This document shows positions 1-64,000 of a stretch of 64,000 nucleotides of DNA, piece after piece. A program made the translations under genes and the position numbers. The stretch spans positions 26,933 to 90,932 of the forward strand of contig CAYYMJ010000003.1 of NCBI GenBank assembly GCA_964472855.1, read 5' to 3'. This DNA comes from an uncultured Rhodobacterales bacterium. GTDB lineage: Bacteria; Pseudomonadota; Alphaproteobacteria; Rhodobacterales; Rhodobacteraceae. Within the stretch, counting starts at the first letter, position 1. Each line of letters starts with the position of its first letter. The notes under the pieces were generated by a model, which saw only the letters and a list, made by a program, of their open reading frames with translations, had not been told where the DNA came from and did no database searches.

Positions 1-1624
1 ACTCGGACGCGACCAGGCATACCTTGCGACGGTTGGCCTCGTCCCCACGCCGGCGGAAATGGCCGCGCACCCAGCTTTCCAGGTTATCTTCGGTATCCAG
101 GCTGCGGGCCGCGACAAGGCGCGACCAACCGTTATCAAGCCGGGCCCTTGTTTCCGCCGCTTCGCCGAAATCGACGACCCGACCCGCCTGCATCACGATC
201 AGCCGGTCGCACATTTCCATCAAGCCGCGGTTCTGGCTGACGATCACCACCGACCGGCCCAGCCGTACCTCGTGGCGCAGCCGCTCTTGCAGCGCGGTGA
301 TCTGGCGGTCATGCAGACCGTCTTCGGGCCGGTCGAGCAAATAGACATCCGGGGCCAACAGCAGCGCACGTGCCAGGGCAAGAGATTTTTTCTGCATGTC
401 TGGCAGCAGGTCGGCCGGTCCGTCGCAGATCCGGTCGACCAGGTCGGCCGAAAACACCAGCTTTTCCAGAATTTGCCGCCCACGAGCCTTTGCCGTGCTG
501 TCGTGGAAACAGGCGAGATTGTCTTCGCCGGATGCGGGAAGCACAAGGGGAGCGGGCGGGAGATAGACCGCCGTGACGCGGCGCGGCCCGCGGCCGCGCT
601 GCCACAGATCGTCGCCATGAACCGACACGTGGCCCCTGACCTCGGCCATGGCAATCGAGAATGGATCGGCCAACACCTGCAGCAGCATGGATTTTCCGGC
701 GCCGCTGTCCCCCACCAGGCCGGTGATCGACCCTGCCGGAACGGCGAATGACACGTCGGACAACAACTTTTGCGCGCCGACCGACAGATCCAGCGCCGAC
801 ACCAGCAACCCGCCGGCTTCAATCTCGTCCGGCTCGTCCAGTTCATGGCGCAAAACGCGGGCCGGCGCGTCTGCCCCGGCGCTGGCTGACCGCATCGTGC
901 GCAGCGCTTTCAGCGCGCTGCCGGCGGCCCAATAGGTGATCAGGCCAATGGCCGCCACCGCCGCCGGTTCCAGCACGCCGGTCGCCGAAAGCCAGCTGCC
1001 CGCCGCCAAAGACGCGGCCACTGACAACCATGTCAGCGAAGTCTGAACCGCCCCCGCGAGCGTGTGTTCGTCAAAATCGGTCCGGGCAAGCCTCAGACCT
1101 TCAAGATCGCGCCCGGCAAGCACTGGCACCGCCTCGGCCGGCCGAAAATCCCACGCGGATTCGCGGCCACCAAACCGGCTCAGCAGCCAGAAGACCGCCA
1201 CCCCAAGCAGACCGGCGACCAGAACGGGAAACAGCAACAGCGGATGCACCAGCCCGAAGGCCAAGGCAACGATCAGGCCCATCCATCCCTGCACGCGGAC
1301 AAAGGTCTTGCGCCGCTCGCTGCGGAACCCTGCCATGGCCCGCGCATGGGCATAATCCAGGCCGATGGCGCCAAGGATCGGCACCGCGACGATGGCCAGA
1401 AGCACCGGCGCAAGCCCCAGCTCGCCCTGTTCGGCCACCAGCGACTGGAAGAACAGCGCCGACAGGGCCGCGGCCAGCCAGCAAAGCCCGATCAGCACCG
1501 CAAAGATGCCGCTGATTGCGCGCGCCCAACCGGGCGAACGCCGATCGACGCCCTCAAGGTTCAGTTGTCCCGCCTCTTCCATCGGAAAGAGATTGCCGGG
1601 TGTTTCGGAATCGCCGTGTGCCAT
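1..1624 (-). CDS. Membrane-anchored ABC-type ATP-binding protein with degenerate NBD and extra C-terminal domain (3' end runs off the window)
   Basis: Absent from the ORF track because no stop lies in the window. My translation of the minus strand from ATG 1624-1622 stays open to base 1 (541 codons). About 250 aa hydrophobic N-terminus (roughly 6 TM helices). Walker A is GDSGAGKS. The signature is LPDMQ instead of LSGGQ, the Walker B region is VYLLDRPEDG (Arg where the catalytic Glu sits), and the switch His is replaced (VVIVSQNRG). The frame then continues SRLVAARSLDTEDNLESWVRGHFRRRGDEANRRKVCLVASE, resembling the N-terminus of RsbW/SpoIIAB-type kinases. Confidence 0.75.
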   Translation of the reverse strand, partial: MAHGDSETPGNLFPMEEAGQLNLEGVDRRSPGWARAISGIFAVLIGLCWLAAALSALFFQSLVAEQGELGLAPVLLAIVAVPILGAIGLDYAHARAMAGFRSERRKTFVRVQGWMGLIVALAFGLVHPLLLFPVLVAGLLGVAVFWLLSRFGGRESAWDFRPAEAVPVLAGRDLEGLRLARTDFDEHTLAGAVQTSLTWLSVAASLAAGSWLSATGVLEPAAVAAIGLITYWAAGSALKALRTMRSASAGADAPARVLRHELDEPDEIEAGGLLVSALDLSVGAQKLLSDVSFAVPAGSITGLVGDSGAGKSMLLQVLADPFSIAMAEVRGHVSVHGDDLWQRGRGPRRVTAVYLPPAPLVLPASGEDNLACFHDSTAKARGRQILEKLVFSADLVDRICDGPADLLPDMQKKSLALARALLLAPDVYLLDRPEDGLHDRQITALQERLRHEVRLGRSVVIVSQNRGLMEMCDRLIVMQAGRVVDFGEAAETRARLDNGWSRLVAARSLDTEDNLESWVRGHFRRRGDEANRRKVCLVASE

Positions 1625-1775
1625 CTTGCCCATCCATTGCTGACGGCTCCACTCCTAGGTGCTTCCAATTAACAGACACTTATGCCCGGCCAGGAATTCC
1701 CCTGTCTCCGATTGTCCGTTTCTTAACCCGGACCGGCCTATGAGTTGGGTATTCGCCGCAATGACCGGGTGAGAC

Positions 1776-3464
1776 ATGACGAAGAAAACCGGCTCTTCTC
1801 GCAGGGGCGCCCAATTTGGACTGGCCGCCCTGTGCGGCTCCGCCGTCCTGCTTGCGGGCGCCACCTGGAGCGTCGGTTCAGTGGCCCGGACAATGCTGCT
1901 GAAGCAAGAGGAAGAGATTACGCCAATCATCGCCGGCGGCGACCTTGACCGTATTCCCGCCCTGATGCGCGGCAATCTGGCCACGATGACCACGTCGATG
2001 GTGGACGAGACCGAAAGGCGTGTAAAGCCGCCCCGCATGTGCGAGATGCCCGACAATTATTTTGAACGGCTGGATCGCGGGCTCGACCAGCGCGTCGGCT
2101 ATACCCGCCGCAACGAATATGTCCGCCCCTATCGCGACCGGCGCGGCTTTCTGAACGAGCGCGAGCTTCGCGCCGCCCGCGTTGCCTGGCACTATTTCGA
2201 ACAATTCACTCAGGAAACCACCGGCCTTGCCAATTCGGTTGGCAATTATCCGTCGACCACCATGTGGGACACCGCCAGCTATGTTGCCGGCGCTGTGGCC
2301 GCTTACGAGTTGTGCCTGATCGAAAAGCCCGAATTCGACCAGCGAATTCTGCAGCTTTTGACAACGATCAAGGGGCTGGAACTGTTCCGAAAGGAATTGC
2401 CCAACAAGGTTTATCACACGAAGACCGGCGAAAAGGTCGACTATACCAACAAGCCCGGTGAAATCGGGTTTTCGGCGCTGGATATCGGGCGGTTTCTGGT
2501 CTGGATGCGAATTCTGAAGAATCGCTATCCGCATTTCAGCAACACAATCGATTCGGTACTGTTGAAATGGGATTTCAGTAATGTCGTTGACGACGAGGGC
2601 CTGCTTCACGGCTCTTATGTCGATCGGGAAACCGGCAATACCGTCTACGCCCAGGAAGGGCGGCTGGGTTACGAGGAATATGCCGCCAAGGGTTTTGCCT
2701 TGTGGGGGTTTCAGCCCATTCTGGCGCACCGGGCGGAACCGTTTCTGACCGCGTCGATCTTTGGTGTATCCGTGCCCTATGACGGGCGCGATCCGCGCAT
2801 TTTCCATTCACAGAATTACGTGGTGACGGAAAGCTACCTTCAGGACGGGATGGAGCTGGGCTTCAACCTGCCCCAGGACGACTCCAGCCCCGATTGGCTG
2901 CATTCCGATGGCTGGCGCGCCGAATTCGCCGACCGCATCTACGAGGTTCAGGAAAACCGCTGGCGGCAAACCGGCTATATGACGGCGCGGTCGGAACATA
3001 ACGTCAAGGGGCCGCCGTATTTCACATATGACACGATCTTTTCCGACGGCTATCCCTGGAACACGGTTACGCCGCGCGGGGATTATGTGCCCGACCATGC
3101 CGCGGTTGCCGCCAAGGCGGCGCTCGGGCTGTGGGCTCTTTGGGACACCGACTATACCGATGTCCTGTATGAAGCGATCATCGAGCTTTATAATCCCGAA
3201 AAGGGCATGTTCGAGGGGCTGTATGAACGCGGCCAGGGTCGTGTCGAGATCTTCACCGCCAATAACAACGGCATCATCCTGACCGCGCTGCTGCACAAGG
3301 TGCAGGGCACGATCCTGACGCCCTACACCGGCGAAACCGAGGTCTGGTATACCGCGTTCCGCGATCAGGACCTGCGCCGACGGCGCAACTATCCGGATCC
3401 GCCGCAGGAAGCCGACTGGCTGCCTGCCCTGCGACACTCTCTTCCTATCGAGGTGGACTACTGA
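1776..3464 (+). CDS. DUF3131-like protein (putative glycan-active enzyme) with N-terminal membrane anchor or signal
   Basis: 562-aa ORF with hydrophobic N-terminus (FGLAALCGSAVLLAGATW). Shares blocks with the paralogue at 5040-6359: GNYPSTTMWDTASYV/AGYPAATLWDQGSYV, LPNKVYHT/LPNKVYNT, IGFSALDIGRFL/IGWSAIDIARLL, YAQEGRLGYEEYAAK/YVQEGRIGYEQYAAR. The DUF3131 name is from memory, not a search. Confidence 0.8.
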   Translation: MTKKTGSSRRGAQFGLAALCGSAVLLAGATWSVGSVARTMLLKQEEEITPIIAGGDLDRIPALMRGNLATMTTSMVDETERRVKPPRMCEMPDNYFERLDRGLDQRVGYTRRNEYVRPYRDRRGFLNERELRAARVAWHYFEQFTQETTGLANSVGNYPSTTMWDTASYVAGAVAAYELCLIEKPEFDQRILQLLTTIKGLELFRKELPNKVYHTKTGEKVDYTNKPGEIGFSALDIGRFLVWMRILKNRYPHFSNTIDSVLLKWDFSNVVDDEGLLHGSYVDRETGNTVYAQEGRLGYEEYAAKGFALWGFQPILAHRAEPFLTASIFGVSVPYDGRDPRIFHSQNYVVTESYLQDGMELGFNLPQDDSSPDWLHSDGWRAEFADRIYEVQENRWRQTGYMTARSEHNVKGPPYFTYDTIFSDGYPWNTVTPRGDYVPDHAAVAAKAALGLWALWDTDYTDVLYEAIIELYNPEKGMFEGLYERGQGRVEIFTANNNGIILTALLHKVQGTILTPYTGETEVWYTAFRDQDLRRRRNYPDPPQEADWLPALRHSLPIEVDY

Positions 3465-4969
3465 TGAAATCTCTCAGCTTTTTTGCGCTGGCGCTCTTGC
3501 CTCTGGCCACGTCCGCTGCCGCCCAGGTCGCACAGTCCGCCAGTGGCGCCGATGCCTTCACGTCCGAGAATGCGATCCTTGACACATCCGTGCCCTTCGC
3601 AATTGGCGCCAGCGAGGCGCGGCAAGACCTTCGCGGGTCGTTCGGCTGGCCCACGTTTCAAGAGGGTCTGGTCGAAGGCGTCTATTTCCGTTTCGATCCC
3701 GACGGTTACGCCCGCTTCGCGCCCACGCCCAGGCTGGACAGCGACGTCTTCGAGGTCATCTGCCGTCCGCGCACCTTCAGCTGCATTGCCCGCAAGGGCG
3801 CGCTGACGCTCTTGCTGAATACGCGCGGCCAGCTTGAGATCAACCTTGAGGGCGTGGTCCCGGGCGACACGCTTTACGTCATCGAAGGGGTCACCGAGCT
3901 TCAGATCCCCGACCGGATCCTGCAGCCGCTGGACTGGCATCTGGAAGCGCTGCTGTCCGCAGGGGGCGAACTTGTGGCCCGCCGCGGCCCTGACAATGAA
4001 ATCACCCGCGTGTCTCTGATCGGGTTTCCGGCCGTGACCGCCTATCTGCGCTGGATCACGGCCCGGCAGGACTATACCGTGTTGCCGCGCGGCTGGCCGG
4101 TGCCGAATGCCGGTGGCGGCGCGTCGGGCGCCCTGACCCAGGCGACAGGATGGCCCAACACGTCCGGCCCCGCACAGATTGTCGGCGCTCAGGAGTTTCA
4201 GGCGCAGGCCGCGGAACCGGTCGCCGAAGATTCCGAAGTGGAACTGCTTCGCGGCGATATCGCCCGGCTCAAGCAACTGCTGGAGGGCCGCGGCAGCGTC
4301 GAAACCGGCGCCACCGAGGCGGTGACAATCGCAGGGCCCGCCGCCGCAAGCCAGCCCGCGCCGTCTGCGGATCAGCTGAGCAATCTTGAAACGGCAACGG
4401 CCGCGATATTGCGCGAGTTGGAAGACCTGCGCGGCAAGATACTCGTCATCGAAGACTCGGCCCGCGCCGAGGCTGCGCCCGACCCGGCCGCCTTGCCGGT
4501 CGAGGCGGCCGAGGCCGCCCCGGAAGCCACCGATGCGGTCCAAGAAGCCCCTACGATTTCGCTGGCCGACAAGTTGGACTTTCTCATCACCGAGATCGGC
4601 ATCGATCCGCAATTGGCGGTTGTTCTTGTAGAAATCGGACATCCCGGTGAGACCGAGGGTTACCAGCTTCCCGTCGCCCTGAACGAGGCGTCGACGCTGA
4701 GTTCGGACGAGATTCTGTCGCAGCTTCTGTCGGGCCTGAACGCGGTCGGGCAACTGCCGCTGGCGCAGGCGGAAACGTCGGACGTTGCGGCCGAGCAAGA
4801 GCCGCAGATGATCGCGGAGACATCCGAGCCGGAGGAGGCACCGGTCGCCGAGGCAACCGACGCCGCCGAGGCCGAAGAAACGCCACAGGTTCCCGAATTG
4901 CAGCCCGGCGAATATGTTCTTATTGCCGACTATTTCGCGTCAGTCTTCGGTGACAAGTCCGAAGAGTGA
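3464..4969 (+). CDS. Secreted protein of unknown function with acidic Ala/Glu/Pro-rich C-terminal half
   Basis: 501-aa ORF. Its start ATG overlaps the upstream stop (TGATG at 3462-3466). Clear signal peptide MKSLSFFALALLPLATSAAAQ. C-terminal third is low-complexity and acidic (EAAEAAPEATDAVQEAP, EPEEAPVAEATDAAEAEE). I recognise no family. Confidence 0.7.
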   Translation: MKSLSFFALALLPLATSAAAQVAQSASGADAFTSENAILDTSVPFAIGASEARQDLRGSFGWPTFQEGLVEGVYFRFDPDGYARFAPTPRLDSDVFEVICRPRTFSCIARKGALTLLLNTRGQLEINLEGVVPGDTLYVIEGVTELQIPDRILQPLDWHLEALLSAGGELVARRGPDNEITRVSLIGFPAVTAYLRWITARQDYTVLPRGWPVPNAGGGASGALTQATGWPNTSGPAQIVGAQEFQAQAAEPVAEDSEVELLRGDIARLKQLLEGRGSVETGATEAVTIAGPAAASQPAPSADQLSNLETATAAILRELEDLRGKILVIEDSARAEAAPDPAALPVEAAEAAPEATDAVQEAPTISLADKLDFLITEIGIDPQLAVVLVEIGHPGETEGYQLPVALNEASTLSSDEILSQLLSGLNAVGQLPLAQAETSDVAAEQEPQMIAETSEPEEAPVAEATDAAEAEETPQVPELQPGEYVLIADYFASVFGDKSEE

Positions 4970-4994
4970 TAGTGACGGTCTGACGCCAGGATGA

Positions 4995-5027
4995 CAGCCG
5001 ATCGCCCCAAGCCGGGGCGATCGGCTG
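4995..5027. terminator. Perfect 14-bp-stem hairpin between convergent genes
   Basis: cagccgatcgcccc / ggggcgatcggctg with a 5-nt loop, lying between the stops at 4969 (+) and 5040 (-). No U-tract on either side, so intrinsic-terminator function is uncertain. Confidence 0.5.
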
Positions 5028-5039
5028 AACCGTAACAAC

Positions 5040-6359
5040 TCAGTTTGCCAGTGACGCGTGGGCCTGCATGAAGGGCCCGTATTGCACCCGGTGCAGGGCT
5101 TCCAGGACAACCGCATTGGTGTTGAGCGACAAGACCGCGTTATCCTCGCCGGTGGCCTCATAGCGACCGGCCATCCATCCGCCCGGATCCTGACCAAGAT
5201 CGGCCAGCCCCGACACCACCATCTCAGTGTATTCGGTGCCAAAGATCGCGTCCCAGCCAAAGGCCGCCTTGACGCTGACGGTTCGCAATTCGGGATAGTT
5301 GCCGCCGCCTTCGGTCAAGGCCGGCCAGTCCTTGCCGTCACCCCGCACCGCTGCGTAAAGAAAATAGGGGTCGCGGTCGAGGTGATCCTCGGTGACGGCG
5401 GTGATGATGCCCTTGTTTTCATAGCGGGCCTCTTGCGCGCGATAGACCTGCTGGGCAAGACGATGACCGTCGGCATCGAAACCCAGCTCCAGACCTTGCA
5501 GGACGAAGGGCTCGCTCAGCACCGGCGTGATGGCACCAAACCGCAGGTGAGACCTGCGGTCCTTTGGGATATCCACGCCTTCCGTGCTGGTCCAGGCCAA
5601 CACGCGCCGTACCGATATGGCCGCGCCGACGTCGAGCCCCCAAAGCGCGGCGGCCCGGGCGGCATATTGTTCATAGCCGATCCGGCCTTCCTGCACATAG
5701 TTGGTTTCGTCGTCGGACACGTTGGCACCGATAAGCTCGCCGCTGCCGCCGATGTCGGCGACCTTCCAGTTGCCGATAACAACGCGAATGGCCGGGCCGA
5801 AACGGGGAAAATGCCGCTCGGCGCTTCGCAGGGCCAGCAGCAGACGCGCAATATCAATGGCCGACCAGCCGATGCCGCCGTCAACAACTTCGTTGCCATA
5901 ATTCACCATGGCCAGCGTCATGGTGTTGTACACCTTGTTGGGCAGGCGTCCCTCGAACAATGGCAAAAGGGAAAGGCTGGTCAGAAAGCTCGTCAACCGC
6001 TCGTCGAAGTCGTCATCGTCGATGATATCCAGCCGCCGCGCCGAGATCAGCGCGAACACGTAACTTCCCTGGTCCCAAAGCGTTGCTGCGGGATAACCGG
6101 CCACGGAATCGACGAACCCGGTTTCGGGGCGCGTATTCTCTTCGAAATATCGCCATGCCGTCCGCGCGGCCGCGCGTTCCGGCTGCGTCAGCCCACGCAG
6201 GGGCGCGACGGGCAAAAGATCGTTGTCAATTGTCACCGGCGTGTCCATCCTCGTGTTGACCAACTCGCCACCTTCGATCCACAGCGAAACAGAGGCCGCC
6301 AACGCAAGCCCGGACACAAGCAAGACGCTTGATCTGTATTTGGCAACAACATCGGACAT
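5040..6359 (-). CDS. DUF3131-like protein, paralogue 2, N-terminal membrane anchor
   Basis: Start moved from the track start 6440 to ATG 6359 (MSDVVAKYRSSVLLVSGLALAASVSLW), preceded by AGGAGAAGA. Shares motif blocks with 1776-3464 (see that feature). Confidence 0.8.
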   Translation of the reverse strand: MSDVVAKYRSSVLLVSGLALAASVSLWIEGGELVNTRMDTPVTIDNDLLPVAPLRGLTQPERAAARTAWRYFEENTRPETGFVDSVAGYPAATLWDQGSYVFALISARRLDIIDDDDFDERLTSFLTSLSLLPLFEGRLPNKVYNTMTLAMVNYGNEVVDGGIGWSAIDIARLLLALRSAERHFPRFGPAIRVVIGNWKVADIGGSGELIGANVSDDETNYVQEGRIGYEQYAARAAALWGLDVGAAISVRRVLAWTSTEGVDIPKDRRSHLRFGAITPVLSEPFVLQGLELGFDADGHRLAQQVYRAQEARYENKGIITAVTEDHLDRDPYFLYAAVRGDGKDWPALTEGGGNYPELRTVSVKAAFGWDAIFGTEYTEMVVSGLADLGQDPGGWMAGRYEATGEDNAVLSLNTNAVVLEALHRVQYGPFMQAHASLAN

Positions 6360-6384
6360 GTCTTCTCCTGTTTGGGAATCGTTC

Positions 6385-8124
6385 CTATCGGGCAGGCGCG
6401 TGGCGTGCCAGAAACCCGGTGGTAAGCGTCCCGACGGCAACCGACAAAAGGCCCCAGGAATTCCAGACGATCCAGGCGGTATTGACGGTCAGGAACGAGG
6501 CGTCATAGCCATCGCGCCCAACACTTGCCGACCAGACGCCCACGGCTATGGCGGAAAAACCCGCGGCAACAATCAAAAGCCCGGGCAGGGCAAGACGCAG
6601 ATCATCCCCCTTCGTCGGAATCTTCGGGGTCGCGACAAAGCGGATCGGCAAACGCCGCCACGCAACCCACAGGCCGCGGAGGTTGGTGACCAGGCCCGAC
6701 AGGGCCAGCCTGCGTCCGGCATCGTGGGCGTGGGACTTGCTGCCAATTGCCAGCGCAATCTCGGCCGAAACCAGAAACGGCAGCAGGTGGGCAAAAAAGG
6801 ACGACGCGTAATTCCCGACCGGCGCGACACCTGTCATGAGCGCAATGATCGGTGCGGCGATCAGAATTGGTGCCCAGATCGCCGAAAGGTAGGACCAGAA
6901 TGTCGCCAGATAATGCAATCTGGTCGCCAGCGGCATTCCGTTCTGCGCAACCCCCGGCTCGTTGAAAAACAGGTCAAACGATCCGCCGGCATATTTGAAA
7001 CTTTGCAGCGTCCAGGCCCTGTAGGACCTTGGCGACAGCATCTTGGCCTCGACCCTGGGGTGATAAACCGATCGCCAGCCCAAGCCGTGCTGAATGCGTG
7101 ACGTGCAGATATCTTCGGAAACATGAAAGCGAAAGGGCTCGACCTGCGGGGTTGCGCGGCCGCGGGCCAGCCCCGGGTCGCCGTCGACCAGCGTCTGCAG
7201 GCGGCTGCGCCGGGCCAGAGCCGACGCAAACAGGGCGTCGCGGCGATGAACCGAACCGGCCCCACAGCAGAATGACGCATGATTGCGGTCGCGGCGGCGC
7301 TGGATCACGTCAAAAAACAGCAGGGACGAGGCAAAGAACGGATCCCCGCCAACCTTTACCTTTTCCAGACGCCGCAAAACACCCAGCGGCAGCAACTGCG
7401 CACATTTTTGCGACATCGAGCGTAGCAGACTGGCCAGGGTCACACCCTCGGGGACCTCGTAGAACCAGTGTGGGGTCTGAACCCAGCCAACCCGGGAATC
7501 GTTGAAATAGCCCAGCGTATTTTCCAGAAACCCCGGGAAAAGCCGGGTGTCGGCGTCGCAAATGACCAGAAATGCCCCATTGGTCCGGAACAGCACATGA
7601 CGCAGGTTCCCGGCCTTGTAGCCCAGGTTGTCGGGGCGGTCGAAGTAACCGATGCCATATTCGGTGGCCAGCGCGGCGGCTTCGGGGCGGCAACCGTCGT
7701 CGGCAAGGTGGATCATGGCGCGAAAGCCCGGCGGCACCCGAACCGACAGCGCATCGCGAATGGTCGGCCGCAATATTTCAGGCGGTTCGTCAAGGCTGGC
7801 GATGACGATGTCGACGACAACCTCGTCGTCCGGACCATGGCCAGCGCCGACCGGGGCCGGGGACAGGGGGCGCGACGGCTCTTTCCAGATGTCAAAAATG
7901 AACAAAGCCAGCCCGGCATAGGCCAGCGTTTCGGCCGACGCGGTTGCGACCGAGAACAAGGGGGCGGCGTCGTTCAGCCCCGCGCTCCAACGCCACCACA
8001 GATACCAGGCACCAAAGCCCAGCGCCATGGACGCGACAAGCTGCCAGGCGGTGCTGCGCGCCGTGCTCATCAAGGTCAGCTCTGGCGGCTGAACATGTTC
8101 AAAGTCTTCGAAATAAGCTGTCAT
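6385..8124 (-). CDS. Processive family-2 glycosyltransferase, cellulose-synthase (BcsA)-like catalytic core, no PilZ domain
   Basis: 579-aa ORF with BcsA-type blocks in order: DIVIASLDEP, HLADDG, ICDADT, VQTPHWF, FCCGAGSVHRRDAL, SEDICTS, then QSFKYAGG where QxxRW is expected. TM helices at both ends. The C-terminus shows no RxxxR/DxSxxG PilZ signature. Confidence 0.9.
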   Translation of the reverse strand: MTAYFEDFEHVQPPELTLMSTARSTAWQLVASMALGFGAWYLWWRWSAGLNDAAPLFSVATASAETLAYAGLALFIFDIWKEPSRPLSPAPVGAGHGPDDEVVVDIVIASLDEPPEILRPTIRDALSVRVPPGFRAMIHLADDGCRPEAAALATEYGIGYFDRPDNLGYKAGNLRHVLFRTNGAFLVICDADTRLFPGFLENTLGYFNDSRVGWVQTPHWFYEVPEGVTLASLLRSMSQKCAQLLPLGVLRRLEKVKVGGDPFFASSLLFFDVIQRRRDRNHASFCCGAGSVHRRDALFASALARRSRLQTLVDGDPGLARGRATPQVEPFRFHVSEDICTSRIQHGLGWRSVYHPRVEAKMLSPRSYRAWTLQSFKYAGGSFDLFFNEPGVAQNGMPLATRLHYLATFWSYLSAIWAPILIAAPIIALMTGVAPVGNYASSFFAHLLPFLVSAEIALAIGSKSHAHDAGRRLALSGLVTNLRGLWVAWRRLPIRFVATPKIPTKGDDLRLALPGLLIVAAGFSAIAVGVWSASVGRDGYDASFLTVNTAWIVWNSWGLLSVAVGTLTTGFLARHAPAR

Positions 8125-8133
8125 GGAATCCGT

Positions 8134-8868
8134 TTATCCGCCGCCGTTGGCGCGAAGAAAATCATCGACAAAGGCATCGGCCACGCCGACCACAAGCTCG
8201 CGTTCGGAAAGCCACGCCTCGGCGGTCGGGCGGCTGGAATAGCTCCAGACGCCAACCGACAGTTTCGTGCTGAGATCACGCGACAACAGCGCCGTCTGTG
8301 TCAGGCTGGCGAAGACCGAATAGGTATAATCACAGCTGCTGTCGGGGTCGGTGAAGGAAAAGAACACGCCAAGCTTGGGTTGCCCCGGCAATCGCGCGGC
8401 TTCGGCCGGGTCAAGCACCAAGAGACCGGCCGCGCGCAGCCTGGTTTCGAATTCTTCCTGAAGCTCGGTCCCGAAGCTCGAACTGTATCCCGGCGGCGGA
8501 CGCATGTTCCGCAAATCGACGCCCACACCGATCAGACCGCGCAGGGCATCCAGCTTGTCGGACAGAAACTGACGCTCGGTGTCATATTCGGGGGCGCCAG
8601 GCTCCAGATTGTTCTGGCAAATGCGCGGGGCATCCGGGTTCTGCCCCTCGTCGATCGCGCCATGATCGGCAGGCCCGAACATGCGATACAGCCATTCGTC
8701 GTTTTCCGGCGTGAAAAGACGGCTGCGATACGCGCTTTCGCAGGCAGCGCCGTCACAGTCTTCGTCGGTCTGGCGATGCTCCCACAGCAGCCAGAACCGG
8801 TCTTCCGGCGCGGCCTGAGCCGATGCTGCAACCGCCAGGAACAGCCCCAGGATTGCGGCGCGTTTCAT
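8134..8868 (-). CDS. Periplasmic or secreted protein of unknown function
   Basis: 244-aa ORF with signal peptide MKRAAILGLFLAVAASAQA. Lies 9 nt downstream of the GT2 stop (GT2 ends 8124, this stop is at 8134) and overlaps the next upstream gene by 4 nt. No family recognised. Confidence 0.7.
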   Translation of the reverse strand: MKRAAILGLFLAVAASAQAAPEDRFWLLWEHRQTDEDCDGAACESAYRSRLFTPENDEWLYRMFGPADHGAIDEGQNPDAPRICQNNLEPGAPEYDTERQFLSDKLDALRGLIGVGVDLRNMRPPPGYSSSFGTELQEEFETRLRAAGLLVLDPAEAARLPGQPKLGVFFSFTDPDSSCDYTYSVFASLTQTALLSRDLSTKLSVGVWSYSSRPTAEAWLSERELVVGVADAFVDDFLRANGGG

Positions 8869-10343
8869 GCCCGCCGCGCCTGCCGCCGCGCGCTTTGCAG
8901 TGGACCGACATTGTCCAGCGGTCCGGCCGGAACCACGCCGGCATGGGCGAAGGCATAGTCAAATGCCCAATTCGGGCCGGTGATCTTGCGATCGACCAGC
9001 GCGCCGCGCCCGACCACCGTGTCGGGCAGGATGATGCTGTTACGCACGACCGAGCCGCGGGCAGCCACCGCGCCACTGCCCAGCACCGACGGACCAATCA
9101 TCTGGGCGCCGCGTTCCACCCGGGCGCCACGGCCCACGTAGCAAGGGCCATCGACGGTCGCCAGCCGCGAGAATTCGGCGCCGTCTTCGACCCAGATGCC
9201 AGGGTGGATCTGCCGGGCGTCGGGCAAGAGGATGCCGTCGACGCCGCGCAGGCCCTTTTGCAGAACGCTCGCATAGTCACGCCCGCACCCCACGTCATGC
9301 CAGCTGAAGTCGGGCGCCCAGCATTGCACGTGGCCCCCATGTTCAAGCAGTCGCGGCAAGAGATCGGTCGCGATGTCCTGGCCCGCACCCTCGGGCAGAT
9401 AGGAAACCGCCTCGGGGCTGAACACGTAGATCCCCGTGTTGGCCAGTCTTGACCGCGCCTGCGTCTGGTCGGGCTTTTCCTGAAAAGACGTGACCCGGCC
9501 TTCGCCGTCACGGCAAATGATGCCGTATTTCGAGACCTGGTCTTCGGGCACGGTCTGGGCGGCGATGGTGGCAATGGCCCCGGTGTCGCGGTGGTGGGCG
9601 ATCAGTTGGGCGATGTCGAGGTCAACGACCGCGTCGCCGCAAAGCACCAGAAACTCGCGATCGAACAGGGCATGGTCACGGTCGAGCTTTTGCAGGGTCG
9701 AGGCCGACCCAAGCGGCCGTGCACACCAGCCATCCGGGCCGTTATGACCTTCGCGCAGAAACAGCAACGACCGGGTGTCGGACGGTCCCTGGCGGAAGTG
9801 GTCGATGATCTGCTGGCCCAGGTGGCCGGGGTTCAGCGCAAAGTCACGAATGCCAAAAGTTTCGAGGTGACGGACAATGCGCTCGACCACCGGGCGCCCG
9901 AGAATGTCGAGCATGGGCTTGGGATAGATCTCGGACAGGGGCGCAATGCGCGAGCCACGCCCGGCGCAAAGAACCACGGCGCGCACGCCGCGCAAACGAA
10001 ACCGGCGAATGGCGATATCCGACAGGGCCGCGTCGACCGACGGGTAGATCGGCAGGCCCGGGCGCAGGCTGACGCGGTCGACCAGTTGCAGAACCTGCTG
10101 GCCCAGCGCACAGAAGCCGAAACAGATGGATTTGTTGATGGCCATCAGTTCGACCAGGCCGGCAAGCCCGCCGTAGGTCACGCGCCTGACGCGGCTGAAA
10201 TCGATCAGGATCGCGCGCTTGCCCTGCAGGCTCAGCCGGGCGCTGATTTCGGTCAGCGGACCGAAAAGATCGGCCTCGAGCTTGCGGGCCCGCAATTTCA
10301 GCACCGCGATATTGTCGTTGCGGGGTTCGACATCAACCAACAT
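8865..10343 (-). CDS. STAS-domain / sugar-1-phosphate nucleotidyltransferase fusion protein
   Basis: N-terminal ~110 aa look STAS-like (NIAVLKLRARKLEADLFGPLTEISARL...ILIDFSRVRRVTYGGLAGLVEL). This is followed by the nucleotidyltransferase motif VVLCAGRGSRIAPLS..YPKPML and a C-terminal hexapeptide-repeat-like region (GARVERGAQMIGPSVLGSGAVAARGSVVRNSIILPDTVVGRGALV). The start is either ATG 10343 (abuts the upstream stop at 10345) or the track start 10382. Confidence 0.85.
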   Translation of the reverse strand: MLVDVEPRNDNIAVLKLRARKLEADLFGPLTEISARLSLQGKRAILIDFSRVRRVTYGGLAGLVELMAINKSICFGFCALGQQVLQLVDRVSLRPGLPIYPSVDAALSDIAIRRFRLRGVRAVVLCAGRGSRIAPLSEIYPKPMLDILGRPVVERIVRHLETFGIRDFALNPGHLGQQIIDHFRQGPSDTRSLLFLREGHNGPDGWCARPLGSASTLQKLDRDHALFDREFLVLCGDAVVDLDIAQLIAHHRDTGAIATIAAQTVPEDQVSKYGIICRDGEGRVTSFQEKPDQTQARSRLANTGIYVFSPEAVSYLPEGAGQDIATDLLPRLLEHGGHVQCWAPDFSWHDVGCGRDYASVLQKGLRGVDGILLPDARQIHPGIWVEDGAEFSRLATVDGPCYVGRGARVERGAQMIGPSVLGSGAVAARGSVVRNSIILPDTVVGRGALVDRKITGPNWAFDYAFAHAGVVPAGPLDNVGPLQSARRQARRA

Positions 10344-10344
10344 T

Positions 10345-11478
10345 TCAGGTGATCTCCGCTGTCTGGGTGTTGCGACGGCCAAGGCGCGGCAGGGGGCCCA
10401 GCCCGATGGTCCAGGCGATCAGGGGAATTCGGCCCATGATGGCCACCAGGATCGACGTTGTCGTAAGCGTCCAGACGATCTTGATCAGCACTTGCAGGGT
10501 CGGCGTCAGCGCGACGTTGCTTAGCGCGATTTCCGCCAGGTCGAGGAAGATCGGGTGACACAGGTAGATGCCGAATGAATAGGGTGCCAGCCGGGACAGG
10601 ATGGGCGGCCAGCGGCGATGCGCCAGCGACATGCAGCCGGCAAACAGCGCCACCGGCATCAGGAAATCGGCCCAGTAACCGGCGGTATAGTTGAAGGGCC
10701 ACGCACCGGATTCGATGGTCTTGTAGCTGGCCACCAGTTTGAGCGTGAACAGCGCCAGGCCGATGTAAAGCGCCGGCAGAAACCACTCTCGCCCGTCGGT
10801 GGCGCGCAAGCGATCCCAAAGGCCCAGCGCCGCGGCGGCGGCAAAGCCATAGCCCGCATAGGTCAGAACCTTGACGGCCCGAACCGCGAATTCCAGCCAG
10901 GCGGCGTCGTAAAATGTGCCATAAAGAAAGCCGTCGAGCTCGCGCTTGACCAGCAGGCAGACGATCACGGCCATCCCGAATTGCGGATACTTCCGGGCCA
11001 CGCGGAACAGCGGATACATCAGCACCAGAAGAAACAGCGTCGGAAGAAAGTGCATGTGGAATTTCACGCTGCCCAGCGTGGCATATCCCAACAGGGCGAC
11101 CGGGTCCGTCAGGTCGGCCAGCCGCGCGTCAAGATACCCAAAATAGTCTGCCTTTATAAGGGTGTAAAAGACGTAAAACACCGTCCAGAATGCGAAGGGC
11201 ACCAGCAGCCTGCGCACCTGAACAGCGATGGTCTGGCGATAGGTGGCGGGGCGCCGGTCCAGCGACATCAGCAGCAGGAAGACCGAGATCATCAGAAACA
11301 GCTCGGTCCGGGCGGTATAAAGGACCGCCCGCAGCAGGATCGGGCCGGTTCGCTCGGCCAGAGAATAGTCGACCCATGGCAAACCGCTGGAATCCGCCGT
11401 CGAATGCAGCCCGACCATTGACAGCCCCGCCGCAAGGCGCAGGGCATCGAGCCAAACCAGTCTTTCTTTTTCAGCCAT
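10345..11478 (-). CDS. Acyltransferase family 3 (OpgC/OafA-like) integral membrane protein
   Basis: Start chosen at ATG 11478 (MAEKERLVWLDALRLAAGLSMVGLH, typical acyltransferase-3 N-terminus) rather than the track start 11685. About 10 hydrophobic helices across 377 aa. Confidence 0.8.
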   Translation of the reverse strand: MAEKERLVWLDALRLAAGLSMVGLHSTADSSGLPWVDYSLAERTGPILLRAVLYTARTELFLMISVFLLLMSLDRRPATYRQTIAVQVRRLLVPFAFWTVFYVFYTLIKADYFGYLDARLADLTDPVALLGYATLGSVKFHMHFLPTLFLLVLMYPLFRVARKYPQFGMAVIVCLLVKRELDGFLYGTFYDAAWLEFAVRAVKVLTYAGYGFAAAAALGLWDRLRATDGREWFLPALYIGLALFTLKLVASYKTIESGAWPFNYTAGYWADFLMPVALFAGCMSLAHRRWPPILSRLAPYSFGIYLCHPIFLDLAEIALSNVALTPTLQVLIKIVWTLTTTSILVAIMGRIPLIAWTIGLGPLPRLGRRNTQTAEIT

Positions 11479-11621
11479 CAGGGTTCCCGTTCCGTTTTCC
11501 GGCAACCTGTCAGCCGACTCCCAAAAATTGGTAAACCGCGCCCCAACTTTTTCACCCGGCCGACCACAACGATTCCTTAAGCCTTCCCGGTCATGACTTG
11601 GCCCGAAAGGGATGCCCGCGA

Positions 11622-12149
11622 ATGAGCAGAATTGCCTTGATCCTGTTGCTGGTGCTTGCACCCGACAGCCTTGCCGCCCAGGCACTTTCGGCCAATGACT
11701 GCGCCGAAATCCGCGCCGCCTATGGCATAATCCCCCAAGGGTGCCCGGCTGTCGCCGACGTGGCCGCCCCGGTGCGCGCGTTGTCAGAACCGGCCCCGTC
11801 GGATCGCGAAAGCCATATCTTCTTTCCGCACGGCGGCAGCCGGGTCGACCCGGCCGGCGCGGCCCAGATCGAACGGTTGGCCGCGGTTCTGGAATCGCCT
11901 CCTGTGGCGGGCCTGTGCATCCGCCTGACCGGGCACTCTGACGTCTCCGGCGCGGCGGCGGTCAACGTGCGGATCTCGCGGCGCCGGGCCGAGGCCGTGG
12001 CGACCGCGCTGCGGCCGCTGATGGCCGACAATACCCGCATAACCGAGGTGCGGGGCCTGGGCGAAGCCGAACCGCTGCCCTCGATCGACCCGACCAGTTC
12101 CTGGCAACGCCGCGTGGCAATCGAACTGGGGCGCTGTCCGCCGGTCTGA
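11622..12149 (+). CDS. OmpA-like (peptidoglycan-associating) domain protein with signal peptide
   Basis: Start moved to ATG 11622 (MSRIALILLLVLAPDSLAAQA). OmpA C-terminal motif LTGHSDVSGAAAVNVRISRRRAEAVATAL. Divergent from the glycan operon. Confidence 0.75.
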   Translation: MSRIALILLLVLAPDSLAAQALSANDCAEIRAAYGIIPQGCPAVADVAAPVRALSEPAPSDRESHIFFPHGGSRVDPAGAAQIERLAAVLESPPVAGLCIRLTGHSDVSGAAAVNVRISRRRAEAVATALRPLMADNTRITEVRGLGEAEPLPSIDPTSSWQRRVAIELGRCPPV

Positions 12150-12207
12150 CCGCGAAACCGTTGGACCGTTCCGCGCGCCATGCCTAAGCTGGCGGCGGAG
12201 GACGCAG

Positions 12208-13002
12208 ATGACCGACACCAAACCCGCTGTCGAGCTTGACGCCGCAGAAGAGCTTGTCGACCTGCCGGAAATTGGCGACCGCGAACGGTATGACCAGTTG
12301 ATGCAGACCATCCGCAACCGGGTGACGGTGCGGAAATTCGACCCCGAATTCACGGTGCCCGACGACCATTACACCCTGATCCTTGAAGCCGCGCGCCACG
12401 CCCCGTCGGGGGCCAATGCGCAGCCATGGCAATTCATCGTGGTGCGGGAACAGGCGACCAAGGACGCCATCACCGAATATTTCGTGGCCGAGCAGCGATT
12501 TCGCGCCAAGGCCAAGATGAAATTTCCCACGCCCGACTATCGCGGGCTGGCCAGCGCGCCCGGGTTCGTCGTGGTGTGTTCCGACATGCGATGGGTCAAT
12601 GCCTTTCCGGTGCTGAACGACGGCAGCGATCTGGACCGCATGTATCGCGAAAACGCCGAACGCATCTTGCTGCAGTCGGTGGCCGCGGCAACCATGTCGG
12701 CGCATCTGGCGGCGGCGGCGCTGGGCTATAACGTCTGGTGGGTGACCGCGATCGGGCAGGAACAGGCGCAGGCGGCCATGCGCCCCCTGCTGGGCATCCC
12801 CGATGAGATCTCGGTGCTCGACATCTTCCTGTTTGGTCCGCCGGCCGCCCGGCCCTACAAGCGGTTCCGCCGCGCGATGGGGGAAATCGCGCATTTCGAC
12901 CGCTACGACGCCAGCCATTTCATGTCGGACGCCGAGCTTGACGACTGGATTCGCAAGCGCCGCCACCGGGTCATGTACAAGGATGCCAGCCGGATCGACT
13001 GA
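12208..13002 (+). CDS. Nitroreductase family protein
   Basis: 264-aa ORF with VRKFDPEFTVPDDHYTLILEAARHAPSGANAQPWQFIVV, typical of the NAD(P)H-flavin nitroreductase fold. Confidence 0.85.
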   Translation: MTDTKPAVELDAAEELVDLPEIGDRERYDQLMQTIRNRVTVRKFDPEFTVPDDHYTLILEAARHAPSGANAQPWQFIVVREQATKDAITEYFVAEQRFRAKAKMKFPTPDYRGLASAPGFVVVCSDMRWVNAFPVLNDGSDLDRMYRENAERILLQSVAAATMSAHLAAAALGYNVWWVTAIGQEQAQAAMRPLLGIPDEISVLDIFLFGPPAARPYKRFRRAMGEIAHFDRYDASHFMSDAELDDWIRKRRHRVMYKDASRID

Positions 13003-13048
13003 ACCGCGCGCCCGCGCGTTGCAGCGTTTCACGTTCAACCCGATCCCA

Positions 13049-13174
13049 GTGGATCGAATCTGACGTTTCGAGCCACCGGTATTTTCACTATGCATCAACT
13101 AATCAAAACATTTGAATGGTTTATGATCAAAGCCTGCGCCCGGAGGCGGGATTCAAATGTTTCGGTCGATCCAC
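13049..13174 (+). repeat. 126-bp MITE-like element, copy L, with its own perfect 9-bp terminal inverted repeats
   Basis: Aligns without gaps to the reverse complement of 17521-17646 with 10 mismatches over the 125 compared positions (hand alignment). Ends are GTGGATCGA...TCGATCCAC. AT-rich core (tcactatgcatcaactaatcaaaacatttgaatggtttatgatcaaa) with an internal inverted repeat aaacatttgaat / attcaaatgttt. Confidence 0.9.
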
Positions 13175-13250
13175 TAGGAGGCATCGGCTGACGCGATGGA
13201 ATCGGCGGTTTCAGGCGGCGTCGGGCGGGTTTGCTTCACCGCGAAACGCG

Positions 13251-14558
13251 TCAGCCAAACATCGTGTCGGGCAGCAGCAGGGCCAGGGCCGGGAACAGCA
13301 GCACCAGGATGACGGCAGCCAGCATCGCAAACCAGAATGGCCAGATGCCGCGAAAGATCGTGCCCATGGGCACGCCCGGGGCTATGCCTTTGACCACGAA
13401 CACGTTCACGCCGACGGGGGGCGAGATCAGCCCCATTTCCAGCACGATCACCATCAACACGCCGAACCAGATCATGTTGATGCCAAGCGGTTCCAGGATC
13501 GGCTGGATCAGCGGCACCGTCAGCACCAGAATGGCGAAACCGTCCATGAACATGCCAAGCACGATGAAGATGCCCAGGAACGCAACGACCACCTGCATGC
13601 CCGACAGGCCCAGCCCCTCGACCCACAGCGACAGCGCATAGGTGATGCCGGTAAAGCCGATGAAGGTCTTGAACACGAAGGCGCCGAACAGGATCAGGAA
13701 CACCGTCCCCGACGATTTCAGGGTGCTGGCGAACACCTCTTTCATGTTGGCCCAGGTCACGGCCCGGCGGATGGCGGTGACGATGAAGGCCAGAAAGGCG
13801 CCGATGCCCGCGGCCTCGACTGCCGAAAACACGCCGGTATAGATGCCGCCGATGGTCAGCAGGATGATGGCGACGATCCAGCCGGCCCGCGCCAACGCAC
13901 GCAGACGCGCCGCCATGTCGGCCCGGCTGTTGTCTTGCGGTGCCTTGGACGGATCGCGGCTGACGGTGATCCAGATGGCAAGGATGAACAGCGACGTCAG
14001 CACCAGGCCCGGAATGATCCCGGCCATGAACAGCCGGCCAATCGATTCCTCGGTCAAAATCGCATAGATCACAAAGCCCGCCGACGGCGGGATCAGGATG
14101 CCAAGCGTTCCGCCGGCGGCAATGGCACCGGTGGCCAGCCCGTTGTCATAGCCAAAACGCTGCATCTCGGGCAGGCTGACCCGCCCCATGGTCAGCGCCG
14201 CCGCCAGCGACGATCCCGAAAGCGCCGAGAAGCCGGCGCAGCCCACCACGGTGGCCGAGGCCAGCCCGCCCTTGAGATGACCCAGCCAGCTGTGGGCGGC
14301 GTCATACAGGTCGCGGCTCATCCCCGAAACCCCGGCCAGATTGCCCATCAGCACGAACAGCGGGATGATGGTCAGCGGATAATTCGACGCCTCGTTGAAT
14401 ATCTCGCCGGCCAGCTTGGGTATAGCGGCCTGCGACCGCACCATCCAGATGCCCAGCGTGCCCACCAGCAGCATGGCGATGCCAACCGGCATGCGGATGA
14501 ACAACAGCAGAAACAGCAGGCCGAAACCGGCCAGGGCAAGGGTTGCACCGTCCATCAT
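13251..14558 (-). CDS. TRAP transporter large permease (DctM family)
   Basis: Highly hydrophobic ~435-aa product. Start set at ATG 14558 (MMDGATLALAGFGLLFLLLF), overlapping the DctQ stop in an ATGA. Typical DctM blocks (GIAMLLVGTLG, PPSAGFVIYAILTEESIGRLFMAGIIPG). Confidence 0.9.
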   Translation of the reverse strand: MMDGATLALAGFGLLFLLLFIRMPVGIAMLLVGTLGIWMVRSQAAIPKLAGEIFNEASNYPLTIIPLFVLMGNLAGVSGMSRDLYDAAHSWLGHLKGGLASATVVGCAGFSALSGSSLAAALTMGRVSLPEMQRFGYDNGLATGAIAAGGTLGILIPPSAGFVIYAILTEESIGRLFMAGIIPGLVLTSLFILAIWITVSRDPSKAPQDNSRADMAARLRALARAGWIVAIILLTIGGIYTGVFSAVEAAGIGAFLAFIVTAIRRAVTWANMKEVFASTLKSSGTVFLILFGAFVFKTFIGFTGITYALSLWVEGLGLSGMQVVVAFLGIFIVLGMFMDGFAILVLTVPLIQPILEPLGINMIWFGVLMVIVLEMGLISPPVGVNVFVVKGIAPGVPMGTIFRGIWPFWFAMLAAVILVLLFPALALLLPDTMFG

Positions 14559-15088
14559 TCTTCCAATTCGTTGGGGTCGCGAGGTTGCCGCCAATGGGCA
14601 AGCCCCATCAGCAGATGCACAAGCATCTGCAACCCATAGATACCCATGGCCACCCCAAGGACATAGTAATACGGCCGGTGCACGATGCTGAAATTGCCGG
14701 TTATGCAGGCCTTTTCCATGCCGCAGGCCCGGGTGAACAGGCCCCAGACGGCCAGCGCGCAGATCGCCACCGTCAGCGTGCGCATGGCAGCATCGGTATA
14801 GCGGGTGACGCCGCGGCCGGCGAAATAGGTCAGAAGATTCACGCTGACATGGGCGCCGGTGCGCCCGCCATAGGCCACGGCGCCGGCAACCACGATGGTC
14901 AGCGTGATGATCGAAAGATCCTCGATCCCGAAGATCGGGTTGTTCAGGCCATAGCGCCAGACCACGGCCACGATGGTGATGCCAACCAGCCCCACCGCCG
15001 CCAGCGACCCCACGACAGCAAGCAGCCCGGCCATGCGGCCGAGCTGCCTGTCACACCAGACCAGATAAGCCGGTGTGTCTTTGCCCAA
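14555..15088 (-). CDS. TRAP transporter small permease (DctQ family)
   Basis: 177-aa ORF with 4 TM helices, positioned between the DctP and DctM genes. Confidence 0.85.
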   Translation of the reverse strand: MGKDTPAYLVWCDRQLGRMAGLLAVVGSLAAVGLVGITIVAVVWRYGLNNPIFGIEDLSIITLTIVVAGAVAYGGRTGAHVSVNLLTYFAGRGVTRYTDAAMRTLTVAICALAVWGLFTRACGMEKACITGNFSIVHRPYYYVLGVAMGIYGLQMLVHLLMGLAHWRQPRDPNELEE

Positions 15089-15091
15089 GGC

Positions 15092-16072
15092 TTACTGGCC
15101 CATCATCAGCGACATGACATCGCCCACGGTGGTGTCGCCGATCGCTTCGTCCTTGGCGGCGGCGATGGCCGGGGCCAGAGCCGCGTTCCAGCGGGCCTTT
15201 TCTTCGTCGCTGAGGTCGATGATCTCGACGCCGCCTTCGGCCGCGATCTGCAGACCACGGGCCGCGGCCCGGTCATAGAATGTGCCGCCGGCCATGGACA
15301 ACGACGCATCCGACGCGGCGCTGACCCAGCCTTGCTGTTCTTCGCTCAGGCTGTTCCAGACATCGTTGTTCATCAGCAGCACGAACGCCGACCCCGAGCC
15401 CGGGAACCATGTGGTCAGGTAATTGGCGGGCTCGTGCAGCTTGAACGAACCGATGGCCGACGGCCCGATGGCGATGGCGTCGATCACACCATTGGCTAGG
15501 TTCTGGTTGATCACGTTGACCGGCTGGGCCACGGCCGAGGCACCCAGCGCCTCGACAAAGGGCACGTCCTGCTTCGAGGTTACCCGCACCTTCATGCCGG
15601 CCAGATCCTCGAGCGTGCGCACAGGCGTGTCGCGCGTCAGCAGGATCGGCGGAGCATTGGCCCAGATCGCCAGCAGCTTGGCGTTGTATTCGCCTTCCAG
15701 CAGGTCGCGGGCCCGCAACAGCGCCTCGGTACAGGCGACCGAACTGGTGCAGACGTCCGGCAGCGTGACGACATTGGTCAGCGGGAACACGTCACCGGTA
15801 TAGCCGGGCAGCGTGAAAACGATGTCGGCGACGCCGTCCAGCAGAATCGCATACTGTTTCGGCGGAACCGAATTCAGCGCCCCGCCCGGAAACTGGCGAA
15901 CCGTCATTTCGCCGCCCGACACTTCGGCCAGCTTGTCCGCGAACGGTGTGAACACGGCGGCGTTCATCGGGTGTTTCGGTCCCATGAAATAGGCCAACGA
16001 CAGTTCCGACGCGCCGGCCGCGCCCCCGAACGCCAAGGCGGCGCCGACGGCAAGCCCCAGGAATTTCCGCAT
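15092..16072 (-). CDS. TRAP transporter substrate-binding protein (DctP family)
   Basis: Start moved from 16366 to ATG 16072 (MRKFLGLAVGAALAFGGAAGASE signal peptide). DctP-type sequence LSLAYFMGPKHPMN...QFPGGALNSVPPKQY. Confidence 0.9.
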   Translation of the reverse strand: MRKFLGLAVGAALAFGGAAGASELSLAYFMGPKHPMNAAVFTPFADKLAEVSGGEMTVRQFPGGALNSVPPKQYAILLDGVADIVFTLPGYTGDVFPLTNVVTLPDVCTSSVACTEALLRARDLLEGEYNAKLLAIWANAPPILLTRDTPVRTLEDLAGMKVRVTSKQDVPFVEALGASAVAQPVNVINQNLANGVIDAIAIGPSAIGSFKLHEPANYLTTWFPGSGSAFVLLMNNDVWNSLSEEQQGWVSAASDASLSMAGGTFYDRAAARGLQIAAEGGVEIIDLSDEEKARWNAALAPAIAAAKDEAIGDTTVGDVMSLMMGQ

Positions 16073-16322
16073 GGTCGATTCTCCCTTTTGTCCTGACCGT
16101 TGACACTTGCCATCAGGCGGACACGGTCGATTGCAGGCCAAGGTTACGCGGGAAAATGCGGTCCACAAAGCAAATTGGCGTGCGCCGTTGCGTAGACAAC
16201 CAGCCGTTTGCGCACGCGCACCGGCGCAGATGCGGGGCCGGTCGCGCCCGGCAGCCCCGGTTTCAGGCCCCGACGCCAGCGGCCACCACGCGCGCAAAAG
16301 GGTGGCCGGAACGCCGGCCGGA

Positions 16323-17267
16323 TCAGCCGCGCGCCGCCCGCTGCCGCGCCACGTCGCGCGCAACAAGGTCGCGGTAAAGTTCGCGCAATTTCAGCGTCAC
16401 GGGCCCCGCCCCCTGCCCGTTGCCGATGGTCCGGCCGTCGATTTCGGCCACCGGGGTCTGGGCGCCGAAGGTGCCGGTCAGAAAGGCTTCGTCGGCGCCA
16501 TAGGCTTCGTAGAGCGAGAAATTCTTCTCGCGCACCGCAATGGCGTTTTCCCGGCAAAGGTCGATGATCTTCTGCCGGGTCACACCGTTCATGCAATAGT
16601 CGCCGGTCGAGGTCCAAACCTCGCCACGGCGCACGATGAAGAAGTTGCAGGCGTTGGTGGTGTTCACAAAGCCATGCGGGTCCAGCATCAGCGCCTCGTC
16701 GGCGCCGGCCTGCTCGGCCTGCAGGCAGGCGATGACGCAGTTCAGCTTGGAATGGCTGTTGAATTTCGGATCCTGGCTGGTGGGCAACCCGCGCACCTGC
16801 GGCACCGACGCCAGCCGGATACCGCTGTTCAGAAGATGCGCCGCCGGCCTTGAATGCTCGACAATCGCCACGACGGTCGGCCCGAACCGGCTGAGCGCCG
16901 GGTGCTGAAACGGCTTGGCCTTGCGCCCGCGCGTGACCATCAGGCGGCAGTGGGCGTCGGTCGTGATGCCGTTGGCCCGGGCGGTGCGGTCAAGAATGGC
17001 GCGCAGCCCGTCCCGGCCATGCCCGATGTCCAGCGCCACCGCCTTGCAGCTGTCAAACAGCCGGTCCATGTGGTCGTCGAAAAAGGCCCACTGGCCATCG
17101 TAAAGGCGCAGCCCTTCCCACATGCCGTCGCCCAGCAGGAAGCCGCTGTCATAAACCGACACCACCGCCTGCGCCTTGGGAACGATGTCACCGTTCACAT
17201 AGATCACGATGTCGTCGTTGCGCGGGTCGGTGTCCGCGTCATGGGTGCTGGGGGCTTGATCGATCAT
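16323..17267 (-). CDS. Class IV aminotransferase (branched-chain / D-amino-acid aminotransferase fold)
   Basis: 314-aa ORF with VSVYDSGFLLGDGMWEGLRLYDG...FFDDHMDRL, typical of fold-type IV PLP enzymes. Confidence 0.85.
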   Translation of the reverse strand: MIDQAPSTHDADTDPRNDDIVIYVNGDIVPKAQAVVSVYDSGFLLGDGMWEGLRLYDGQWAFFDDHMDRLFDSCKAVALDIGHGRDGLRAILDRTARANGITTDAHCRLMVTRGRKAKPFQHPALSRFGPTVVAIVEHSRPAAHLLNSGIRLASVPQVRGLPTSQDPKFNSHSKLNCVIACLQAEQAGADEALMLDPHGFVNTTNACNFFIVRRGEVWTSTGDYCMNGVTRQKIIDLCRENAIAVREKNFSLYEAYGADEAFLTGTFGAQTPVAEIDGRTIGNGQGAGPVTLKLRELYRDLVARDVARQRAARG

Positions 17268-17344
17268 GCAGGCTCACCGTTGGGCTTTGGCCCGACGTGA
17301 CGCCATTTGCGCGCAACCGTCCAGCGAAAACCCGTGCCGGTCCG

Positions 17345-17503
17345 TCAGGTGCGCAGACCAGTCGCGTTGTCAAAGGTGTGAATCAGCGCCGGGTCGATGT
17401 TGAAATGCATCGCGTCGCCCATCTTCCCGGCCCGGGGCCCTGCCGTCCCGGTGATGAATTCCCGGCCCTCGCGGCCTGCCACCAACGGCGGCGCGAGGTG
17501 GTC
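17345..17503 (-). pseudogene. 3' remnant of a MalK/UgpC-type sugar ABC ATPase (C-terminal regulatory/TOBE region only)
   Basis: My translation gives DHLAPPLVAGREGREFITGTAGPRAGKMGDAMHFNIDPALIHTFDNATGLRT*. Compare the C-terminus of the intact ATPase at 60886-61965 (...KSGDKITIGFDPAQASMFDDKTEHRL*). Two in-frame stops lie immediately upstream and the fragment abuts repeat copy R. No Walker motifs or 5' part are nearby. Confidence 0.5.
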
Positions 17504-17520
17504 TCATCAGGCATCAACTC

Positions 17521-17646
17521 GTGGGTAGACCGAAACATTTGAACCCCGCCGCCGGGCGCAGGCTTTGACCATAAACCATTCAAATGATTTGATCAGTTGA
17601 TGCATAGTGAAGATAGTGGTGGCTCGAAACGTCAGATTCGATCCAC
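17521..17646 (-). repeat. 126-bp MITE-like element, copy R (inverted relative to copy L)
   Basis: Its reverse complement aligns base-for-base with 13049-13174. The outer end TCGATCCAC is intact; the inner end is degenerate (GTGGGTAGA versus GTGGATCGA). Confidence 0.9.
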
Positions 17647-17744
17647 CAGGTCGAGGTCGTCGCCTCGCGCGGCCAAGCGCCGGGCACAGGCATTCCTGAT
17701 GGCTGATTGGGCCCGGTCAGGGCGTTAACCATGCTCGCCCGCGA

Positions 17745-18584
17745 TCAGTCCCATTCCGGGGCCCAGACAACCTTGTCCGAGGTGACGATGCGGTGACCTG
17801 TCCGGCCCAGTGCGTCGATCCGGGCCATGTCGACGTTGGACAGCGCAAAGTCCATGATGTCAAAATTGGCGCGGATATTGGCCGGCTTGGTGGACATGGT
17901 GTTCATGCTGACCCCCTTTTGCAGGATCCAGCGCAGCGTGACCTGCGCCGCCGACTTGCCGTGCGGCGCGCCGATATCGGCAAACAGCGGATGGTCAAAC
18001 ACCGCCCCACGCGCCACCGAGCAGTAAGACGAGATCGGCACACCCATCGCGCTGGCCGCGGCCAGCAGGCGGCTTTGGTCCAACAGCGGATGAAATTCGA
18101 TCTGGTTGGTAGACAGCGGCGTCGCGAGCGTATCCAGTGCGGTGCGCAACATGGCGCTGGTATAGTTCGACACGCCGATATGGCGCGCCAAGCCGCGGTC
18201 GTGGGCCGCCTGCAGCAGTTTCAGCGACGCCGCGACCACGCCATCCTCGGGCGGCCAGTGCAGCAGCAGGACATCCACCTGCGCCAGCCCCAGGTCTTTC
18301 AGGCTGCGTTCGACCGACGGCAGAAACCGGGTTTGCGAAAAATTGTCCGGGTGCACCTTGGTCGTGACGCAAAAGGCGTCACGCGGCAGGCCCGCGTTGC
18401 GCAGCGCCTGCCCGGTCTCGGCCTCGTTTCCATACATCTGGGCGGTGTCGATCGCGCGATACCCGGTCTCGATCGCGGTTTCGATGGTCGCGATGCCGTC
18501 CTTGCCCGTCAGCGGATAGGTGCCAAACCCGCGTTGGTTCACGCCCTGAAAATATACGCTCATCATATGCTCCGTTGACGGCAA
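17745..18584 (-). CDS. Aldo/keto reductase
   Basis: 279-aa ORF with GFGTYPL...GYRAIDTAQMYGNE...HWP..., typical of the AKR family. The true start may be ATG 18566. Confidence 0.9.
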   Translation of the reverse strand: MPSTEHMMSVYFQGVNQRGFGTYPLTGKDGIATIETAIETGYRAIDTAQMYGNEAETGQALRNAGLPRDAFCVTTKVHPDNFSQTRFLPSVERSLKDLGLAQVDVLLLHWPPEDGVVAASLKLLQAAHDRGLARHIGVSNYTSAMLRTALDTLATPLSTNQIEFHPLLDQSRLLAAASAMGVPISSYCSVARGAVFDHPLFADIGAPHGKSAAQVTLRWILQKGVSMNTMSTKPANIRANFDIMDFALSNVDMARIDALGRTGHRIVTSDKVVWAPEWD

Positions 18585-18589
18585 GATTT

Positions 18590-18707
18590 GTAACTCATTG
18601 GTTACTTACCAGCACCGCCCGCCGAACGCAGCCATGTTTTTCAACATTTTTTCCGCCTTGATTCCGCGCCCCACGCCGGGCATATCTAATAACCATCCGG
18701 TTACTTA
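18590..18707. promoter_or_regulatory. Divergent promoter region with two related inverted repeats sharing the 9-mer GGTTACTTA
   Basis: GTAACtcattgGTTAC at 18590-18605 and TAACCatccGGTTA at 18690-18703. GGTTACTTA occurs at 18600-18608 and 18699-18707. The region lies between the divergent AKR and CoA-transferase genes. Confidence 0.35.
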
Positions 18708-18722
18708 GACCGGCGCGACACG

Positions 18723-20309
18723 GTGGAAGCGGCCATGACATCAAAGCTGATACCAGCCGCCGCCGCGGCCCTGCAGGTGCCCGACAACGCCACCGTGGCC
18801 GTCAACTCGTCCAGCGGGCTTTGCTGCCCCGACGCCGTGCTGGCCGCGATTGGCCAGCGTTTCGACACCACCGGCACGCCGTGCAACCTGACCATGGTGC
18901 ACCCGATCGCCGCCGGCGACTTTTTTGGCACCAAGGGGGTCGACCATCTTGCCCGGCCGGGCTGTATCGGCCGGATCATTGGCGGCAGCTATCCCTCGGG
19001 GCCGACCGCCGCCGAACCGCCGCTGATCTGGCAGATGATCGCGGCCGAGCAGGTGCAGGCCTATAACGTGCCTTCGGGCATCGTGTTCGACATGCTGCGC
19101 GAAGGCTCGGGCAAGCGCCCGGGCGTTCTGACCAAGGTAGGCATGGACACATTCGTCGACCCCGCTCTTGAAGGCTGCGCCATGAACCGGTCTGCCCGCG
19201 CGGCGCCGATCGTCGAGCGCTGCGAATTCCGGGGCGAGGACTGGCTGTTCTTCCCCGCGCTGCACCCGGACGTGGCGATCATCCGCGCCTCGACCGCGGA
19301 CCATCGCGGCAATCTGAGCTTCGAATCCGAGGGCGCCTATCTGGGCGCCACCGAAATGGCGCTGGCGGCCCGCAACTCGGGCGGTATCGTGATCGCGCAG
19401 GCGCGCCGGGTGGTCGAAAACGGAACGATCCGGCCCCATGACGTGCGCGTTCCCGGCATTCTGGTCGACCACGTGGTCGAAACCCCCGATATGCTGCAAA
19501 CCACGGCCACCGAATATGACCCCGCCATTTCCGGTCAGCAGACCCGGGCGCTGGACAGTTTCGACATCCCCGAATTCGGTATCCCAAAGGTCATCGCCCG
19601 GCGTGTCGCGCAGGAATTGCACGCCGGCTGGGCGGTCAATATCGGCTTTGGCGTCTCGGCCAACGTGCCGCGCATATTTCTTGAGGAAGGCCAGCACGGC
19701 AGCGTCACCTGGGTGATCGAGCAGGGGGCCGTCGGCGGCGTGCCCCTGCTGGGTTTCAAGTTCGGTTGCGCCGCCAATGCCGAGGCCTTCGTCGCCTCGC
19801 CGCACCAGTTCGCCTATTTCCAGGCCGGCGGCTTTGACTGTTCGCTGTTGTCCTTTCTCGAGGTCGGATCGGACGGGTCGGTCAATGTCTCGCGGTTGGC
19901 GGCAACGCCGCATCGCACCGCCGGCGCCGGCGGTTTTGTCGACATCACCGCCCGGGCCCGGCGCATCGTGTTTTCGGGCACCTTCAACGCCGGGGCCCGC
20001 ACGCATGTCGCTGACGGCAAGCTGGTGATCGAAAAAGAGGGGCACATCGCGAAATTCGTGGACCGGGTCGACCAGGTCACCTTTTCCGGACCGCGTGCCG
20101 TGGCGCAGGGCCAAAACGCGCTTTATGTGACCGAGCGTTGTGTGATCCGGCTGGGCGATGACGGGCTGACGGTCGAGGAAATTGCCCCCGGCATCGACCT
20201 TGGGCGTGATGTCATCGACCGGTCCCCTGCCCGGCTGAACGTTTCGCCCAATCTGCGCGAGATGGACCCCGCGCTGTTTCGCCCCGATCCGATCGGATTG
20301 CGGCCATGA
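18723..20309 (+). CDS. Acyl-CoA:acetate/3-ketoacid CoA-transferase (family I, fused alpha-beta, YdiF-like)
   Basis: 528-aa ORF with GGSYPSGP, STADHRGNLSFE, VIEQGAVGG and GAGGFVDI blocks typical of fused family I CoA-transferases. Confidence 0.85.
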   Translation: MEAAMTSKLIPAAAAALQVPDNATVAVNSSSGLCCPDAVLAAIGQRFDTTGTPCNLTMVHPIAAGDFFGTKGVDHLARPGCIGRIIGGSYPSGPTAAEPPLIWQMIAAEQVQAYNVPSGIVFDMLREGSGKRPGVLTKVGMDTFVDPALEGCAMNRSARAAPIVERCEFRGEDWLFFPALHPDVAIIRASTADHRGNLSFESEGAYLGATEMALAARNSGGIVIAQARRVVENGTIRPHDVRVPGILVDHVVETPDMLQTTATEYDPAISGQQTRALDSFDIPEFGIPKVIARRVAQELHAGWAVNIGFGVSANVPRIFLEEGQHGSVTWVIEQGAVGGVPLLGFKFGCAANAEAFVASPHQFAYFQAGGFDCSLLSFLEVGSDGSVNVSRLAATPHRTAGAGGFVDITARARRIVFSGTFNAGARTHVADGKLVIEKEGHIAKFVDRVDQVTFSGPRAVAQGQNALYVTERCVIRLGDDGLTVEEIAPGIDLGRDVIDRSPARLNVSPNLREMDPALFRPDPIGLRP

Positions 20310-21067
20310 CCGAACGTGTGCGGCTGACCCAGGACAACGGCGTGGCGCTGCTGCTGCTGGACCGGGCCGACAAGCTGAACGCGCTTGACCTCGACATGGT
20401 GCGCGCTCTGGGCGACCGCTGCCGCGAGATCGAGCGCAGCAATGCCCGCGTCGTGCTGCTGTCAGGGGCCGGCAAGGCCTTTTGCGCCGGCGGAGATATC
20501 GCGGCATGGTCGGCCCTGTCACCCGAGGAATTCGGCCGTTTCTGGCTGCGCGAGGGGCACGCGGCGTTCGACGCGCTGGCGCGGCTGCGCCAGCCGGTGA
20601 TCGCGGTGCTCGATGGCCACGCGCTGGGCGGGGGGCTGGAACTGGCCGCCTGTGCCGACCTGCGCATCGCCGAGGCACATATCCGCGTCGGACAGCCCGA
20701 ATCCGGGCTGGGCATCGTGCCTGGCTGGTCGGGCACGCAGCGCGCGGTGCGCCGCTTTGGCGCCCAGACGGTGCGGCGCATGGCGCTGATGGGCGAGGTA
20801 TTCTCGGCCGACGCCGCCCTGCAACTGGGTATCGTCGACCGGGTTGTGCCCACCGGCACGGCCATGGCCGCCGCCCGGGGCGTGGCGCAACAGCTGTTGC
20901 AGCGCGGCGGCCGGGCCAGCGAACTGATCAAGATGATGATCAACGCAGCCGAGGGCGAAGACCGTGAGCGGGTCATCGACACGCTGGCCGGAACGGTGGC
21001 GGCGGGCTCGGCCGAGCTGGCCGAAGGGCTGGACGCCTTCCGCCAGCGCCGCCCGCCGCAATTTTAG
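20306..21067 (+). CDS. Enoyl-CoA hydratase/isomerase (crotonase) family protein
   Basis: 253-aa ORF that overlaps the upstream stop by 4 nt. Crotonase motif LSGAGKAFCAGGDI and GHALGGGLELA. Confidence 0.9.
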   Translation: MTERVRLTQDNGVALLLLDRADKLNALDLDMVRALGDRCREIERSNARVVLLSGAGKAFCAGGDIAAWSALSPEEFGRFWLREGHAAFDALARLRQPVIAVLDGHALGGGLELAACADLRIAEAHIRVGQPESGLGIVPGWSGTQRAVRRFGAQTVRRMALMGEVFSADAALQLGIVDRVVPTGTAMAAARGVAQQLLQRGGRASELIKMMINAAEGEDRERVIDTLAGTVAAGSAELAEGLDAFRQRRPPQF

Positions 21068-21073
21068 AATTCC

Positions 21074-21126
21074 CCGGCCCGCGCCCGGCCCTCGCCCGGC
21101 CCTCGCCCCGCCCTCGCCTGCCCGCG
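21074..21126. repeat. Tandem 11-bp repeat (CCGGCCCTCGC), about 4.8 units
   Basis: ccggcccgcgc ccggccctcgc ccggccctcgc cccgccctcgc ctgcccgcg, starting 7 nt after the enoyl-CoA hydratase stop. Confidence 0.85.
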
Positions 21127-21258
21127 ATATGACAAAGCCCGCCCATTTTGGTTCATTTTTGGGCTAAAAAAACAATTTTGGCGAAAAATTGGTTCAGTGT
21201 AGCCTGCACGCGGGCCAAGGCCCGAAAAAAACGCAATGGGACAAGACAGGGTAGATAA

Positions 21259-22635
21259 ATGGAACAGCAACTCGCTGAACTCGCCGCGAAGGTGGCGGAG
21301 TTAGAGGCGCAAGCCAGTGTGACGAACACCATGTTCGCCGAGACCTATTACTACATAACCATCCCGCTGATGGTGATGATCCATGCGGGTTTCCTTGCCT
21401 ATGAAATGGGCGCGTCGCGGCAAAAGAACGCGCTGGCGTCGGGGATCAAGAACATCCTTGCCTTCGCCTTCATGATGCCGACCTTCTATTTCTTCGGCTG
21501 GTGGATCTACTGGGGTCTTCCGACGGGCATTACGCTCAGCGCCGGCGCCATGGGCATTTCGGGCGCCGAATATGCCGCCTTCGCCTGGCCCTGGTCTGAA
21601 AGTGCCGGTCCGAACCTGGCCGATCAGGCCACCGGTGTGTTCTGGGGCGCCTTTGCCCTGTTCGCCGCGACGACAGCGTCAATCTTTTCGGGCGCGGTCA
21701 TCGAACGCATCCAGACCGCCGGCTTCATCATCCTCGCGGTGGTTCTGGGGTCGTTTGCCTGGGTCGTGGCGGCGGCATGGGGCTGGCATGCCGATGGCTG
21801 GCTGGTCACCAAGTTCGGTGTCCATGACTTCGGCGCCGCCGGGCTGGTGCACGCGGTTGCCGGTTTCTTTGCCCTGGGCGTGCTGATCAACCTCGGCCCG
21901 CGCATCGGCAAGTTCAACGCCGACGGCAGCGCCAATCACATCGGCGGGCACAACATGCCCTTCACCGTGACCGGCCTGATGATGATCATCGTCGGCTTCT
22001 TCGGCTTCCTGATGGCCTGTATCATCGTCCCCGGCGAAACCTGGAGCTGGTATGCCGACAAGGCGACGTCCATCTACGGCACACCGATGACCCTGTCATC
22101 GCTGGCCTTCAACGTCCTGATGGGCATGTCAGGCGGCATCATCGGCGCCTATGTCATCGCGCGCGAGCCGTTCTTCATGATGTCGGGCGCTCTGGCCGGT
22201 ATCATCGCCACCGCCTCGGGTCTTGACGTCTACGATCCGTCGCTGGCCTTCATCATGGGCTTTGGCGGCGGGCTGTTGCTGGTTCCCTGCTACAACTGGC
22301 TGGAACGGCGCGGCATCGACGACGCGGTCGGCGCGGTCACGGTGCATGGCACGGTCGGCATTTTCGGTGTCATCATGTTCGGCATCTGGGGCGCGGGGCT
22401 TCCGGCGCTTCAGGGTGAAGGCGCGGCGACCGTGTCGCTGATCGGCCAGATCGTCGGCGCGATCGTCTTCGCGCTGCTGGGATTTGTGCCGGGCTATGTG
22501 GTCAGCTGGATCCTGAATGCGGTTGGCATGCTGCGGGTCAGCGAAGAGGCCGAAATTGCCGGTCTCGACCCGACCAAGGTGCCGATGCTGGCCTACCCCG
22601 AGGGCATAACGGCCTCGGCCGCGCACAACCAGTAA
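21259..22635 (+). CDS. Ammonium/methylammonium transporter, Amt family (AMT1/MEP-like signature), N-terminal coiled-coil-like extension
   Basis: 458-aa ORF. IHAGFLAYEMGASRQKN resembles the AMT1-type MQxGFAxLxxGxxRxKN block rather than the AmtB-type block. Twin-His regions GLVHAVAGFFALG and VTVHGTVGIFG. N-terminus MEQQLAELAAKVAELEAQ. No glnK gene is adjacent. Confidence 0.9.
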   Translation: MEQQLAELAAKVAELEAQASVTNTMFAETYYYITIPLMVMIHAGFLAYEMGASRQKNALASGIKNILAFAFMMPTFYFFGWWIYWGLPTGITLSAGAMGISGAEYAAFAWPWSESAGPNLADQATGVFWGAFALFAATTASIFSGAVIERIQTAGFIILAVVLGSFAWVVAAAWGWHADGWLVTKFGVHDFGAAGLVHAVAGFFALGVLINLGPRIGKFNADGSANHIGGHNMPFTVTGLMMIIVGFFGFLMACIIVPGETWSWYADKATSIYGTPMTLSSLAFNVLMGMSGGIIGAYVIAREPFFMMSGALAGIIATASGLDVYDPSLAFIMGFGGGLLLVPCYNWLERRGIDDAVGAVTVHGTVGIFGVIMFGIWGAGLPALQGEGAATVSLIGQIVGAIVFALLGFVPGYVVSWILNAVGMLRVSEEAEIAGLDPTKVPMLAYPEGITASAAHNQ

Positions 22636-22660
22636 CAGTCAAGCACAGGAGTAATCTGAA

Positions 22661-22828
22661 ATGGGATTCAGTCTCGCAAGCACCGAAGAAATGGCCGGTG
22701 CGATCTTCATGGGTGCCGGCGGCAGCATGCCGGTCATCTGGGCCCTGATCGCGGCGGCGATTTGCGTCTTCGCCATCTGGTCGGGTAACAAGCATGAACA
22801 TGACGCCTACAAGAAGCTGAAAAAGTAA
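22661..22828 (+). CDS. Small (55 aa) single-pass membrane protein, hypothetical
   Basis: Below the ORF-track length cutoff. My translation gives MGFSLASTEEMAGAIFMGAGGSMPVIWALIAAAICVFAIWSGNKHEHDAYKKLKK. AGGAG lies 7 nt upstream. It starts 26 nt after the Amt stop and is followed directly by a strong terminator. Confidence 0.45.
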   Translation: MGFSLASTEEMAGAIFMGAGGSMPVIWALIAAAICVFAIWSGNKHEHDAYKKLKK

Positions 22829-22848
22829 CGGCCCAGCCGTTTCTTGAA

Positions 22849-22877
22849 GGGCCACCCGGGCGGGTGGCCCTTTTTTT
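22849..22877 (+). terminator. Rho-independent terminator
   Basis: GGGCCACCCG gg CGGGTGGCCC followed by TTTTTTT. Confidence 0.8.
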
Positions 22878-22891
22878 GACCGCGCACGAAA

Positions 22892-24211
22892 ATGGGGATC
22901 GACATGACGACAGACCTTTCAAGACTGGCCCGCGAGCGGGGCATCAAATTCTTCCTGTTCAACTTTACCGATCTCTTCGGCATGCAGCGGGCCAAGCTGG
23001 TGCCGGCCGCCGCCGCCGGCGACATGCAGAAATCAGGCGCGGGCTTTGCCGGGTTTGCCGCCTGGCTGGACATGACCCCGGCGCATCCGGACATGTTTGT
23101 GATGCCCGACCCCGAAAGCGTGATCCAACTGCCGTGGAAGCCCGAGGTCGCCTGGGTGGCCGGCGACCCGTGGATGAACGGCGCCCCGGTGGCGCAGGCG
23201 CCGCGCAACGTGCTGAAGACGCTGCGCGCGCAGGCCGCCAAGGCCGACATGACCCTGATGACCGGGGTCGAGCCCGAGTTTCACCTGATCAATGCCGACG
23301 GCTCGGACATTTCCGACGGCCGCGACACCCAGTCAAAGCCCTGCTATGACCAGTCGGCGCTGATGCGCCGCTACGAGGTGATCGCCCAGATCTGCAACAC
23401 GATGGCCGAGCTGGGCTGGGGCCCCTACCAGAACGACCACGAGGACGCCAACGGCCAGTTCGAGATCAACTGGGATTATTCCGAGTGCCTGACCACCGCC
23501 GACCGGCTGGCATTCTTCAAGTTCATGGTCAAGGAAATCGCGGCGCTGCACGGGCTGCGCGCGACCTTCATGCCAAAACCGTTCGCGCATCTGACCGGCA
23601 ATGGCTGCCACGTCCATATCTCGCTGTGGTCCAACGATCGCGCTACCAACCGCTTTGCCGACGAGGCCGACGAGATGGGCTTGAGCGGCGCCTGCTATCA
23701 TTTCATCGGCGGGCTGATGAACCACGCGCCGGCGCTGGCGGCGCTGACCAATCCGACGGTGAACAGCTATAAGCGTATCAACGCGCCGGCCACGCGGTCG
23801 GGCGCGACATGGTCACCCAATACGGTGACCTTCGGCGGCAACAACCGCACGCACATGATCCGCATACCCGACCGGGGCCGCATCGAGTTTCGGCTCGGCG
23901 ACGGGTCGGCCAACCCCTATCTGCTGATGGCCGGTCTCATGGCCGCCGGAACCGACGGGATCGAACACGGCACCGACCCCGGCAAGCGGCTGGATATCGA
24001 TGCCTATGCCCACCCGAGCAAGGCCCGCGGCGGGCGCAAGCTGCCGCTGAACATGCTGGATGCCGTGCGCGAGCTTGGCCGCAGCAAGATGCTGCGCGCG
24101 CGGCTGGGGGCCGAGTTCATCGACGCCTATCGCAAGCTCAGAACCGACGAGTGGAACGACTATGCCCGGCACCTGACGGATTGGGAGCGCGAACGCACGC
24201 TCGACTGTTAG
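22892..24211 (+). CDS. Glutamine synthetase family protein (GlnT/GmaS/PuuA-type gamma-glutamyl ligase), 439 aa
   Basis: GS catalytic blocks VEPEFHL, NDHEDANGQFEINW, FMPKPF...GNGCHVHISLW, NSYKRI, NNRTHMIRIP. Its size matches rhizobial GlnT-type enzymes. It is one of two candidates for gamma-glutamylmethylamide synthetase. Confidence 0.9.
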   Translation: MGIDMTTDLSRLARERGIKFFLFNFTDLFGMQRAKLVPAAAAGDMQKSGAGFAGFAAWLDMTPAHPDMFVMPDPESVIQLPWKPEVAWVAGDPWMNGAPVAQAPRNVLKTLRAQAAKADMTLMTGVEPEFHLINADGSDISDGRDTQSKPCYDQSALMRRYEVIAQICNTMAELGWGPYQNDHEDANGQFEINWDYSECLTTADRLAFFKFMVKEIAALHGLRATFMPKPFAHLTGNGCHVHISLWSNDRATNRFADEADEMGLSGACYHFIGGLMNHAPALAALTNPTVNSYKRINAPATRSGATWSPNTVTFGGNNRTHMIRIPDRGRIEFRLGDGSANPYLLMAGLMAAGTDGIEHGTDPGKRLDIDAYAHPSKARGGRKLPLNMLDAVRELGRSKMLRARLGAEFIDAYRKLRTDEWNDYARHLTDWERERTLDC

Positions 24212-24360
24212 CCGGGTCCTGGAAGCCCCCCTGCCGACAAGCGCCGCGTCGTGACGGTGGCGCCGCCGGTCGGCGTCGCGCGGGGGGGGGCGCTGCCCCC
24301 TCTGCGCCTGCCGGCGCATTCACCCCCGAAGTATTTCGAGAACGATGAAGGGTGCCGGCG

Positions 24361-26736
24361 TCACGCTGGGTAGTTGCCCTTGACGCGGTCCTTGCCGGGA
24401 TCGAAATGCGGGAAGGGCACCACGCGCGCCCTGAGCCGTTTTTGTTGCCCGTCGAGTTGCCCGATCTCGATGGCGGTGCCGGGGGCGGCGCAGGTCACGG
24501 CGACCCGACCAAGCGCGATGACCTTGCCGAGGATCGGGGATTTCATGGCCGAGGTGACCTCGCCCACCTGGGCCTTGCCGACGCGGATACAGTCGCCGGG
24601 GCTGGGGACGAGGCCGCTTTCGATCTCGATCCCGACCAGTTTGCGGTGCGGGTGGGCCTTGCGGTGTTCGAGCGCGGCGCGGCCGATGAAGGGGTCGGTC
24701 TTGGATTTGAGCGGCACGGTAAAGCCGATGCCGGCCTCCATCGGGTCGGTCTGGTCGTCGAACTCGGAGCCCGCGAAGATAAGCCCGGCCTCGATACGGA
24801 TCATGTCGAGCGCGGACAGCCCGAGGGGCAGCATGCCTTTTGGTGCGCCTGCGGCCCAGACCTTGTCGAATATTTCCACGGCGTCGCGCGGGTGGCAGAA
24901 GATTTCGTACCCAAGCTCGCCCGAATAGCCGGTGCGGCTGATCACCACCGACGTGCCTGAATAGTCGCCGACCCGGGCCACGGTCAGGCGGAACCACGCC
25001 AATTCGTCGATGGTGGGCTGGGGCGGCGGGGTCCAGAAGATTTCGGACAGGATTTCGCGCGACAGCGGGCCCTGGACGGCGATGTTGTGCAAGTGATCGG
25101 TCGAGTTCCGCACCCAGGCGTTGAGCCCGCGTTCCTGCGCCTGCTGGCGCAGCCACAGGCCGCTGGTGTCGTTGCCGCCGATCCAGCGGAAATTGGTGTC
25201 GCCGAGGCGATAGACGGTGCCGTCGTCGATCATGCCGCCATGGTCGTAGCACATGGCGGTATAGACCACCTGGCCCACCGCCAGCTTTTTCATGTTGCGG
25301 GTGACGCAAAGCTGCAGCAGGGCCTCGGCATCGGGGCCGGTCACTTCGTATTTGCGCAGGGGTGACAGGTCCATCACCGCGGCCTTTTCGCGGCAGGCCC
25401 AGTATTCGGCGATGGCGCCGTGGCTGGTCATCTGGTTGGGCAGCCAATAGCCGTTGTATTCGACAAAGTCGCGGGTGTGCCGGGCGAAGCAATCATGAAA
25501 CCCGGTTTTCCTGGTGTCTTCCACGTCTGCCTCCGCAGATTTTCTGTAGCCGATGGAGCGCTGGAAATCCTGTTGCGCGCCATAGGTGCGCACCTGGATG
25601 TCCGTGGGGTTCCAGGCGTTGGCCGGATCGATGTCGCAGGGACAGGCGGTCGAGATGCACACAAGGTCGGTCAGGGCCCTGAGCAGCACGAAATCGCCGG
25701 GGCGGGACCAGTTGTCGTCCATTCCCAGCGCGTTGGTGTCGTCCAGCATGGTGTTGAAAAAGAAGTTGATGGCCGGCCAGCCGGCGCGGGGCCGGATATC
25801 CCACTGGGCCAGTTCGACGTTCATGTTGTCGGAACAGTTCACGTGCCCGGGATAGCCGAGGTCTTCGTAATAGCGCGCCGTGCAGGCCAGCCCGAAGGTG
25901 TCGTGGCGCCCGCAGGTGTCTTGCACGATCTCGATCAGGGGGTCCTGGTCCACCGACCAGTATTTCGAGAAGATGCCCGGCTGGGGATACAGTGTCCCCA
26001 TCAGGCTGCGCGTGGTGGTCGGGTCGATGTTACGTTCAAGGCCACGGTCAAGATCGCGCAGGGAAAAGGCCTGGAAATCCGAACATTCGCGGCCCTGAAT
26101 GTCCATCACCTGGACATATTCGCCGGCCCGCACCTGGTAGGCAAAGGCCTGGCCGGGCTGGATATTGTGGTCAAGCAGCGGGTCGGCCAGCGGGTCGGCG
26201 GGGCCGGTTCCGGGCCGGGCGGCGGCCGGGTTGGCGCGCCGGACATACAGGATCAGCCCGGTCGGGGCATTCTGCGCCTCGGGGCGCATGGGTTCGCCCG
26301 GTGCGGCGACGATGACAAGCCCGTCGCAGTCGGCGGCAAAACGGGCCTGATCGCCGGCTTTCGAGCCTTCGGCGAAAACCGCGATGCCGTCGCCGGTTTC
26401 GATGTCGAAGCCGGCCGCCGCCAGCGCCCTGAGAACCCGCGCCCCCGACAGCCGGCCGCTGGCCAGCGTCTCGATCGTGCGGGCCGGCCGGCCGTGGCCG
26501 CGGGCGCCCAGCATCGCGGCGTCCGAGCTGCGGTCGGGCGCGAAGAACACCAGTTCGCCGGGTTGCAGGCCCTCGCGGTCGAGCACGATGATCTCGTCAC
26601 CTTTGTCGATACGCACCGCCCGCGATCCGCCGCCGGGCACCGGGTGGCGTTCGACGCCCGGCGGCAGGATCGGCAGGCCCGGCGCGATGACGCCCGAGCG
26701 TTCCCAGGGAACCTCGAATACCGGTTGGATGGTCAT
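24361..26736 (-). CDS. tdm: Trimethylamine-N-oxide demethylase-type protein (DUF1989-like N-terminal domain fused to GcvT-like folate-binding aminomethyltransferase domain)
   Basis: 791-aa ORF. The N-terminal half looks DUF1989-like (GEYVQVMDIQGRECSDFQAF). The C-terminal half is GcvT-family (AAVMDLSPLRKYEVTGPDAEALLQ...GYSGELGYEIF). The architecture and the position next to tmoV/tmm match published Tdm. The start overlaps the tmoV stop (TGATG). Confidence 0.8.
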   Translation of the reverse strand: MTIQPVFEVPWERSGVIAPGLPILPPGVERHPVPGGGSRAVRIDKGDEIIVLDREGLQPGELVFFAPDRSSDAAMLGARGHGRPARTIETLASGRLSGARVLRALAAAGFDIETGDGIAVFAEGSKAGDQARFAADCDGLVIVAAPGEPMRPEAQNAPTGLILYVRRANPAAARPGTGPADPLADPLLDHNIQPGQAFAYQVRAGEYVQVMDIQGRECSDFQAFSLRDLDRGLERNIDPTTTRSLMGTLYPQPGIFSKYWSVDQDPLIEIVQDTCGRHDTFGLACTARYYEDLGYPGHVNCSDNMNVELAQWDIRPRAGWPAINFFFNTMLDDTNALGMDDNWSRPGDFVLLRALTDLVCISTACPCDIDPANAWNPTDIQVRTYGAQQDFQRSIGYRKSAEADVEDTRKTGFHDCFARHTRDFVEYNGYWLPNQMTSHGAIAEYWACREKAAVMDLSPLRKYEVTGPDAEALLQLCVTRNMKKLAVGQVVYTAMCYDHGGMIDDGTVYRLGDTNFRWIGGNDTSGLWLRQQAQERGLNAWVRNSTDHLHNIAVQGPLSREILSEIFWTPPPQPTIDELAWFRLTVARVGDYSGTSVVISRTGYSGELGYEIFCHPRDAVEIFDKVWAAGAPKGMLPLGLSALDMIRIEAGLIFAGSEFDDQTDPMEAGIGFTVPLKSKTDPFIGRAALEHRKAHPHRKLVGIEIESGLVPSPGDCIRVGKAQVGEVTSAMKSPILGKVIALGRVAVTCAAPGTAIEIGQLDGQQKRLRARVVPFPHFDPGKDRVKGNYPA

Positions 26737-29021
26737 CAGCTCAGGCCCAGCGCCTGACGCCGCCGCTCGGCCCAGGCGTTGGTTGCGATGTCGAAGGTCA
26801 GCGCCATGAAGACCACCGAGAAGCCAAGGACGAAATTCTTGCCCAGAAGCGTGCCGGCCATGGTGCGCTGCAATTCCTGCCCAAGGTCGCGGGTGCCGAT
26901 GAACGCGGCGATGATGACCATGAAGAAGGCGAACATCAGCGCCTGGTTCAGGCCCACCGCGATGATCGGCATGGCCAGCGGCAGTTGCACCTTGAACAGC
27001 TTTTGCATGCGGGTGGCGCCCGACATTTCGGCCGCCTCGACCATCTCGGGCGGCACTGCCCTGAGCCCCTCCATCGTATAGCGAACCACCGGCACCATGG
27101 TGTAGATCAGGATCGACAGGATCACCGTGGTCGAGGTGATGCCGAACAGCATGATCGCCGGCAGCAGGTAGATAAAGCTGGGGAAGGTCTGGGCCGTGTC
27201 GACGACCACCATCATCACCCGGTCACGCGACATGTTGCGCACTCCCAGCCACAACAGCGCGAAGGCCACGCCATACACGTACAGCGACGGGCTGCGCGGG
27301 CTGAGAAACGCGGCAGCGCCTTCGGTAGCCGTGCCGTAATGGATGACCCCCGACAGGATAAGCGCGCCAACCGCGATGGGAATGCGCCTGAAGATCAGGC
27401 CGATGATGCCAATTGCCAGTTCGTCGAAATCATTGCGCAGGCTCATCCTTGGCGCGTCGCCACGGCTGACCCATATCCCCAGCGGAATGCCCAGAACCAG
27501 GCTGAGCAGCACCGCGATCAGCGTGGAATGCATGGTCAGCATGGCGCGGTCCCACCAGCCAAACTCGGCAACGATGGCGAAAAAGATCAGCGAGATGATG
27601 GCCGGTCGGCGGCCACCAAGGCGGAAACAGGCGGCGGTGATCAGGGCCATCACCGCCAGCGTCGGCAGATAGACCAGAAAACGCTCGGTCGGCAGCAGGA
27701 CATACAGGTTCAGCGTGACCCGGATCGCCCCGGTCACCGCCTTGACGCCGTCCAGGCCCAGCCAGTGTTTCATGCCGCTGTCGATGGGTTTGCCCATCGA
27801 CCAGTCCTGCGATCGGTGCACCTCGCCCAGAACCGAAAACGTGTATTGCCCGATATTCTTGACCCAGGCCGCAGCGTGGCCGATGGCGCCGCCTTCATAT
27901 TCGAAATCGCCCAGCTTGTAGTGCGGGGCCAGATCCGACAGGCGGCCAACGATCACGAAGACCACGAACAGGCCCAGCGTCGACAACAGCGGCAGGTTGC
28001 GCTTCCACCATGGGGTGCCACGCTCGAAATGCACCGGCTGTTTCAGCACCCACGCCTTGGTCAGCCGGTCCAGCACCACTGCGACCAGCACGATGGTGAT
28101 GCCGATCTCGAGGCTGCGGCCCAGCTTGAAGCTGTTCATCATCGCCAGCAGCTTGGCGCCAAGGCCCGGCATGCCGATGAAGGCGGTCAGCACGACCATG
28201 GCAAGGCTGAGCATGATGACCTGGTTCAGGCCCACCAGAATCTCGGTTCGGGCCGAGGGGATATAGACATGGCGCAGCATCTGCCAGCGCGAGCAACCGG
28301 CCATCTTCCCGGCTTCGACCACCTCGGGCGGAACCTTTTTCAGGCCGATATTGGTCAGCAGGACCATGGGTGGCAGCGCATACATGATGGTGGCCACGGC
28401 GGCGGCGGTGGGGCCGACCTTGAAAAAGATGACCGCCGGCAGAAGGTAGGACAGGAAAGGCAGGGTTTGCAGCACGGCCAGCGCCGGGCGCACCACGCGT
28501 TCGAACCGCTTCCACTTCCAGGCCGCGATACCGGCCAGCAGGCCCAGCGTGAAACTGACGGGCGCGGCGACGACGATGACGCTCATCATCTCCATCGTCC
28601 ATTTCCACTGGCCCATCATGGCGGCGTAGACGCAGGTTCCGGCCGCCAGAAGCGCCAGACGCCAGCCGCCCAGGTGATAGCCGATCATGCCGGCCACAGC
28701 GGCGACGGCCGACCACGGGATCGCCTCGAACCGCGGCCAGCGCGATTTGCCGTAAAGCAGGTTGGCGGCCGCATTGATGAGAAAGCCCAGCCAGTCGGCG
28801 ATTGTGCGGGTCACCTCCATCAAGCCCAGATCGTTCTGAAGCCAGGAAAAGATCGCGTCGATCCAGGGTTCCCACGGCAGGACGGCGGCTTCGGGCAGCC
28901 GGATCAGCCAGTCGGGCAGGAACGGGCGCAGAAGCAGCAGCAGTGCCGCAAAGCCCAGCAGGCCCCAGGTAATCTGGCGGTGACGCCGGGCCAGGCCCTC
29001 GATGGCGGCGGTGTCGCTCAC
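26736..29021 (-). CDS. tmoV: ABC transporter permease, fused double-module (glycine betaine/choline family; TMAO transporter TmoV-type)
   Basis: 761-aa very hydrophobic ORF with two permease modules. It overlaps both neighbours by 1-4 nt. The gene order tmm-tmoX-tmoW-tmoV-tdm matches the marine TMAO uptake system as I recall it. Confidence 0.75.
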   Translation of the reverse strand: MSDTAAIEGLARRHRQITWGLLGFAALLLLLRPFLPDWLIRLPEAAVLPWEPWIDAIFSWLQNDLGLMEVTRTIADWLGFLINAAANLLYGKSRWPRFEAIPWSAVAAVAGMIGYHLGGWRLALLAAGTCVYAAMMGQWKWTMEMMSVIVVAAPVSFTLGLLAGIAAWKWKRFERVVRPALAVLQTLPFLSYLLPAVIFFKVGPTAAAVATIMYALPPMVLLTNIGLKKVPPEVVEAGKMAGCSRWQMLRHVYIPSARTEILVGLNQVIMLSLAMVVLTAFIGMPGLGAKLLAMMNSFKLGRSLEIGITIVLVAVVLDRLTKAWVLKQPVHFERGTPWWKRNLPLLSTLGLFVVFVIVGRLSDLAPHYKLGDFEYEGGAIGHAAAWVKNIGQYTFSVLGEVHRSQDWSMGKPIDSGMKHWLGLDGVKAVTGAIRVTLNLYVLLPTERFLVYLPTLAVMALITAACFRLGGRRPAIISLIFFAIVAEFGWWDRAMLTMHSTLIAVLLSLVLGIPLGIWVSRGDAPRMSLRNDFDELAIGIIGLIFRRIPIAVGALILSGVIHYGTATEGAAAFLSPRSPSLYVYGVAFALLWLGVRNMSRDRVMMVVVDTAQTFPSFIYLLPAIMLFGITSTTVILSILIYTMVPVVRYTMEGLRAVPPEMVEAAEMSGATRMQKLFKVQLPLAMPIIAVGLNQALMFAFFMVIIAAFIGTRDLGQELQRTMAGTLLGKNFVLGFSVVFMALTFDIATNAWAERRRQALGLS

Positions 29022-30034
29022 TTTGCTGACCCCAGCAGGACGTCCAGCGCCGCCTGACGCGGCATGGCGCCGATGACCTTGCCGTCACGGGCAACCGGAA
29101 TGGCCGCCGCGTCGCCTTCGATGACCCGGCGGGCCAGCGACAGAACCGTTGCGTCGGCCTCGACCGGTTCGCCTTCGCCGGCCAGCCCGTCCTGGACCAG
29201 GACTTCGGCATGCACGACGCGCGACTTCTCGATCTCTTCGGTGAATTTTGCGACATATTCGGTCGCCGGGTTCAGCACGATCTTGTCCGGCGTGTCGCAT
29301 TGCTCGACAGCGCCATCCTTCATGATGGCGATACGGTCAGCCAGGCGCAACGCCTCGTCGAAGTCGTGGGTAATGAAGACAATGGTCTTGCCCAGCATCG
29401 CTTGCAGACGCAGGAATTCGTCCTGCATTTCGCGGCGGATCAGCGGGTCGAGCGCGGAAAATGGCTCGTCCAGAAACCAGATGTCGGGCTCGATCGCCAG
29501 CGAGCGGGCGATACCGACACGCTGCTGCTGGCCGCCGGACAATTCGCGCGGGAAATAGTCCTCGCGCCCCTCAAGCCCCACCAGCCGGATAACCTCTAAC
29601 GCGCGGGCGCGCCGGTCGTGGCGGTCCTGCCCGCGCATTTCCAGCGGGAAGGCCACGTTCTGCAACACCGTGCGGTGCGGCAGCAGGCCAAACGACTGGA
29701 ACACCATGCCCATTTTCGACCGACGCAGCGCGATCAGTTCCTTTTCGGACAAGGACATGACGTCTTGCCCGTCGACCTCGATCGTGCCGCCGGTGATGTC
29801 GTGAAGCCGGGAAAAGCAGCGCACAAGCGTTGACTTGCCCGACCCGGAAAGTCCCATGATCACAAGTATTTCGCCGGTATGCACCTCAAGAGAGACGTCC
29901 TTGACCCCGGCGATATAGCCGTCGGCGCGGATCTGATCGAACGAATGCCCCTGTGGCATCCGGTCGAGATAGGCGCGCGGATCGGCGCCAAAAATCTTCC
30001 ACACGTTGCGGGCGGAAATCACCGGCGAGGTCAT
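29018..30034 (-). CDS. tmoW: ABC transporter ATP-binding protein (ProV/OpuAA-like with C-terminal CBS-like region; TmoW-type)
   Basis: Start moved to ATG 30034 (MTSPVISARNVWKIFG), preceded by GGGAGA. Walker A GLSGSGKST, signature LSGGQQQRV, Walker B IWFLDEPFSALD. Confidence 0.8.
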   Translation of the reverse strand: MTSPVISARNVWKIFGADPRAYLDRMPQGHSFDQIRADGYIAGVKDVSLEVHTGEILVIMGLSGSGKSTLVRCFSRLHDITGGTIEVDGQDVMSLSEKELIALRRSKMGMVFQSFGLLPHRTVLQNVAFPLEMRGQDRHDRRARALEVIRLVGLEGREDYFPRELSGGQQQRVGIARSLAIEPDIWFLDEPFSALDPLIRREMQDEFLRLQAMLGKTIVFITHDFDEALRLADRIAIMKDGAVEQCDTPDKIVLNPATEYVAKFTEEIEKSRVVHAEVLVQDGLAGEGEPVEADATVLSLARRVIEGDAAAIPVARDGKVIGAMPRQAALDVLLGSAK

Positions 30035-30116
30035 GTTATCTCCCTTGTCACCCTTGCAGTGATGCTGCCCCGAAAACATCCTTCGGGGCAGCACATCTTG
30101 TCAACCAGACCGGGTA

Positions 30117-31121
<1,005 letters not shown>

Positions 31122-31170
31122 TCACCTTGTTTGCCGACGCCCGCTTGTGCGGGATGCCGGCCGATTTCGC

Positions 31171-32514
31171 CTAGATATCGAGATAGCTCTCCAGGCTGTC
31201 GTCCAGCGCATCCTTCCATTTGGTATGGTGCGGTGGTGCCTTGGTTCCGGTCATCGGGCTGACATAGCCGTTGTCGCGGAACGTCATGATGTTGCTTTTC
31301 TTGTGCTTCTTCCATTCGTAAAAGGCCTGACAGGCAGCCTTGACGTCGAAGCTGGGGTAATCGGTGTCGTCGATCAGCTCTTGCGTATAGTCGCCCTGAT
31401 AATCGATGCAGCCATAGTCATCGGCCAGCGCGGCCTCGGCATCCTTGCGGGCCTGCACATCGGCCTCGCGCGCCGCCAGATCGGGCACGGCGATACGGCC
31501 CATGATGACGTCGCGCACATACCAGGCCTGCGCGTCGAACATGTTGAAGGTGAACCACTGGTCCTGCATGGCAAGGTAAAACAGGTCCGGATTGCGGTTC
31601 CAGACCACGCCCTTGTACAAATCGTCCGACGCCAGCACGTTGGCCGTTTTCAGCCGCAAATCGTCGGGCAGGAACGGGAAGTGATGCTTGTAGCCGGTGC
31701 ACAGGATGATCGCGTCGACCTGTCTGGATGAGCCGTCGGTGAAATGGGCCGTCTTGCCCGCGACACGCTCGAGCCGTGGCTTGACCTCCCAGTTGTCTGG
31801 CCACGAATAGGGCATGGGCGCGGTGCGATAGCAGTTGGTGATGGATCTGGCGCCGTATTTCCAGCACTGCGACCCGATGTCCTCGGCCGAATAGGACGTG
31901 CCCATGATCAGCAGGTCCTGGCCTTCGAATTCGCGGGCGTCGCGAAAGTCGTGGGCGTGCAGGATGCGGCCGTTGAAGCTGTCAAAGCCGGGATACTCGG
32001 GCACGTTGGGAACCGAGAAATGCCCCGAGGCCACGATCACCTGATCGAAATGCTCGGTCGTCTCGCTGTCGCGGGCCTCGTCCCGTGCGGTCAGGGTAAA
32101 GCCGCCGCCTTCGGCGGCACGCACGTCGCGCACGATGGTGTCAAAGCGGATCTGGTCGCGCACCCCGGCCTTTTCGACCCGCCCCTTGATGTAATCCCAC
32201 AGCACAGCGCGCGGCGGGTACGAGGCGATGTTGCGGCCGAAATGTTCCTCGAAGGTATAGTCGGCAAACTCCAGCCCCTCTTTGGGGCCATTCGACCACA
32301 AATAGCGATACATCGACCCGTGGCACTGGTTGCCATGCTCGTCGACACCGGTGCGCCAGGTGTAGTTCCACAGACCGCCCCAATCGCCCTGTTTCTCGAA
32401 ACACACGACCTGCGGCACGTCGGCGCCCTTGGCGGCGGCCGACTGGAAGGCCCGCAACTGTGCCAGCCCCGAAGGCCCGGCCCCGATGATCGCTACGCGT
32501 CGGCTCATGGTCAT
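31171..32514 (-). CDS. tmm: Trimethylamine monooxygenase (bacterial flavin-containing monooxygenase)
   Basis: 447-aa ORF. FAD motif [15 protein letters not shown] motif [16 protein letters not shown] motif [12 protein letters not shown]. Size and sequence are typical of marine Tmm. Confidence 0.85.
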
Positions 32515-32569
32515 TCTCCTTCAACGATCGGCGGGGCGGACAAGGTGGCCCCGTTTTGCACGCCCCGCG

Positions 32570-33169
32570 TCATCGGCGCGGTCCCACGATGTCGGGGCTC
32601 GACCCGGACGCGGCCCAGTCGGGTTCGAACCCCAGAACCTCGGTTCCGGCGGGAATGGCGGGGTTGAACAGGCGGTTGTGGGCCAGCGTGGCGCGGTGAA
32701 GCGGATTGTGCGGCGCCAGTCGCCAGACCTTGCAGGCCAGGTCGAACCGCTGCGCGTAGGCTTCGAATACCAACGTCACACGCCCGGCGGCATGCAGTTG
32801 CGCCGCCCCGGCCGAGCCCGGCGGAAAGGTCGCCGTCAGGATATCCGAGAAATCGCGGTGCTTCTGGTAATAGCTGGCCGACAGGAACCGCAGCGCCGTT
32901 TCGCGCACCTGCGCGGGGTCGTTGGTCTTGCGGAACATATGCTCAAGCTCGGGCAGGTCGCTGTGACCGGGCACCTTGTTGAGGATGGTGATGACATGGC
33001 CCATGGGCTGGGGCTGGCCCGGCAGCGTCACCGCCGGCGTCACCGCATCAGACGGGCGGCCATCGTGATCACGCAGCATCATCAGCCGGGCATGGCACTG
33101 CCATTTCAGAAAGCCGTCGCGCAGCGGGTGGTGCGCATGGCTTGCGCCCAAGGTCGCCGCGACGCTCAT
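32570..33169 (-). CDS. Hypothetical protein (199 aa), embedded in the methylated-amine operon
   Basis: The start overlaps the upstream C-N hydrolase stop in an ATGA (33166-33169). Non-repetitive, balanced composition unlike the Arg/Gly/Pro-rich antisense frames. No family recognised. Confidence 0.65.
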   Translation of the reverse strand: MSVAATLGASHAHHPLRDGFLKWQCHARLMMLRDHDGRPSDAVTPAVTLPGQPQPMGHVITILNKVPGHSDLPELEHMFRKTNDPAQVRETALRFLSASYYQKHRDFSDILTATFPPGSAGAAQLHAAGRVTLVFEAYAQRFDLACKVWRLAPHNPLHRATLAHNRLFNPAIPAGTEVLGFEPDWAASGSSPDIVGPRR

Positions 33170-34014
33170 GCCACGTCCCTTTGCGTGCCGTCCGCCGCCC
33201 GATAGGCGCGGTCATGGTCCAGCGAGGGGATGCGGGCGCGCGCAGCGTCGGCATCGTCAAGGTCGATGCGCGCCTGCACCACGCCCGGCAGGTCGCCGCC
33301 GTCGGCAATGACATCGCCCCAGGGCCCGACGATCAGGCTGTGACCATAGCATTCACCGCCGCCGGGCACGGCGCCGACCGCGCAGGCACTGACCATGAAG
33401 GCGCCATTCTCGATGGCCCGCGCCCGGTTCAGAACATGCCAGTGCGCGGCACCGGTGGTCTTGGTAAAGGCCGCCGGGGCGGTCAGGATATTGGCGCCCG
33501 ACTGTGCCAGCGCGCGGAACAGATGCGGAAACCGCAGGTCATAGCAGATGGTATGGCCGATCACCGCGTCGCCAGCCCGATGCGTGACCGCAACCCGCCC
33601 CGGGCTGACGGTGGCGCTTTCGCAATAGCTCTGGGATGCCGAAAGCCTGATGTCGAACAGGTGGATCTTGTCATAGCGCCCGGTGATGTTGCCCGATGGG
33701 TCGATCATCAGGCCCCGGTTCAAAAGCTTGCCCTCGGGCCCCGGGACCGCGACCGACCCGACCATGACCGCCACGCCGTGGCCGGCGGCAAGGTCGCGCA
33801 GAGCGGCAACGACCGGATGGGCGTTTTCGGGCGCGGCCGGCGGAACCAGCCGCGCGCCATCGGACCGCAGGCCACCGCAATATTCGGGCAGGAACAGCAT
33901 CTTTGCCCCCGCCTGAACGGCGGCCGTGGCCAATGGTATCGCCTCGCCGATCGCGGTTGCGAAATCGGGCATCGGCCTTGTCTGAAGGCAAGCGATATCC
34001 AGTAGCCGTGCCAT
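33166..34014 (-). CDS. Carbon-nitrogen hydrolase (nitrilase superfamily; omega-amidase/Nit-like)
   Basis: 282-aa ORF with LFLPEY (Glu), RYDKIHLF (Lys) and ICYDLRFP (Cys) catalytic-triad contexts typical of C-N hydrolases. Confidence 0.85.
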   Translation of the reverse strand: MARLLDIACLQTRPMPDFATAIGEAIPLATAAVQAGAKMLFLPEYCGGLRSDGARLVPPAAPENAHPVVAALRDLAAGHGVAVMVGSVAVPGPEGKLLNRGLMIDPSGNITGRYDKIHLFDIRLSASQSYCESATVSPGRVAVTHRAGDAVIGHTICYDLRFPHLFRALAQSGANILTAPAAFTKTTGAAHWHVLNRARAIENGAFMVSACAVGAVPGGGECYGHSLIVGPWGDVIADGGDLPGVVQARIDLDDADAARARIPSLDHDRAYRAADGTQRDVA

Positions 34015-34427
34015 CAGAACTTCATGTAGGCCTTTCTGAGGGTCGCCAGCGGGTGCCTGTCGGACATCTGGAACTTGATCAGCAACTCGCGCGCGATCAT
34101 GTCGCGGTCTTGCTGGTTGTCCGGCAAGGCGATGCTGTCGGGGATACGCACCCAGCCATTGTTGTTGCGATCGAAGACGGCGGGCCGGCTTTCTTCATAG
34201 CCCATGTGAACGTCTTCCAGCCAATTCAGATCGTTCCAGCCCATGACCTCCATGTATTTGGCCAGGAAAGGCGTGATGCGCGCGTAATCGGGCACAAGGT
34301 TGACGTCATAGCGATAGCCGATGTGCTGGCCGATTTCCTTTTCACGTTCCGACGCCAGCCCGTCGGCATCGTTGATGAACTGGTCGACATCCGTGATTTC
34401 AGAGCCGCGATACTGTTTTCCAGCCAT
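34014..34427 (-). CDS. Hypothetical protein (137 aa), embedded in the methylated-amine operon
   Basis: Its stop shares one base with the C-N hydrolase start (TGATG at 34016-34012). It starts 13 nt downstream of the mgsC stop. Soluble, Trp/Asp-rich; no family recognised. Confidence 0.65.
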   Translation of the reverse strand: MAGKQYRGSEITDVDQFINDADGLASEREKEIGQHIGYRYDVNLVPDYARITPFLAKYMEVMGWNDLNWLEDVHMGYEESRPAVFDRNNNGWVRIPDSIALPDNQQDRDMIARELLIKFQMSDRHPLATLRKAYMKF

Positions 34428-34439
34428 GTCCAGTGCTCC

Positions 34440-35801
34440 TTACAGGTGGTGGTAGTCTTCGACGCCGACGGTATGGCTGGTGCCTGCCAACGGAACGCCG
34501 GCCATGGCCGAGGCTTCCATCGTCAGGGCCGCCAGATCCTCGGGTTCGAGGCTGTGCAGATGCGTCTTGCCGCAGGCTCGGGCGAAAAGCTGGGCCTCGA
34601 TCGTCAGCGTGTGCAGGAAGTTATAGACCCGCTCGGCCGCTTCGTCGGGGTCAAGCCGCGCGCGCAGCACCGGGTCCTGCGTTGCCACGCCGACCGGGCA
34701 GCGCCCGGTGTGGCAGTTATAGCAATGGCCCGGTTCGGCCCCGATTTCTTCGGGATAGTTGGCCTCGGGGATGTCCTTGTTGCAGTTCAGCGCCATCATC
34801 ATCGAATGGCCCAGCGCGATGGCGTCGGCCCCAAGCGCGATCGCCTTGGCCACGTCGGCGCCGTTGCGGATACCGCCGGCATAGACAAGGCTGACTTCGC
34901 CGCGCTTGCCCAGGTCGTCGATGGCCTTGCGGGCCTGACGAATGGCCGCCATGCCGGGAACGCCGGTTTCTTCGGTGGCAAGGTGCGGACCGGCGCCGGT
35001 CGACCCTTCCATCCCGTCGATATAGATCGAGTCGGGATCGCATTTCACCGCCATGCGCACATCGTCATAGACCCGCGCCGCGCCCAGTTTCAGCTGAATC
35101 GGGATCTGCCAGTCGGTGGCCTCGCGGATCTCCTGGATCTTCAGCGCCAGATCGTCGGGGCCCAGCCAGTCGGGGTGACGGGCCGGCGACCGCTGGTCGA
35201 TGCCGGCGGGCAGACTGCGCATCTCGGCAACCTGGTCGGTGACCTTCTGGCCCATCAGGTGCCCGCCAAGCCCGACCTTGCAGCCCTGACCGATGAAAAA
35301 CTCGCAACCGTCAGCCAGCACCAGGTGGTTGGGGTTGAAGCCATAGCGCGACTGGATGCACTGATAGAACCATTTCGAGCTGAAGCGACGTTCGTCCGGG
35401 ATCATGCCGCCTTCGCCCGAACAGGTGGCGGTGCCGGCCATGGTGGCGCCACGGGCCAGCGCGGTCTTGGCCTCGTAGCTGAGCGCGCCAAAGCTCATGC
35501 CGGTGACATAGACCGGGATGTCCAGTTCCAGCGGGCGCTTGGCCCGGGGGCCGATCACGGTCTTGGTTTCGCATTTCTCGCGATAACCCTCGATGACAAA
35601 GCGGGTCAGCGTGCCGGGCAGGAACGTCAGATCGTCCCAGTGCGGGATTTTCTTGAACAGCGAAAAGCCACGCATCCGGTAACGGCCAAGTTCAGACTTG
35701 ATATGGATGTCGTCGATGACGCGGGGCGGGAAAATGAAGCTGTCGCCGATGCGGTTCACATCGCGGTCCAGCGGTTTCTTGATTGGGCTTCCGTCAGCCA
35801 T
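34440..35801 (-). CDS. mgsC: FMN-binding glutamate-synthase-like subunit (GltB domain 2 / GlxD-like); N-methylglutamate synthase subunit C by context
   Basis: 453-aa ORF with TCSGEGGMIPDE, IQLKLGAARVYDD and IYIDGMEGSTGAGP blocks of glutamate synthase FMN domains. Confidence 0.8.
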   Translation of the reverse strand: MADGSPIKKPLDRDVNRIGDSFIFPPRVIDDIHIKSELGRYRMRGFSLFKKIPHWDDLTFLPGTLTRFVIEGYREKCETKTVIGPRAKRPLELDIPVYVTGMSFGALSYEAKTALARGATMAGTATCSGEGGMIPDERRFSSKWFYQCIQSRYGFNPNHLVLADGCEFFIGQGCKVGLGGHLMGQKVTDQVAEMRSLPAGIDQRSPARHPDWLGPDDLALKIQEIREATDWQIPIQLKLGAARVYDDVRMAVKCDPDSIYIDGMEGSTGAGPHLATEETGVPGMAAIRQARKAIDDLGKRGEVSLVYAGGIRNGADVAKAIALGADAIALGHSMMMALNCNKDIPEANYPEEIGAEPGHCYNCHTGRCPVGVATQDPVLRARLDPDEAAERVYNFLHTLTIEAQLFARACGKTHLHSLEPEDLAALTMEASAMAGVPLAGTSHTVGVEDYHHL

Positions 35802-35871
35802 GTCGTTCTCCTTGCGGGGATGAGTGAAACCACCCCTCCTGCGCGTGCGCAGAACGGGCGTTCGCGCCCAT

Positions 35872-36741
35872 CTAGAGGATCAGCTTCTTCTCAGAAGGCT
35901 CGAGATTGTCGTAGTTCCACAGCTGCTTGCCGGCGACGATCTTGGTGAAGTGATCGACACCCTTGTCCGGCATCATGCCGTATTGCGTCAGCTTGCGGGT
36001 CAGCCAGTCCTTGTCGCGCTGGGTCATCTCGGCCTTGACCGCGTCGACACCGCAGGACTTGATGCTGCCGCCCACGAAGATCGTGCCGTCATACATCGAA
36101 TCGCCAAGGTTCTTGCCGGCATTGCCGCATACGACCATCCGGCCGCGCTGCATCATGAAGCCCGACAAGGCGCCGGTGTCGCCGCCAACCAGGATCGTGC
36201 CGCCCTTCATGTCGATCCCGGTCCGGGACCCGACCGAGCCACGGCAGACCAGGTCGCCACCGCGCAGTGCCGCGCCAAAGGTCGACCCGGCGTTCTTTTC
36301 GATGACGATCGTTCCGGCCATCATGTTTTCGCCGCACGACCAGCCGACCCGGCCGGTGATGCGCACGTTGGGGCCGTCGATCAGCCCGACCGCGAAATAG
36401 CCGGTCGAGCCTTCGATGATCAGGTTCAGCCGGTTCAGAATGCCGACGCCCAGCGAATGCATGCCGCGCGGGTTCTGCAGAACGATGGTGCCGAAGCCTT
36501 CGTTCATCAGGTCGCGGATCGAGGCGTTGACCTCGGTCGTGGTCTTGCCGTCGCAGTCCAGTTCGGTCCGCTTGTTATAGTCGACCGTGGGCGCCCACGG
36601 GTAGGTGAACCGCTCTTCCGCGTCGCGGTCGAACTCGACATACAGCGACTTGCCGGTCAGCTGTTCGGTGCGCATGCCAAGCGCGGTCACGCGCTCTTCC
36701 TGCGACATCGCCTTGAGATCGGCGTCGCTCACGCTTGCCAT
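35872..36741 (-). CDS. mgsB: GXGXG-motif glutamate-synthase-like subunit (GltB domain 3 / GlxC-like); N-methylglutamate synthase subunit B by context
   Basis: 289-aa ORF with a repeated beta-helix pattern (GSTGYFAVGLIDG, GENMMAGTIVIEKNAGSTFGAALRGGDLVCRGSVGSRTGIDMKGGTILVGGDTG). Confidence 0.8.
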   Translation of the reverse strand: MASVSDADLKAMSQEERVTALGMRTEQLTGKSLYVEFDRDAEERFTYPWAPTVDYNKRTELDCDGKTTTEVNASIRDLMNEGFGTIVLQNPRGMHSLGVGILNRLNLIIEGSTGYFAVGLIDGPNVRITGRVGWSCGENMMAGTIVIEKNAGSTFGAALRGGDLVCRGSVGSRTGIDMKGGTILVGGDTGALSGFMMQRGRMVVCGNAGKNLGDSMYDGTIFVGGSIKSCGVDAVKAEMTQRDKDWLTRKLTQYGMMPDKGVDHFTKIVAGKQLWNYDNLEPSEKKLIL

Positions 36742-37664
36742 ACACGGACCTCCTCATCATACGGGTCATAAGTGTCGATTTCTTCGGGAAGGATCGCCCG
36801 GATCGCCACTTCTTCCGAAGCCATCGCGATCAGGTCGTCGCTTTCGTAAAGCACCAGCGGTTTGGCCGCCATCGTGTCCTTGGCCATGCCCAGCTGGTCC
36901 TTGGTGCAGACCAGATAGGTGAACACGCCGTCGATTTCCTCGATCGAGCGGCGCAGGCTGTCTTCAAGGCTGACACCGTTGGCCAGATTGTGGGCGGTGT
37001 AGACCGCCAGCAGTTCACTGTCGCAATCCGACTGGAACCGGTGGCCCTTGCGCTCCATCTGTCGGCGCATGGTCCAGTAATTGGTGATCTGCCCGTTATG
37101 GACCACCGAAATGTCGTTATAGGGGAAGGCCCAGTAGGGGTGAGCCGACTTGATGTCGACATCGGATTCGGTGGCCATGCGGGTGTGGCCGATGCCGTGG
37201 GTGCCGTTAAAGTCGTTCAGGCCATAGTCGCCCGCGACATCGGCCGCATCGCCAAGGTCCTTGATCAGCTCCAGCCCCGAGCCCATCGACAGAATCTCGG
37301 TCTGGCCGTCTTCCTCGATATGGGCGGCCATGGCGCCGGTGTCGCCGTCGTGGCGGATGACATAGCGCAGCGCATGTTCCTGCGGCGCGTCCTTCGATTT
37401 CACCTCCGCGCCATGCTCGGCGAGGATGGCGTCGACCCGCGCCACGCGGTCGGCCATCAGCCGCGACGCGCCATGCCCGATGGCGCGGTCCTCGGCCTCG
37501 GCGACCTTGATGCGCATGACATAGTCTTCGGCGTTTCCTTCGCTATACAGCGCGTAGCCGGTCGAATCCGGCCCCCGATGCTTCAGCGCCTGCAACATCG
37601 CGGTCATCTCGCCGCCGACGTTCGCGCTTTTGCCTTTGTGAATTATTCCAGCGATTCCGCACAT
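36729..37664 (-). CDS. mgsA: Class II (Ntn) glutamine amidotransferase subunit (GlxB-like); N-methylglutamate synthase subunit A by context
   Basis: Start moved to ATG 37664 so that the product begins MCGIAGI (N-terminal Cys nucleophile). AAGGAGG lies 9 nt upstream. Confidence 0.8.
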   Translation of the reverse strand: MCGIAGIIHKGKSANVGGEMTAMLQALKHRGPDSTGYALYSEGNAEDYVMRIKVAEAEDRAIGHGASRLMADRVARVDAILAEHGAEVKSKDAPQEHALRYVIRHDGDTGAMAAHIEEDGQTEILSMGSGLELIKDLGDAADVAGDYGLNDFNGTHGIGHTRMATESDVDIKSAHPYWAFPYNDISVVHNGQITNYWTMRRQMERKGHRFQSDCDSELLAVYTAHNLANGVSLEDSLRRSIEEIDGVFTYLVCTKDQLGMAKDTMAAKPLVLYESDDLIAMASEEVAIRAILPEEIDTYDPYDEEVRVWQA

Positions 37665-37756
37665 TTGGCAGAGCCTCCTTTCGCAGGATGGGTGCTGTTG
37701 CACCCATCTCCGTTAACCAGATGCCGTCGGGACGGCGGGCGACGATCACCCGTGCG

Positions 37757-39232
37757 TCACGGCAGGCATTCCATGTAGGTGTCGTTGTCCCAGTCGGTCA
37801 CGGTGGACATGAAGCGGGCATATTCGTCGCGCTTGTATTCTTCATACAGACGATACATCTCGCCCGGCATGCCGCGCTTTACCACCTCGTCGGCGGCCAG
37901 ATGGTCCAGCGCCTCGCCCAGCGACATCGGCAGTTTCTTGACCTGCTTGCCGGCCTTGATCGCGTCGTAGATGTTGCGCTCTTCCGGCTCGCCCGGGTCG
38001 AGCTTGTTGTCGATACCGTCGTCCATGGCCGCCAGCAGGGTCGAGCCCATGATGTAGGGGTTCACCATCGAGTCGACCGAGCGGTATTCGAACCGACCGG
38101 GCGCCGAAACGCGCAGGCCGGTGGTGCGGTTCTGGAACCCCCAGTCGGCAAAGACCGGCGCCCAGAAACCGGTGTCCCACAGCCGGCGATACGAGTTGAC
38201 GGTGGAACAGCCGACCGAGGTCAGCGCCTGCAGGTGCTGAACCACGCCGCCGATCGCTTCCAGCCCGTCCTTGCCCGGCATCTGCGGGTCGTCGTCATCG
38301 GGCATGAAGGTGTTCTCGCCACCGCGAACATACATGTAGTTGTCGCGCATCCCCGGCAGGCTGTCGGGGTCGTTGCCGCAGCGGACGAATTCGTCCGCGC
38401 CGCCGCGCCACAGCGACATGTTGTGGTGACAGCCCGACGCCGACACGCCCATGAAGGGCTTGGTCATGAAGCAGGCGAAAATGCCGTTTTCCCGGGCCAC
38501 CTGCGCGCAGATCTGGCGGTAGGTGGTCAGACGGTCGGCGTTGCGCAGCACGTCGTCGAACATCCAGTTCAGCTCCAGCTGGCCGGGCGCGTCTTCGTGA
38601 TCGCCCTGGATCATGTCCAGACCCATCTGGCGGGCATATCTGATCACCTGCATCGACACCGGGCGCAGCGATTCAAACTGGTCGATGTGATAGCAGTAGG
38701 GCTTGGAATAGCCCGGCCCCGGCTTGCCGTTTTCGTCGAACTTCAGCCACATCATCTCGGGCTCGGTGCCGATGCGCAGACGGCGGCCGTGCTTTTTCTC
38801 GAACTCTTCGTGCATCCGGCGCAGGTTGCCGCGCCCGTCCGATGTCAGATAGCCGCCGGGATTTTCCCGCTCTTCGCGGTTGCGGAACAGGGTCGAATAC
38901 ATCCGGCCGATCTGCGGCGCCCAGGGCAGCTGCATGAAGGTTTCCGGCTCGGGGATACCAACCAGCTCGGCCGCTTCGGGGCCGTACCCCAGATAGTTGC
39001 CGGCCCGGTCGGTGAACAGGTTGACGGTGGCGCCGTAAACCAGCTGAAAGCCCTTCTTGGCGATGCTCTCCCAATGGTCGGACGGGATACCCTTGCCCAT
39101 GATCTTGCCGGTGACCGACACGAACTGCAGATAGAGATACTCGATCCCCATCCGGTCGATCATCTCGCGGACTTGCTTGATTTTCTCGTCGCGTCCCGGC
39201 GCCTCTACGAAACGTTCAAGATCGGTGGCCAA
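37757..39232 (-). CDS. Glutamine synthetase family protein, 491 aa, directly upstream of mgsABC (candidate gamma-glutamylmethylamide synthetase)
   Basis: GS blocks TEPEMMWL, GDHEDAPGQLELNW, FMTKPF...ASGCHHNMSLW, NSYRRL, QNRTTGLRV. Adjacency to mgsA favours a GmaS role, but it is longer than the GlnT-type enzymes I remember. Confidence 0.85.
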   Translation of the reverse strand: MATDLERFVEAPGRDEKIKQVREMIDRMGIEYLYLQFVSVTGKIMGKGIPSDHWESIAKKGFQLVYGATVNLFTDRAGNYLGYGPEAAELVGIPEPETFMQLPWAPQIGRMYSTLFRNREERENPGGYLTSDGRGNLRRMHEEFEKKHGRRLRIGTEPEMMWLKFDENGKPGPGYSKPYCYHIDQFESLRPVSMQVIRYARQMGLDMIQGDHEDAPGQLELNWMFDDVLRNADRLTTYRQICAQVARENGIFACFMTKPFMGVSASGCHHNMSLWRGGADEFVRCGNDPDSLPGMRDNYMYVRGGENTFMPDDDDPQMPGKDGLEAIGGVVQHLQALTSVGCSTVNSYRRLWDTGFWAPVFADWGFQNRTTGLRVSAPGRFEYRSVDSMVNPYIMGSTLLAAMDDGIDNKLDPGEPEERNIYDAIKAGKQVKKLPMSLGEALDHLAADEVVKRGMPGEMYRLYEEYKRDEYARFMSTVTDWDNDTYMECLP

Positions 39233-39288
39233 TGGTCATACTCCCTTTGGATTCGGGGTCTTGCGGCCCCTTTTTCGGATGTCTTGGA

Positions 39289-40632
39289 TCAGCTCCACGG
39301 ATAGGGGCTGTTGGAAACCGGATGAAGCTCGCCCTTGGCGAAACGGTCGAACCGGAAAGGTTTGAGCAGGTCCTGGGGCGTGCCCAGCACCTCGTCGGCG
39401 ATCAGATGCCCGACACCGATCATCTTCCAGCCATGGTTGGAATCGGCGATGACGGTGGCGTTGTCGTGAAAATGGTCGAAGACCGGAAAGCTGTCGGCGG
39501 TAAAGCAGCCGATCCCGCCCGAGGCTTCGCGGTGATACCGGGGCATCTGCCCTTCATAGCGTTTCTGGCAGTGCGCCAGCGCCGACACCCACATATGCGC
39601 GAACGCGTCCGATGACACGAACTCGGGGCTCGACGGGCCGTAGGGGTCGATCTGGACCTCGTAGGTCGGCGTTTCGACCACATAGGGCGACGCACCGCCC
39701 TGGATGCCGCCAAAATGCCAGTCGGGCTTGTAATAGATGCCCCACATCTCGTCGGTGATCAGCGATCCGTCGACGGTTGATTTCAGCGGCGCGTCGGTAT
39801 CGACATGAATGACCGGCGGCAGCGAGCCGTCGTCGGCCTTGCCAAGCGCCGGGTCGATCTGCAGCACACCCTCTTCCAGTTGCCAGAACCGCCACATGTC
39901 GACATTGCTGACCAGCGTTCCGTCGGGCTGTTTGATGTCGATCTGGCGCGGCATGCCCAGCATGTCCCAGAAATCCCGCACCCAGGGCCCGGCGCCGATA
40001 ATGACACGTTCGCAGCCGATCGTGCCCTTGTCGGTCTCGACCGCCTGAATACTTTTCGATCCGCTCTCGGTAACGAATCCCTTGACCGTGGCGCCGGTCA
40101 CGATGCGGACGCCCAGCTTTTCAACCTTGTCCGCCAGCGCATAAAGCGTCTTGGTCTGGTTCGAAAAGCCGCCACGCTTTTCATGCAGGACCGAGGTGAT
40201 GCCCTGCGCCTGCCAGTCGCCGAAGATACCGCGCATATAGCTGGTCGCGGCATTCCCGCCCTCGATAAAGACGCTTTCGTAGCCGATTTCCTGCTGCTGG
40301 GCATGGATCGTGCCCACGTCTTCGCGCATGGATTCCGATGAAATCTGCATATAGCCGACCGGGTGAAAGGCCAGTCCCGCCGGATCGCTTTCCCAGACAT
40401 CAGCCGAATGCGCCATCAGGCGGCGCATGGCCGGCTGGAAATAGTTGTTGCGCACCACGCCGCAGGCGACGCCGCTGGCCCCGGCGGCAAGGCCGGTCTT
40501 GTCGAGAATCACCACCTGCCCCTCGACCTGGTCGCCGCGTTCGAGCAGGCGCTCGGCCAGCTTCCAGGCCGTCGACAGGCCGTGAATGCCACAGCCGATG
40601 ATTACAAATCGCGCAGTTTCCGGGATGGCCAT
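39289..40632 (-). CDS. FAD-dependent oxidoreductase (SoxB/DadA-like, stand-alone)
   Basis: Start moved to ATG 40632 (MAIPETARFVIIGCGIHGLSTAWKL, a dinucleotide-binding motif). 447 aa. First gene of the long minus-strand array. Confidence 0.85.
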   Translation of the reverse strand: MAIPETARFVIIGCGIHGLSTAWKLAERLLERGDQVEGQVVILDKTGLAAGASGVACGVVRNNYFQPAMRRLMAHSADVWESDPAGLAFHPVGYMQISSESMREDVGTIHAQQQEIGYESVFIEGGNAATSYMRGIFGDWQAQGITSVLHEKRGGFSNQTKTLYALADKVEKLGVRIVTGATVKGFVTESGSKSIQAVETDKGTIGCERVIIGAGPWVRDFWDMLGMPRQIDIKQPDGTLVSNVDMWRFWQLEEGVLQIDPALGKADDGSLPPVIHVDTDAPLKSTVDGSLITDEMWGIYYKPDWHFGGIQGGASPYVVETPTYEVQIDPYGPSSPEFVSSDAFAHMWVSALAHCQKRYEGQMPRYHREASGGIGCFTADSFPVFDHFHDNATVIADSNHGWKMIGVGHLIADEVLGTPQDLLKPFRFDRFAKGELHPVSNSPYPWS

Positions 40633-40684
40633 GGGCTGACGTGCCTTCTTGCAGATATCGGTTCGGGATTCCCCACTCGCCGCA

Positions 40685-40745
40685 TAATTCCAATTGTGAG
40701 CCAAAAATCAATCCCAATTGAACCAAAGGGGGTAGCAATTTGCTG
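40685..40745. promoter_or_regulatory. Divergent promoter region with repeated CCAATTG boxes and an AGCAAtTTGCT palindrome
   Basis: CAATTG at 40691-40696 and 40715-40720 (24 bp apart, each within a tCCAATTG context). The 11-bp palindrome is at 40734-40744. This AT-rich segment lies between the FAD oxidoreductase and the GntR gene. Confidence 0.3.
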
Positions 40746-40796
40746 GCGGCCTGTTATTTTGGATCAACTTTGGCTCAGACAGGCGGAAAAGGCGAC

Positions 40797-41471
40797 ATGA
40801 GCAGGCTTGGCGCGTCGGGCGTCGCGGACCAGATCCGACGGGGAATCATGCAAGGGCAGTTTCGCCTGCACGACCGGCTTCCGCCGTCACGGGATCTCGC
40901 CGCCAACTATGGGGTAGCCCGCAATACCCTGCGCGCGGCACTGCACACACTGGAACGCGAGGGGCTGGTCGAAACCCGCTCGGGCAGCGGCACCTATGTG
41001 GTGCACAACGGCGACCAGACCGCGCCGCGTGACCTGATCAACGCCAGCCCGCTGGCCCTGATGGACGCACGTTTCGCGCTGGAGCCACATATCTGCCGGC
41101 TGTGCGTGATGCATGGCGGACAGGCCGATTTCGACGAACTGGACCAGCTTTGCCGGACGATGGAGGCCGCCACCCGCGACGCCAACACCTTTTCCGACGC
41201 CGACGCGCAGTTTCACCGCAAGCTGGCGATGACCACGCGCAACGACCTGCTGATCTGGATCATGGCCCAGATCAACAGCGTGCGGCTGCGCGAGGAATGG
41301 ACGCTGATGCGCGGCCTGACCCTGACCGAGGACGTCATCGAGCTGTATAACGAACAGCACCGCCGGCTGCTGGGTGCGATCCGGTCGCGCCAGCCCGAAG
41401 CCGCCGCGACCTATATGAAGGCGCATCTGGAAACCGCGCGCCTGTCGCTGACGCGTGTGGCCGAAACCTGA
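40797..41471 (+). CDS. GntR family transcriptional regulator (FadR/FCD subfamily)
   Basis: Start moved to ATG 40797 (MSRLGASGVADQIRRGI). wHTH LPPSRDLAANYGVARNTLRAALHTLEREGLV. The C-terminal helical domain is FCD-like. Confidence 0.85.
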   Translation: MSRLGASGVADQIRRGIMQGQFRLHDRLPPSRDLAANYGVARNTLRAALHTLEREGLVETRSGSGTYVVHNGDQTAPRDLINASPLALMDARFALEPHICRLCVMHGGQADFDELDQLCRTMEAATRDANTFSDADAQFHRKLAMTTRNDLLIWIMAQINSVRLREEWTLMRGLTLTEDVIELYNEQHRRLLGAIRSRQPEAAATYMKAHLETARLSLTRVAET

Positions 41472-41475
41472 CCGT

Positions 41476-42195
41476 TCAGCGCCGCGCGGTCATCTGCAAC
41501 CAGTTGATATAGAAACGTTCCGCCATCTCGTTGAACGCGGCCAGGTGCCGGCTCACGGCCTGTTCCAGCAGCGCGTCGCCGCCGGCGCCCAGCGCCGTTT
41601 CCAGCGCCGTGGCATAGGCCGGAATCCGGGTCCAGTTGCGCACCGTGTCGGCCTCGACCTCAAGGTGAAACTGGACCGACGCCGCGCGGGTCTGCCAGAT
41701 CATGGCCTGCACCGCACAGGCTGGCGACGTGGCAAGGCAACGCGCCCCGGCGGGCATTTGCGTGACCTCGGCGCTGTGCCACTGAAGGCAGGGAAACGAA
41801 TCGGGCAGACCGTCGAACAGCACGCCCTCGGCCCCGGTCTCGGTCAGGCCAACGTCCATCACGCCGATCTCGGGGCGCTCGGCCGGGCCAACCGTGCCGC
41901 CCAGTGCCTCGGCCAGCAACTGGTGCCCAAGGCACAGGCCCAGATACGGAATGCCACGTTCGGCCACTGCGTCGCGGATAAGGGCCTTTTCCGCCGCGAG
42001 CCATGGAAACTGCTCTTCCTGCCACGTGTCCATCGGCCCGCCCAGCACCCACAGCGCGTCATAGCCTTCCAGCGGGCGCAGCGGTTCGCCCGCGTCCAGC
42101 TCGATCGCGTCATACTGGTGCCCGTCCTGCGACAGGAACTCGCGAAACACGCCGGGATGTTCGGCAGCGGCATGCTGAAGCACGAGAATCTTCAT
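41476..42195 (-). CDS. Class I glutamine amidotransferase-like protein (GATase1)
   Basis: This is the real C-terminal part of the spurious 1022-aa track ORF. It starts at ATG 42195 (MKILVLQHAAAEHPG), in an ATGA overlap with the upstream regulator stop. Nucleophile elbow GLCLGHQLL. Confidence 0.8.
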   Translation of the reverse strand: MKILVLQHAAAEHPGVFREFLSQDGHQYDAIELDAGEPLRPLEGYDALWVLGGPMDTWQEEQFPWLAAEKALIRDAVAERGIPYLGLCLGHQLLAEALGGTVGPAERPEIGVMDVGLTETGAEGVLFDGLPDSFPCLQWHSAEVTQMPAGARCLATSPACAVQAMIWQTRAASVQFHLEVEADTVRNWTRIPAYATALETALGAGGDALLEQAVSRHLAAFNEMAERFYINWLQMTARR

Positions 42196-43190
42196 CGGGT
42201 CTCTCCCTGATTGCGCAGACCATCCAGCCCGAGGCGCCGGTGCTCGGACGGCGAATGTCCGAACTGTTCCTTGAAGGCAAATGAAAAATGCGCCGCGTTG
42301 CTGAAGCCGGTGGCCGAAGCGACCTCGGCAACCCGCAGCGGCGAACGGTTCAGCAGGTCGCGCGCCAGGGTCAGGCGCATGCGCCGGTAATAGGCCATGG
42401 TGCTTTCGCCCAACCGGTCGCGGAACAGGCGGTTCAACTGCCGGCCCGTCACCCCGGCCAGTTGGGCCAGCTGTTCCAGCGTCAGGGGGTCGGACAGGTG
42501 ATCGTCGATGGCGCCGACCACGTCCAGCAGCGGCCCCGGCGGCAGGCCCGTGCGCTCGGACAGGCCGCCGCGCTGGGGGGCGCCGGCCTGCCGGATCTCG
42601 GTATGCAGGAACCAGTCGCTGACCAGCCGCGCAAACCCGGCCCCCTCGCGTTGGGCCATCAGCGCGTGGATCATGTCCAGCGGCGCGGTGCCGCCGCCAC
42701 AGGTCACGCGGTCGCGGTCGATCACGTAAAGCCGCCGTTCCAGCAGAAGCTCGGGCGCGATCTCGGCCAGCGCGGTGGCATGTTCCCAATGCACCGTCAT
42801 GCGCCGGCCCTGCATCAGCCCGGCCAGCGCCAGAACCACCGGCCCGCCCGACACCCCGCCGATCTGCGTGCCGTCCAGTGCCATCTGGCGCAACCACGCG
42901 CCAAGCTCGCCGCCGGTGTGCACGAACGGATCGCCCCCGGACACGACCACCAGCAAATCCAGCCGCGGCCGCGCCGTTTTCGAGATGACCTCGGCCGCCA
43001 CGCTGCCCGCGCCCGAGCTTTGCACCGTCGCCCCCAGACCAAAGTGACGCACCCGGTAAAGATCGCGCTGGCCCAGCAGGTTGGCGGCCCGGAACGGTTC
43101 GACACAGCAGGCATACGACATCATCGCGAACCCCGGCAGCGGCAGGATCCCGACCTCGAAAGCCGGCTGGATGGGCGCGTGGATGTCCAT
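42192..43190 (-). CDS. GlxA-family transcriptional regulator (DJ-1/PfpI domain + AraC-type HTH)
   Basis: Start moved to ATG 43190 (MDIHAPIQPAFEVGILPLPGF). C-terminal AraC HTH LTLEQLAQLAGVTGRQLNRLFRDRLG...FSNAAHFSFAFK. Divergent from the sarcosine-oxidase-family operon. Confidence 0.85.
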   Translation of the reverse strand: MDIHAPIQPAFEVGILPLPGFAMMSYACCVEPFRAANLLGQRDLYRVRHFGLGATVQSSGAGSVAAEVISKTARPRLDLLVVVSGGDPFVHTGGELGAWLRQMALDGTQIGGVSGGPVVLALAGLMQGRRMTVHWEHATALAEIAPELLLERRLYVIDRDRVTCGGGTAPLDMIHALMAQREGAGFARLVSDWFLHTEIRQAGAPQRGGLSERTGLPPGPLLDVVGAIDDHLSDPLTLEQLAQLAGVTGRQLNRLFRDRLGESTMAYYRRMRLTLARDLLNRSPLRVAEVASATGFSNAAHFSFAFKEQFGHSPSEHRRLGLDGLRNQGETR

Positions 43191-43266
43191 TTTCCGAACA
43201 TAGATGTCCGGTTCTCGAATAGGCAAGGTGCGGCTTTGCTGAAATGGTCGCCCGCAACCATCGGAG

Positions 43267-44523
43267 TTGGGCATGCGCTATTCGGCACTGAAGATCCTGA
43301 AAGAGGGGCTGACCGGCAACAAGGGCTGGAAACCCGCCTGGCGCGAGCCCGAGCCCAAGGCGGAATATGACATCATCATCATCGGCGGCGGCGGTCACGG
43401 GCTGGCCACGGCCTACTACCTGTCGAACCGCTTTGGCATCTCGAACGTGGCGGTCATCGAAAAGGGCTGGCTGGGGTCGGGCAATATCGGGCGCAACACC
43501 ACGATCATCCGCTCGAACTATCTGCTCGAGGGCAACCAGCCGTTTTACGAGTTGTCCATGCAGCTGTGGGAAGGGCTGGAACAGGATTTCAACTATAACG
43601 CCATGGTCAGCCAGCGCGGGATCCTGAACCTGATCCACTCGGACCCGCAGCGCGACGCCTTTGCCCGCCGCGCCAACGCCATGCAGATTTCCAACGCCGG
43701 CTCGGTCCTGCTGGGGCCGGACGAGATTCGCCGCAAGGTGCCCTTCCTCGACTATGACAATGCCCGCTTTCCCATTCAGGGCGCCCTGTGGCAGCCGCGC
43801 GGCGGCACGGTGCGCCACGATGCGGTGGCCTGGGGTTATGCCCGCGGCGCCGACCGCAAGGGTGTGGACATCATCCAGAATTGCGAGGTCACGGGCATCG
43901 ACGTCGAAGACGGCGTTGTCCGGGGCGTGCAAACCGCCCGCGGCCCGATCCGCGCCAGGAAGGTCGCCATGTGCGCCGCCGGCAACTCCAGCCGGGTCGC
44001 CGCCATGGCCGGTATGCGCCTGCCCATCGAATCCCACGTGCTGCAGGCCTTCGTGACCGAGGGGCTGAAGCCCACCCTGCCCGGCGTCATCACCTTCGGG
44101 GCCGGTCATTTCTATGTCAGCCAGTCCGACAAGGGCGGGCTGGTGTTTGGCGGCGATATCGACGGCTACAACACCTACGCCCAGCGCGGCAACCTGCCGG
44201 TGGTTGAAGACGTGTGCGAAGGCGGCATGGCCATCATGCCGATGATCGGGCGGGCCCGGCTGTTGCGCATGTGGGGCGGGCTGATGGACATGTCGATGGA
44301 CGGCAGCCCCGTCATCGACCGCACCCATATCGACGGGCTCTACGCCAATTTCGGCTGGTGCTATGGCGGCTTCAAGGCCACGCCGGCCAGCGGCTTTTGC
44401 TATGCCCACCTGCTGGCACGCGACGAACCCCACGCTACCGCGCGCTTCTTCCGGCTCGACCGGTTCCGCCGCGGCGGCATGATCGACGAAAAGGGCGTTG
44501 GCGCCCAGCCGAACCTGCACTGA
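43267..44523 (+). CDS. mgdA: Sarcosine oxidase beta-subunit family protein; probable N-methylglutamate dehydrogenase subunit A by context
   Basis: 418-aa ORF with FAD motif DIIIIGGGGHGLATAYYL. First of four genes in the beta-delta-alpha-gamma order typical of heterotetrameric sarcosine oxidase relatives. Confidence 0.8.
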   Translation: MGMRYSALKILKEGLTGNKGWKPAWREPEPKAEYDIIIIGGGGHGLATAYYLSNRFGISNVAVIEKGWLGSGNIGRNTTIIRSNYLLEGNQPFYELSMQLWEGLEQDFNYNAMVSQRGILNLIHSDPQRDAFARRANAMQISNAGSVLLGPDEIRRKVPFLDYDNARFPIQGALWQPRGGTVRHDAVAWGYARGADRKGVDIIQNCEVTGIDVEDGVVRGVQTARGPIRARKVAMCAAGNSSRVAAMAGMRLPIESHVLQAFVTEGLKPTLPGVITFGAGHFYVSQSDKGGLVFGGDIDGYNTYAQRGNLPVVEDVCEGGMAIMPMIGRARLLRMWGGLMDMSMDGSPVIDRTHIDGLYANFGWCYGGFKATPASGFCYAHLLARDEPHATARFFRLDRFRRGGMIDEKGVGAQPNLH

Positions 44524-44533
44524 GGACAGCGCA

Positions 44534-44821
44534 ATGATCATCAATCACCCCCTTCTTGGGCCCCGCGACGGTTCGGAGTTTGTGGTCCTTGGCGACGCCT
44601 CGCTGATCGACCGGCCGAATTGGCAGGCCGAGGACGCGCAGGCGCAGTTCCACGAGTATCTCTATCTGCGCGACAACCCGGCCGGCGAGCATCGCGAGCT
44701 TTGGTATCACGAACAGGGCGACCGGTCGTGGCTGGTGGTGACCCGCAACACGCTGACCCACGCCGTCACCTCGGTTGAACTGGCCCGGGATGTCGCGCGC
44801 GCAAGGGGGCGGTCGAGATGA
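44534..44821 (+). CDS. mgdB: Sarcosine oxidase delta-subunit family protein; probable MgdB
   Basis: Start moved to ATG 44534 (MIINHPLLGPRDGSEFV). 95 aa. The stop overlaps the alpha-subunit start (ATGA). Confidence 0.7.
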   Translation: MIINHPLLGPRDGSEFVVLGDASLIDRPNWQAEDAQAQFHEYLYLRDNPAGEHRELWYHEQGDRSWLVVTRNTLTHAVTSVELARDVARARGRSR

Positions 44822-47757
44822 GCCAGTCACATCGCATCACCGGCGGTCTGGTCAATCGCGACCAGACGCTGACCTTCGACTTCAACGGCCGAAAGTTGCA
44901 GGGTTATCAGGGCGATACCCTGGCGTCGGCCCTGCTGGCCAACGGGCAGACGCTGGTTGGCCGGTCGTTCAAATATCACCGGCCGCGGGGCATCTTTTCC
45001 GCCGGTTCGGAAGAGCCCAACGCCCTGGTGCAGTTGCGCCGCGGCGCCCATCAGGAGCCCAACACCCGCGCCACCGTGGCCGAGCTGTTCGACGGCCTGT
45101 CGGCCACCAGCCAGAACCACCGCGGCAGCCTGGAACACGACCTGATGAGCGTGACCGACCTGTTCGCGCCCTTCCTCAGCGCCGGCTTCTACTACAAGAC
45201 ATTCATGTGGCCGCGGGCGTTCTGGGAAAAGCTCTATGAACCCGCGATCCGGATGTCGGCCGGGCTTGGGCGCCTGTCGATGCAACCCGACCCCGACATC
45301 TATGACCACGGTTTTCTGCACTGCGACCTGCTGGTCATCGGCGCGGGCCCGGCCGGGCTGTCGGCGGCGCTGGCGGCCGGGCGGTCGGGCGCGCGGGTGA
45401 TCCTGGCCGACGAAGACTTTTGCATGGGCGGGCGCCTGCTGGCCGAAACCCACGCCATCGACGATGCGCCGGGTCACGCATGGGCCGATACCGCGCTGGC
45501 GGAACTGGCGGCGATGCCCAACGTGCAACTGATGACGCGCACCACGGTTTACGGCGTCTACGACCACGGCGTGCACGGTGCGCTGGAACGCAGGACCGAC
45601 CATCTGCCCACCAGTGGCGGCAAGCCGCGGCAGGTGCTGTGGCGCATCTTTGCGCGGCGGTCGATCCTGGCTGCCGGCGCCACCGAACGCTCGGTCGCGT
45701 TCCGCGACAACGATCGCCCCGGCATCATGCTGGCCGGCGCCGTGCGCGCCTATGCCAACCGCTTTGGCGTGGCCCCGGGCAAGCGGGTGGCGGTGTTCAC
45801 CAACAACGACGACGGCTGGCGCACGGCCGCGGACCTCAGGGCGCTGGGCGTGCATGTCACGGCGGTTGTCGACGCCCGGCCCGACTGCGCCATGTCGCTG
45901 GACGGTGTGACGTCATTCAAGGGCGCGGTGGTCACCGGCACGCAGGGGCGCAAGGCGCTGACCGGCGTCACCGTTGACGGCGACCGGCGCATCGCCACCG
46001 ATTGCCTGGCCGTCGCCGGGGGCTGGAGCCCCAATGTCCACCTGACCTGCCACCAGCGCGGCCGGCCCGCCTGGCGCGACGACATCGCCGCCTTTGTGCC
46101 CGGCGGCACCCTGCCCGAGGGCCAGCATGTCGCCGGCGCCGCCAATGGCCGGATGACGCTGGCCGCCGCAATGGCCGAAGGCCGCGACGTCGCGGCCTCG
46201 GTCGTTGCCGACCTGGGCCTTGCCCCCGCCGCCGCCGACGTGCCCCGCACCAGCGACGAACCGTCGGCCATCAGCGCCTTCTGGCACGTCAGGGCCAAGG
46301 GCCGCGCCTGGGTCGACCTGCAGAACGACGTGACCGCCAAGGACATCTACCAGTCGCGGGCCGAGGGCTATCGGTCGGTCGAATTGCTCAAGCGCTATAC
46401 CACGATGGGCATGGCCACCGATCAGGGCAAGACCGCCAACGTGCTGGGGCTGGCGATCCTGGCCGAGGCCGCCGGGCGCAGTATTCCCGAGACCGGGACA
46501 ACCATCTTCCGCCCGCCCTACAACCCGGTGCCCATCGGCGCCTTTGCCGGGCGGGCGCGCGGCAAGGATTTCCGCCCCTACCGCCTGACCCCCAGCCACG
46601 ACTGGGCCACCGAACAGGGCGCGACCTTTGTCACCACCGGCGCATGGCTGCGGGCCCAGTGGTTCGCCCGGCCGGGCGAAAAGGGCTGGCGCGACAGCGT
46701 TGACCGCGAGGTCATGCAGACCCGAGCCTCGGTCGGGGTGTGCGATGTCTCGACCCTGGGCAAGATCGACGTTCAGGGCCGCGACGCGGCCGAGTTCCTG
46801 AACAAGATCTACGCCAACGGTTTCGCCAAGCTGGCGGTCGGCAAGGTGCGCTATGGCCTGATGCTGCGCGAAGACGGCATCTGCTATGACGACGGCACCA
46901 CTGCGCGCCTGTCGGAAACACATTTCGTGATGACCACCACCACCGCCAACGCGGTCACGGTGTTCCGCAACATGGAGTTTGCCCGTCAGGCGCTGTGGCC
47001 CGATCTTGACGTTCACCTGATTTCAACCACCGATGGCTGGGCCCAGTTTGCCGTGGCCGGGCCGAATGCGCGCGCGCTGCTGTCGAAGGTTGTCGACGAT
47101 CTCGACCTGTCGAACGACGGCTTTCCGTTCATGGCCTGTGGCGAATGCACGGTCTGCGGCGGCACGCCGGGGCGGCTGTTCCGCATCTCGTTCTCGGGCG
47201 AACTGGCCTACGAGGTCGCGGTTCCGGCCCGCTTTGCCGATGCCATGATCCGGGCCCTGATGGCGGCGGGCGAAGAGTATGACGTCGTTCCCTATGGCAC
47301 CGAAGCTCTGGGCGTGATGCGCATCGAAAAGGGCCACTTTGCCGGTAACGAGCTGACCGGGCAGACCACCGGCCAGATGCTGGGCCTGGGCAAGATGATC
47401 TCGAAGAAGAAGGATTCGATCGGCTCGACCCTGTCCGAGCGTGAAGACATGAACAGCGACGCCATGCTGCATTACGTGGGCTTCCGCCCGGTCGACCGCA
47501 GCGTTGTGCTGAACGCCGGGGCGCATTTCTTTACCACGGGCGACAGCATCACCATGGCGACCGATCAGGGCTGGATGACCTCTGTCGCCTACAGCCCCGA
47601 GCTTGGGCATTCCGTGGGGCTGGGCTTTCTCAAACAGGGCCGGTCGCGCAAGGGCGAAGTGGTGCGGGCGCATGACCCGGCGCGCGGCAAGGACACGCTG
47701 GTCGAAGTTTGTTCGGCCCATCACATCGACCCTGAAGGAGCGCGCCAACGTGGCTGA
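44818..47757 (+). CDS. mgdC: Sarcosine oxidase alpha-subunit family protein (FAD/NAD-binding N-terminus, GcvT-like folate-binding C-terminus); probable MgdC
   Basis: 979-aa ORF with DLLVIGAGPAGLSAAL and a C-terminal aminomethyltransferase-like region (VGVCDVSTLGKIDVQGRDAAEFL...SFSGELAYEV). Confidence 0.85.
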   Translation: MSQSHRITGGLVNRDQTLTFDFNGRKLQGYQGDTLASALLANGQTLVGRSFKYHRPRGIFSAGSEEPNALVQLRRGAHQEPNTRATVAELFDGLSATSQNHRGSLEHDLMSVTDLFAPFLSAGFYYKTFMWPRAFWEKLYEPAIRMSAGLGRLSMQPDPDIYDHGFLHCDLLVIGAGPAGLSAALAAGRSGARVILADEDFCMGGRLLAETHAIDDAPGHAWADTALAELAAMPNVQLMTRTTVYGVYDHGVHGALERRTDHLPTSGGKPRQVLWRIFARRSILAAGATERSVAFRDNDRPGIMLAGAVRAYANRFGVAPGKRVAVFTNNDDGWRTAADLRALGVHVTAVVDARPDCAMSLDGVTSFKGAVVTGTQGRKALTGVTVDGDRRIATDCLAVAGGWSPNVHLTCHQRGRPAWRDDIAAFVPGGTLPEGQHVAGAANGRMTLAAAMAEGRDVAASVVADLGLAPAAADVPRTSDEPSAISAFWHVRAKGRAWVDLQNDVTAKDIYQSRAEGYRSVELLKRYTTMGMATDQGKTANVLGLAILAEAAGRSIPETGTTIFRPPYNPVPIGAFAGRARGKDFRPYRLTPSHDWATEQGATFVTTGAWLRAQWFARPGEKGWRDSVDREVMQTRASVGVCDVSTLGKIDVQGRDAAEFLNKIYANGFAKLAVGKVRYGLMLREDGICYDDGTTARLSETHFVMTTTTANAVTVFRNMEFARQALWPDLDVHLISTTDGWAQFAVAGPNARALLSKVVDDLDLSNDGFPFMACGECTVCGGTPGRLFRISFSGELAYEVAVPARFADAMIRALMAAGEEYDVVPYGTEALGVMRIEKGHFAGNELTGQTTGQMLGLGKMISKKKDSIGSTLSEREDMNSDAMLHYVGFRPVDRSVVLNAGAHFFTTGDSITMATDQGWMTSVAYSPELGHSVGLGFLKQGRSRKGEVVRAHDPARGKDTLVEVCSAHHIDPEGARQRG

Positions 47758-48322
47758 TCTTACCCTGACCGCCGCCCCGCTGCTGGGCGGATACCAGCGC
47801 AGCTTTGGCGCCACCGACCTGCGCGAGGCAACGGATCTGGCCATCGTGTCGCTGGCCGTGCCGCAAGGAGACGAGGCACGTTGCGCCACGGCGCTCGACA
47901 CCGCCTATGGCTGCGCGATCCCGGACAGCGGCCGCTATGTTCTGTCGAACGACGGGCAGACCCGGGTCATCCGCACCGCACCCGACCAGTTGTTCGTGCT
48001 GTTCCCGCACGCGGCGCCGGATGCCCGCGCCGTGGTGGCCACGGCCACGGGCGATGCCTTCTGGTCCACCGACCAGACCGACAACTGGTGCGCGCTGGAA
48101 CTGTCGGGCCCGCAGGCGCGCGCGGCTCTGGCGCGCATCTGCATGCTGAACCTGCACCCGCAGGCCTTTGGCCCCGATCACGCGGCCCGCACAGTGATGG
48201 AGCATATGGGCGCCATGATCCTGCGCAGCGGCGACGATGCCTTCCTGCTGCTCAGCGCCCGGTCGTCGGCCAAAAGCTTTCTGCACGCCGTCGAAACCTC
48301 GGTTACCAACGTCTCGGACTAG
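47750..48322 (+). CDS. mgdD: Sarcosine oxidase gamma-subunit family protein; probable MgdD
   Basis: I place the start at GTG 47750 (VADLTLTAAPLLGG), overlapping the alpha stop (GTGGCTGA), with GAAGGAG 10 nt upstream. The track ATG at 47603 would overlap mgdC by 155 nt. Confidence 0.65.
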   Translation: MADLTLTAAPLLGGYQRSFGATDLREATDLAIVSLAVPQGDEARCATALDTAYGCAIPDSGRYVLSNDGQTRVIRTAPDQLFVLFPHAAPDARAVVATATGDAFWSTDQTDNWCALELSGPQARAALARICMLNLHPQAFGPDHAARTVMEHMGAMILRSGDDAFLLLSARSSAKSFLHAVETSVTNVSD

Positions 48323-48346
48323 GCCGGGCACCGCCGCAAAACGAAC

Positions 48347-48378
48347 GGGGCGCCGCATCGACTGCGGCGCCCCTTTTT
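48347..48378 (+). terminator. Rho-independent terminator between convergent operons
   Basis: GGGGCGCCGCA tcgac TGCGGCGCCCC followed by TTTTT. Confidence 0.75.
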
Positions 48379-48416
48379 GTCTTGGGCCGGGCCATAGCGC
48401 CGAGAAAGGGCCGGCG

Positions 48417-50345
48417 TCAGCCCTTGCCGCGCCAGGGGATGGTCTTGTGGATCACCCAGCGCATCATCAAATCAAAGCACAGGCCCAGAACGCCCATGAT
48501 CAGGATGGTCACCCAGATCAGTTCGTAATCCGACACGGTCCGGGCGATATTCTCGATAAAGCCGATCCCGGTGGTGCCGGCCAGCATCTCGGCGGCAACC
48601 AGCGTGCCCCAGCAGACGCCAATGGCAATGCGGATACCCGTCAGGATTTCCGGCATCGCGTTGGGCAGGATGACGTTCCACATGATCTGCCGGTCGCTTG
48701 CCCCCAGCGAATGCGACGCGCGGATCTTGGTTAGCTGCACGCCCGATGCCCCGGTCCGGGCCGAGATGACCATGATCGCAAAGGCCACCATGAACAGCAG
48801 GAAGATCTTGCCGTCGTCCTGAATACCGAAAATGGTCAGGATCAGTGGTGCCCAGGCCAGTGGCGGCACGGGGCGATACAGCTCGATCAGCGGGTCGAAG
48901 AAGGACTTGAAAAAGCGCGACACGCCCATGAACAGCCCCAGCGGCACCCCAAGGAAGATACCCAGCGAAAGCGCCACCAGCACCCGCAGCAGCGAATGCC
49001 AGATATGGCCATCGAGCATCGGGACATAGCCAAACGAGACCTCGCCCTGCGCAACGGCAAGGATCTTGTCCTTGACGTTCGGCGTGATGGTTCCGTCGTC
49101 GCCGTGGCGGGCGTATTCACCCGGCCAGACATCGGCGATCCAGTCGGGAACGATAAAGGCGACGACGTCGGACACCGGCAGCCATTTCCACCAAAACAGC
49201 GTCACGCCGCGATAGCCACCGCCGCCGGCAACGTCAGGGTTGGCCAGCCGCAGGAAGGTGGCAACCACGTCCGTCGGTTTGGGCAGCCAGCGGGCCGAGC
49301 CCTGTTCGGTGCACTGGGTCCGCGACTTGACGATGCCGGGGCCCGGGAAGAACAAGGCGTCGACGACCCTCAGCCCGCCCTGGGCGCGGCTGGATGCCTT
49401 GTCGAGCCCGGCGATTGCCGTGTCGACCCCTTCCAGCGCCGCCGCCGGGAAGATGAAACCGTCATCGAGCCGCTTGAAGATCCGCTCGACCGCCTTGACA
49501 TAGTCAACGCGCGCCGCCGTGGTCTGTTCGTCCAGCCCGGCATTGGCCGTTGCGTCCTTCATCACGCCGACCCTGGCCTTGATGTCGGCGATCAGGATGT
49601 CGTTTTTCGGGAAATGGTTGCGGATCTTGTTGAAGTCCGATGCGATATCGGCGGCTTCCAGCGAAGATTCGTCAAACAGCATGCCCCGCGCGGTGATCGG
49701 CTGCACCGGGATCTCGGTGTATGTCGTTCCCCAGGCCGGCTGGGCCAGCGCCTCGGCCGTCGGGTTCAGACCATCGGTGCCCGCAGCGAGATGCGCGCTG
49801 ATGTCGTCGAGACGCGCGGACATCTCGTCAAGCGACGCCAGCGCCGCCGGATCAAGGTTGGCCGGGTTCGACGAATTGGCGATCAGCGTGCGGATCTGAA
49901 CGACAAGATCGTCCAGCTCCGCCTCTTCCACGGCGGTGAACACGCCCGCCGGAACCGACGATTGCAGCCGGTCAAGCTGGTCCGAGTTCCGCGACGCCAG
50001 CAGCGTTGACTTGTAATAGCGCGACCCGATGGGCAGGGCCGCCTTGATCGGCGAGACAGCCTCTTCCAGCTTGGCGATCTGGCACATCTCGTTGGCGGCA
50101 TCGGGAAAATAGGCCCGCCCGGCGCCCCAGGAATAGTAGAACCAGACCAGCATCAGCGCCGACAGGCCGCACACGGCCCAGTACCAGCCGCCCTTGGTGC
50201 GCACCGGGTCGCCGAAAACCTCGTCCTTGGCCTTCAGCGCCGCCTGGCGCCGGCCAACAACGATGGAATAGATGAATGTGCCGATCAGGATGATGACCAG
50301 CGCGGCCGCGATCATGGCGCGGTTTTCAGAAAGCCACTCAAACAC
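48417..50345 (-). CDS. ABC transporter permease (NitT/TauT family) with ~380-aa N-terminal extension
   Basis: 642-aa ORF. The last ~250 aa form a standard SsuC/TauC-type permease (LRVLVALSLGIFLGVPLG...ASHSLGASDRQIMWNVILP). The first ~390 aa contain two TM helices and a long Ala/Asp-rich soluble region not normally present. Confidence 0.85.
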   Translation of the reverse strand: MFEWLSENRAMIAAALVIILIGTFIYSIVVGRRQAALKAKDEVFGDPVRTKGGWYWAVCGLSALMLVWFYYSWGAGRAYFPDAANEMCQIAKLEEAVSPIKAALPIGSRYYKSTLLASRNSDQLDRLQSSVPAGVFTAVEEAELDDLVVQIRTLIANSSNPANLDPAALASLDEMSARLDDISAHLAAGTDGLNPTAEALAQPAWGTTYTEIPVQPITARGMLFDESSLEAADIASDFNKIRNHFPKNDILIADIKARVGVMKDATANAGLDEQTTAARVDYVKAVERIFKRLDDGFIFPAAALEGVDTAIAGLDKASSRAQGGLRVVDALFFPGPGIVKSRTQCTEQGSARWLPKPTDVVATFLRLANPDVAGGGGYRGVTLFWWKWLPVSDVVAFIVPDWIADVWPGEYARHGDDGTITPNVKDKILAVAQGEVSFGYVPMLDGHIWHSLLRVLVALSLGIFLGVPLGLFMGVSRFFKSFFDPLIELYRPVPPLAWAPLILTIFGIQDDGKIFLLFMVAFAIMVISARTGASGVQLTKIRASHSLGASDRQIMWNVILPNAMPEILTGIRIAIGVCWGTLVAAEMLAGTTGIGFIENIARTVSDYELIWVTILIMGVLGLCFDLMMRWVIHKTIPWRGKG

Positions 50346-51135
50346 GACCCATGATCTCCTCTTCCATATTCCAGATCATGGTCAGGATTTCCTCGCGAAC
50401 TTCGGAAAAATACGGATCGTGCTTGATCTCTCGCAGCGATTCGCTGAGCCCGCGTTCGGCAAAGGGCAGCCGGTATTCCTTGTGAATGCGGCCCGGACGC
50501 GGCGCCATGACGAACAGCCGTTCGCCCAGCAGCAGCGCCTCTTCGACCGAGTGCGTGATGATCATGATGGTCTTGCCGGTCTCTTTCCAAAGCTCCAGCA
50601 CCAGTGATTGCATCTTTTCCCGCGTCAGCGCGTCCAGCGCGCCAAGGGGCTCGTCCATCAAGATGACATCGGGGTCGTTGACCAGGCAGCGGGCCAGGGC
50701 CACGCGCTGCTGCATCCCGCCCGACAACTGGTAGGTGGGCGTATCGCCGAACCCCTGAAGGCCAACGATATCCAGCCACTTTTCTACCAGTTCGGCAGAA
50801 ACCTTCGGGTCGGTCTTTTTCATGCGCAGGCCGAAATCGACATTCTTCGACACCGGCAACCATTCGAACAATGCGCCCTGCTGGAACACCATGCCGCGTT
50901 CGACGCCGGGTGCGTCGATGACATTGCCGCCCAGCTTGGCCTCGCCATCGGTGGCATTGATGAAGCCGGCGATCAGGTTCAGCAAGGTCGTCTTGCCACA
51001 GCCCGACGGGCCCAGGACAGCCAGAAGCTCGCCCTTTTTCAGGTTGAAGTTGATGTCTTTCAATGCCTCGACCGCTGCGCCGGTCTGAGGGTTGGTGAAC
51101 GTCATGTTCAGATGTTCGCAAACAAGATCTGCCAT
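50338..51135 (-). CDS. ABC transporter ATP-binding protein (NitT/TauT family)
   Basis: Start moved to ATG 51135 (MADLVCEHLNMTF). Walker A GPSGCGKTT, signature LSGGMQQRV, Walker B ILMDEPLGALD. Confidence 0.9.
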   Translation of the reverse strand: MADLVCEHLNMTFTNPQTGAAVEALKDINFNLKKGELLAVLGPSGCGKTTLLNLIAGFINATDGEAKLGGNVIDAPGVERGMVFQQGALFEWLPVSKNVDFGLRMKKTDPKVSAELVEKWLDIVGLQGFGDTPTYQLSGGMQQRVALARCLVNDPDVILMDEPLGALDALTREKMQSLVLELWKETGKTIMIITHSVEEALLLGERLFVMAPRPGRIHKEYRLPFAERGLSESLREIKHDPYFSEVREEILTMIWNMEEEIMGRV

Positions 51136-51291
51136 CGCCTGCTTCTTTTCGGGTTGGGGCCGGAGTTGCTGGTTTCGTCGCGCGCCCGGCCTGCCAAAGG
51201 CCCCAAGACCACAAACGGTCAGGCGGCCCACGCCGGGAATGAGTCAAGAGCGGGCCCGATCAGGCCCGCTCTCGTTTCGTACAAACGGCGG

Positions 51292-52260
51292 TTACTCCAG
51301 GAAGGAACCGTCGATGGTTTTCGCGATCTGCGAGCCGTCCGAGTCGCCCTGGAACACCAGGCCAAGCGAGGCAGCGGCCGACGCGGCGACGCCACCGTCG
51401 TTGAAGTAGTTGGCCAGCTGGTCGGCAGCGGTCGGCATGATAAAGGCGTCAACCTGCGCTTTCGCCGCTTCGACGCTCATGCCGGATGCGACTGACAGCA
51501 TCTGATATTCGTCAGCGCTGCTACTGAACGCGGCGTTGGCCTCGGCCGTGGCTTCCATGAACGACTTGACCAGTTCGGGGTTTTCGGTCGCGAACTTTTC
51601 GGTCACCGAAACCACGTCGAACGAACCGATACCGGCCGCGACCTTTTCTTCCGACGTCATGATCGGGTTACCGACCTCGGCGCCAGCAGCCGACGAGACA
51701 CCGCCGAACAGACAGGCCATGTCGACCGCACCGTCAGCCAGCGACTTGGCGCCATCGGGCGGAGCCTGGTCGACGATGTTCATGGTCGAGATGTCGACGC
51801 CATAGTGGGTCATGTAGCTGCGGAACGCAAAGTCGGCCATCGTGTTCAGCGGAACGGCAACGGTCTTGCCTTCCAGTTCCGAAGCGTTCGAACCGTCGAT
51901 GCCCAGTTCGCTGCGGACAAAGCAGTCGTTGGCTTCGTAAACCACGGCGATGCCGACCATTTTCAGGGGCGCACCCTGCTGAATGGCGGTCACGAACGGG
52001 GCGAGGCCCTGCGAATATGAAATGTCGATGTCGCCGGCCAGCATGGCTTCGGTCATCGCGGTTCCGGTGGTGAAGTCGACCCAGTTCACGTCGACACCCA
52101 TGGCGTCGGCATAGGCGCCGGTGGTCTTGGCGATCAGGTTGGGCGTGGCCCATTCCAGAAAGAATGCCACGTTGACTTCATCGGCATGGGCGACAACGGG
52201 GCTTAGGCATGCCATTGCGCCGGCGGTCGCAATTGCCGCCGTCTTAATCATTGATTTCAT
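51292..52260 (-). CDS. ABC transporter substrate-binding protein (NMT1/TauA-like)
   Basis: Start moved from 52485 to ATG 52260 (MKSMIKTAAIATAGAMACLSPVVAHA signal peptide), preceded by GGGAGGA. Confidence 0.85.
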   Translation of the reverse strand: MKSMIKTAAIATAGAMACLSPVVAHADEVNVAFFLEWATPNLIAKTTGAYADAMGVDVNWVDFTTGTAMTEAMLAGDIDISYSQGLAPFVTAIQQGAPLKMVGIAVVYEANDCFVRSELGIDGSNASELEGKTVAVPLNTMADFAFRSYMTHYGVDISTMNIVDQAPPDGAKSLADGAVDMACLFGGVSSAAGAEVGNPIMTSEEKVAAGIGSFDVVSVTEKFATENPELVKSFMEATAEANAAFSSSADEYQMLSVASGMSVEAAKAQVDAFIMPTAADQLANYFNDGGVAASAAASLGLVFQGDSDGSQIAKTIDGSFLE

Positions 52261-52366
52261 TGATTTCCTCCCAGTGATTCCCGCCCGCAAAACCTCGGGT
52301 CGCAACGACAGACTGGTCGCCGGAACCAAAATTCGAGCGGCTTTGAGCCTTGCAGCGAATCGCATC

Positions 52367-52415
52367 GTTTGCAAACAAATTCTTCGCATCGCAATATTCC
52401 GGTTTCGTATTGCGA
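52367..52415. promoter_or_regulatory. Two palindromes upstream of the NitT/TauT transporter operon (candidate operator sites)
   Basis: A perfect 10-bp palindrome GTTTGCAAAC at 52367-52376. An 8-bp inverted repeat TCGCAATA-N11-TATTGCGA at 52389-52415. Both lie in the AT-rich leader between the binding-protein start and the IclR gene stop. Confidence 0.4.
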
Positions 52416-52513
52416 AACTTTTGGGTGGCCCGATGTTTGCCGATCCCGACGCCAACAAGCCCCCGGGCGCGGGGCCACTCCACAAGGCGGGGCCGCCGGC
52501 GGTCGATTTGGTT

Positions 52514-53317
52514 TTACGATTTTATTTCAACGTGTTGTTCAGGCCTTGTCGCGGGAAAGCCCGGGGCAATGCCGCCGATCTGTTCAGTGACCCGGGCCGC
52601 GCTGGCTTTCAGTTCGTCGGCCCAGCCGTAAAGGTCCTGCATCTGATGCCGGGGATAGACCGACCAGATATTCAGCACTGCCACGGGATCGCCGACATAA
52701 TTGAAGACGGGGGCTGCGATGCCCAGGCAATGGTCGAATTCCTCGCGGTCGTTGCGGCCAAATCCGTTTTCGCGGGCAAAGGCCAGCGCGTCCGCGAAAT
52801 CCGCGTGATTGTCGATGGTGCGCGACGTGAATCGCTCGAACGTATAGCCGCGCATCTTTGACCGGATCATTTCTTCGGGCAGAAAGGCCAGCAGCGCCTT
52901 GCCCGAGGCCGAGCAGTGGACCAGTTCGCGCCGGCCCGGGCGCCGGACTCCGCCGATCGAATGCGGCGATTCCAGAATCCGCAGATAAATCACTTCCAGC
53001 CCGCTAGGCACGCCAAGCGTGACATTGGCGTCGCAAAGCTCGAACAGCCGGATCATTTCGTCCAGCGCGATGGCCTGAATATCAAAGCCGCTGTAGGCGT
53101 TGCGGACCAGATCGAACACCCGCGGACCCAGCGAATAGGCCCTGTGCTGATCGTCATGGCGCACCATGCGTTCGTCCATCGCAATGGCCAGCAGGCGGTG
53201 AACCGTGCTTTTGTTCAGGTCGCTCTTGCGAACGATTTCGGTAAAGGTCAGCGGGCGGCGCGCCTCGCTGATCACGGTCAGAACGGTCAGCAGTTTCTGA
53301 ACAATCGAACTTTGCAT
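52514..53317 (-). CDS. IclR family transcriptional regulator
   Basis: Start moved from 54055 to ATG 53317 (MQSSIVQKLLTVLTVISEARRPLTFTEIVRKSDLNKSTVHRLL). The upstream 246 codons of the track ORF are Ala/Arg/Pro-rich antisense to the next gene. Confidence 0.85.
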   Translation of the reverse strand: MQSSIVQKLLTVLTVISEARRPLTFTEIVRKSDLNKSTVHRLLAIAMDERMVRHDDQHRAYSLGPRVFDLVRNAYSGFDIQAIALDEMIRLFELCDANVTLGVPSGLEVIYLRILESPHSIGGVRRPGRRELVHCSASGKALLAFLPEEMIRSKMRGYTFERFTSRTIDNHADFADALAFARENGFGRNDREEFDHCLGIAAPVFNYVGDPVAVLNIWSVYPRHQMQDLYGWADELKASAARVTEQIGGIAPGFPATRPEQHVEIKS

Positions 53318-53543
53318 GGCCCGGGCCGCCCCCAAGGCGCCGGTCCGCCGGCGAGCGCGGCCGGGATTGTCCCAACCAGGTTGCAATATGAAACAATTTT
53401 CCAGAAATCCAAAACCATTTGCGGCAGAGCGTCGCGCCGCGCCCTGAACCGCCGCCAAATCGGCTTGGCCGGTATCAGTTGACCGAACCGAAGCCGGATA
53501 ATAGTTTTTCCGTTGCGGAATGTCGGTTTCATAATTCAAAACC

Positions 53544-54872
53544 GTGAGGCGGATCATGACATCTTCAGCCGTCAGGGATGAAATCCACTGGGCCTTTACA
53601 GCGCCGGACGCGCCACCCAGCCAGCGGCTGGACGGGCGGGTCAAGGCCGACGTTCTGGTGGTGGGTGCCGGGCTGACGGGGTGCCGCACCGCCCTTGGCC
53701 TGGCCGACGCCGGCACCTCGGTGGCGCTGATCGATGGCCGCGACATCGGCTGGGGTGCCTCGGGGCGCAGCGGCGGCCAGTGCAACCCGATCTGGCGCCA
53801 GACCCCGGACCAGTTGGTCGCCATGCTGGGGGCGACCCACGGCGAGACGCTGGTAAACACCACGCTGACCGCCGCCGACGACCTGTTCGCCGACATCGCG
53901 ACGTTCAAGGTCGATTGCGACCCGGTGCAAAGCGGCTGGATACAGGCCGCCCACACGCAAAAGGCCAGCCGGAAAATGGCCGGCCTTGGCCGCGCCTGGG
54001 CCGCGGCGGGCGCCGATATTGTCGAACTCGACGGCGCCGCTGTCCGGGCCGCCACCGGATCGCCGGCTTACGGGTTTGCCCTGCGCCACGCTGCCGGCGG
54101 CAACGTTCAGCCGCTGTCGCTGACGCGCGGCTATGCCCGCGCGGCGGCGGCCCGCGGGGCGCAGCTGTTCGACAATTCGCCCATCACACGGCTGAAACGG
54201 GTTGACGGAAGGTGGCGCGCGCAGTCCGAAAATGGCGAGGTGGTGGCCGAAAATGTCGTGCTGGCCACCAACGCCTATACCGACGGCCTGTGGCCCGGGC
54301 TTGCGCAGACCTTTCACCCGCTGGTCAGCATCGTGGTTGCCACCGCGCCGCTGTCGCGCGCGCAGCAGACCGAGATCCTGCCCGGCCGTGTCACCATCTC
54401 GGATTCGCGGCTGGCCATCTATTTCGCCCGTTACGACCGCGACGGCCGGCTGATCTTCGGTTGTGTCGGCAGCAGCGAAAATGTCGACAGCCTGGGCGGT
54501 TATGGACGCATCCGCCGGGGGCTGAAAACCGTGTTTCCGCAGATCGGCGGCATCGCTGCGCAGCGCAAGTGGGGCGGCCGGATCGCGGTGACGCCCGAGA
54601 TGATGCCGCACATGCACGAACCGGCGCCGGGGGTCCTGGCCGGGCTGGGTTACAGCGGACGCGGCATCGCCATGACCTCGGTCATGGGGCGGGCGCTGGC
54701 CGCGCGGGTGCTGGGTGCGCCGCCAGCCGCGTTGCCGTTTCCCCTGTTACCGGTCACGCCGCTGCCGCTGCATGGCATCACGCGGCGGCTGATCCCGCTG
54801 GGCGCCCCGGCGATGGCGGCCAAGGATGGGCTGGACGTTGTGCTGAACAGGCTGGTCCCGGGCGGGCGGTAA
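53544..54872 (+). CDS. FAD-dependent oxidoreductase (DadA / gamma-glutamylputrescine-oxidase-like)
   Basis: 442-aa ORF with DVLVVGAGLTGCRTALGLADAG and GWGASGRSGGQ. The start may be ATG 53556. Confidence 0.85.
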   Translation: MRRIMTSSAVRDEIHWAFTAPDAPPSQRLDGRVKADVLVVGAGLTGCRTALGLADAGTSVALIDGRDIGWGASGRSGGQCNPIWRQTPDQLVAMLGATHGETLVNTTLTAADDLFADIATFKVDCDPVQSGWIQAAHTQKASRKMAGLGRAWAAAGADIVELDGAAVRAATGSPAYGFALRHAAGGNVQPLSLTRGYARAAAARGAQLFDNSPITRLKRVDGRWRAQSENGEVVAENVVLATNAYTDGLWPGLAQTFHPLVSIVVATAPLSRAQQTEILPGRVTISDSRLAIYFARYDRDGRLIFGCVGSSENVDSLGGYGRIRRGLKTVFPQIGGIAAQRKWGGRIAVTPEMMPHMHEPAPGVLAGLGYSGRGIAMTSVMGRALAARVLGAPPAALPFPLLPVTPLPLHGITRRLIPLGAPAMAAKDGLDVVLNRLVPGGR

Positions 54873-54977
54873 GTCGGCGGTCGCCGGCCCGCCTGCGTTT
54901 TCATCTGCGCCCGTCAGATCGGCCAGTTTCAGCGGCTGGGTCATGCCGGGCAGCGGCCGAGGGCGCGGCTTATCTGA

Positions 54978-55913
54978 TTGGCAACGGGACGGTTCATGGG
55001 CATGCTATCCAGCATGACGTATGGTGTTTTCATCCATCGGGCAGATTCCAACTATGATGACATCCCTTGGGAACGGTATCAGTTTCCGAGGCAATATCTT
55101 TCCCGCGCCAAACAGTGTGTGGGTGACTGGATTGTCTACCTCGAACCCAGCAAGGTCAGGGACACAAAAGGCTACTTTGCGGTTGCCAAGGTCCAAGAGA
55201 TCATAGCCGACCCGCGAAGCGCCGATATGCATATCGCCGTCATAGAACGCGGGACATATCTACCTTTTGGCGACCCGGTGCCGTTTCGCGATGAAGATGA
55301 AGTCGTCGAGCAAGGCCTGTTGAACGACCACGGAAAGATCTCTGGACGTGCACAGGCCGCGGTGCGGACTCTCGCAGCGGAAGACTTGGGGCGCATCTTG
55401 AAGCGCGGTCTCGTGCAGGATGACGACATTTTGCCCCGTGTTGATCGTAGCGCGCCGAACAGTGGCTTTCACGAAACGCAGGCACCATTCCAACACCTGT
55501 CGAACCGCGAGCGCATCAACCAATTGACCAACCGCGCTGTGAGGGACCGCAACTTCAGAAAAACCGTGCTCGGCGCCTATGATGAACGATGTGCGATCTC
55601 TGGTCTGCGCCTGATCAACGGCGGCGGGCGTGCGGAAGTTGAGGCTGCTCATATCAGACCGGTCGAATTCAACGGGCCAGATATCGTGAGCAACGGGCTG
55701 GCGTTGTCGGGCACTGCACACTGGATGTTCGACCGCGGGATTGTTGGGCTCGCCGACGATTTGACAATAATTGTCTCTCGGCAAAGCAACGACTTGGATG
55801 CCGTCAAGGCGATGATCAACTCTTCCGGCAAGCTGCTGGCACCGGCACGTGCCGCCAATCGACCGAGGGCCGAGTTCGTCGCTTGGCATCGAGAGAACTG
55901 CTTTAAGTCTTAG
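54978..55913 (+). CDS. HNH endonuclease (HNH_2/COG3440-like) with unassigned ~190-aa N-terminal domain; possible type IV restriction enzyme
   Basis: 311-aa ORF. C-terminal motif RCAISGL...AEVEAAHIRP...NGLALSGTAHWMFDRG. Clearly lower G+C than the flanks. Several alternative start ATGs lie between 54978 and 55014. Confidence 0.8.
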   Translation: MATGRFMGMLSSMTYGVFIHRADSNYDDIPWERYQFPRQYLSRAKQCVGDWIVYLEPSKVRDTKGYFAVAKVQEIIADPRSADMHIAVIERGTYLPFGDPVPFRDEDEVVEQGLLNDHGKISGRAQAAVRTLAAEDLGRILKRGLVQDDDILPRVDRSAPNSGFHETQAPFQHLSNRERINQLTNRAVRDRNFRKTVLGAYDERCAISGLRLINGGGRAEVEAAHIRPVEFNGPDIVSNGLALSGTAHWMFDRGIVGLADDLTIIVSRQSNDLDAVKAMINSSGKLLAPARAANRPRAEFVAWHRENCFKS

Positions 55914-56057
55914 GCAGCCCGTCGCGGCCAATCACCAATGGTGGGCCCGCCGCAGTTCATCCGAAAATCTTGGTGGGTTTGGGTCGGGCGACAGCCGATC
56001 AGACCGTTGCGAGATACCGATGCGCGGGGCTTCCCACGCGTTTCGTTCCATTGAACG

Positions 56058-56133
56058 TGGTGCCCCCAGAGAGACTCGAACTCCCGACCCCCTGATTACA
56101 AATCAGGTGCTCTACCAGCTGAGCTATAGGGGC
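56058..56133 (-). tRNA. tRNA-Thr (anticodon UGU)
   Basis: The reverse complement GCCCCTATAGCTCAGCTGGTAGAGCACCTGATTTGTAATCAGGGGGTCGGGAGTTCGAGTCTCTCTGGGGGCACCA folds as a cloverleaf: 7-bp acceptor, D arm GCTC/GAGC, anticodon stem CCTGA/TCAGG with loop TTTGTAA, T arm GGGAG/CTCTC with TTCGAGT, encoded CCA. Confidence 0.95.
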
Positions 56134-56168
56134 ACTGGCGTGGTCAGTATGCCAGCCGATGCGCGTAT

Positions 56169-57194
56169 TCAAGAGCGTGGCGCCGCGGTCGTTGCGCGCA
56201 CGACCAGCGACACCGGAACGTGGATCGCCGGGGCGCCGTGCGCCCTGCCAAGGATGCGGTCCAGCAGCAATTCGGCCGCCTTGCTGCCCAGCGTCTCGCG
56301 CGCTTGCCGGATGGTCGTCAGCGGCGGCCACAGATATTCCGAAACCTCGATATCGTCGAACCCGACAACCGACACGTCCTGCGGCACCCGGATATTCATG
56401 GCCCGCCACTGGCCGATCATCGCGTGCGCCATCAGATCCGAGGCGCAGAACACCGCCGTGGGCAGGCGGGCCCCTTGGGCGAAAAACAGCGCCGCGTCGC
56501 GCCCGGATTCAAGCGAGAAATCGCCGCGGAACATCCAGTTGTCCTGCACCGCCAGCCCCTGCGCGGCCATCGCGGCGGCGAAAGCCTCGGTCCGCGCGGC
56601 TGTCAGCACGTTGCCCCTTGGCCCCTGAACCAGCCCGATGTCGCGATGCCCCAGCGCAAACAGATGATCCATGGCCATACGCACGCCATGGGCATTGTCC
56701 GACCGCACCGACGGAAAGGGGCTGCCGTCGACCCATTCGCAGGCGAAGACAATGCGCGCGGCGTGGCGCGACTGCGCAACCTCGTCCAGCGCCGCAGGGT
56801 CGAAATTGCCATCAAGGCAGATGATGCCGTCGGCATGGCCGTCGCGCATGGGCTCGGTCAGCGCCTGCGCCCCTGCCCCCGGTCCGGTGTCGGTCACGAC
56901 AACCTTCAGCCCGGCGGCGGAAAGCCGCGATTCGATGCCTGCGATGATCTGGCTGAAAAACGGGTTCGAAAGATTGGGCACCAGCACCAGCACCGACCCG
57001 GCCCGCCGCGTTCGCAAAGACCGCGCCGCCTGATTCACGCGATAGCCGGTGGCCTCGACAGCGGCCAAAACCGCCTGGCGCGTGGGTTCGCTTACCTTTT
57101 CCGGGGCCGACAGCGCCCGGCTGACCGTGGCGGTAGATACGCCGGCGGCTTTTGCAACATCTTGGATTTTCGCCGCTTTATCGGACACAGTCAC
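56169..57194 (-). CDS. LacI family transcriptional regulator
   Basis: 341-aa ORF with N-terminal HTH IQDVAKAAGVSTATVSRAL and a periplasmic-binding-protein-like C-terminal domain. Divergent from the sugar ABC operon. Confidence 0.9.
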   Translation of the reverse strand: MTVSDKAAKIQDVAKAAGVSTATVSRALSAPEKVSEPTRQAVLAAVEATGYRVNQAARSLRTRRAGSVLVLVPNLSNPFFSQIIAGIESRLSAAGLKVVVTDTGPGAGAQALTEPMRDGHADGIICLDGNFDPAALDEVAQSRHAARIVFACEWVDGSPFPSVRSDNAHGVRMAMDHLFALGHRDIGLVQGPRGNVLTAARTEAFAAAMAAQGLAVQDNWMFRGDFSLESGRDAALFFAQGARLPTAVFCASDLMAHAMIGQWRAMNIRVPQDVSVVGFDDIEVSEYLWPPLTTIRQARETLGSKAAELLLDRILGRAHGAPAIHVPVSLVVRATTAAPRS

Positions 57195-57266
57195 ATTTCC
57201 GAGCAGGAATTGGGCCTTGAATTCAGAATCACTATTGACACGAATCTGCTTCCCGGCAAACTGTTA

Positions 57267-57282
57267 ATGTAATCGTTTACAT
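57267..57282. promoter_or_regulatory. LacI-type operator palindrome
   Basis: ATGTAATCGTTTACAT: 7 of 8 symmetric pairs with a central CG, fitting the TGNAANCGNTNNCA LacI-family pattern. It lies 98 nt upstream of the binding-protein start. A weaker second site, TGTTAGCGGTTGACA, is at 57311-57325. Confidence 0.6.
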
Positions 57283-57379
57283 GTGTTGGCGCCCCGACTG
57301 CGCCCGAAAATGTTAGCGGTTGACATCGTCCCGGGCGCACCGGGTGAAGCGCGGTTGATCCGCAATGGGAGGAAGATTT

Positions 57380-58609
57380 ATGAAACTTGCTAAGGCGCTT
57401 TTGGCGGCTACCTTCATGACGTCGGCAACGGTCGCGGCAGCGACCGAGCTGGAAGTCACCCACTGGTGGACCTCGGGTGGCGAAGCCGCCGCGGTTGCAG
57501 AGTTCGCAAAAGCCTTTAACGCATCCGGCGACACCTGGGTCGACGGCGCGATCGCCGGTTCCGGCGGTGTTGCGCGTCCGATCATCATCAGCCGCATCAT
57601 CGGCGGCGAGCCGATGGGTGCCACCCAGCTGAACCACGGCCGCCAGGCCGAAGAGCTGGTCGCCGCCGGTCTGATGACCGACCTGACCGACCTTGCCGAG
57701 GCCGAAGGCTGGCACGACATCGTGAACCCGGTCCGCCTGCTGGATGCCTGCACCCTTGACGGCCACGTCTATTGCGTTCCGGTCAACATCCACTCGCCCC
57801 AGTGGCTGTGGCTCAGCCATGCTGCCTTCGCCAAGGCCGGCATTCCGGTTCCGAGCGACTGGTTCGAATTCGTGGCCGACGCCCCCGCCCTGGAGGCAGC
57901 CGGGATCATCCCGCTGGCCATGGGCCAGCAGTCGTGGCAGACCAACCTTGCCTTTGGCGCCATCATGGTTGCCGTCGGCGGCACCGACCTTTATCTCGAC
58001 GTGCTGACCAACAAGAACGCCGACGCCGCGGCCTCGCCCGAGATGACCAAGGTCTTCGAAGCCTTCGACGCCGCACGGCATCTGTCGAACGGCTCGAACG
58101 TCAACGACTGGAACCAGGCCACGAACCTTGTCATCACCGGTCGGGCCGGCGGCCAGATCCACGGTGACTGGGCGCAGGGCGAATTCCAGGTGGCCGGACA
58201 GGTCGCAGGTGAAGACTATACCTGCCTGCCGGGTCTGGGTGTGAACGAAGTCATCGCCACCGGCGGTGACGCCTTCTACTTCCCCAAGAACGACGACCCC
58301 GAAATCACCGCGGCCCAGAAGCGTCTGGCCTCGCTGCTGATCTCGAAGGAAGTTCAGGTGGCGTTCAACCTCAAGAAGGGCTCGCTGCCCATTCGTGGCG
58401 ACGTGGACCTTTCGGCGGCCAACGACTGCATGCAGAAGGGTCTGGCGATCCTTGCTGCCGGCAACGTGCTGCCGGACGGCGTGAACAGCTTCTCGGCTGA
58501 CACCAACACGCAGGTCGACACGCTGATGACCGAGTTCTGGAACGACAAGTCGATGACTGTCGCAGAAGCCCAGGCTGAATACACCAAGATCATCGCCAGC
58601 GCCGACTAA
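57380..58609 (+). CDS. Sugar ABC transporter substrate-binding protein (family 1, CUT1)
   Basis: Start moved to ATG 57380 (MKLAKALLAATFMTSATVAAA signal peptide), preceded by GGGAGGAAG. Confidence 0.9.
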   Translation: MKLAKALLAATFMTSATVAAATELEVTHWWTSGGEAAAVAEFAKAFNASGDTWVDGAIAGSGGVARPIIISRIIGGEPMGATQLNHGRQAEELVAAGLMTDLTDLAEAEGWHDIVNPVRLLDACTLDGHVYCVPVNIHSPQWLWLSHAAFAKAGIPVPSDWFEFVADAPALEAAGIIPLAMGQQSWQTNLAFGAIMVAVGGTDLYLDVLTNKNADAAASPEMTKVFEAFDAARHLSNGSNVNDWNQATNLVITGRAGGQIHGDWAQGEFQVAGQVAGEDYTCLPGLGVNEVIATGGDAFYFPKNDDPEITAAQKRLASLLISKEVQVAFNLKKGSLPIRGDVDLSAANDCMQKGLAILAAGNVLPDGVNSFSADTNTQVDTLMTEFWNDKSMTVAEAQAEYTKIIASAD

Positions 58610-58628
58610 GCGCGACGCGAAGCAAAAT

Positions 58629-58666
58629 CCGCCAGCCCCCTCTGCGGGGCTGGCGGAACTCTTTTG
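58629..58666 (+). terminator. Intra-operon hairpin/attenuator after the binding-protein gene
   Basis: CCGCCAGCCCC ctctgc GGGGCTGGCGG, followed 5 nt later by CTTTTG. This is the typical position for differential expression of binding protein versus permeases. Confidence 0.45.
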
Positions 58667-58676
58667 TTCTCCCTAC

Positions 58677-59987
58677 TTGCGAGGTGATCTGGCCATGTCG
58701 TCCCTAGCCGAACGTGGTTTCCTTTGGTGTATCGGGCTGGCGAGTATCACCTTTGTCCTTGCGACCGTTGGTATCAGCTTTACCCCCCTTGCCTGGCTGC
58801 CCTGGGCCTTTTGCGCGCTGGCCGCTGTCATGGTCGCCGCACTGGCGACCGACCGGGGATTTGCCCTCGGCTCGAACCAGTTTCGCCGCCATATCCTTGG
58901 CTGGGTCATCGGCGCCGTCATTGCCGTGGTGCTGTGGTCGCTGGCCCAGAAGGGCCTGCAAGACGCGCTTCCCTGGCTGAAAGAGCACAGAAAACTGTGG
59001 AATGTGTTCGAGCCCTTCGCCCTGTTCGCGGCGTCCATTTTCATCTTGTTCGCCGGCGTTCTGGCGGTTTCCGGCGCCAAGGGCGGCGCGCGGGCCAAGC
59101 CCGGCCGGATCGAAGGCCTGTTTGTCAACAACCTGCCGGCCAAGATCGCCGCGGTTCCCATGGCCTTTACCGCGGTCGGCGTATTCGTGATCGCCACCAC
59201 GTGGACGATCTATCACTCGTTCACCAACTCGAAACTGCTGCCCAACAGCAAATTCATCGGCCTCGACCAGTACGAGCGTCTGTGGTCCGCCAACCGCTGG
59301 CTGGTGTCGATCGAGAACCTGTTGATATTCGGCATCTGCTCGCTGGTGTTCAGCCTTGTGGTGGGCTTTGTCCTTGCCGCGCTGCTTGACCAGAAGATCC
59401 GCTTTGAAAACACCTTCCGGACCATCTTTCTGTATCCCTTCGCGCTGAGCTTCATCGTGACCGGTCTGGTCTGGCAGTGGATCCTGACCCCGGAATTCGG
59501 GGTGCAGAAGATCGTGCGTGACATCGGCTTTTCCAGCTTTACCTTCGACCCGCTGTTCAACGCCGACATCGTGATTTTCGGCGTGCTGTTCGCGGCGCTG
59601 TGGCAGGGCACCGGCTTTGTCATGGTGCTGATGCTGGCCGGTCTGCGCGGCATCGACCAAGAGGTCTGGAAGGCGGCGCGGGTCGACGGCATTCCGCAAT
59701 GGAAAGCCTATATCTTCATCGTGATCCCGATGATGCGCCCTGTCTTCATCACGACGCTGGTGATTATCGCGGCCGGGATCATCAAGGTTTACGACCTCGT
59801 GGTTGCCCAGACCTCGGGGGGGCCGGGCATCGCGTCAGAGGTGCCGGCGAAATATGTCTACGACTACATGTTCGGCGGACAGAATCTCGGCCAGGGTTTT
59901 GCGGCATCGACCATGATGCTGGTCAGCGTTCTGGTGGTGCTGATCCCCTGGGCCTATCTCGAATTCGGAGGACGGAAGCGTGGCTGA
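58677..59987 (+). CDS. Sugar ABC transporter permease (MalF/UgpA-like) with ~150-aa N-terminal extension carrying extra TM helices
   Basis: 436-aa hydrophobic ORF. The conserved permease core runs from about residue 150. EAA-loop region AARVDGIPQWKAYIFIVIPMM. Confidence 0.85.
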   Translation: MRGDLAMSSLAERGFLWCIGLASITFVLATVGISFTPLAWLPWAFCALAAVMVAALATDRGFALGSNQFRRHILGWVIGAVIAVVLWSLAQKGLQDALPWLKEHRKLWNVFEPFALFAASIFILFAGVLAVSGAKGGARAKPGRIEGLFVNNLPAKIAAVPMAFTAVGVFVIATTWTIYHSFTNSKLLPNSKFIGLDQYERLWSANRWLVSIENLLIFGICSLVFSLVVGFVLAALLDQKIRFENTFRTIFLYPFALSFIVTGLVWQWILTPEFGVQKIVRDIGFSSFTFDPLFNADIVIFGVLFAALWQGTGFVMVLMLAGLRGIDQEVWKAARVDGIPQWKAYIFIVIPMMRPVFITTLVIIAAGIIKVYDLVVAQTSGGPGIASEVPAKYVYDYMFGGQNLGQGFAASTMMLVSVLVVLIPWAYLEFGGRKRG

Positions 59988-60882
59988 TGTAACTGCGACC
60001 CTCGAGGGTCCGCGCGGACCGCGACCGCAACGCCGCTTTTCGCGCCGCAACATCTTTCTGTACGGCACGCTTATCCTGGTCGGCGTCTACTATCTGTTGC
60101 CGCTGTATGTGATGGTGATGACCTCGCTCAAGGGGATGCCGGAAATCCGGCTGGGCAACATCTTTGCCCCGCCGCTCGAGGTCACGTTCGAGCCCTGGAT
60201 CAAGGCGTGGGCGCATGCCTGCACCGGGCTGAACTGCGACGGGCTGAGCCGTGGTTTCTGGAACTCGGTGCGCATCACCGTGCCGTCGGTCATCGTTTCG
60301 ATCGCCATCGCGTCGGTCAACGGCTATGCGCTGGCCAACTGGCGGTTCAAGGGTGCCAACGTCTTTTTCACTATCCTGATCTTTGGCGCCTTCATCCCCT
60401 ATCAGGTGATGATCTATCCCATCGTGATCATGCTGCGGGAAATGGGCCTTTATACCAAGCTGTCGGGGCTGGTGATCGTGCACTCGATCTTCGGCATGCC
60501 GATCCTGACCCTGTTGTTCCGCAACTATTTCACGTCGTTGCCGGAAGAGCTGTTCAAGGCGGCGCGCGTCGACGGGGCCGGGTTCTGGGGCATCTATTTC
60601 CGGATCATGCTGCCGATGTCGATCCCGATCTTTTCGGTGGCCGTCATCCTGCAGGTAACCGGCATCTGGAACGACTTCCTGTTCGGCGTCATCTACACCA
60701 AGCCCGACACCTACCCGATGACGGTTCAGCTGAACAACATCGTCAATTCGGTGCAGGGCGTGAAGGAATACAACGTAAACATGGCCGCCACGATCCTGAC
60801 AGGTCTGGTGCCGCTCGCGATCTATTTCTTCTCGGGCAAACTCTTCGTGCGCGGCATCGCCGCTGGCGCTGTGAAAGGATAA
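59980..60882 (+). CDS. Sugar ABC transporter permease (MalG/UgpE-like)
   Basis: 300-aa ORF that overlaps the upstream gene by 8 nt. EAA loop AARVDGAGFWGIYFRIMLPMS. Confidence 0.9.
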   Translation: MADVTATLEGPRGPRPQRRFSRRNIFLYGTLILVGVYYLLPLYVMVMTSLKGMPEIRLGNIFAPPLEVTFEPWIKAWAHACTGLNCDGLSRGFWNSVRITVPSVIVSIAIASVNGYALANWRFKGANVFFTILIFGAFIPYQVMIYPIVIMLREMGLYTKLSGLVIVHSIFGMPILTLLFRNYFTSLPEELFKAARVDGAGFWGIYFRIMLPMSIPIFSVAVILQVTGIWNDFLFGVIYTKPDTYPMTVQLNNIVNSVQGVKEYNVNMAATILTGLVPLAIYFFSGKLFVRGIAAGAVKG

Positions 60883-60885
60883 CAA

Positions 60886-61965
<1,080 letters not shown>

Positions 61966-61975
61966 CGAGGTAAAC

Positions 61976-62716
61976 ATGTCCCTGTCTTTCCAACTTTACG
62001 GTTCGCGCGATGTTGCGAGCCAGATCGCCTTTTTGCCCGAGCTTGCGGCAATGGGCTATGAACATGTCGAGGGCTATGGCGGCGTCTACGACGACCCGGC
62101 GGCCCTGCGCGCGGGCCTGGACGCTGCCGGTCTGACCATGCCGTCGGGCCACATCGGTCTGGATGCCGTGCAGGATACGCCCGACAAGGTGATCGAAATT
62201 GCCCGGACGCTGGGCATGCGCGACGTGTTTGTGCCCTTCACCGACCTGCGGTCCAGCGACGACGCCGACTGGACGGCCTTTGGCAAGGCGCTTGCCGCCG
62301 CCGGCCAGCCGCTGTGGGACGCCGGCCTTACCTTTGGCTGGCACAACCACTGGTTCGAGTTTGACGCAACCGCGTCGGGCGCCATGCCGCTTGACCTGAT
62401 GCTGGCCGCCGATGACCGGCTGGCGCTGGAACTGGACATCGCCTGGGTGTTCGTCGCCGGGCAGGACCCGGCCGAATGGCTGCGCAAGCACGCCGGGCGC
62501 ATCGCGGCGGTGCATGTCAAGGACAAGGCGCCCGAGGGCGAGAACGCGGACGAAGATGGCTGGGCCGACGTGGGCCATGGCATCATGCCCTGGGGCGCCC
62601 TGAAGGCGCAGCTAGCCGCCGAGTTGCCCGACGCGCTGCAGGTCATGGAACATGACAAACCGGCTGACGCGGTCCGCTTCGCCCGCCGGTCGATCGCGGC
62701 CTATTCGGCCCTCTGA
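61976..62716 (+). CDS. Sugar phosphate isomerase/epimerase (xylose-isomerase-like TIM barrel)
   Basis: 246-aa ORF. Pattern GYEHVEGYGG...FGWHNHWFEF...LELDIAWV...VHVKD is typical of the AP endonuclease 2 / XI-like TIM family. Confidence 0.8.
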   Translation: MSLSFQLYGSRDVASQIAFLPELAAMGYEHVEGYGGVYDDPAALRAGLDAAGLTMPSGHIGLDAVQDTPDKVIEIARTLGMRDVFVPFTDLRSSDDADWTAFGKALAAAGQPLWDAGLTFGWHNHWFEFDATASGAMPLDLMLAADDRLALELDIAWVFVAGQDPAEWLRKHAGRIAAVHVKDKAPEGENADEDGWADVGHGIMPWGALKAQLAAELPDALQVMEHDKPADAVRFARRSIAAYSAL

Positions 62717-62731
62717 TCCCAGGAGACAGAC

Positions 62732-63850
62732 ATGACAGACACCAAAGGCATCGGCATCCTTGGATGCGGGAATATCTCGGCTGCCTACATGCGGCTGGGG
62801 CCGGTCTTTGAGGGTATCGAGGTTCGGGCCTGCGCCGACCTCGTTCCCGCGGCCGCGCAGGCGCGCGCCAGCGAATTCGGCCTGCGCGCCGACAGCGTCG
62901 ACGACATGCTGGCCGCCGACGATATCGACATCGTCGTCAACCTGACCATCCCTGCGGCGCATTTCGAAAGCTCGAAAGCCGTGCTTGAGGCCGGCAAGAA
63001 TGTCTATTCCGAAAAGCCCTTTGTGCTGTCGCTGGACGAGGCCGAGGCGCTGTCGGCCATCGCCGGGCCGCGGGGTCTGCGCATCGGCTCGGCCCCCGAT
63101 ACATTCATGGGCGGCGCCCACCAGCAGGCCCGCAAGCTGATCGACGACGGCGCCGTTGGCCGCATCACCGGCGGCACGGCTCATGTCATGAGCCACGGGA
63201 TGGAGCATTGGCACCCCAACCCCGATTTCTTCTTTCAGCCGGGGGCGGGCCCCATCCTTGACGTCGGGCCCTATTACGTCACCAACCTCGTGCAGCTGAT
63301 CGGGCCGGTGAAACGCGTCATGGCCATGGCGTCGACCCCGTCGCCCACCCGCACCATCCTGAGCCAGCCGCGCAAGGGCGAGAAGATCCCCGTTGACACC
63401 CCCACTACAATTCACGCCCTGCTGGAATTCGCAAACGGCGCCATCGTGACCATGGGCGGCAGCTGGGATGTGTGGTCGCACGGGCATCACAACATGGAGC
63501 TTTACGGCGAAGATGGCACGCTGTTCGTGCCCGACCCGAACTTTTTTGGCGGCGACCTGCGCATGACGGCGGGCGAAGCGGCGACAGACCTGCCGGCCTA
63601 CAGCCATCCGCTGGCGGTGGCCAATGACGGCGACAATGCCAATTATCGCGGCATCGGGCTGGCCGACATGGCGCGCGCCATCGCGGAAGGCCGCGACCAC
63701 CGCTGCGATCACCGGCTGGCGACCCACGCGGTCGAGGTGATGACAGCGATCCTTGCCGCCGGCGAAAGCGGCGACGCGATCACGCTGAAATCCACCTGTC
63801 CGCGCCCGTCCCCGCTGAGCCCGGAAGAAGCCGCCAGCTTCATGAAGTGA
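62732..63850 (+). CDS. Gfo/Idh/MocA family oxidoreductase
   Basis: 372-aa ORF with N-terminal Rossmann GIGILGCGNISAAY and the EKP motif (VYSEKPF). Confidence 0.85.
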   Translation: MTDTKGIGILGCGNISAAYMRLGPVFEGIEVRACADLVPAAAQARASEFGLRADSVDDMLAADDIDIVVNLTIPAAHFESSKAVLEAGKNVYSEKPFVLSLDEAEALSAIAGPRGLRIGSAPDTFMGGAHQQARKLIDDGAVGRITGGTAHVMSHGMEHWHPNPDFFFQPGAGPILDVGPYYVTNLVQLIGPVKRVMAMASTPSPTRTILSQPRKGEKIPVDTPTTIHALLEFANGAIVTMGGSWDVWSHGHHNMELYGEDGTLFVPDPNFFGGDLRMTAGEAATDLPAYSHPLAVANDGDNANYRGIGLADMARAIAEGRDHRCDHRLATHAVEVMTAILAAGESGDAITLKSTCPRPSPLSPEEAASFMK

Positions 63851-63901
63851 CCGGTGCCGGCGGGGGGACGTTTCTCCCTTTCCCCCGCCGCATCGTCACG
63901 C

Positions 63902-64000
63902 TCAGGCGATCAGGATCAGCCCTAGGATCGACGTCAGCAGCAGCGCGATGCCCAGATATTCGCGCCGCGACACGGTCTCGCGGAAAAAGAACACCGAGGC
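63902..64000 (-). CDS. C-terminal fragment of a probable EamA/DMT-type membrane protein (5' part outside the window)
   Basis: Minus-strand translation in frame with the window edge gives ASVFFFRETVSRREYLGIALLLTSILGLILIA*, which resembles the last helix of EamA-domain transporters. Only 32 codons are visible. Confidence 0.4.
   Translation of the reverse strand, partial: ASVFFFRETVSRREYLGIALLLTSILGLILIA

Follow-up and report, generated by a model that had tools for sequence, protein, structure and literature searches.

A candidate envelope beta-glucan locus of marine Rhodobacterales with partner-switch-like domains fused to a sugar-activating enzyme and a degenerate ABC protein

In 2026, a heterocyst polysaccharide enzyme of Anabaena with a fused STAS domain was reported to be controlled directly by a partner switch (All4160/Alr3423/HenR). 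This Bac_transf sugar transferase is phosphorylated at Ser74 of its STAS domain by active kinases, and the PP2C phosphatase HenR is required (bioRxiv 10.64898/2026.04.08.717354). SypA/SypE of Vibrio fischeri is grouped with this system as related partner-switch-like control. With respect to glucan synthesis, BgsA/BgsB/TolC represents a machine for mixed-linkage beta-glucan consisting of a GT2 synthase, an HlyD-like protein and TolC (PMC13438883), and the enzymes acting on beta-1,2-glucans belong to a clan which contains one group without a known substrate (PMC12102758). [quoted passage not shown] We analysed a stretch of 64 kb from an uncultured Rhodobacterales bacterium (contig CAYYMJ010000003.1, positions 26,933 to 90,932; hereafter the window, to which all coordinates refer), for which a sequence-only reading had proposed an undescribed envelope-glycan system under partner-switch control. 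The literature searched contained no functional study of the locus, which agrees with the proposed novelty, whereas the listed enterobacterial sister locus and the STAS-fused enzyme of Anabaena restrict it.

All eight genes recognised by that reading (1-11478) were confirmed at essentially the same coordinates, and they form one conserved unit as proposed, which turned out to be larger by two members. The resulting ten-gene unit covers positions 1-12149 plus one gene beyond the left window edge and codes for an OmpA-like protein, an OpgC-like acyltransferase, a STAS-NDP-sugar pyrophosphorylase fusion, two secreted unknowns, a BcsA-like GT2 without PilZ, two DUF3131 paralogues, an ABC-like protein and an HlyD-like adaptor. 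The additional members are the OmpA-family peptidoglycan-binding protein (175 aa; 11622-12149, plus strand; Pfam OmpA E 5e-10), encoded divergently from the acyltransferase gene, and the HlyD-like adaptor, whose gene overlaps the stop codon of the ABC gene and lies outside the window; model PF13437 matched at or near its cut-off in all five HlyD-like proteins tested. The intergenic region separating the ABC/HlyD pair from the divergent DUF3131-A/unk501 pair (1625-1775) contained neither an Rfam element nor an informative promoter match. There is no sigma factor at the locus.

Analysing gene neighbourhoods, we found the genes together in at least ten further loci with 37-80% protein identity, and the expected co-occurrence outside this genome is thereby borne out. 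Harenicola maris contains all eight genes in the same order. In all metagenomic loci found via the ABC protein, the genes for DUF3131-A and unk501 adjoin the ABC gene, followed by the HlyD-like gene wherever the sequence past the ABC gene is visible, while the loci found via the STAS-NTP_transferase protein (36-46% identity) all contain the genes for OmpA, the acyltransferase, GT2, both DUF3131 proteins and the ABC protein with its RsbW-like domain. The OmpA-like gene occupies the same position in L010, L023, L024, L025 and L026. The relative arrangement of the two gene modules changes, or their distance grows, in L016, L019 and L023; in most loci visible (37-50% protein identity), they are nevertheless no more than about 10 kb apart, with L016 and the truncated L019 as exceptions. 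This synteny, seen in many genomes, goes far beyond what chance would give, and we infer from family membership that the locus is a conserved marine-Rhodobacterales cluster for an envelope beta-glucan.

The predicted polymerising enzyme is a BcsA-like processive GT2 synthase of 579 aa (6385-8124, minus strand), recognised by Pfam, by the NCBIfam model CelA (E 4e-38) and by comparison with BcsA in the PDB (E 1e-20). A six-locus alignment showed that the motifs DDG, DAD, (S)ED and FxCG are kept and that an invariant Qx(L/F)KY stands in place of QxxRW; a PilZ domain is absent, as the sequence-only reading had stated. The two DUF3131 proteins both carry an N-terminal membrane anchor and were identified by Pfam: DUF3131-A (562 aa; 1776-3464, plus strand; E 1e-117) is unusually conserved, with 74-84% identity across Rhodobacterales genera, and DUF3131-B (439 aa; 5040-6359, minus strand; E 6e-127; gene call present in L001 and L026) is 33-37% identical to it. 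The AF2 model of DUF3131-A, which is of moderate confidence (pLDDT 77), shows an (alpha/alpha)6 barrel, and its top 17 Foldseek matches are all beta-1,2-glucan enzymes (GH144, GH192-194, GH189, Cgs and GH162; TM 0.55-0.63 by target). Together with a match of the family profile to the GH189 structure 8WY1 (hmmsearch, E 4e-5), this places DUF3131, by its modelled fold, in the beta-1,2-glucanase/glucanotransferase clan that includes the Cgs cyclization domain (GH189), an assignment which is new here. The acyltransferase is an Acyl_transf_3 membrane protein of 377 aa (10345-11478, minus strand; Pfam E 1e-27), whose sole NCBIfam match is MdoC (E 4e-8, far below the cut-off) and whose Chimaeribacter equivalent is annotated as 'OpgC domain-containing protein'. 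The earlier claim that Cgs- and Opg-like parts are missing thus needs correction for DUF3131 and for the OpgC/MdoC-like acyltransferase and is otherwise upheld. Judging from family membership, a beta-1,2-linked, OPG-like or cyclic glucan is a possible product, although GH16 genes adjoin two related loci.

Two secreted proteins with signal peptides had no family match. The first, unk501 (501 aa; 3464-4969, plus strand; no Pfam or NCBIfam match), consists of a conserved N-terminal domain of about 210 residues and an acidic Ala/Pro-rich tail. Its gene adjoins that of DUF3131-A in every locus examined, and the overlap of its start codon with the DUF3131-A stop codon suggests translational coupling. 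Homologues of the second protein (244 aa; 8134-8868, minus strand) were found in L002, L023 and L024, and none was found in L010, L012 or L025.

The predicted sugar-activating enzyme is a fusion protein of 492 aa (8865-10343, minus strand), which consists of an N-terminal STAS domain (about 9999-10343), an NTP_transferase domain (about 9258-9980; E 4e-34) and a left-handed beta-helix (about 8976-9197). Among NCBIfam models, those for mannose-1-phosphate guanylyltransferase and archaeal GlmU-like proteins matched the pyrophosphorylase best, but their cut-offs were missed by far. For the window protein by itself, the STAS match was below the Pfam cut-off (E 4.5e-4 to 5e-3), but PF01740 matched the N-termini of 24 of 25 homologous fusion proteins (best E 3.5e-11), and the family profile recovered solved anti-sigma antagonists from the PDB at E 5e-8, which confirms the original STAS call; MlaB-type STAS proteins also appeared among the matches (E 3e-3 to 5e-3). 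The fusion is represented by about 80 homologous clusters. The position corresponding to the phosphorylated Ser58 of SpoIIAA is a Tyr in the window protein and a Ser or Thr in just one of 78 homologues, and 47 of the 78 contain a Ser at the adjoining position. No PP2C phosphatase was detected within the 64-kb window.

The second candidate half of a partner switch is attached to the ABC-like membrane protein (1-1624, minus strand; Pfam ABC_tran E 9e-15), of which the window covers the N-terminal 541 of 650 residues; the full-length protein was taken from L026, a contig 99.85% identical to the window. About six predicted transmembrane helices are followed by a nucleotide-binding domain (NBD; about 140-772), and the last transmembrane segment and the NBD resemble the type I secretion models PrtD and LssB (E 4e-21), whereas an ABC_membrane domain is absent. 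According to the family alignment, Walker A is retained as GxSGAGKS, whereas LPxxQ takes the place of the signature LSGGQ, D-R that of the D-E of Walker B, and the H-loop His is variable. The NBD therefore lacks the catalytic Glu, signature motif and H-loop and is predicted to be non-hydrolytic, in agreement with its earlier description as degenerate. The protein continues into an RsbW/SpoIIAB-fold pseudokinase domain, of which about the first 42 residues are in the window (1-127). The AF2 model of the C-terminal 140 residues (pLDDT 88.7) showed this fold, as had been suspected: the top 14 Foldseek matches were all SpoIIAB, UsfX or RsbW (E 6e-7 to 3e-4; TM of the best PDB matches 0.65-0.83), the secondary-structure elements are collinear with those of SpoIIAB, and the conserved E46 and D80 line up with E46 and D81 of SpoIIAB. 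The Mg-binding Asn of the N-box (N50) is replaced by L, F, Y or V in all 83 residues aligned at this position (91 family sequences aligned) and is never Asn, and the G2 GxG box is changed to P-L-A. As judged by these alignments, the ATP-binding residues of the kinase are lost family-wide. The Pfam model HATPase_c_2 matched one of 12 family members (E 9e-4), and neither a profile comparison with the PDB, hhalign against SpoIIAB nor screening 1.84 billion representative proteins with a profile revealed a link to bona fide kinases, so that homology to RsbW is shown at the fold level only. It was found in only 77 of these 1.84 billion proteins and is C-terminal in every full-length match (about 575-760 aa); shorter matches look like fragments.

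Homologous loci with GT2 and DUF3131 genes, with or without an OpgC-like acyltransferase and an NTP-transferase, occur in Vibrio, Chimaeribacter, Pantoea and on a Paracoccus plasmid. These sister loci contain a complete canonical partner switch of stand-alone proteins in the operon, namely a REC-SpoIIE (PP2C) phosphatase, a STAS protein and an HATPase_c_2 RsbW-like kinase, with intact motifs (DSSG(L/I)G, or DSSSLG in Chimaeribacter, N-box and G2). The Vibrio locus consists of REC-SpoIIE, STAS, NTP_transferase, HATPase_c_2, GT2 and three DUF3131 genes, and in Vibrio L028 the separate STAS gene is located directly upstream of the NTP_transferase gene; the Chimaeribacter locus consists of RsbW, STAS, REC-PP2C, OpgC, GT2 and three DUF3131 genes. 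In the Paracoccus and enterobacterial loci, DUF3131-A-type and DUF3131-B-type genes share one operon with GT2, and the Paracoccus locus contains a peptidoglycan-binding protein in place of the OmpA-like protein. Identities to the window proteins are 39-41% for GT2, up to 58% for the DUF3131 paralogues and 35% for the Vibrio NTP_transferase; the Acyl_transf_3/OpgC-type gene at the same position is 36% identical in Paracoccus and not detectably similar in Chimaeribacter. The complete switches make a partner-switch ancestry of the two fused domains of the window very plausible, and because the sister loci keep the kinase and phosphorylation-site features, their loss in the window lineage looks real rather than an artefact of alignment. 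The partner-switch proposal is thus supported in ancestry and architecture, but not as a phospho-switch.

Based on these observations, the locus would represent, in Rhodobacterales, a wider family of envelope beta-glucan loci of alpha- and gammaproteobacteria, with a core of a BcsA-like GT2 and two or three DUF3131 enzymes, usually accompanied by an OpgC-like acyltransferase. By analogy within this family, the sugar would be activated by the cytoplasmic STAS-NDP-sugar pyrophosphorylase, polymerised and threaded through the inner membrane by the GT2, cut or transglycosylated by the two membrane-anchored, periplasm-facing DUF3131 enzymes and O-acylated by the acyltransferase, while the ABC-like, HlyD-like, OmpA-like and both secreted unknown proteins may together span the envelope as a scaffold or export machine. 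In the window lineage, the STAS gene would have been fused to the neighbouring pyrophosphorylase gene and an RsbW-fold domain to the ABC C-terminus, with loss of the phosphatase, the ATP-binding residues of the kinase and the STAS phospho-serine. Most likely, the two relic domains would still bind each other without phosphorylation, either docking precursor supply onto the membrane apparatus or sequestering it there, with nucleotide occupancy of the non-hydrolytic NBD as a possible input. We rate the chances that this explanation is correct as a whole as even. The two halves of a partner switch would then be fused to a sugar-activating enzyme and a crippled ABC protein, respectively, and both would have lost their phosphorylation chemistry.

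Alternatively, the relic domains may no longer interact, the STAS domain acting on or oligomerising the pyrophosphorylase alone or binding the NBD as MlaB binds MlaF, and the RsbW-fold domain serving as a mere C-terminal dimerisation or regulatory domain comparable to those of MalK or MetN. The missing residues for canonical switching in both domains and the MlaB-type matches of the STAS profile are consistent with this, as is L010, with a split STAS-NTP gene that is down to 21% identity and no longer encodes the GxGxR motif, while the RsbW-like domain is still well conserved and may therefore have a STAS-independent role. Because the best STAS matches are anti-sigma antagonists rather than MlaB (E 5e-8 vs. 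3e-3), the STAS-NTP and ABC-RsbW-like proteins are found together whenever both regions of a locus are visible, and STAS and RsbW-type kinase genes are neighbours in the sister loci, we consider this alternative unlikely, though worth keeping in mind. A working phospho-switch, with the ABC-fused domain as the kinase of the STAS domain and a phosphatase gene outside the locus for resetting, is very improbable: fold and domain pairing match SpoIIAB/SpoIIAA, the Bergerat-fold residues Glu46 and Asp80 are kept and a Ser often stands beside the canonical site, but the Mg-binding Asn, the G2 box, the phospho-serine and a PP2C gene in the window are all missing, and the canonical sister loci retain every one of these features.

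We regard as improbable that the locus merely combines chance neighbours, namely a glycan operon (acyltransferase, STAS-NTP, GT2 and DUF3131-B) and a separate type-I-like ABC/HlyD exporter, for which DUF3131-A and unk501 would be cargo or partners. The modules are indeed located on different strands and rearranged in three loci, and the ABC region matches type I secretion models and is followed by an HlyD-like gene. Against this, they stay close together in most loci, both DUF3131 types and GT2 share one operon in Paracoccus and enterobacteria, and an NBD that lacks every catalytic motif could not drive a homodimeric exporter. Apart from the clan placement of DUF3131, the canonical partner switches in the sister loci and the position of the Vibrio STAS gene directly upstream of the nucleotidyltransferase gene are new here.

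The Anabaena system resembles the window in an N-terminal STAS domain fused to a polysaccharide enzyme, an RsbW-type partner and post-translational control without a sigma factor, but the window enzyme is an NDP-sugar pyrophosphorylase, the phosphorylation site and kinase motifs are absent, and the RsbW fold is tethered to a membrane ABC protein. MlaFEDB, where the STAS protein MlaB binds the ABC nucleotide-binding protein MlaF at the inner membrane, parallels the proposed pairing in the window, yet MlaF is a competent ATPase, MlaB stands alone and there is no Bergerat-fold domain. The fold of DUF3131 recurs, with a weak signal at the sequence level, in the cyclization domain of Cgs (GT84-GH189-GH94; associated with ChvA/NdvA) and in the GH144/162/192-194 beta-1,2-glucanases, and the OPG pathway (OpgH/OpgG/OpgD/OpgC) offers a parallel in its GT2-type synthase, periplasmic glucan-processing enzymes and OpgC-like acyltransferase. 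Unlike these systems, the window locus contains no GT84, GH94 or OpgG/OpgD (GH186) and no NCBIfam OpgH match, its synthase is BcsA-like, and its ABC protein differs from NdvA/MsbA by the missing ABC_membrane domain and its catalytic degeneration. BcsA and BgsA/BgsB share the membrane-embedded processive GT2 with D, DxD, (T/S)ED and FxCG, and BgsA/BgsB also the HlyD-family adaptor within the same locus (PMC13438883), whereas the window locus lacks a PilZ or c-di-GMP-binding C-terminus as well as BcsB, BcsC and BcsZ, contains QxxKY instead of QxxRW and couples the adaptor gene to the ABC-like gene rather than to the synthase gene. The loci of Enterobacterales, Vibrio and Paracoccus share the homologous core and the STAS and RsbW-type elements inside a locus without a sigma factor, but their STAS, HATPase_c_2 kinase and REC-SpoIIE phosphatase stand alone with intact motifs, they are accompanied by a hybrid histidine kinase gene and, in the enterobacterial loci, also by a globin gene, and there are no ABC or HlyD genes within the stretches examined. 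Compared to these canonical sister loci, the window locus, with its fused and catalytically dead domains, no phosphatase and an added ABC-like/HlyD-like pair, is best understood as a fused, reduced derivative.

The locus occupies the left end of the window, where the G+C content is 60–66%. One coding frame per stretch was chosen by third-position G+C, and the gene calls on the matching contig L001 concur. The first gene (1–1624, minus strand) extends beyond the window edge and codes for an ABC-like membrane protein, which combines a degenerate nucleotide-binding domain (NBD) with a C-terminal RsbW/SpoIIAB-fold domain. It is followed on the plus strand by the genes for a DUF3131 protein (DUF3131-A, 1776–3464) and a 501-aa protein with a signal peptide (unk501, 3464–4969), whose start codon overlaps the DUF3131-A stop codon. 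Five minus-strand genes between 11478 and 5040 are close-set or overlapping in an operon-like manner, coding for the Acyl_transf_3 protein AcylT3 (10345–11478), a 492-aa NTP_transferase/LbH protein with an N-terminal extension (STAS-NTP, 8865–10343), a signal-peptide-bearing protein of 244 aa (8134–8868), a GT2 synthase (6385–8124) and a second DUF3131 paralogue (DUF3131-B, 5040–6359). The family calls are backed by Pfam and NCBIfam. An OmpA-like gene is present at 11622–12149, and past 12.2 kb the window contains unrelated genes for a nitroreductase, a TRAP transporter, an aminotransferase and others. An Rfam scan returned no riboswitch, in particular none for c-di-GMP, and promoter and terminator scans stayed at background level. 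Over the whole 64 kb, Rfam matched nothing but a tRNA gene at 56061–56133 (minus strand).

The eight genes grouped into one unit by an earlier sequence-only reading proved to be a real unit that is conserved across genomes. Harenicola maris KMM 3653, the one true relative obtained by a contig search with a single protein query instead of an alignment, carries the full set of eight genes in identical order with protein identities of 42–77%; a metagenome search added seven relatives. In the related loci reached via the ABC-like protein (L010, L012 and L016–L019), the genes for DUF3131-A and unk501 adjoin the ABC gene every time, and a gene for a protein of about 390–490 aa overlaps or follows it, whose products match HlyD_3 at or near the Pfam cut-off in all five cases tested. 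The loci L023–L025, reached via STAS-NTP homologues of 36–46% identity, all contain genes for the OmpA-like protein, AcylT3, STAS-NTP, GT2, DUF3131-B, an unk501 homologue, DUF3131-A and an ABC protein bearing the RsbW-like domain. Based on this conservation, we extend the unit to ten genes, including the OmpA-like gene and an HlyD-like gene located off the left edge of the window. The 244-aa protein is absent from some related loci, and the module order is rearranged in L016, L019 and L023. The locus family is widespread, occurring in roseobacters (Shimia, Phaeobacter, Roseovarius, Sulfitobacter), in Klebsiella, on Salmonella plasmids, and in Pantoea and Vibrio. Farther to the left of the window, about 9 kb past the HlyD-like gene, the contig L026 carries EutN/CcmL and BMC-domain microcompartment shell genes (L026:21155–21758), separated from it by genes of glutamate/glutamine metabolism and apparently unrelated to the locus.

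The GT2 protein matches solved BcsA structures (E 1e-20), and its matches to CelA/BcsA stay well under the equivalog cut-offs. The motifs DDG, DAD, SED (for TED) and FxCG are invariant in six loci, as is Qx(L/F)KYAGG at residues ~373–380, which takes the place of the QxxRW acceptor-binding motif. Qx(L/F)KY and SED may reflect an altered acceptor geometry or linkage. The 579-aa protein ends without a Pfam match to PilZ, and none of the Bcs partners (BcsB, BcsC, BcsZ) was found among the Pfam-scanned neighbours. Likewise, no locus protein matched OpgH or OpgG/OpgD (GH186) in NCBIfam or Pfam. A canonical cellulose (Bcs), curdlan or OPG operon was rejected because the hallmark partners are absent. 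AcylT3 matches Acyl_transf_3 (E 1e-27), and its sole NCBIfam match is a weak one to the MdoC/OpgC equivalog (32.8 bits vs. a cut-off of 338). The two secreted proteins of 501 and 244 aa belong to no Pfam or NCBIfam family. In unk501, conservation is high over the N-terminal ~210 residues (genomes share up to 67% identity) and low in the acidic stretch rich in Ala, Pro and Glu that comes next, before returning in a short C-terminal motif (…YxLxxDYFxSV…).

No second family emerged for DUF3131 when Pfam was scanned under relaxed settings, and its relationship became apparent from profile and structure comparisons. The DUF3131 profile matches the GH189 transglycosylation (cyclization) domain of Thermoanaerobacter Cgs (8WY1) with an E of 4e-5, while the same region of the Agrobacterium and Brucella Cgs only reaches an E of 0.17. 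An AF2 model of DUF3131-A, based on a shallow alignment and of moderate confidence (pLDDT only 77), retrieved β-1,2-glucan enzymes as all of its 17 best Foldseek PDB matches (E 3e-8 to 4e-5), namely GH144, GH192–194, GH189, full-length Cgs and GH162; the GH families are described in PMC12102758. DUF3131 is thus predicted to adopt the (α/α)6 barrel of the β-1,2-glucanase/glucanotransferase clan ("SGL clan"/GH-S). Many acidic residues are invariant in both paralogues (D165, D236, E294, E300, E352, E360, E407 and E484), and both carry N-terminal membrane anchors and are therefore presumably periplasmic. DUF3131-A is by far the most conserved protein of the locus, showing 74–84% identity across Rhodobacterales genera (Shimia, Phaeobacter, Roseovarius, Sulfitobacter, Roseivivax and others), including an N-terminal extension of ~125 residues, whereas its neighbours show 37–60% between the same loci. 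Taken together, the enzyme set suggests an OPG-like or cyclic-glucan-like pathway assembled from non-orthologous parts, with a linkage that we infer from the enzymes. GH16 genes are located beside the locus in a Rhodobacterales MAG (L023:7199–7987) and in Vibrio (L028:17960–18754), and the enterobacterial sister loci carry GH2 instead; these neighbours might bear on the polymer linkage or side chains. GH16 beside two related loci and the ambiguous specificity of the pyrophosphorylase call for caution in reading the linkage.

The N-terminal extension of the pyrophosphorylase had been called a STAS domain in the sequence-only reading. The STAS score of the window protein by itself is under the Pfam cut-off, but PF01740 matches 24 of 25 homologous N-termini (best E 3.5e-11), and about 80 clusters of homologous fusions of 490–520 aa were found. 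A profile of this STAS family matches the solved anti-sigma antagonists 4QTP, TM1442, RsfB and SpoIIAA (E 5e-8 to 4e-5). The conserved phosphorylatable Ser/Thr of the DSxG motif is not kept: in the alignment column of SpoIIAA Ser58 and RsbV Ser56, only one of 78 homologues has Ser or Thr, the others showing Ala (18), Met (12), Arg (9), Tyr (8, the residue of the window protein), Phe (8) and others, and in the following column Ser or Thr is present in 47 of the 78. In L010 (P0015/P0016 group), STAS-NTP is split into ORFs of 51 and 360 aa (L010:2329–3645), retains 21% identity and has lost the GxGxR nucleotide-binding motif, whereas the ABC-fused RsbW-like domain is still conserved. The gene could have decayed into a pseudogene or encode a third pseudoenzyme, or the split could stem from a frameshift in the assembly.

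The full-length ABC-like protein of 650 aa was read from L026, which is 99.85% identical to positions 1–11624 of the window. Its NBD is recognized by ABC_tran (Pfam E 9e-15), and no Pfam family matched the transmembrane domain. In the NBD alignment, Walker A is intact, the signature is LPxxQ instead of LSGGQ, Walker B reads D-R-P-E and thus lacks the catalytic Glu, and the H-loop His is variable (Q/E/D/H/G). With these losses a homodimer would have no competent ATPase site, and we rejected a competent ABC exporter for this reason. The C-terminal part (residues ~498–645) was modelled by AF2 from an alignment of 12 homologues (pLDDT 88.7). The first 14 Foldseek PDB matches are SpoIIAB, UsfX and RsbW (E 6e-7 to 3e-4; top matches with probability 1.00; TM 0.65–0.83, the upper value by target), histidine-kinase CA domains rank lower in the same list, and the secondary-structure elements are collinear with those of SpoIIAB. 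At the sequence level, HATPase_c_2 matches one of 12 family members weakly (E 9e-4), the domain profile has no relevant match among PDB sequences, hhalign against SpoIIAB gives a probability of 0.2, and a local hmmsearch against locus-associated RsbW proteins yields only 2–5 bits. Because there is no significant sequence-level link, the kinase relationship rests on the fold and the collinear motif positions. Together with the STAS profile results, the model upholds both domain assignments of the sequence-only reading.

The ABC-fused domain has lost most of the ATP-binding motif residues of the kinases; the Glu and the Asp of G1 alone survive, while the G1 glycines are lost. Its N-box reads SE(L/M)LAFSC vs. 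SEAVTNAIIH when aligned to SpoIIAB and to three canonical RsbW-like proteins associated with such loci. Among 91 aligned family sequences, the position of the Mg-binding Asn (N50) is never Asn (L35, F31, Y7, V5, A2, M1, I1), and the GxG of G2 is changed to P-L-A in about 80%. A profile search of 1.84 billion representative proteins recovered only 77 occurrences, all of them the ABC fusions themselves; in every full-length match (about 575–760 aa) the domain is located at the C-terminus, and shorter matches are fragment-like. The ABC-fused RsbW-like pseudokinases constitute a newly defined small domain family.

The most informative result of the analysis is a set of four sister loci with a canonical partner switch, which were reached by tblastn of plasmid records with DUF3131-A. 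In Chimaeribacter arupi, one strand codes for an RsbW-like "ATP-binding protein", a STAS protein, a REC-PP2C phosphatase, a hypothetical protein and OpgC, and the other for GT2, three DUF3131 proteins, a globin, a hybrid histidine kinase and GH2. The OpgC-annotated gene is the positional counterpart of AcylT3 and shows no tblastn similarity to it at E 1e-3. Plasmid pDSJ10 of Pantoea stewartii carries genes for GT2, three DUF3131 proteins, globin, hybrid kinase, GH2, REC-SpoIIE and an RsbW-like protein, with the kinase gene set apart by IS66 and neither STAS nor OpgC in the annotation table. Vibrio sp. THAF190c contains REC-SpoIIE, STAS, NTP_transferase/LbH, HATPase_c_2, GT2 and three DUF3131 genes, with GH16 farther along. 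A Paracoccus seriniphilus plasmid encodes REC-PP2C, STAS, an RsbW-like protein, a hypothetical protein, DUF3131, an acyltransferase, GT2, DUF3131, a peptidoglycan-binding protein and a 506-aa hypothetical protein. The cores of these loci are homologous to that of the window (GT2 39–41% identity, DUF3131 up to 58%). Their STAS proteins contain DSSG(L/I)G (DSSSLG in Chimaeribacter), and their kinases contain E..N..H and SG(R/M)G. In Vibrio, only 12 bases separate the end of the STAS gene from the start of the NTP_transferase gene, and this adjacent pair is the unfused state of the fusion present in the window. In two enterobacterial records (L029:16831–19994 and L027:14822–17932), a small globin gene lies directly upstream of the gene for a PAS-PAS-HisKA-HATPase-REC-Hpt hybrid kinase; this arrangement suggests that the partner switch receives a gas input (O2 or NO) through its REC-PP2C phosphatase.

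The partner-switch ancestry of the window locus is thus well supported by the sister loci. A working phospho-switch in the window lineage, as the sequence-only reading would have it, is not supported: the N-box Asn, G2 and the STAS phosphorylation site are lost, and no PP2C gene was detected in the 64 kb. Searching the window by tblastn with the REC-PP2C, STAS and RsbW proteins of Paracoccus and Vibrio revealed nothing further, and no sigma factor is conserved in the related loci examined. Overall, the observation behind that reading was confirmed and enlarged, and its interpretation holds in part, for the ancestry and not for the phosphorylation.

Our preferred interpretation is that the STAS-tagged pyrophosphorylase contacts the RsbW-fold domain of the ABC-like protein independently of phosphorylation. 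This predicted contact would tie precursor supply to the membrane machinery, with the non-hydrolytic ABC and HlyD-like proteins serving as a scaffold. As the main rival, the STAS and RsbW-fold domains may be relics that are now independent of each other, or may act like MlaB. L010, with its diverged STAS-NTP next to a conserved RsbW-like domain, lends this some weight; among the structures matched by the STAS profile, MlaB ranks far lower than the anti-sigma antagonists. A phosphorylation-free contact on the ABC/HlyD scaffold remains our best reading. Beyond this, we propose tentatively, and regard as rather doubtful, that loci with GT2 and DUF3131 (with or without an OpgC-like acyltransferase) represent a third, hitherto unrecognised route to periplasmic or cell-surface β-1,2-type glucans besides Cgs and OpgGH, whose output would be set post-translationally by a partner switch acting on the biosynthetic machinery instead of on a sigma factor. 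The switch would then, in marine Rhodobacterales, be frozen as a hard-wired, phosphorylation-free contact of STAS-pyrophosphorylase and pseudokinase on a pseudo-ABC/HlyD envelope scaffold, a double-pseudoenzyme docking of precursor supply to export.

DUF3131 gains a fold assignment from this analysis, and if these enzymes act on β-1,2-glucan, the loci would indicate a novel kind of synthase for a class of polymers linked to osmoadaptation, symbiosis and virulence. A partner switch within a glycan operon without a sigma factor offers a tractable system for studying non-sigma targets of RsbW/STAS modules, a question which also stands for SypA/SypE of Vibrio fischeri. The window variant is a natural experiment, in which phosphorylation is gone while both folds are retained, each fused to its presumed client.

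Compared to known systems, the locus is a variant combining two known kinds, a partner-switch-linked polysaccharide locus and a β-1,2-glucan-type enzyme set. The literature searched on DUF3131, STAS with nucleotidyltransferase and roseobacter glucans yielded no functional study, and the double-pseudoenzyme fusion architecture is without precedent. The pairing of GT2 with an HlyD-like protein has a precedent in BgsA/BgsB/TolC, where a GT2 synthase is paired with an HlyD-like adaptor (PMC13438883). The closest experimental precedent for the locus is the system of All4160 from Anabaena, a STAS-Bac_transf fusion under the control of RsbW-type kinases and the PP2C phosphatase HenR (bioRxiv 10.64898/2026.04.08.717354).

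Follow-up and report, generated by a model that had tools for sequence, protein, structure and literature searches.

A degenerate ABC-like protein of type I secretion ancestry within a conserved glycan gene cluster in Rhodobacterales

The window analyzed in this study, the whole stretch of 64,000 nucleotides from an uncultured Rhodobacterales bacterium, opens with a truncated ABC-like gene and a group of genes related to glycan synthesis, the features of which are listed in Table 1. The ABC-like reading frame runs without interruption on the minus strand from an ATG at 1624 (a second possible ATG lies at 1633) past the left window edge, with 541–544 codons inside the window and the 3′ end beyond it. 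The full-length protein is P0001 (650 aa), to which the window product is approximately 99.6% identical, the two differing at residues 235–236 (YW versus FG). Residues 291–436 match the Pfam ABC_tran model with 55.9 bits (E 9e-15; cut-off 25 bits) and 483 PDB ABC chains were matched, which assigns the protein by sequence to the ABC ATPase superfamily (PF00005). No promoter or terminator was picked up in scans of the intergenic stretch between the divergent genes (1500–1900).

The neighboring genes form a glycan cluster that is common to the window and five other loci (L001 and L059–L062). A gene for a DUF3131 protein, divergent from the ABC-like gene, occupies the same place in these five loci, and it is followed by a gene for a secreted protein that has no Pfam or NCBIfam match. 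A second DUF3131 protein, a cellulose-synthase-like glycosyltransferase of family GT2, a sugar-phosphate nucleotidyltransferase, and a membrane acyltransferase are encoded farther along the cluster. We found nothing functional on DUF3131 in the literature, and the cluster shows no gene for a TolC-like outer-membrane protein. The N-terminus of the nucleotidyltransferase is a STAS domain by profile, with matches in the PDB to the anti-sigma antagonist TM1081 (1.9e-6) and also to RsfB, SpoIIAA, and MlaB. Pfam recognizes STAS in all five orthologues of this protein, and the STAS–nucleotidyltransferase fusion is kept in five of six loci; the phospho-Ser position of STAS is not conserved among the orthologues compared.

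Table 1. Positions in the window of the ABC-like gene, its domains and motifs, and the neighboring cluster genes.
Feature	Position	Strand	Basis and remarks
Degenerate ABC-like gene, 5′ 83%	1..1624	(-)	Residues 1-541 of 650; translation, P0001, Pfam ABC_tran
C-terminal SpoIIAB/RsbW-like (GHKL-fold) domain, predicted, first ~40 residues	2..124	(-)	Residues 501-541 of 501-640; AF2 and Foldseek
Nucleotide-binding domain (NBD)	125..811	(-)	Residues 272-500; Pfam, phmmer, AF2
Switch/H-loop position SQNR	227..238	(-)	His to Gln; opposite AHRL
Walker B and D-loop VYLLDRPEDG	317..346	(-)	Asp kept, Glu to Arg, new Pro-Glu, D-loop Asp gone
Degenerate signature LPDMQ	392..406	(-)	LSGGQ expected; phmmer alignment
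Q-loop position LPPAP	548..562	(-)	Gln to Pro; YLPPAP opposite VQQEP of solved exporters
Walker A GDSGAGKS, intact	689..712	(-)	DNA checked by hand; G305, G310, K311, S/T312 conserved
Compact six-helix transmembrane domain (TMD)	887..1531	(-)	Residues 32-246; hydropathy, AF2, NCBIfam PrtD
TM4-TM5 loop motif W-D-F-x-P-x-E-A-x-x-L-x-G-R-D-x-x-G	1097..1153	(-)	Residues 158-176; conserved, cytoplasmic
DUF3131 protein, 562 aa, N-terminal membrane anchor	1776..3464	(+)	Divergent; Pfam E 1e-117
Secreted protein, 501 aa, signal peptide, acidic Pro/Ala/Glu-rich C-terminal half	3464..4969	(+)	Orthologues in 5/5 other loci
Second DUF3131 protein, 466 aa	5040..6440	(-)	Pfam E 6e-127; conserved in cluster
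GT2 cellulose-synthase-like glycosyltransferase, 579 aa	6385..8124	(-)	Glycos_transf_2, Glyco_tranf_2_3, weak Cellulose_synt; all loci
STAS and sugar-phosphate nucleotidyltransferase, left-handed beta-helix tail	8865..10382	(-)	NTP_transferase E 4e-34
Acyl_transf_3 membrane acyltransferase	10345..11685	(-)	Pfam E 1e-27; conserved in cluster

Hydropathy and the AF2 model both back the compact six-helix membrane anchor that the original prediction had read from the translation. In the AF2 model, the helices span residues 32–65, 69–96, 101–126, 128–151, 190–214, and 222–246 and are thus 24–34 residues long, and the TM2–TM3 loop has approximately four residues. The TMD is approximately 80 residues shorter than that of canonical type I secretion system (T1SS) relatives, with intracellular loops nearly absent, and no Pfam match to PF00664 (ABC_membrane, type IV exporter fold) was obtained. 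Compared with exporters, the whole AF2 model reaches a TM-score of only 0.31–0.34, and the best matches are PrtD-type. TM5–6 are homologous to TM5–6 of PrtD-type exporters, with residues 202–497 aligning with PrtD residues 248–542 in the NCBIfam PrtD model. The loop between TM4 and TM5 contains two short helices (162–181) in the AF2 model and carries six invariant residues (W158, E164, G171, R172, D173, and G176); its motif is a candidate for the sole element coupling the membrane part to the NBD.

Motif positions in the NBD were set by phmmer alignment to the solved ABC exporters Ste6, P-gp, and ABCB1. Both the Walker A (GxxGxGK[ST]) and Walker B (hhhhD) patterns are present, as GDSGAGKS and VYLLD. 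The DNA that encodes GDSGAGKS, LPDMQ, VYLLDRPEDG, and SQNR was checked by hand. The degenerate LPDMQ lies opposite LSGGQ, and LLDRPEDGLH aligns with LLDEATSALD, which places Arg at the catalytic Glu position and replaces the D-loop SALD by DGLH. SQNR stands opposite AHRL at the switch His. The residues absent from the protein are therefore the catalytic Glu, LSGGQ, the switch His, the Q-loop Gln, and the Asp of the D-loop SALD. The canonical Walker A motif and the three losses originally noticed (signature, residue after the Walker B Asp, and switch His) are borne out by this alignment, and at least two further losses, in the Q-loop and D-loop, have to be added. With five catalytic or dimer-contact motifs lost while the Lys-Ser/Thr of Walker A and the Asp of Walker B stay invariant, the sequence is most reasonably read as had also been predicted, namely as that of a protein that would bind ATP but lack normal hydrolysis or sandwich chemistry. 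The A-loop aromatic residue was considered as another lost motif and rejected; most family members have Val there, but several canonical relatives also lack an aromatic residue at this position.

Residue conservation was counted in 64 family members and seven canonical T1SS relatives. The nucleotide-anchoring positions of the family are almost invariant, including G305, G310, and S/T312 of Walker A (64/64 each), K311 (63/64), and the Walker B D431 (64/64). The catalytic positions are mostly replaced. Position 432 is Arg in 48 members, Gln in six, and Met in three, among others, and is never Glu (0/64 vs 7/7 in canonical relatives), and the Q-loop position 357 is never Gln (0/64 vs 7/7). The D-loop Asp remains in 10 of 64 members compared with all seven canonical relatives. 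At the switch position 464, Glu (27), Asp (18), and Gln (6) are the leading residues and His occurs in about one member (~1/64), vs His in 7/7 canonical relatives. The signature, which is LSAGQ in the canonical relatives, is variable in the family, with S31/P27 at position 408, Gly in nine of 64 members at position 410, and Q26/E17/D10 at position 411. Several residues have been newly fixed, namely R432, P433 (64/64), E434 (61/64, vs Asn in 7/7 canonical relatives), N465, and R466 (61/64). R432 is paired with Glu or Asp at position 464 in approximately 36 of 48 cases, which is suggestive but not strict; a charge-swapped version of the Glu–His dyad formed by these two positions was set aside on this ground and is only an idea.

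These counts bear on whether the gene could be an ABC exporter copy that no longer functions and is decaying, with motif loss specific to one strain. Such a reading could appeal to the weak match with Pfam (55.9 bits) and to the large number of motifs missing in a single sequence. Against it, approximately 60 representatives (clustering at 50% identity) are all full length and without premature stops and share both the substitutions and the residues that have become fixed anew; no other domain of the protein is as well conserved as the NBD (mean pairwise identity 0.40 vs 0.27 for the TMD); and synteny is kept across loci. Since the orthologues share the substitutions, the comparison indicates selection and not decay, and the pseudogene reading, to which we give almost no weight, is ruled out by conservation. 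As judged by sequence, the family appears to be a small one, found in marine bacteria, in which the loss of catalytic residues is conserved; its taxonomic breadth is a lower bound. Culturable carriers of the gene include Actibacterium pelagium and strain KMM 3653. A scan of genome contigs recovered at least two true orthologous loci (L002 and L003) among 57 listed, the others being generic ABC proteins.

The best NCBIfam models for the protein are the T1SS families LssB and PrtD. With the PrtD model TIGR01842, it scores 75 bits over residues 202–497, and because the curated full-length cut-off is 510 bits, it is a PrtD-type descendant and not a member of TIGR01842. The canonical relatives score 360–516 bits with the same model, and only one of them (P0255, 516 bits) clears the cut-off. 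An exhaustive HMM search retrieved PrtD-type proteins of ~690 aa with a homologous C-terminal domain, which retain the canonical motifs GESGSGKT, LSAGQ, LDEPN, and HR; this subgroup includes P0188, P0190, P0204, and P0255. P0174, P0175, and P0186 are intermediates. PrtD/AprD-type T1SS exporters (TIGR01842; PDB 5l22) resemble the protein in TM5–6, the NBD, and the C-terminal domain. They differ from it in having a canonical Walker A, Q-loop, LSAGQ, D-E, D-loop, and His, whereas the protein has lost all catalytic motifs, and in having long type IV exporter helices and RTX neighbors, in contrast to its shortened TMD and glycan cluster. One canonical relative is located in an RTX–ABC–AprE operon. 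In the window and the orthologous loci, no RTX or C-terminal-signal substrate is encoded next to the degenerate gene, and glycan enzymes and proteins with Sec signals are found there instead.

The descent is also reflected in the partner gene. An HlyD_3-type adaptor of 420–460 aa is encoded directly downstream of the ABC-like gene in all six loci that reach this position (L001, L003, and L059–L062), as an AprE/HlyD-type adaptor is in PrtD/AprD-type systems; in the window organism, the position lies beyond the edge. The adaptor gene overlaps the stop codon of the ABC-like gene or starts within approximately 45 bp of it in the six loci, and the two genes may be described as translationally coupled. 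In a profile comparison, the adaptor matches its AprE-type counterpart in the canonical operon with 47 bits.

The extra C-terminal domain mentioned in the original prediction is real and is cut by the window edge after approximately 40 residues. Residues 497–650 of the full-length protein were modeled by AF2 with a pLDDT of 88 and a pTM of 0.82, and the best 17 PDB matches in Foldseek are all SpoIIAB, UsfX, or RsbW (E 4e-7 to 5e-4, TM 0.5–0.8). The domain is accordingly predicted to have the Bergerat/GHKL fold seen in SpoIIAB and RsbW, which are anti-sigma kinases. No Pfam match and no PDB match by profile sequence search were obtained for it, and hhalign comparison with SpoIIAB, for which an approximate SpoIIAB sequence was used, was not significant; on the model, the likeness to SpoIIAB appears to exist at the fold level only. 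By eye, Phe, Leu, or Val stands in place of the N-box Asn, the G1 and G2 glycines are apparently missing, and only the G1 Asp of the kinase boxes is kept. The same RsbW-like domain occurs in genuine RTX-secreting T1SS ABC proteins with no STAS gene nearby; therefore, its ancestral partner was not a STAS protein.

The original prediction held that the protein fits a sensor or regulator better than a transporter. A regulatory role is possible in view of the SpoIIAB/RsbW-like fold and the STAS-fused nucleotidyltransferase, but this claim is too simple because of the PrtD-type descent, the retained adaptor gene, and the conserved glycan synthesis and export cluster. A more fitting description is that of a non-catalytic subunit in a secretion-type assembly that spans the envelope. 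We favor, with a probability of roughly 0.55, the reading that it is a pseudo-ABC protein that binds nucleotide without hydrolyzing it and, together with the adaptor, is a subunit with a scaffolding or regulatory role in a synthase-dependent machine for glycan secretion. The conserved loss of motifs, the T1SS ancestry, the adaptor partner, the C-terminal fold, and the conserved cluster are shown by the analyses above, whereas non-hydrolytic nucleotide binding, the role as a scaffold, and a contact with STAS are inferred.

Under this reading, the ancestor is a PrtD-type T1SS ABC exporter that already bore the C-terminal SpoIIAB/RsbW-fold domain. In the lineage leading to this pseudo-ABC half-transporter, the TMD was cut down to six short helices and all hydrolysis and ATP-sandwich residues (Q-loop Gln, LSGGQ, catalytic Glu, D-loop Asp, and switch His) were replaced, with the nucleotide-anchoring Walker A Lys-Ser/Thr and Walker B Asp retained and a new set of residues, D-R-P-E and [ST]-x-N-R, arising. 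The resulting protein may still bind nucleotide with no turnover; slow or unconventional hydrolysis would nonetheless be conceivable through a relocated acid (E434, or the Glu or Asp at the H-loop position). With the HlyD/AprE-type periplasmic adaptor, it may form a static or nucleotide-gated scaffold for polysaccharide between inner membrane and periplasm, and the neighboring GT2 synthase would both make the polymer and drive its export, as in BgsA–BgsB–TolC or Alg8–Alg44, neither of which uses an ABC motor. On the cytoplasmic side, the NBD and RsbW-like domain would offer a platform for docking or regulation, with the STAS domain of the nucleotidyltransferase as a plausible partner.

The protein could instead remain an ATP-driven exporter of glycan or protein with non-canonical chemistry, in which E434 or the H-loop acid acts as the relocated catalytic base and R432 stabilizes the transition state in the manner of an arginine finger. 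We consider this unlikely. The strict conservation of Walker A, the Walker B Asp, and the new acid in DRPE (E434) is in its favor, as are the exporter-like overall architecture with its adaptor partner and the frequent combination of R432 with Glu or Asp at position 464, which suggests a structured, active-site-like network. However, five independent elements of hydrolysis or sandwich closure are missing together, and hardly anything is left of the intracellular coupling loops (approximately four residues at TM2–TM3). The ABC signature motif touches the gamma-phosphate in trans, and its variation within the family is unexpected for a working site. The visible candidate cargo in the cluster, moreover, carries Sec signal peptides or membrane anchors.

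A further alternative makes the protein a membrane-anchored partner-switching or anti-sigma-like regulator, in which the C-terminal domain, the NBD, or both sequester or activate the STAS–nucleotidyltransferase or a sigma factor; it would control precursor supply or transcription, and the membrane part and adaptor would only sense the status of the envelope or polymer. SpoIIAB, RsbW, and UsfX are the exclusive best structural matches of the C-terminal domain, a STAS–nucleotidyltransferase fusion is conserved in the same cluster, and the STAS profile also matches MlaB, itself the STAS partner of an ABC NBD. Precedents for partner switching exist for Syp and heterocyst polysaccharides (PMC10120452; PMC4517449; bioRxiv 10.64898/2026.04.08.717354), including SypE–SypA of Vibrio fischeri, which controls a polysaccharide locus (PMC10120452; PMC4517449). 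Nevertheless, we regard this alternative as improbable: canonical RTX-type T1SS ABC proteins without STAS neighbors carry the same C-terminal domain, the kinase N-box Asn and G1/G2 glycines are apparently absent, and classical phosphorylation-based switching is itself unlikely because the STAS phospho-Ser is not conserved. A bolder variant, which we put forward only tentatively, is that the whole ABC–adaptor module has turned into a non-hydrolyzing, ATP-binding regulatory scaffold whose NBD and RsbW-like pseudokinase capture STAS and thereby tether and gate the supply of sugar nucleotide at GT2. If true, a phosphorylation-independent partner-switching circuit would operate inside a fossil type I secretion system and link the export of polysaccharide to the energy or nucleotide status of the cytoplasm.

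A single degenerate site is, to our knowledge, a familiar feature of ABC exporters, and in these proteins the other site is always the working one. The heterodimeric exporters TM287/288, TmrAB, BmrCD, Rv1273c/72c, CFTR, and TAP resemble the protein described here in having the catalytic Glu, switch His, and signature substituted and Walker A kept, and their degenerate site binds ATP with no hydrolysis (PMC12038006). They differ in that a second, consensus site does the work, whereas the conserved cluster contains one ABC gene only, and a homodimer would therefore have two dead sites. An Arg at the catalytic Glu position and the loss of the Q-loop Gln also exceed the usual degenerate-site pattern. 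Our literature search for fully degenerate or pseudo-ABC membrane proteins found only heterodimers with a single degenerate site. The family would be a natural pseudo-enzyme form of a membrane ABC protein, with catalytic and sandwich motifs gone and the anchoring residues together with D-R-P-E and N-R fixed, and it may offer a clean system for the role of nucleotide binding alone in the ABC fold.

Among synthase-dependent systems, BgsA (GT2)–BgsB (MFP)–TolC makes mixed-linkage beta-glucan with a processive synthase and an HlyD-like periplasmic adaptor and no ABC motor (PMC13438883). This system and Alg8–Alg44 (alginate) combine a GT2 synthase with an adaptor, as does the cluster studied here, but have no ABC-like subunit, whereas this cluster encodes a pseudo-ABC. 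Regulation by c-di-GMP takes place through the C-terminus of BgsA and the PilZ domain of Alg44, and by analogy, the pseudo-ABC with its RsbW-like domain may occupy the equivalent cytoplasmic regulatory position. The cluster would then be an example of a T1SS ABC–adaptor pair recruited to a synthase-dependent glycan pathway, and it draws attention to a glycan cluster of marine Rhodobacterales that combines GT2, two DUF3131 genes, the STAS–nucleotidyltransferase, and an acyltransferase.

The regulatory parts can be compared with two other systems. The anti-sigma Ser kinases SpoIIAB, RsbW, and UsfX share the predicted fold of the C-terminal domain, and a STAS domain is encoded at the same locus; in contrast to that domain, which has no significant sequence similarity to SpoIIAB/RsbW, has apparently degenerate ATP-binding boxes, and is fused to a membrane ABC protein, SpoIIAB and RsbW are free-standing. 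In MlaF–MlaB, a STAS protein directly binds and stabilizes an ABC NBD, and MlaB is among the PDB matches of the cluster STAS profile; MlaF, however, is a soluble NBD that retains catalytic activity and belongs to a lipid transporter of the importer type, and only the generic ABC and STAS folds are shared. The presence of a SpoIIAB/RsbW-fold C-terminal domain in a subgroup of T1SS ABC proteins, as predicted by the model and including catalytically normal members, appears to be previously unremarked.

The gene of the degenerate ABC-like protein lies on the minus strand, with an ATG at 1624 and a second in-frame ATG at 1633, and is free of stop codons to the left window edge (541–544 codons). A database search recovered a full-length protein of 650 residues (P0001, from a 14 kb metagenome contig), which is the same bar two adjacent residues. 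These residues (235–236 in TM6; window 917–922, minus strand) are Tyr-Trp in the window and Phe-Gly in P0001, a discrepancy that stems from either the strain or the assembly. Hydropathy and an AlphaFold2 model (mean pLDDT 81.8) gave the domain layout tabulated below, in which the six-helix anchor and the extra C-terminal domain claimed by the original prediction are both recovered.

Features of the ABC-like protein and its gene cluster (window positions unless residues are stated)
Feature	Position	Strand	Basis or description
Disordered N-terminus	N-terminal to the helices		hydropathy, AlphaFold2
Six transmembrane helices	residues 32–246		hydropathy, AlphaFold2
Nucleotide-binding domain (NBD)	residues about 256–500		hydropathy, AlphaFold2
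Alpha/beta C-terminal domain	residues 501–640		hydropathy, AlphaFold2; first ~40 residues within window
Walker A GDSGAGKS	689–712	-	phmmer; DNA checked by hand
LPDMQ opposite LSGGQ	392–406	-	phmmer; DNA checked by hand
VYLLDRPEDG region	317–346	-	LLDRPEDGLH opposite LLDEATSALD (phmmer); DNA checked by hand
SQNR opposite AHRL	227–238	-	phmmer; DNA checked by hand
DUF3131 protein	1776–3464	+	Pfam E 1e-117
Secreted protein without family match	3464–4969	+	501 aa, clear signal peptide
Second DUF3131 protein	5040–6440	-	Pfam E 6e-127
Cellulose-synthase-like GT2	6385–8124
Small protein without family match	8134–8868	-	244 aa
Nucleotidyltransferase	8865–10382	-	left-handed beta-helix tail
Acyltransferase	10345–11685		Acyl_transf_3

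Pfam ABC_tran matched residues 291–436 with 55.9 bits, a genuine match, though weak for an ABC ATPase. Motif positions were set, independently of the earlier by-eye calls, by aligning the protein residue by residue with exporters of solved structure (phmmer; yeast Ste6, P-glycoproteins, and plant ABCB1). Both searches placed the motifs where they had been predicted, with an intact Walker A and genuine losses of LSGGQ, the catalytic Glu (now Arg), and the switch His (now Gln). Two further losses were identified by phmmer, namely the Q-loop Gln, replaced by Pro (YLPPAP opposite VQQEP), and the D-loop SALD, replaced by DGLH.

The same motif pattern is present in 17 orthologues with 39–49% identity, and ~60 full-length members of the family (clustered at 50% identity) emerged when 1.84 billion representatives were searched exhaustively with a profile. 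When 64 members were aligned with seven canonical relatives, the Walker A residues G305, G310, and S/T312 (64/64 each) and K311 (63/64) and the Walker B D431 (64/64) were conserved in both groups. Glu at position 432 and Gln at position 357 of the Q-loop are found in 7/7 canonical relatives but in 0/64 family members (position 432: R48, Q6, M3, L2, T2, and others). The canonical switch His at position 464 (7/7) is mostly E27, D18, or Q6 in the family, the D-loop Asp at position 438 (7/7) persists in 10/64, and the signature Gly at position 410 (canonical LSAGQ) in 9/64. Other residues are newly fixed: P433 (64/64), E434 (61/64; canonical Asn), N465 (41/64), and R466 (61/64). Mean pairwise identity is highest in the NBD (0.40), followed by the C-terminal (0.39) and membrane (0.27) domains. 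The original prediction had proposed that orthologues would separate selection from strain-specific decay, and they carry the same substitutions, which indicates selection. Motif loss through decay of a gene copy is refuted because the substitutions are common to the family, new residues are fixed, and the NBD is the best conserved domain; judged from these comparisons, the NBD is a re-purposed domain under purifying selection.

The protein is of T1SS (type I secretion) ancestry. Its best NCBIfam models are the T1SS permease/ATPase families LssB and PrtD (~75 bits, far under the cut-offs), the PrtD alignment spanning TM5-6 and the NBD. Past the family itself, the search went on to three degenerate proteins with D-[R/T/H]-P-E (P0174, P0175, and P0186), which look like intermediates linking the core family to canonical T1SS ABCs; the catalytic-Glu position is R, T, and H in these, respectively, and their signatures are differently degenerate. 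Beyond them lie ~690-aa proteins (P0188, P0189, P0190, P0197, P0204, P0213, and P0255) whose profile match extends through the C-terminal domain and whose motifs are textbook (GESGSGKT, Q-loop, LSAGQ, LDEPN..D, HR). They score 360–516 bits on TIGR01842, only P0255 passing the 510-bit cut-off, and are classed by best NCBIfam match as PrtD-type exporters. The P0190 gene (L063:8001-10079) lies within a classic RTX-protein/ABC/AprE-adaptor operon. With the whole model, the best Foldseek matches were IrtAB, PrtD, TM287/288, PCAT1, and HlyB; the low TM-scores (0.31–0.34) reflect membrane helices that fall well short of those in type IV exporters, together with an almost deleted TM2-TM3 intracellular loop. 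Heterodimeric exporters with one degenerate site are well known (PMC12038006), whereas both composite sites would be dead in a dimer of the present protein, since no second ABC ATPase occurs in the conserved cluster set (the window and five other loci). This fully degenerate, conserved T1SS-type ABC protein is a new variant beside known T1SS exporters and degenerate NBDs; no description of the family was found in the literature searched, and it is apparently undescribed.

Directly downstream of the ABC gene, all six loci reaching that far (L001, L003, and L059–L062) encode a protein of 420–460 aa that is anchored at its N-terminus and matches Pfam HlyD_3, and whose gene start overlaps the ABC stop codon in four loci and lies within about 45 bp in two. 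A profile of the six adaptors gives a full-length match (47 bits) to the AprE-type adaptor of the canonical T1SS operon, indicating that the ABC-adaptor pair was inherited as a unit.

The C-terminal domain has no Pfam match and no sequence-level PDB match. When it was modelled alone (pLDDT 88.3, pTM 0.82), its 17 best PDB matches were all anti-sigma Ser kinases from partner-switching systems (SpoIIAB, M. tuberculosis UsfX, and RsbW; E down to 4e-7, TM-scores 0.6–0.8), with histidine-kinase catalytic domains next, and the model indicates a GHKL/Bergerat fold of SpoIIAB/RsbW type. By eye, a hydrophobic residue stands in place of the Mg-binding Asn of the N-box (ASELLAFSC versus SpoIIAB VSEAVTNAI), the G1 box keeps nothing but its Asp (invariant D575), and the G2 box lacks its glycines; hhalign against SpoIIAB was not significant, although the G1 region aligned nonetheless. 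Given the lost Asn, the missing glycines, and the hhalign result, the domain is probably a pseudokinase, i.e., a predicted binding module. Catalytically normal PrtD-type exporters of the ~690-aa set, which are protein secretion pumps, share this domain with its predicted anti-sigma-kinase fold.

A divergently transcribed glycan cluster, conserved in the window and five other loci, lies on the other side of the ABC gene; in those other loci, an OmpA-like gene usually marks its far end. A STAS domain occupies the N-terminal ~115 residues of the cluster's nucleotidyltransferase (Pfam STAS in 5/5 orthologues), and a five-sequence profile matches the anti-sigma antagonists TM1081 (1.9e-6) and TM1442, as well as RsfB, SpoIIAA, and MlaB. 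The fusion is kept in five of six loci and is an uncommon means of regulating or localising an enzyme that forms a precursor; at the site of the phosphorylatable Ser, the residues vary (G, S, A, P, G). Physiologically, SpoIIAB/RsbW-type domains have STAS proteins as their ligands, and the STAS protein MlaB has an ABC NBD as its binding partner. Polysaccharide loci in Vibrio and Anabaena are under partner-switching control (PMC10120452, PMC4517449, bioRxiv 10.64898/2026.04.08.717354). By these analogies, a phosphorylation-independent contact between the ABC-like protein and the STAS-nucleotidyltransferase would be attractive; it is weakened because T1SS ABCs that secrete RTX proteins carry this C-terminal domain as well, with no STAS neighbour.

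The hydrolytic and sandwich motifs are all lost, a loss that is conserved, and the phosphate/Mg anchors are kept. We infer that the protein binds nucleotide without hydrolysing it, and the value of the finding rests mainly on this, if true. Its adaptor is retained, and it belongs to a glycan cluster whose GT2 is of the processive type; together with the adaptor, it may form an envelope scaffold or gate for a polymer extruded by the GT2 synthase, while its NBD and RsbW-like domain may provide a platform for docking or regulation on the cytoplasmic side. Alg8-Alg44 needs no ABC motor and would be one analogue of such a GT2-driven scaffold. BgsA-BgsB-TolC, likewise without need of an ABC motor, is another (PMC13438883). 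A still-active exporter with relocated catalytic residues (E434, R432) is unlikely; in its favour, E434 is nearly fixed, and against it, no member retains the catalytic Glu or the Q-loop Gln. A mainly regulatory role through partner switching, which comes near the sensor or regulator originally favoured over a transporter, is likewise unlikely. The original prediction is thus confirmed and extended in its motif losses and partly supported in its interpretation, as a simple sensor or regulator sits poorly with the T1SS ancestry, retained adaptor, and glycan-cluster membership.

Within the cluster, the paralogous DUF3131 pair flanks the secreted protein, and all three are kept; no functional literature on DUF3131 was found in the literature searched. 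The secreted protein has a long acidic Pro/Ala/Glu-rich C-terminal half and orthologues in 5/5 compared loci (41–60% identity). The 244-aa ORF between the GT2 and nucleotidyltransferase genes has an orthologue in L001 only (42% identity). A DctP-type TRAP transporter solute-binding protein gene just outside the cluster (15092–16366, minus strand) is probably unrelated to it. The sole RNA family match in the window is tRNA-Thr (TGT; 56058–56133, minus strand).

Follow-up and report, generated by a model that had tools for sequence, protein, structure and literature searches.

A STAS domain without its phosphosite, fused to a predicted CugP-type UDP-glucose pyrophosphorylase in a putative glucan cluster of marine Alphaproteobacteria

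Partner switching by STAS proteins is textbook knowledge for the control of sigma factors. Direct STAS control of a polysaccharide enzyme was first shown in 2026, with a single glycosyltransferase from cyanobacteria, and was called lineage-specific (PMC13555669). The protein All4160 of Anabaena sp. PCC 7120 (also XssP and All2285) joins an N-terminal STAS domain to a sugar transferase of polysaccharide biosynthesis (Harada et al. 2026, PMC13555669). It is controlled by the kinase Alr3423, which is not described as adjacent, and by the REC-SpoIIE phosphatase HenR; phosphorylation is inhibitory and the non-phosphorylatable variant is active (PMC13555669). In the SypA/SypE system of Vibrio fischeri, the unphosphorylated STAS protein SypA promotes the Syp polysaccharide biofilm via a non-sigma target that is still unknown (PMC8256260, PMC4517449). 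On the enzyme side, CugP is the non-GalU-type UDP-glucose pyrophosphorylase of cyanobacteria, as Maeda et al. 2014 is cited in PMC8205485.

Here we analyzed the window, which is the whole 64-kb stretch of DNA, for a gene in which a STAS domain precedes a nucleotidyltransferase and a beta-helix tail. As in All4160, the STAS domain is N-terminal on an enzyme of a polysaccharide pathway and the output is an enzyme, not a sigma factor, but the enzyme is of NTP_transferase plus beta-helix type instead of “bacterial sugar transferase” (Bac_transf) type, it is found in marine Alphaproteobacteria instead of cyanobacteria, and it has neither a phosphorylatable serine nor a nearby kinase or phosphatase. 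With CugP it shares the catalytic motifs and both the catalytic and the beta-helix domains (the CugP-related structure 8x7s is its closest solved relative), whereas CugP has 380–400 aa and no STAS domain, and the function of the window protein is a prediction from sequence. SypA is also encoded within a polysaccharide locus and is active when unphosphorylated, but it is stand-alone and phosphorylatable and has no known nucleotidyltransferase link. The fusion gene and its parts are as follows.

8865..10343, minus strand: STAS::CugP-like nucleotidyltransferase::beta-helix fusion gene (ORF with ATG, 492 aa; Pfam; full-length AlphaFold2 model)
10005..10343, minus strand: STAS domain, residues 1–113 (family profile against PDB, Pfam STAS in 38 of 42 members, Foldseek)
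10155..10202, minus strand: degenerate phospho-loop, residues 48–63, D-F-S-R-V-R-R-V-T56-Y57-G58-G-L-A-G-L (gap-free HMM alignment to TM1442)
9258..9989, minus strand: nucleotidyltransferase (Rossmann-like) catalytic domain, residues 119–362 (Pfam NTP_transferase, E 3.6e-34)
8934..9221, minus strand: C-terminal left-handed beta-helix (hexapeptide) domain, approximately residues 375–470 (weak Pfam matches and strands of the model)

This architecture, a STAS pattern of about 110 aa before a complete nucleotidyltransferase and a beta-helix tail, had been proposed by the sequence-only reading, and Pfam, the family profile, structure prediction and the homologues all bear it out. An artefact of assembly or frameshift is rejected, since the protein is called identically by gene callers on four independent contigs, all from the ATG, and about 80 full-length homologues (33–47% identity) have the same architecture and start. 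A longer start for this ORF, the TTG at 10382, is unlikely because the ATG is used on all four contigs and Met1 is nearly invariant in the homologues. An exhaustive search gave about 62 representatives (at 50% identity) with the fusion, and about 60 have it within one conserved cluster of acyltransferase, fusion, BcsA-like GT2 and DUF3131; Shimia sp. and Pseudaestuariivita atlantica are among the carriers.

The identity of the N-terminal domain was established at the level of the family. As a single sequence the fusion protein matches Pfam STAS_2 with E 0.0045 and STAS with E 0.028 (17.6 and 14.6 bits), both below the gathering scores, so a STAS call from this sequence alone would be unsafe; in the same Pfam check NTP_transferase was strong and Hexapep weak, and NCBIfam likewise gave no STAS match above threshold. 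The profile of 42 N-terminal domains matched solved anti-sigma antagonists in the PDB (4qtp with E 3.8e-10, TM1442 with 1e-7, RsfB with 1e-7 and SpoIIAA with 3e-6), and 38 of these 42 members match Pfam STAS individually, the best with E 2.8e-11. The full-length AlphaFold2 model (pLDDT 95.5, pTM 0.92) returned only nucleotidyltransferases among its best 50 Foldseek matches, therefore residues 1–116 were modelled and searched separately. This model (pLDDT 95.9) has the STAS topology, a four-stranded sheet with helices in the order beta-beta-alpha-beta-alpha-beta-alpha-alpha, with strands at residues 2–7, 12–22, 44–55 and 74–78 and helices at 24–39, 57–69, 82–90 and 103–113. Its top Foldseek matches are SpoIIAA, TM1442, mycobacterial antagonists and RsbV (TM 0.7–0.82); the comparison with SpoIIAA, which had been suggested as a check, gave TM 0.78–0.79 (1tid_B and 1th8_B), and TM1442 gave TM 0.78/0.82 with an rmsd of 1.8 A. 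By profile and model, the assignment to STAS domains of the SpoIIAA/RsbV type is solid at the family level.

The enzyme part matches NTP_transferase over residues 122–362 and has the motifs G128-x-G130-S-R132, K142 (PKPM), D237/D241/D243, E289-K290-P291 and G304; G128, G130, R132, K142, D237, D241, D243, E289 and K290 each reach 92% conservation or more within the close family. Among solved structures, 8x7s (tlr0611, a UTP--glucose-1-phosphate uridylyltransferase according to its deposition) comes first with E 4.4e-68, followed by GDP-mannose pyrophosphorylases with E 1e-21, and the model superposes on 8x7s in Foldseek with E 3e-34 and a target-normalised TM of 0.84. The nearest unfused relatives are cyanobacterial CugP proteins (about 37% identity over residues 120–456), so the enzyme is closer to CugP than to GalU, RmlA, GlgC or ManC, and its scores against NCBIfam equivalogs are all far under the cut-offs. 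In the tail, weak matches to LbH_EIF2B, Hexapep_GlmU and Hexapep (residues 383–456) coincide with short repeating strands of the model from residue 377 to 462. UDP-glucose, made from UTP and glucose-1-phosphate, is the predicted product, given the homology to tlr0611/CugP and the GT2 encoded nearby, and the retention of every catalytic marker examined argues that the enzyme is active. A literature search on STAS plus nucleotidyltransferase, DUF3131 and tlr0611 gave nothing useful. The genes around the fusion are the following.

1..1624, minus strand: ABC exporter gene, 5′ part only, as the window begins inside the gene (mapped from locus L001, where the permease/ATPase has 650 aa; ABC_tran and type-I-exporter-like matches)
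1776..3464, plus strand: second DUF3131 protein, 562 aa, in a divergent operon (52–56% identity to paralogues in L046 and L070)
3464..4969, plus strand: protein of 501 aa without family (its conservation is limited to clusters of the fused type)
5040..6359, minus strand: DUF3131 protein, 439 aa (Pfam E 6e-127)
6385..8124, minus strand: GT2 processive glucan-synthase-like protein, BcsA-like, 579 aa (Pfam Glycos_transf_2 and Cellulose_synt; NCBIfam CelA E 4e-38)
8134..8868, minus strand: 244-aa protein without family, downstream of the fusion (ORF; hydrophobic, signal-peptide-like N-terminus by eye)
10345..11478, minus strand: Acyl_transf_3 membrane acyltransferase (OpgC/MdoC-like), upstream of the fusion (Pfam E 1.2e-27, NCBIfam MdoC E 4e-8)
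11622..12149, plus strand: OmpA-family protein, divergently transcribed (Pfam OmpA E 5.8e-10)

The genes next to the fusion are tightly packed, as the acyltransferase stop lies 1 nt from its ATG and the start of the 244-aa gene overlaps its stop by 4 nt. The acyltransferase is conserved in the fused loci, and the OmpA-family gene is kept at the same position in the fused loci L001–L004, L006, L007 and L093. The 244-aa protein has no Pfam or NCBIfam match; its homologues are 42% identical in L004 and L006, and it is absent in L007. The 579-aa GT2, the presumed consumer of NDP-glucose, matches BcsA structures with E 1e-20 over residues 26–223 and has no match to PilZ. A guess at the polymer, drawn from the NCBIfam matches and a remote similarity of DUF3131 to cyclic beta-1,2-glucan synthase, is a beta-1,2-glucan that may be succinylated.

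Related clusters, betaproteobacterial ones among them, were found in which the same parts are separate genes. The order is REC-SpoIIE, STAS, CugP, HATPase_c_2, GT2 and DUF3131 in Sphaerotilus (L046), and two SpoIIE phosphatases, STAS, CugP, an RsbW-like gene, GT2 and three DUF3131 genes in Noviherbaspirillum (L070). A metagenomic contig (L089) has REC-SpoIIE-STAS in one ORF, then CugP and HATPase_c_2, and further on GT2 and DUF3131, and no sigma factor is annotated in this locus, the only split one with a full gene table. These three loci have both the kinase and the phosphatase gene, and L008, L090 and L028 show a STAS-CugP gene pair. The split STAS gene lies immediately 5′ of CugP with an intact DS(S/T/A)G motif (canonical form DSSGLG). 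Fused and split clusters are homologous, as the window GT2 is 42% identical to that of L070 over 573 aa and the DUF3131 proteins of the two types are 42–56% identical (42–46% for the orthologues of the 439-aa protein). Like the SpoIIAA/RsbV systems, the split relatives hold all three components in one locus, i.e. the antagonist, an RsbW/SpoIIAB kinase and an RsbU/SpoIIE PP2C, and their REC-SpoIIE phosphatase is of the type which acts on All4160. The fused STAS domain has the fold and the sequence sub-family of these antagonists, but it is without the phospho-serine, is covalently attached to an enzyme and has no cognate kinase, phosphatase or sigma factor in the window.

The register of the phospho-loop was taken from an HMM alignment to TM1442 without gaps and from the D...G spacing, which is 11 residues in both. 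The sequence-only reading had aligned FSRVRRVTYGGLAGL by eye with the DS(S/T)GLG loop and placed Thr at or beside the phosphorylatable position; the register was right, but Thr56 holds the Asp position, and the canonical phospho-serine position (Ser58 in SpoIIAA, Ser59 in TM1442) is occupied by Tyr57 at the N-terminus of helix 2. No phosphorylatable Ser/Thr after Asp is thus present there in the window protein. Of 78 close homologues just 1 has Ser/Thr at the canonical column 57, and of 124 fused proteins just 4; column 56 is not conserved (Ser/Thr in 30/78). Column 58, where the family has Ser58, was also considered as the phosphosite and was rejected, because the residue counts of SpoIIAA and TM1442 and the gap-free alignment both lead to column 57; it carries Ser/Thr in 47/78 and Ala in 25/78 homologues, and Gly in the window protein. 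Searches with phmmer, using the L046 and L070 proteins, and of Pfam gene tables found no RsbW-like (HATPase_c_2) kinase or PP2C (SpoIIE) phosphatase in the 64-kb window, nor in the flanks of eight fused loci (up to 10 kb on each side, less on short contigs), and no sigma factor is present in the window.

We propose, with a probability of about one half, that the window encodes an active CugP-type enzyme which feeds the adjacent GT2, and that its STAS domain is a phosphosite-less descendant of a partner switch, locked in the unphosphorylated state and used as a docking or allosteric module. The CugP-type pyrophosphorylase would supply UDP-glucose to the BcsA-like GT2 of a glucan cluster, and the STAS domain would descend from the antagonist protein of a partner-switching module. 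Related clusters carry this module as separate genes, in which STAS immediately precedes CugP, the RsbW-like kinase immediately follows it, and a PP2C phosphatase completes the set. In the lineage of the window, within the Alphaproteobacteria, STAS and CugP would have become one gene, the phospho-serine would have disappeared, and the genes of kinase and phosphatase would have dropped out of the cluster. That the fused domain is a permanently unphosphorylated descendant is suggested by the lost phosphosite and the absent kinase and phosphatase, together with the split relatives having the full module; its “locked-on” character would follow from the active non-phosphorylatable variant of All4160. 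Most likely the domain works constitutively, as a module for protein-protein interaction or allostery, which may either hold the pyrophosphorylase in an active assembly or tether it to the synthase machinery and so place the production of UDP-glucose at the site of its consumption. Its own catalytic domain, the GT2 and the ABC exporter are candidate partners. A direct contact of STAS and CugP may be expected from the logic of gene fusion and the high pTM, this value of 0.92 being consistent with a fixed arrangement of STAS and enzyme.

The fused family itself raises another explanation, in which the whole protein mainly regulates the GT2, as a subunit that is non-catalytic or has a dual role, having STAS as the interaction module and UDP-glucose synthesis as a secondary activity. 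GalF and GMPPA are known as catalytically impaired paralogues of sugar-nucleotide pyrophosphorylases which act as regulators, and the GMPPA/GMPPB structure 7d72 is among the sequence and Foldseek matches of the fusion protein. Likewise, a quarter of the fused family is without catalytic residues and is yet retained: markers are lost in 33 of 124 fused representatives, and about 26 have no essential Lys, with the STAS core and the cluster position kept. This retention argues for a function of STAS and scaffold beyond catalysis and suggests that the decayed quarter are regulatory pseudo-enzymes. GalF and GMPPA themselves have no STAS domain. The window protein and 90 other representatives, however, keep every catalytic marker examined, which makes this explanation improbable for the window gene.

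It is similarly improbable that the STAS domain is a sensor of a small molecule (a nucleotide, an anion or a sugar phosphate) acting allosterically on the pyrophosphorylase without a protein partner. The STAS domain of Rv1739c binds nucleotides, and related pyrophosphorylases such as ADP-glucose pyrophosphorylase, a structural neighbour, are classic allosteric enzymes. SpoIIAA with GTP is a further example of nucleotide binding by a STAS domain (cited in PMC8256260), and the family has a conserved basic pair, R53-R54, just before the former phosphosite (Arg/Lys in 39/78 and 50/78 homologues). Against this, no ligand-binding motif was identified in the domain, its profile is closest to protein-binding anti-sigma antagonists and not to STAS domains of transporters, and the split versions are clearly part of protein partner-switch modules.

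Slightly weaker still is the view that the fused STAS domain remains a phospho-switch, in which an unlinked RsbW-type kinase and a PP2C act on Thr56 or a neighbour and turn UDP-glucose synthesis on and off. The complete module around CugP in the split relatives speaks for it, as do the Ser/Thr residues at positions 56 and 58 of part of the homologues, and the genes for a kinase or phosphatase may lie at a distant place in the genome. The fusion All4160 is controlled in this manner, and only the minor kinase All2284 is described as adjoining a STAS-glycosyltransferase gene (PMC13555669). But the canonical site is a tyrosine, the Asp before it is replaced, and neither position 56 nor 58 is conserved. 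With Tyr57 at the site, a variable Thr56 and no RsbW-like or PP2C homologue in the window or the eight loci, direct phosphorylation control of the window protein is unlikely, and it is very probably a constitutive enzyme that is not phospho-regulated. The earlier idea of partner-switch control over NDP-sugar supply thus holds for the split relatives, where PP2C, STAS, CugP and RsbW-like genes are adjacent, but not for the window gene. That the domain is a functionless relic of gene fusion, for which the lost phosphosite and partners could be quoted, is very improbable. Although identity is no more than about 30%, about 60 representatives retain the domain, its fold is predicted with confidence (pLDDT 96), and D48, G59, L63 and E65 stay conserved also in those lineages whose catalytic site is decaying.

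The proposed docking or allosteric role of a locked STAS domain may be extended to a wider and rather doubtful reading, in which this partner-switch family has as its output a complex of UDP-glucose pyrophosphorylase and glucan synthase instead of a sigma factor, and the unphosphorylated STAS binds CugP. If this is true, the gene fusion would be the “Rosetta-stone” proof of STAS-CugP binding, and STAS would control how UDP-glucose is supplied or handed over to a synthase of BcsA-like type that is without the usual c-di-GMP (PilZ) control. The switch would be set in Betaproteobacteria by an RsbW-like kinase and sensor-linked PP2C phosphatases, marine Alphaproteobacteria would have hard-wired it “on” through the fusion and the serine loss, and decay of the enzyme would have left, in some lineages, a pure STAS-bearing regulatory subunit.

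The data add a second enzyme class, the step of sugar-nucleotide supply, to the STAS-linked polysaccharide enzymes, and also new lineages, namely Alpha- and Betaproteobacteria and one Acidobacteriota MAG. The same glucan cluster offers an evolutionary series of a full split switch, a STAS-phosphatase fusion, a STAS-enzyme fusion with the phosphosite lost and STAS attached to a scaffold that is catalytically dead. From the fusion, CugP and the synthase emerge as candidate direct partners of STAS, and this may help as a candidate target class for orphan STAS regulators of polysaccharide loci, e.g. SypA.

As regards the DUF3131 proteins of the cluster, a PDB search with a single sequence was uninformative, and a profile of 12 sequences gave a short remote match to the cyclisation region of a cyclic beta-1,2-glucan synthase.

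The STAS-nucleotidyltransferase fusion is encoded by a single ORF within a conserved, tightly packed order of genes on one strand: Acyl_transf_3 (OpgC/MdoC-like), the fusion, a 244-aa protein, a 579-aa GT2 and a DUF3131 protein. The opposite strand carries a 501-aa protein and a second DUF3131 protein with an ABC exporter beyond, and an OmpA-family gene is divergently transcribed beside the cluster.

Features of the window cluster (window positions)
8865-10343, minus strand, STAS-nucleotidyltransferase fusion, single ORF from ATG, 492 aa
8134-8868, minus strand, 244-aa protein with signal-peptide-like N-terminus, missing from fused loci L007 and L093
6385-8124, minus strand, GT2 synthase, 579 aa, BcsA catalytic-core-like
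5040-6359, minus strand, DUF3131 protein, one of two paralogues flanking the cluster
3464-4969, plus strand, 501-aa protein without family, of fused-type clusters
1776-3464, plus strand, second flanking DUF3131 paralogue
1-1624, minus strand, large ABC exporter, of fused-type clusters

The acyltransferase stop lies 1 nt from the fusion start and the fusion stop overlaps the next gene's start by 4 nt, so the fusion and its neighbours are probably co-translated. A longer ORF from TTG at 10382 is also available, but on four independent metagenomic contigs the gene calls begin at the ATG, and Met1 is almost invariant in homologues. The search of 5.8 billion proteins gave some 80 full-length homologues of 440-525 aa at 33-47% identity, all having the N-terminal extension; precomputed STAS matches are attached to many of them and one is named 'STAS domain-containing protein' in UniRef. 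In the window's lineage, marine Alphaproteobacteria, homologues are found in Shimia, Pseudaestuariivita and Paracoccaceae MAGs. An exhaustive HMMER search over 1.84 billion representatives placed the fused architecture in about 62 clusters at 50% identity, which marks the fusion as a conserved gene. These clusters rule out the assembly or frameshift artefact that the sequence-only reading had allowed for if orthologues lacked the fusion.

The N-terminal domain is a real STAS domain. Single-sequence Pfam matches of residues 1-116 (STAS_2, E 0.0045; STAS, E 0.028) are both under gathering scores, so the call would be unsafe on them alone; individually, 38 of 42 family members match Pfam STAS. 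The profile of these 42 N-terminal domains matched solved anti-sigma-factor antagonists (4qtp 3.8e-10, TM1442 1e-7, RsfB 1e-7, SpoIIAA 3e-6), with transporter STAS domains and MlaB scoring below them. The AlphaFold2 models are very confident (full length, pLDDT 95.5, pTM 0.92; N-terminal domain, pLDDT 95.9). In the PDB the N-terminal model came closest to SpoIIAA in complex with SpoIIAB (TM 0.78-0.79); the top structures also included TM1442 (rmsd 1.8 A, TM 0.78/0.82), RsbV and mycobacterial antagonists. Thus the STAS fold proposed earlier from sequence for residues ~1-110, and the order of STAS, nucleotidyltransferase and beta-helix, were borne out by family profile, Pfam and AlphaFold2/Foldseek.

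The enzyme part belongs, by homology, to the CugP family. Pfam placed NTP_transferase on residues 122-362 (E 3.6e-34) and weak left-handed beta-helix/hexapeptide matches on 383-456. The nearest solved structure by a wide margin is 8x7s 'tlr0611' (E 4.4e-68), whose deposited name is UTP--glucose-1-phosphate uridylyltransferase; next come GDP-mannose pyrophosphorylases with 1e-21, and Foldseek concurs on 8x7s (E 3e-34, TM 0.84 normalised to target). In the species-level genome collection the closest unfused relatives are cyanobacterial (Prochlorococcus, Synechococcus; ~37% identity over residues 120-456) and Oxalobacteraceae proteins. CugP was reportedly described by Maeda et al. in 2014 (cited in PMC8205485) as a non-GalU UDP-glucose pyrophosphorylase, and the window enzyme would likewise be specific for UDP-glucose. 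Its catalytic markers (G128-x-G130-x-R132, K142, D237/D241/D243, E289-K290-P291) are conserved at 92% or more in the close family. Dozens of proteins of 720-850 aa (e.g. homologues P0201, P0204, P0211) have an N-terminal CugP-like domain and a second matched stretch; in the HMMER match list, profile positions 120-456 fall on their residues 1-320.

In SpoIIAA and TM1442 the serine that becomes phosphorylated (Ser58 and Ser59, respectively) comes right after the Asp of D-S-x-G-L. The HMM alignment to TM1442 has no gaps through this loop, the D...G spacing being 11 residues in both proteins, and it places Thr56 at the Asp position, Tyr57 at the phospho-serine and Gly58 next. The sequence-only reading had aligned the segment with the DS(S/T)GLG loop, with Thr at or beside the phosphorylatable position; its register holds, but its conclusion fails, since Tyr57 occupies the phospho-serine site. 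Column 57 is variable among 78 homologues (A, M, R, Y, F, L and others), being Ser/Thr in one of them and in 4 of 124 fused proteins; Thr56 is poorly kept (Ser/Thr in 30/78), and column 58 holds Ser in 46 cases and Ala in 25. Neither Pfam gene tables nor phmmer, run with genuine kinases and phosphatases of such clusters as queries, gave any RsbW-like kinase or PP2C phosphatase in the 64-kb window or within up to 10 kb on either side of eight fused loci. Direct phospho-control, the exciting part of the earlier hypothesis, is therefore unsupported for the window gene taken by itself.

Certain CugP homologues are unfused and are instead directly preceded by a separate STAS gene, whose DS(S/T/A)G motif is intact. 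Three such pairs and three loci with a full partner-switching module, the latter inside the same biosynthetic cluster type as the window's, were compared.

Loci with a full partner-switching module
L046, Sphaerotilus MAG, 8370-13583: REC-SpoIIE phosphatase, STAS, CugP, HATPase_c_2 kinase (RsbW/SpoIIAB-like, E 2e-11), GT2, DUF3131 x3
L070, Noviherbaspirillum aerium, 5483-13769: REC-SpoIIE, GAF-PAS-SpoIIE, STAS, CugP, RsbW-like, GT2, DUF3131 x3
L089, metagenomic contig, 3836-13298: REC-SpoIIE-STAS (one 548-aa ORF, STAS joined to its own phosphatase), CugP, HATPase_c_2, GH2, GH9, GT2, DUF3131 x2
L089, 2855-3832, and L046, 7421-8338: conserved 305-332-aa protein, upstream of phosphatase
L070, 8557-9555: the same protein, between phosphatases and STAS

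The window proteins resemble their split counterparts (GT2 42% over 573 residues with L070; DUF3131 42-56%; CugP part 39%). L089, which alone of these loci has a full gene table, carries no annotated sigma factor. The 305-332-aa protein (41-53% identical, no Pfam family), close to the phosphatase and STAS genes, is absent from fused clusters. Conversely, the 501-aa protein and ABC exporter, present in all fused loci whose length allows them to be seen, and the 244-aa protein matched no counterpart in split-type loci; the three are lineage-specific extras of fused-type clusters. In an Acidobacteriota MAG only 12 nt separate the STAS stop codon from the CugP start, so fusion through stop-codon loss is easy to imagine. 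The pair also occurs in Wzy/Bac_transf-type exopolysaccharide clusters (L008:7956-11167; L090:4933-9152), preceded by a beta-helix-only protein or an 895-aa Bac_transf-WecG-beta-helix fusion, with no kinase or phosphatase in the flanks.

STAS and CugP are thus a recurrent functional pair, and gene fusion being classic evidence of joint action, they probably act together through direct contact. In Betaproteobacteria a kinase/phosphatase switch that takes sensory inputs through REC and GAF-PAS would control the pair; in the window's lineage of marine Alphaproteobacteria the phospho-serine is gone, as are the switch genes from the loci searched, and STAS is permanently joined to CugP. In Anabaena All4160, the sole STAS-enzyme fusion studied experimentally, phosphorylation inhibits and a variant that cannot be phosphorylated is active (PMC13555669), and by this analogy the fused STAS may be 'locked on'. 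We give a probability of about 50% to its being a constitutive docking or allosteric module, which would steady an active assembly or link UDP-glucose synthesis to the GT2 machinery. The catalytic markers (GxGxR, PKPM Lys, EKP) are lost in 33 of 124 fused representatives, about a quarter, the essential Lys being missing in ~26. These decayed proteins retain STAS core residues D48, G59, L63 and E65 and keep the slot between Acyl_transf_3 and GT2 (as in L092:21-1490 and L093:2378-3853; P0167, P0181), which supports a role beyond catalysis; they are probably pseudo-enzymes or regulatory subunits.

A ligand-sensing STAS is doubtful, though the conserved R53-R54 would suit it. About as doubtful is a mainly regulatory, GalF-like role of the whole protein, which fits the decayed relatives but is ill-suited to the catalytically intact window protein. 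A phospho-switch surviving with kinase and phosphatase unlinked in the genome is a little less probable still, being at odds with the family-wide loss of the phosphosite. That STAS is a functionless relic is very improbable, as its conservation contradicts it.

STAS-enzyme fusions (All4160, XssP) were already known, as was a STAS regulator within a polysaccharide locus (SypA, target unknown; PMC8256260). Full-text literature searches found no paper that links STAS and a nucleotidyltransferase in this way, and database labels on such proteins are automatic only. What gives the finding its interest is the evolutionary series, along with a testable prediction, namely CugP and the glucan synthase as STAS partner.

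The window GT2 aligns through residues 26-223 with BcsA 199-394, the catalytic N-terminal half only; at 579 aa and with no PilZ match, it would be without the usual c-di-GMP control of cellulose-synthase-like enzymes. The 12-sequence DUF3131 profile gave short remote matches to 8wy1 ('Glycosyltransferase 36', E 1.2e-6) and to the cyclisation region (residues ~980-1090) of cyclic beta-1,2-glucan synthases (E 3.7e-4), which hint that the cluster may make or remodel beta-1,2-glucan.
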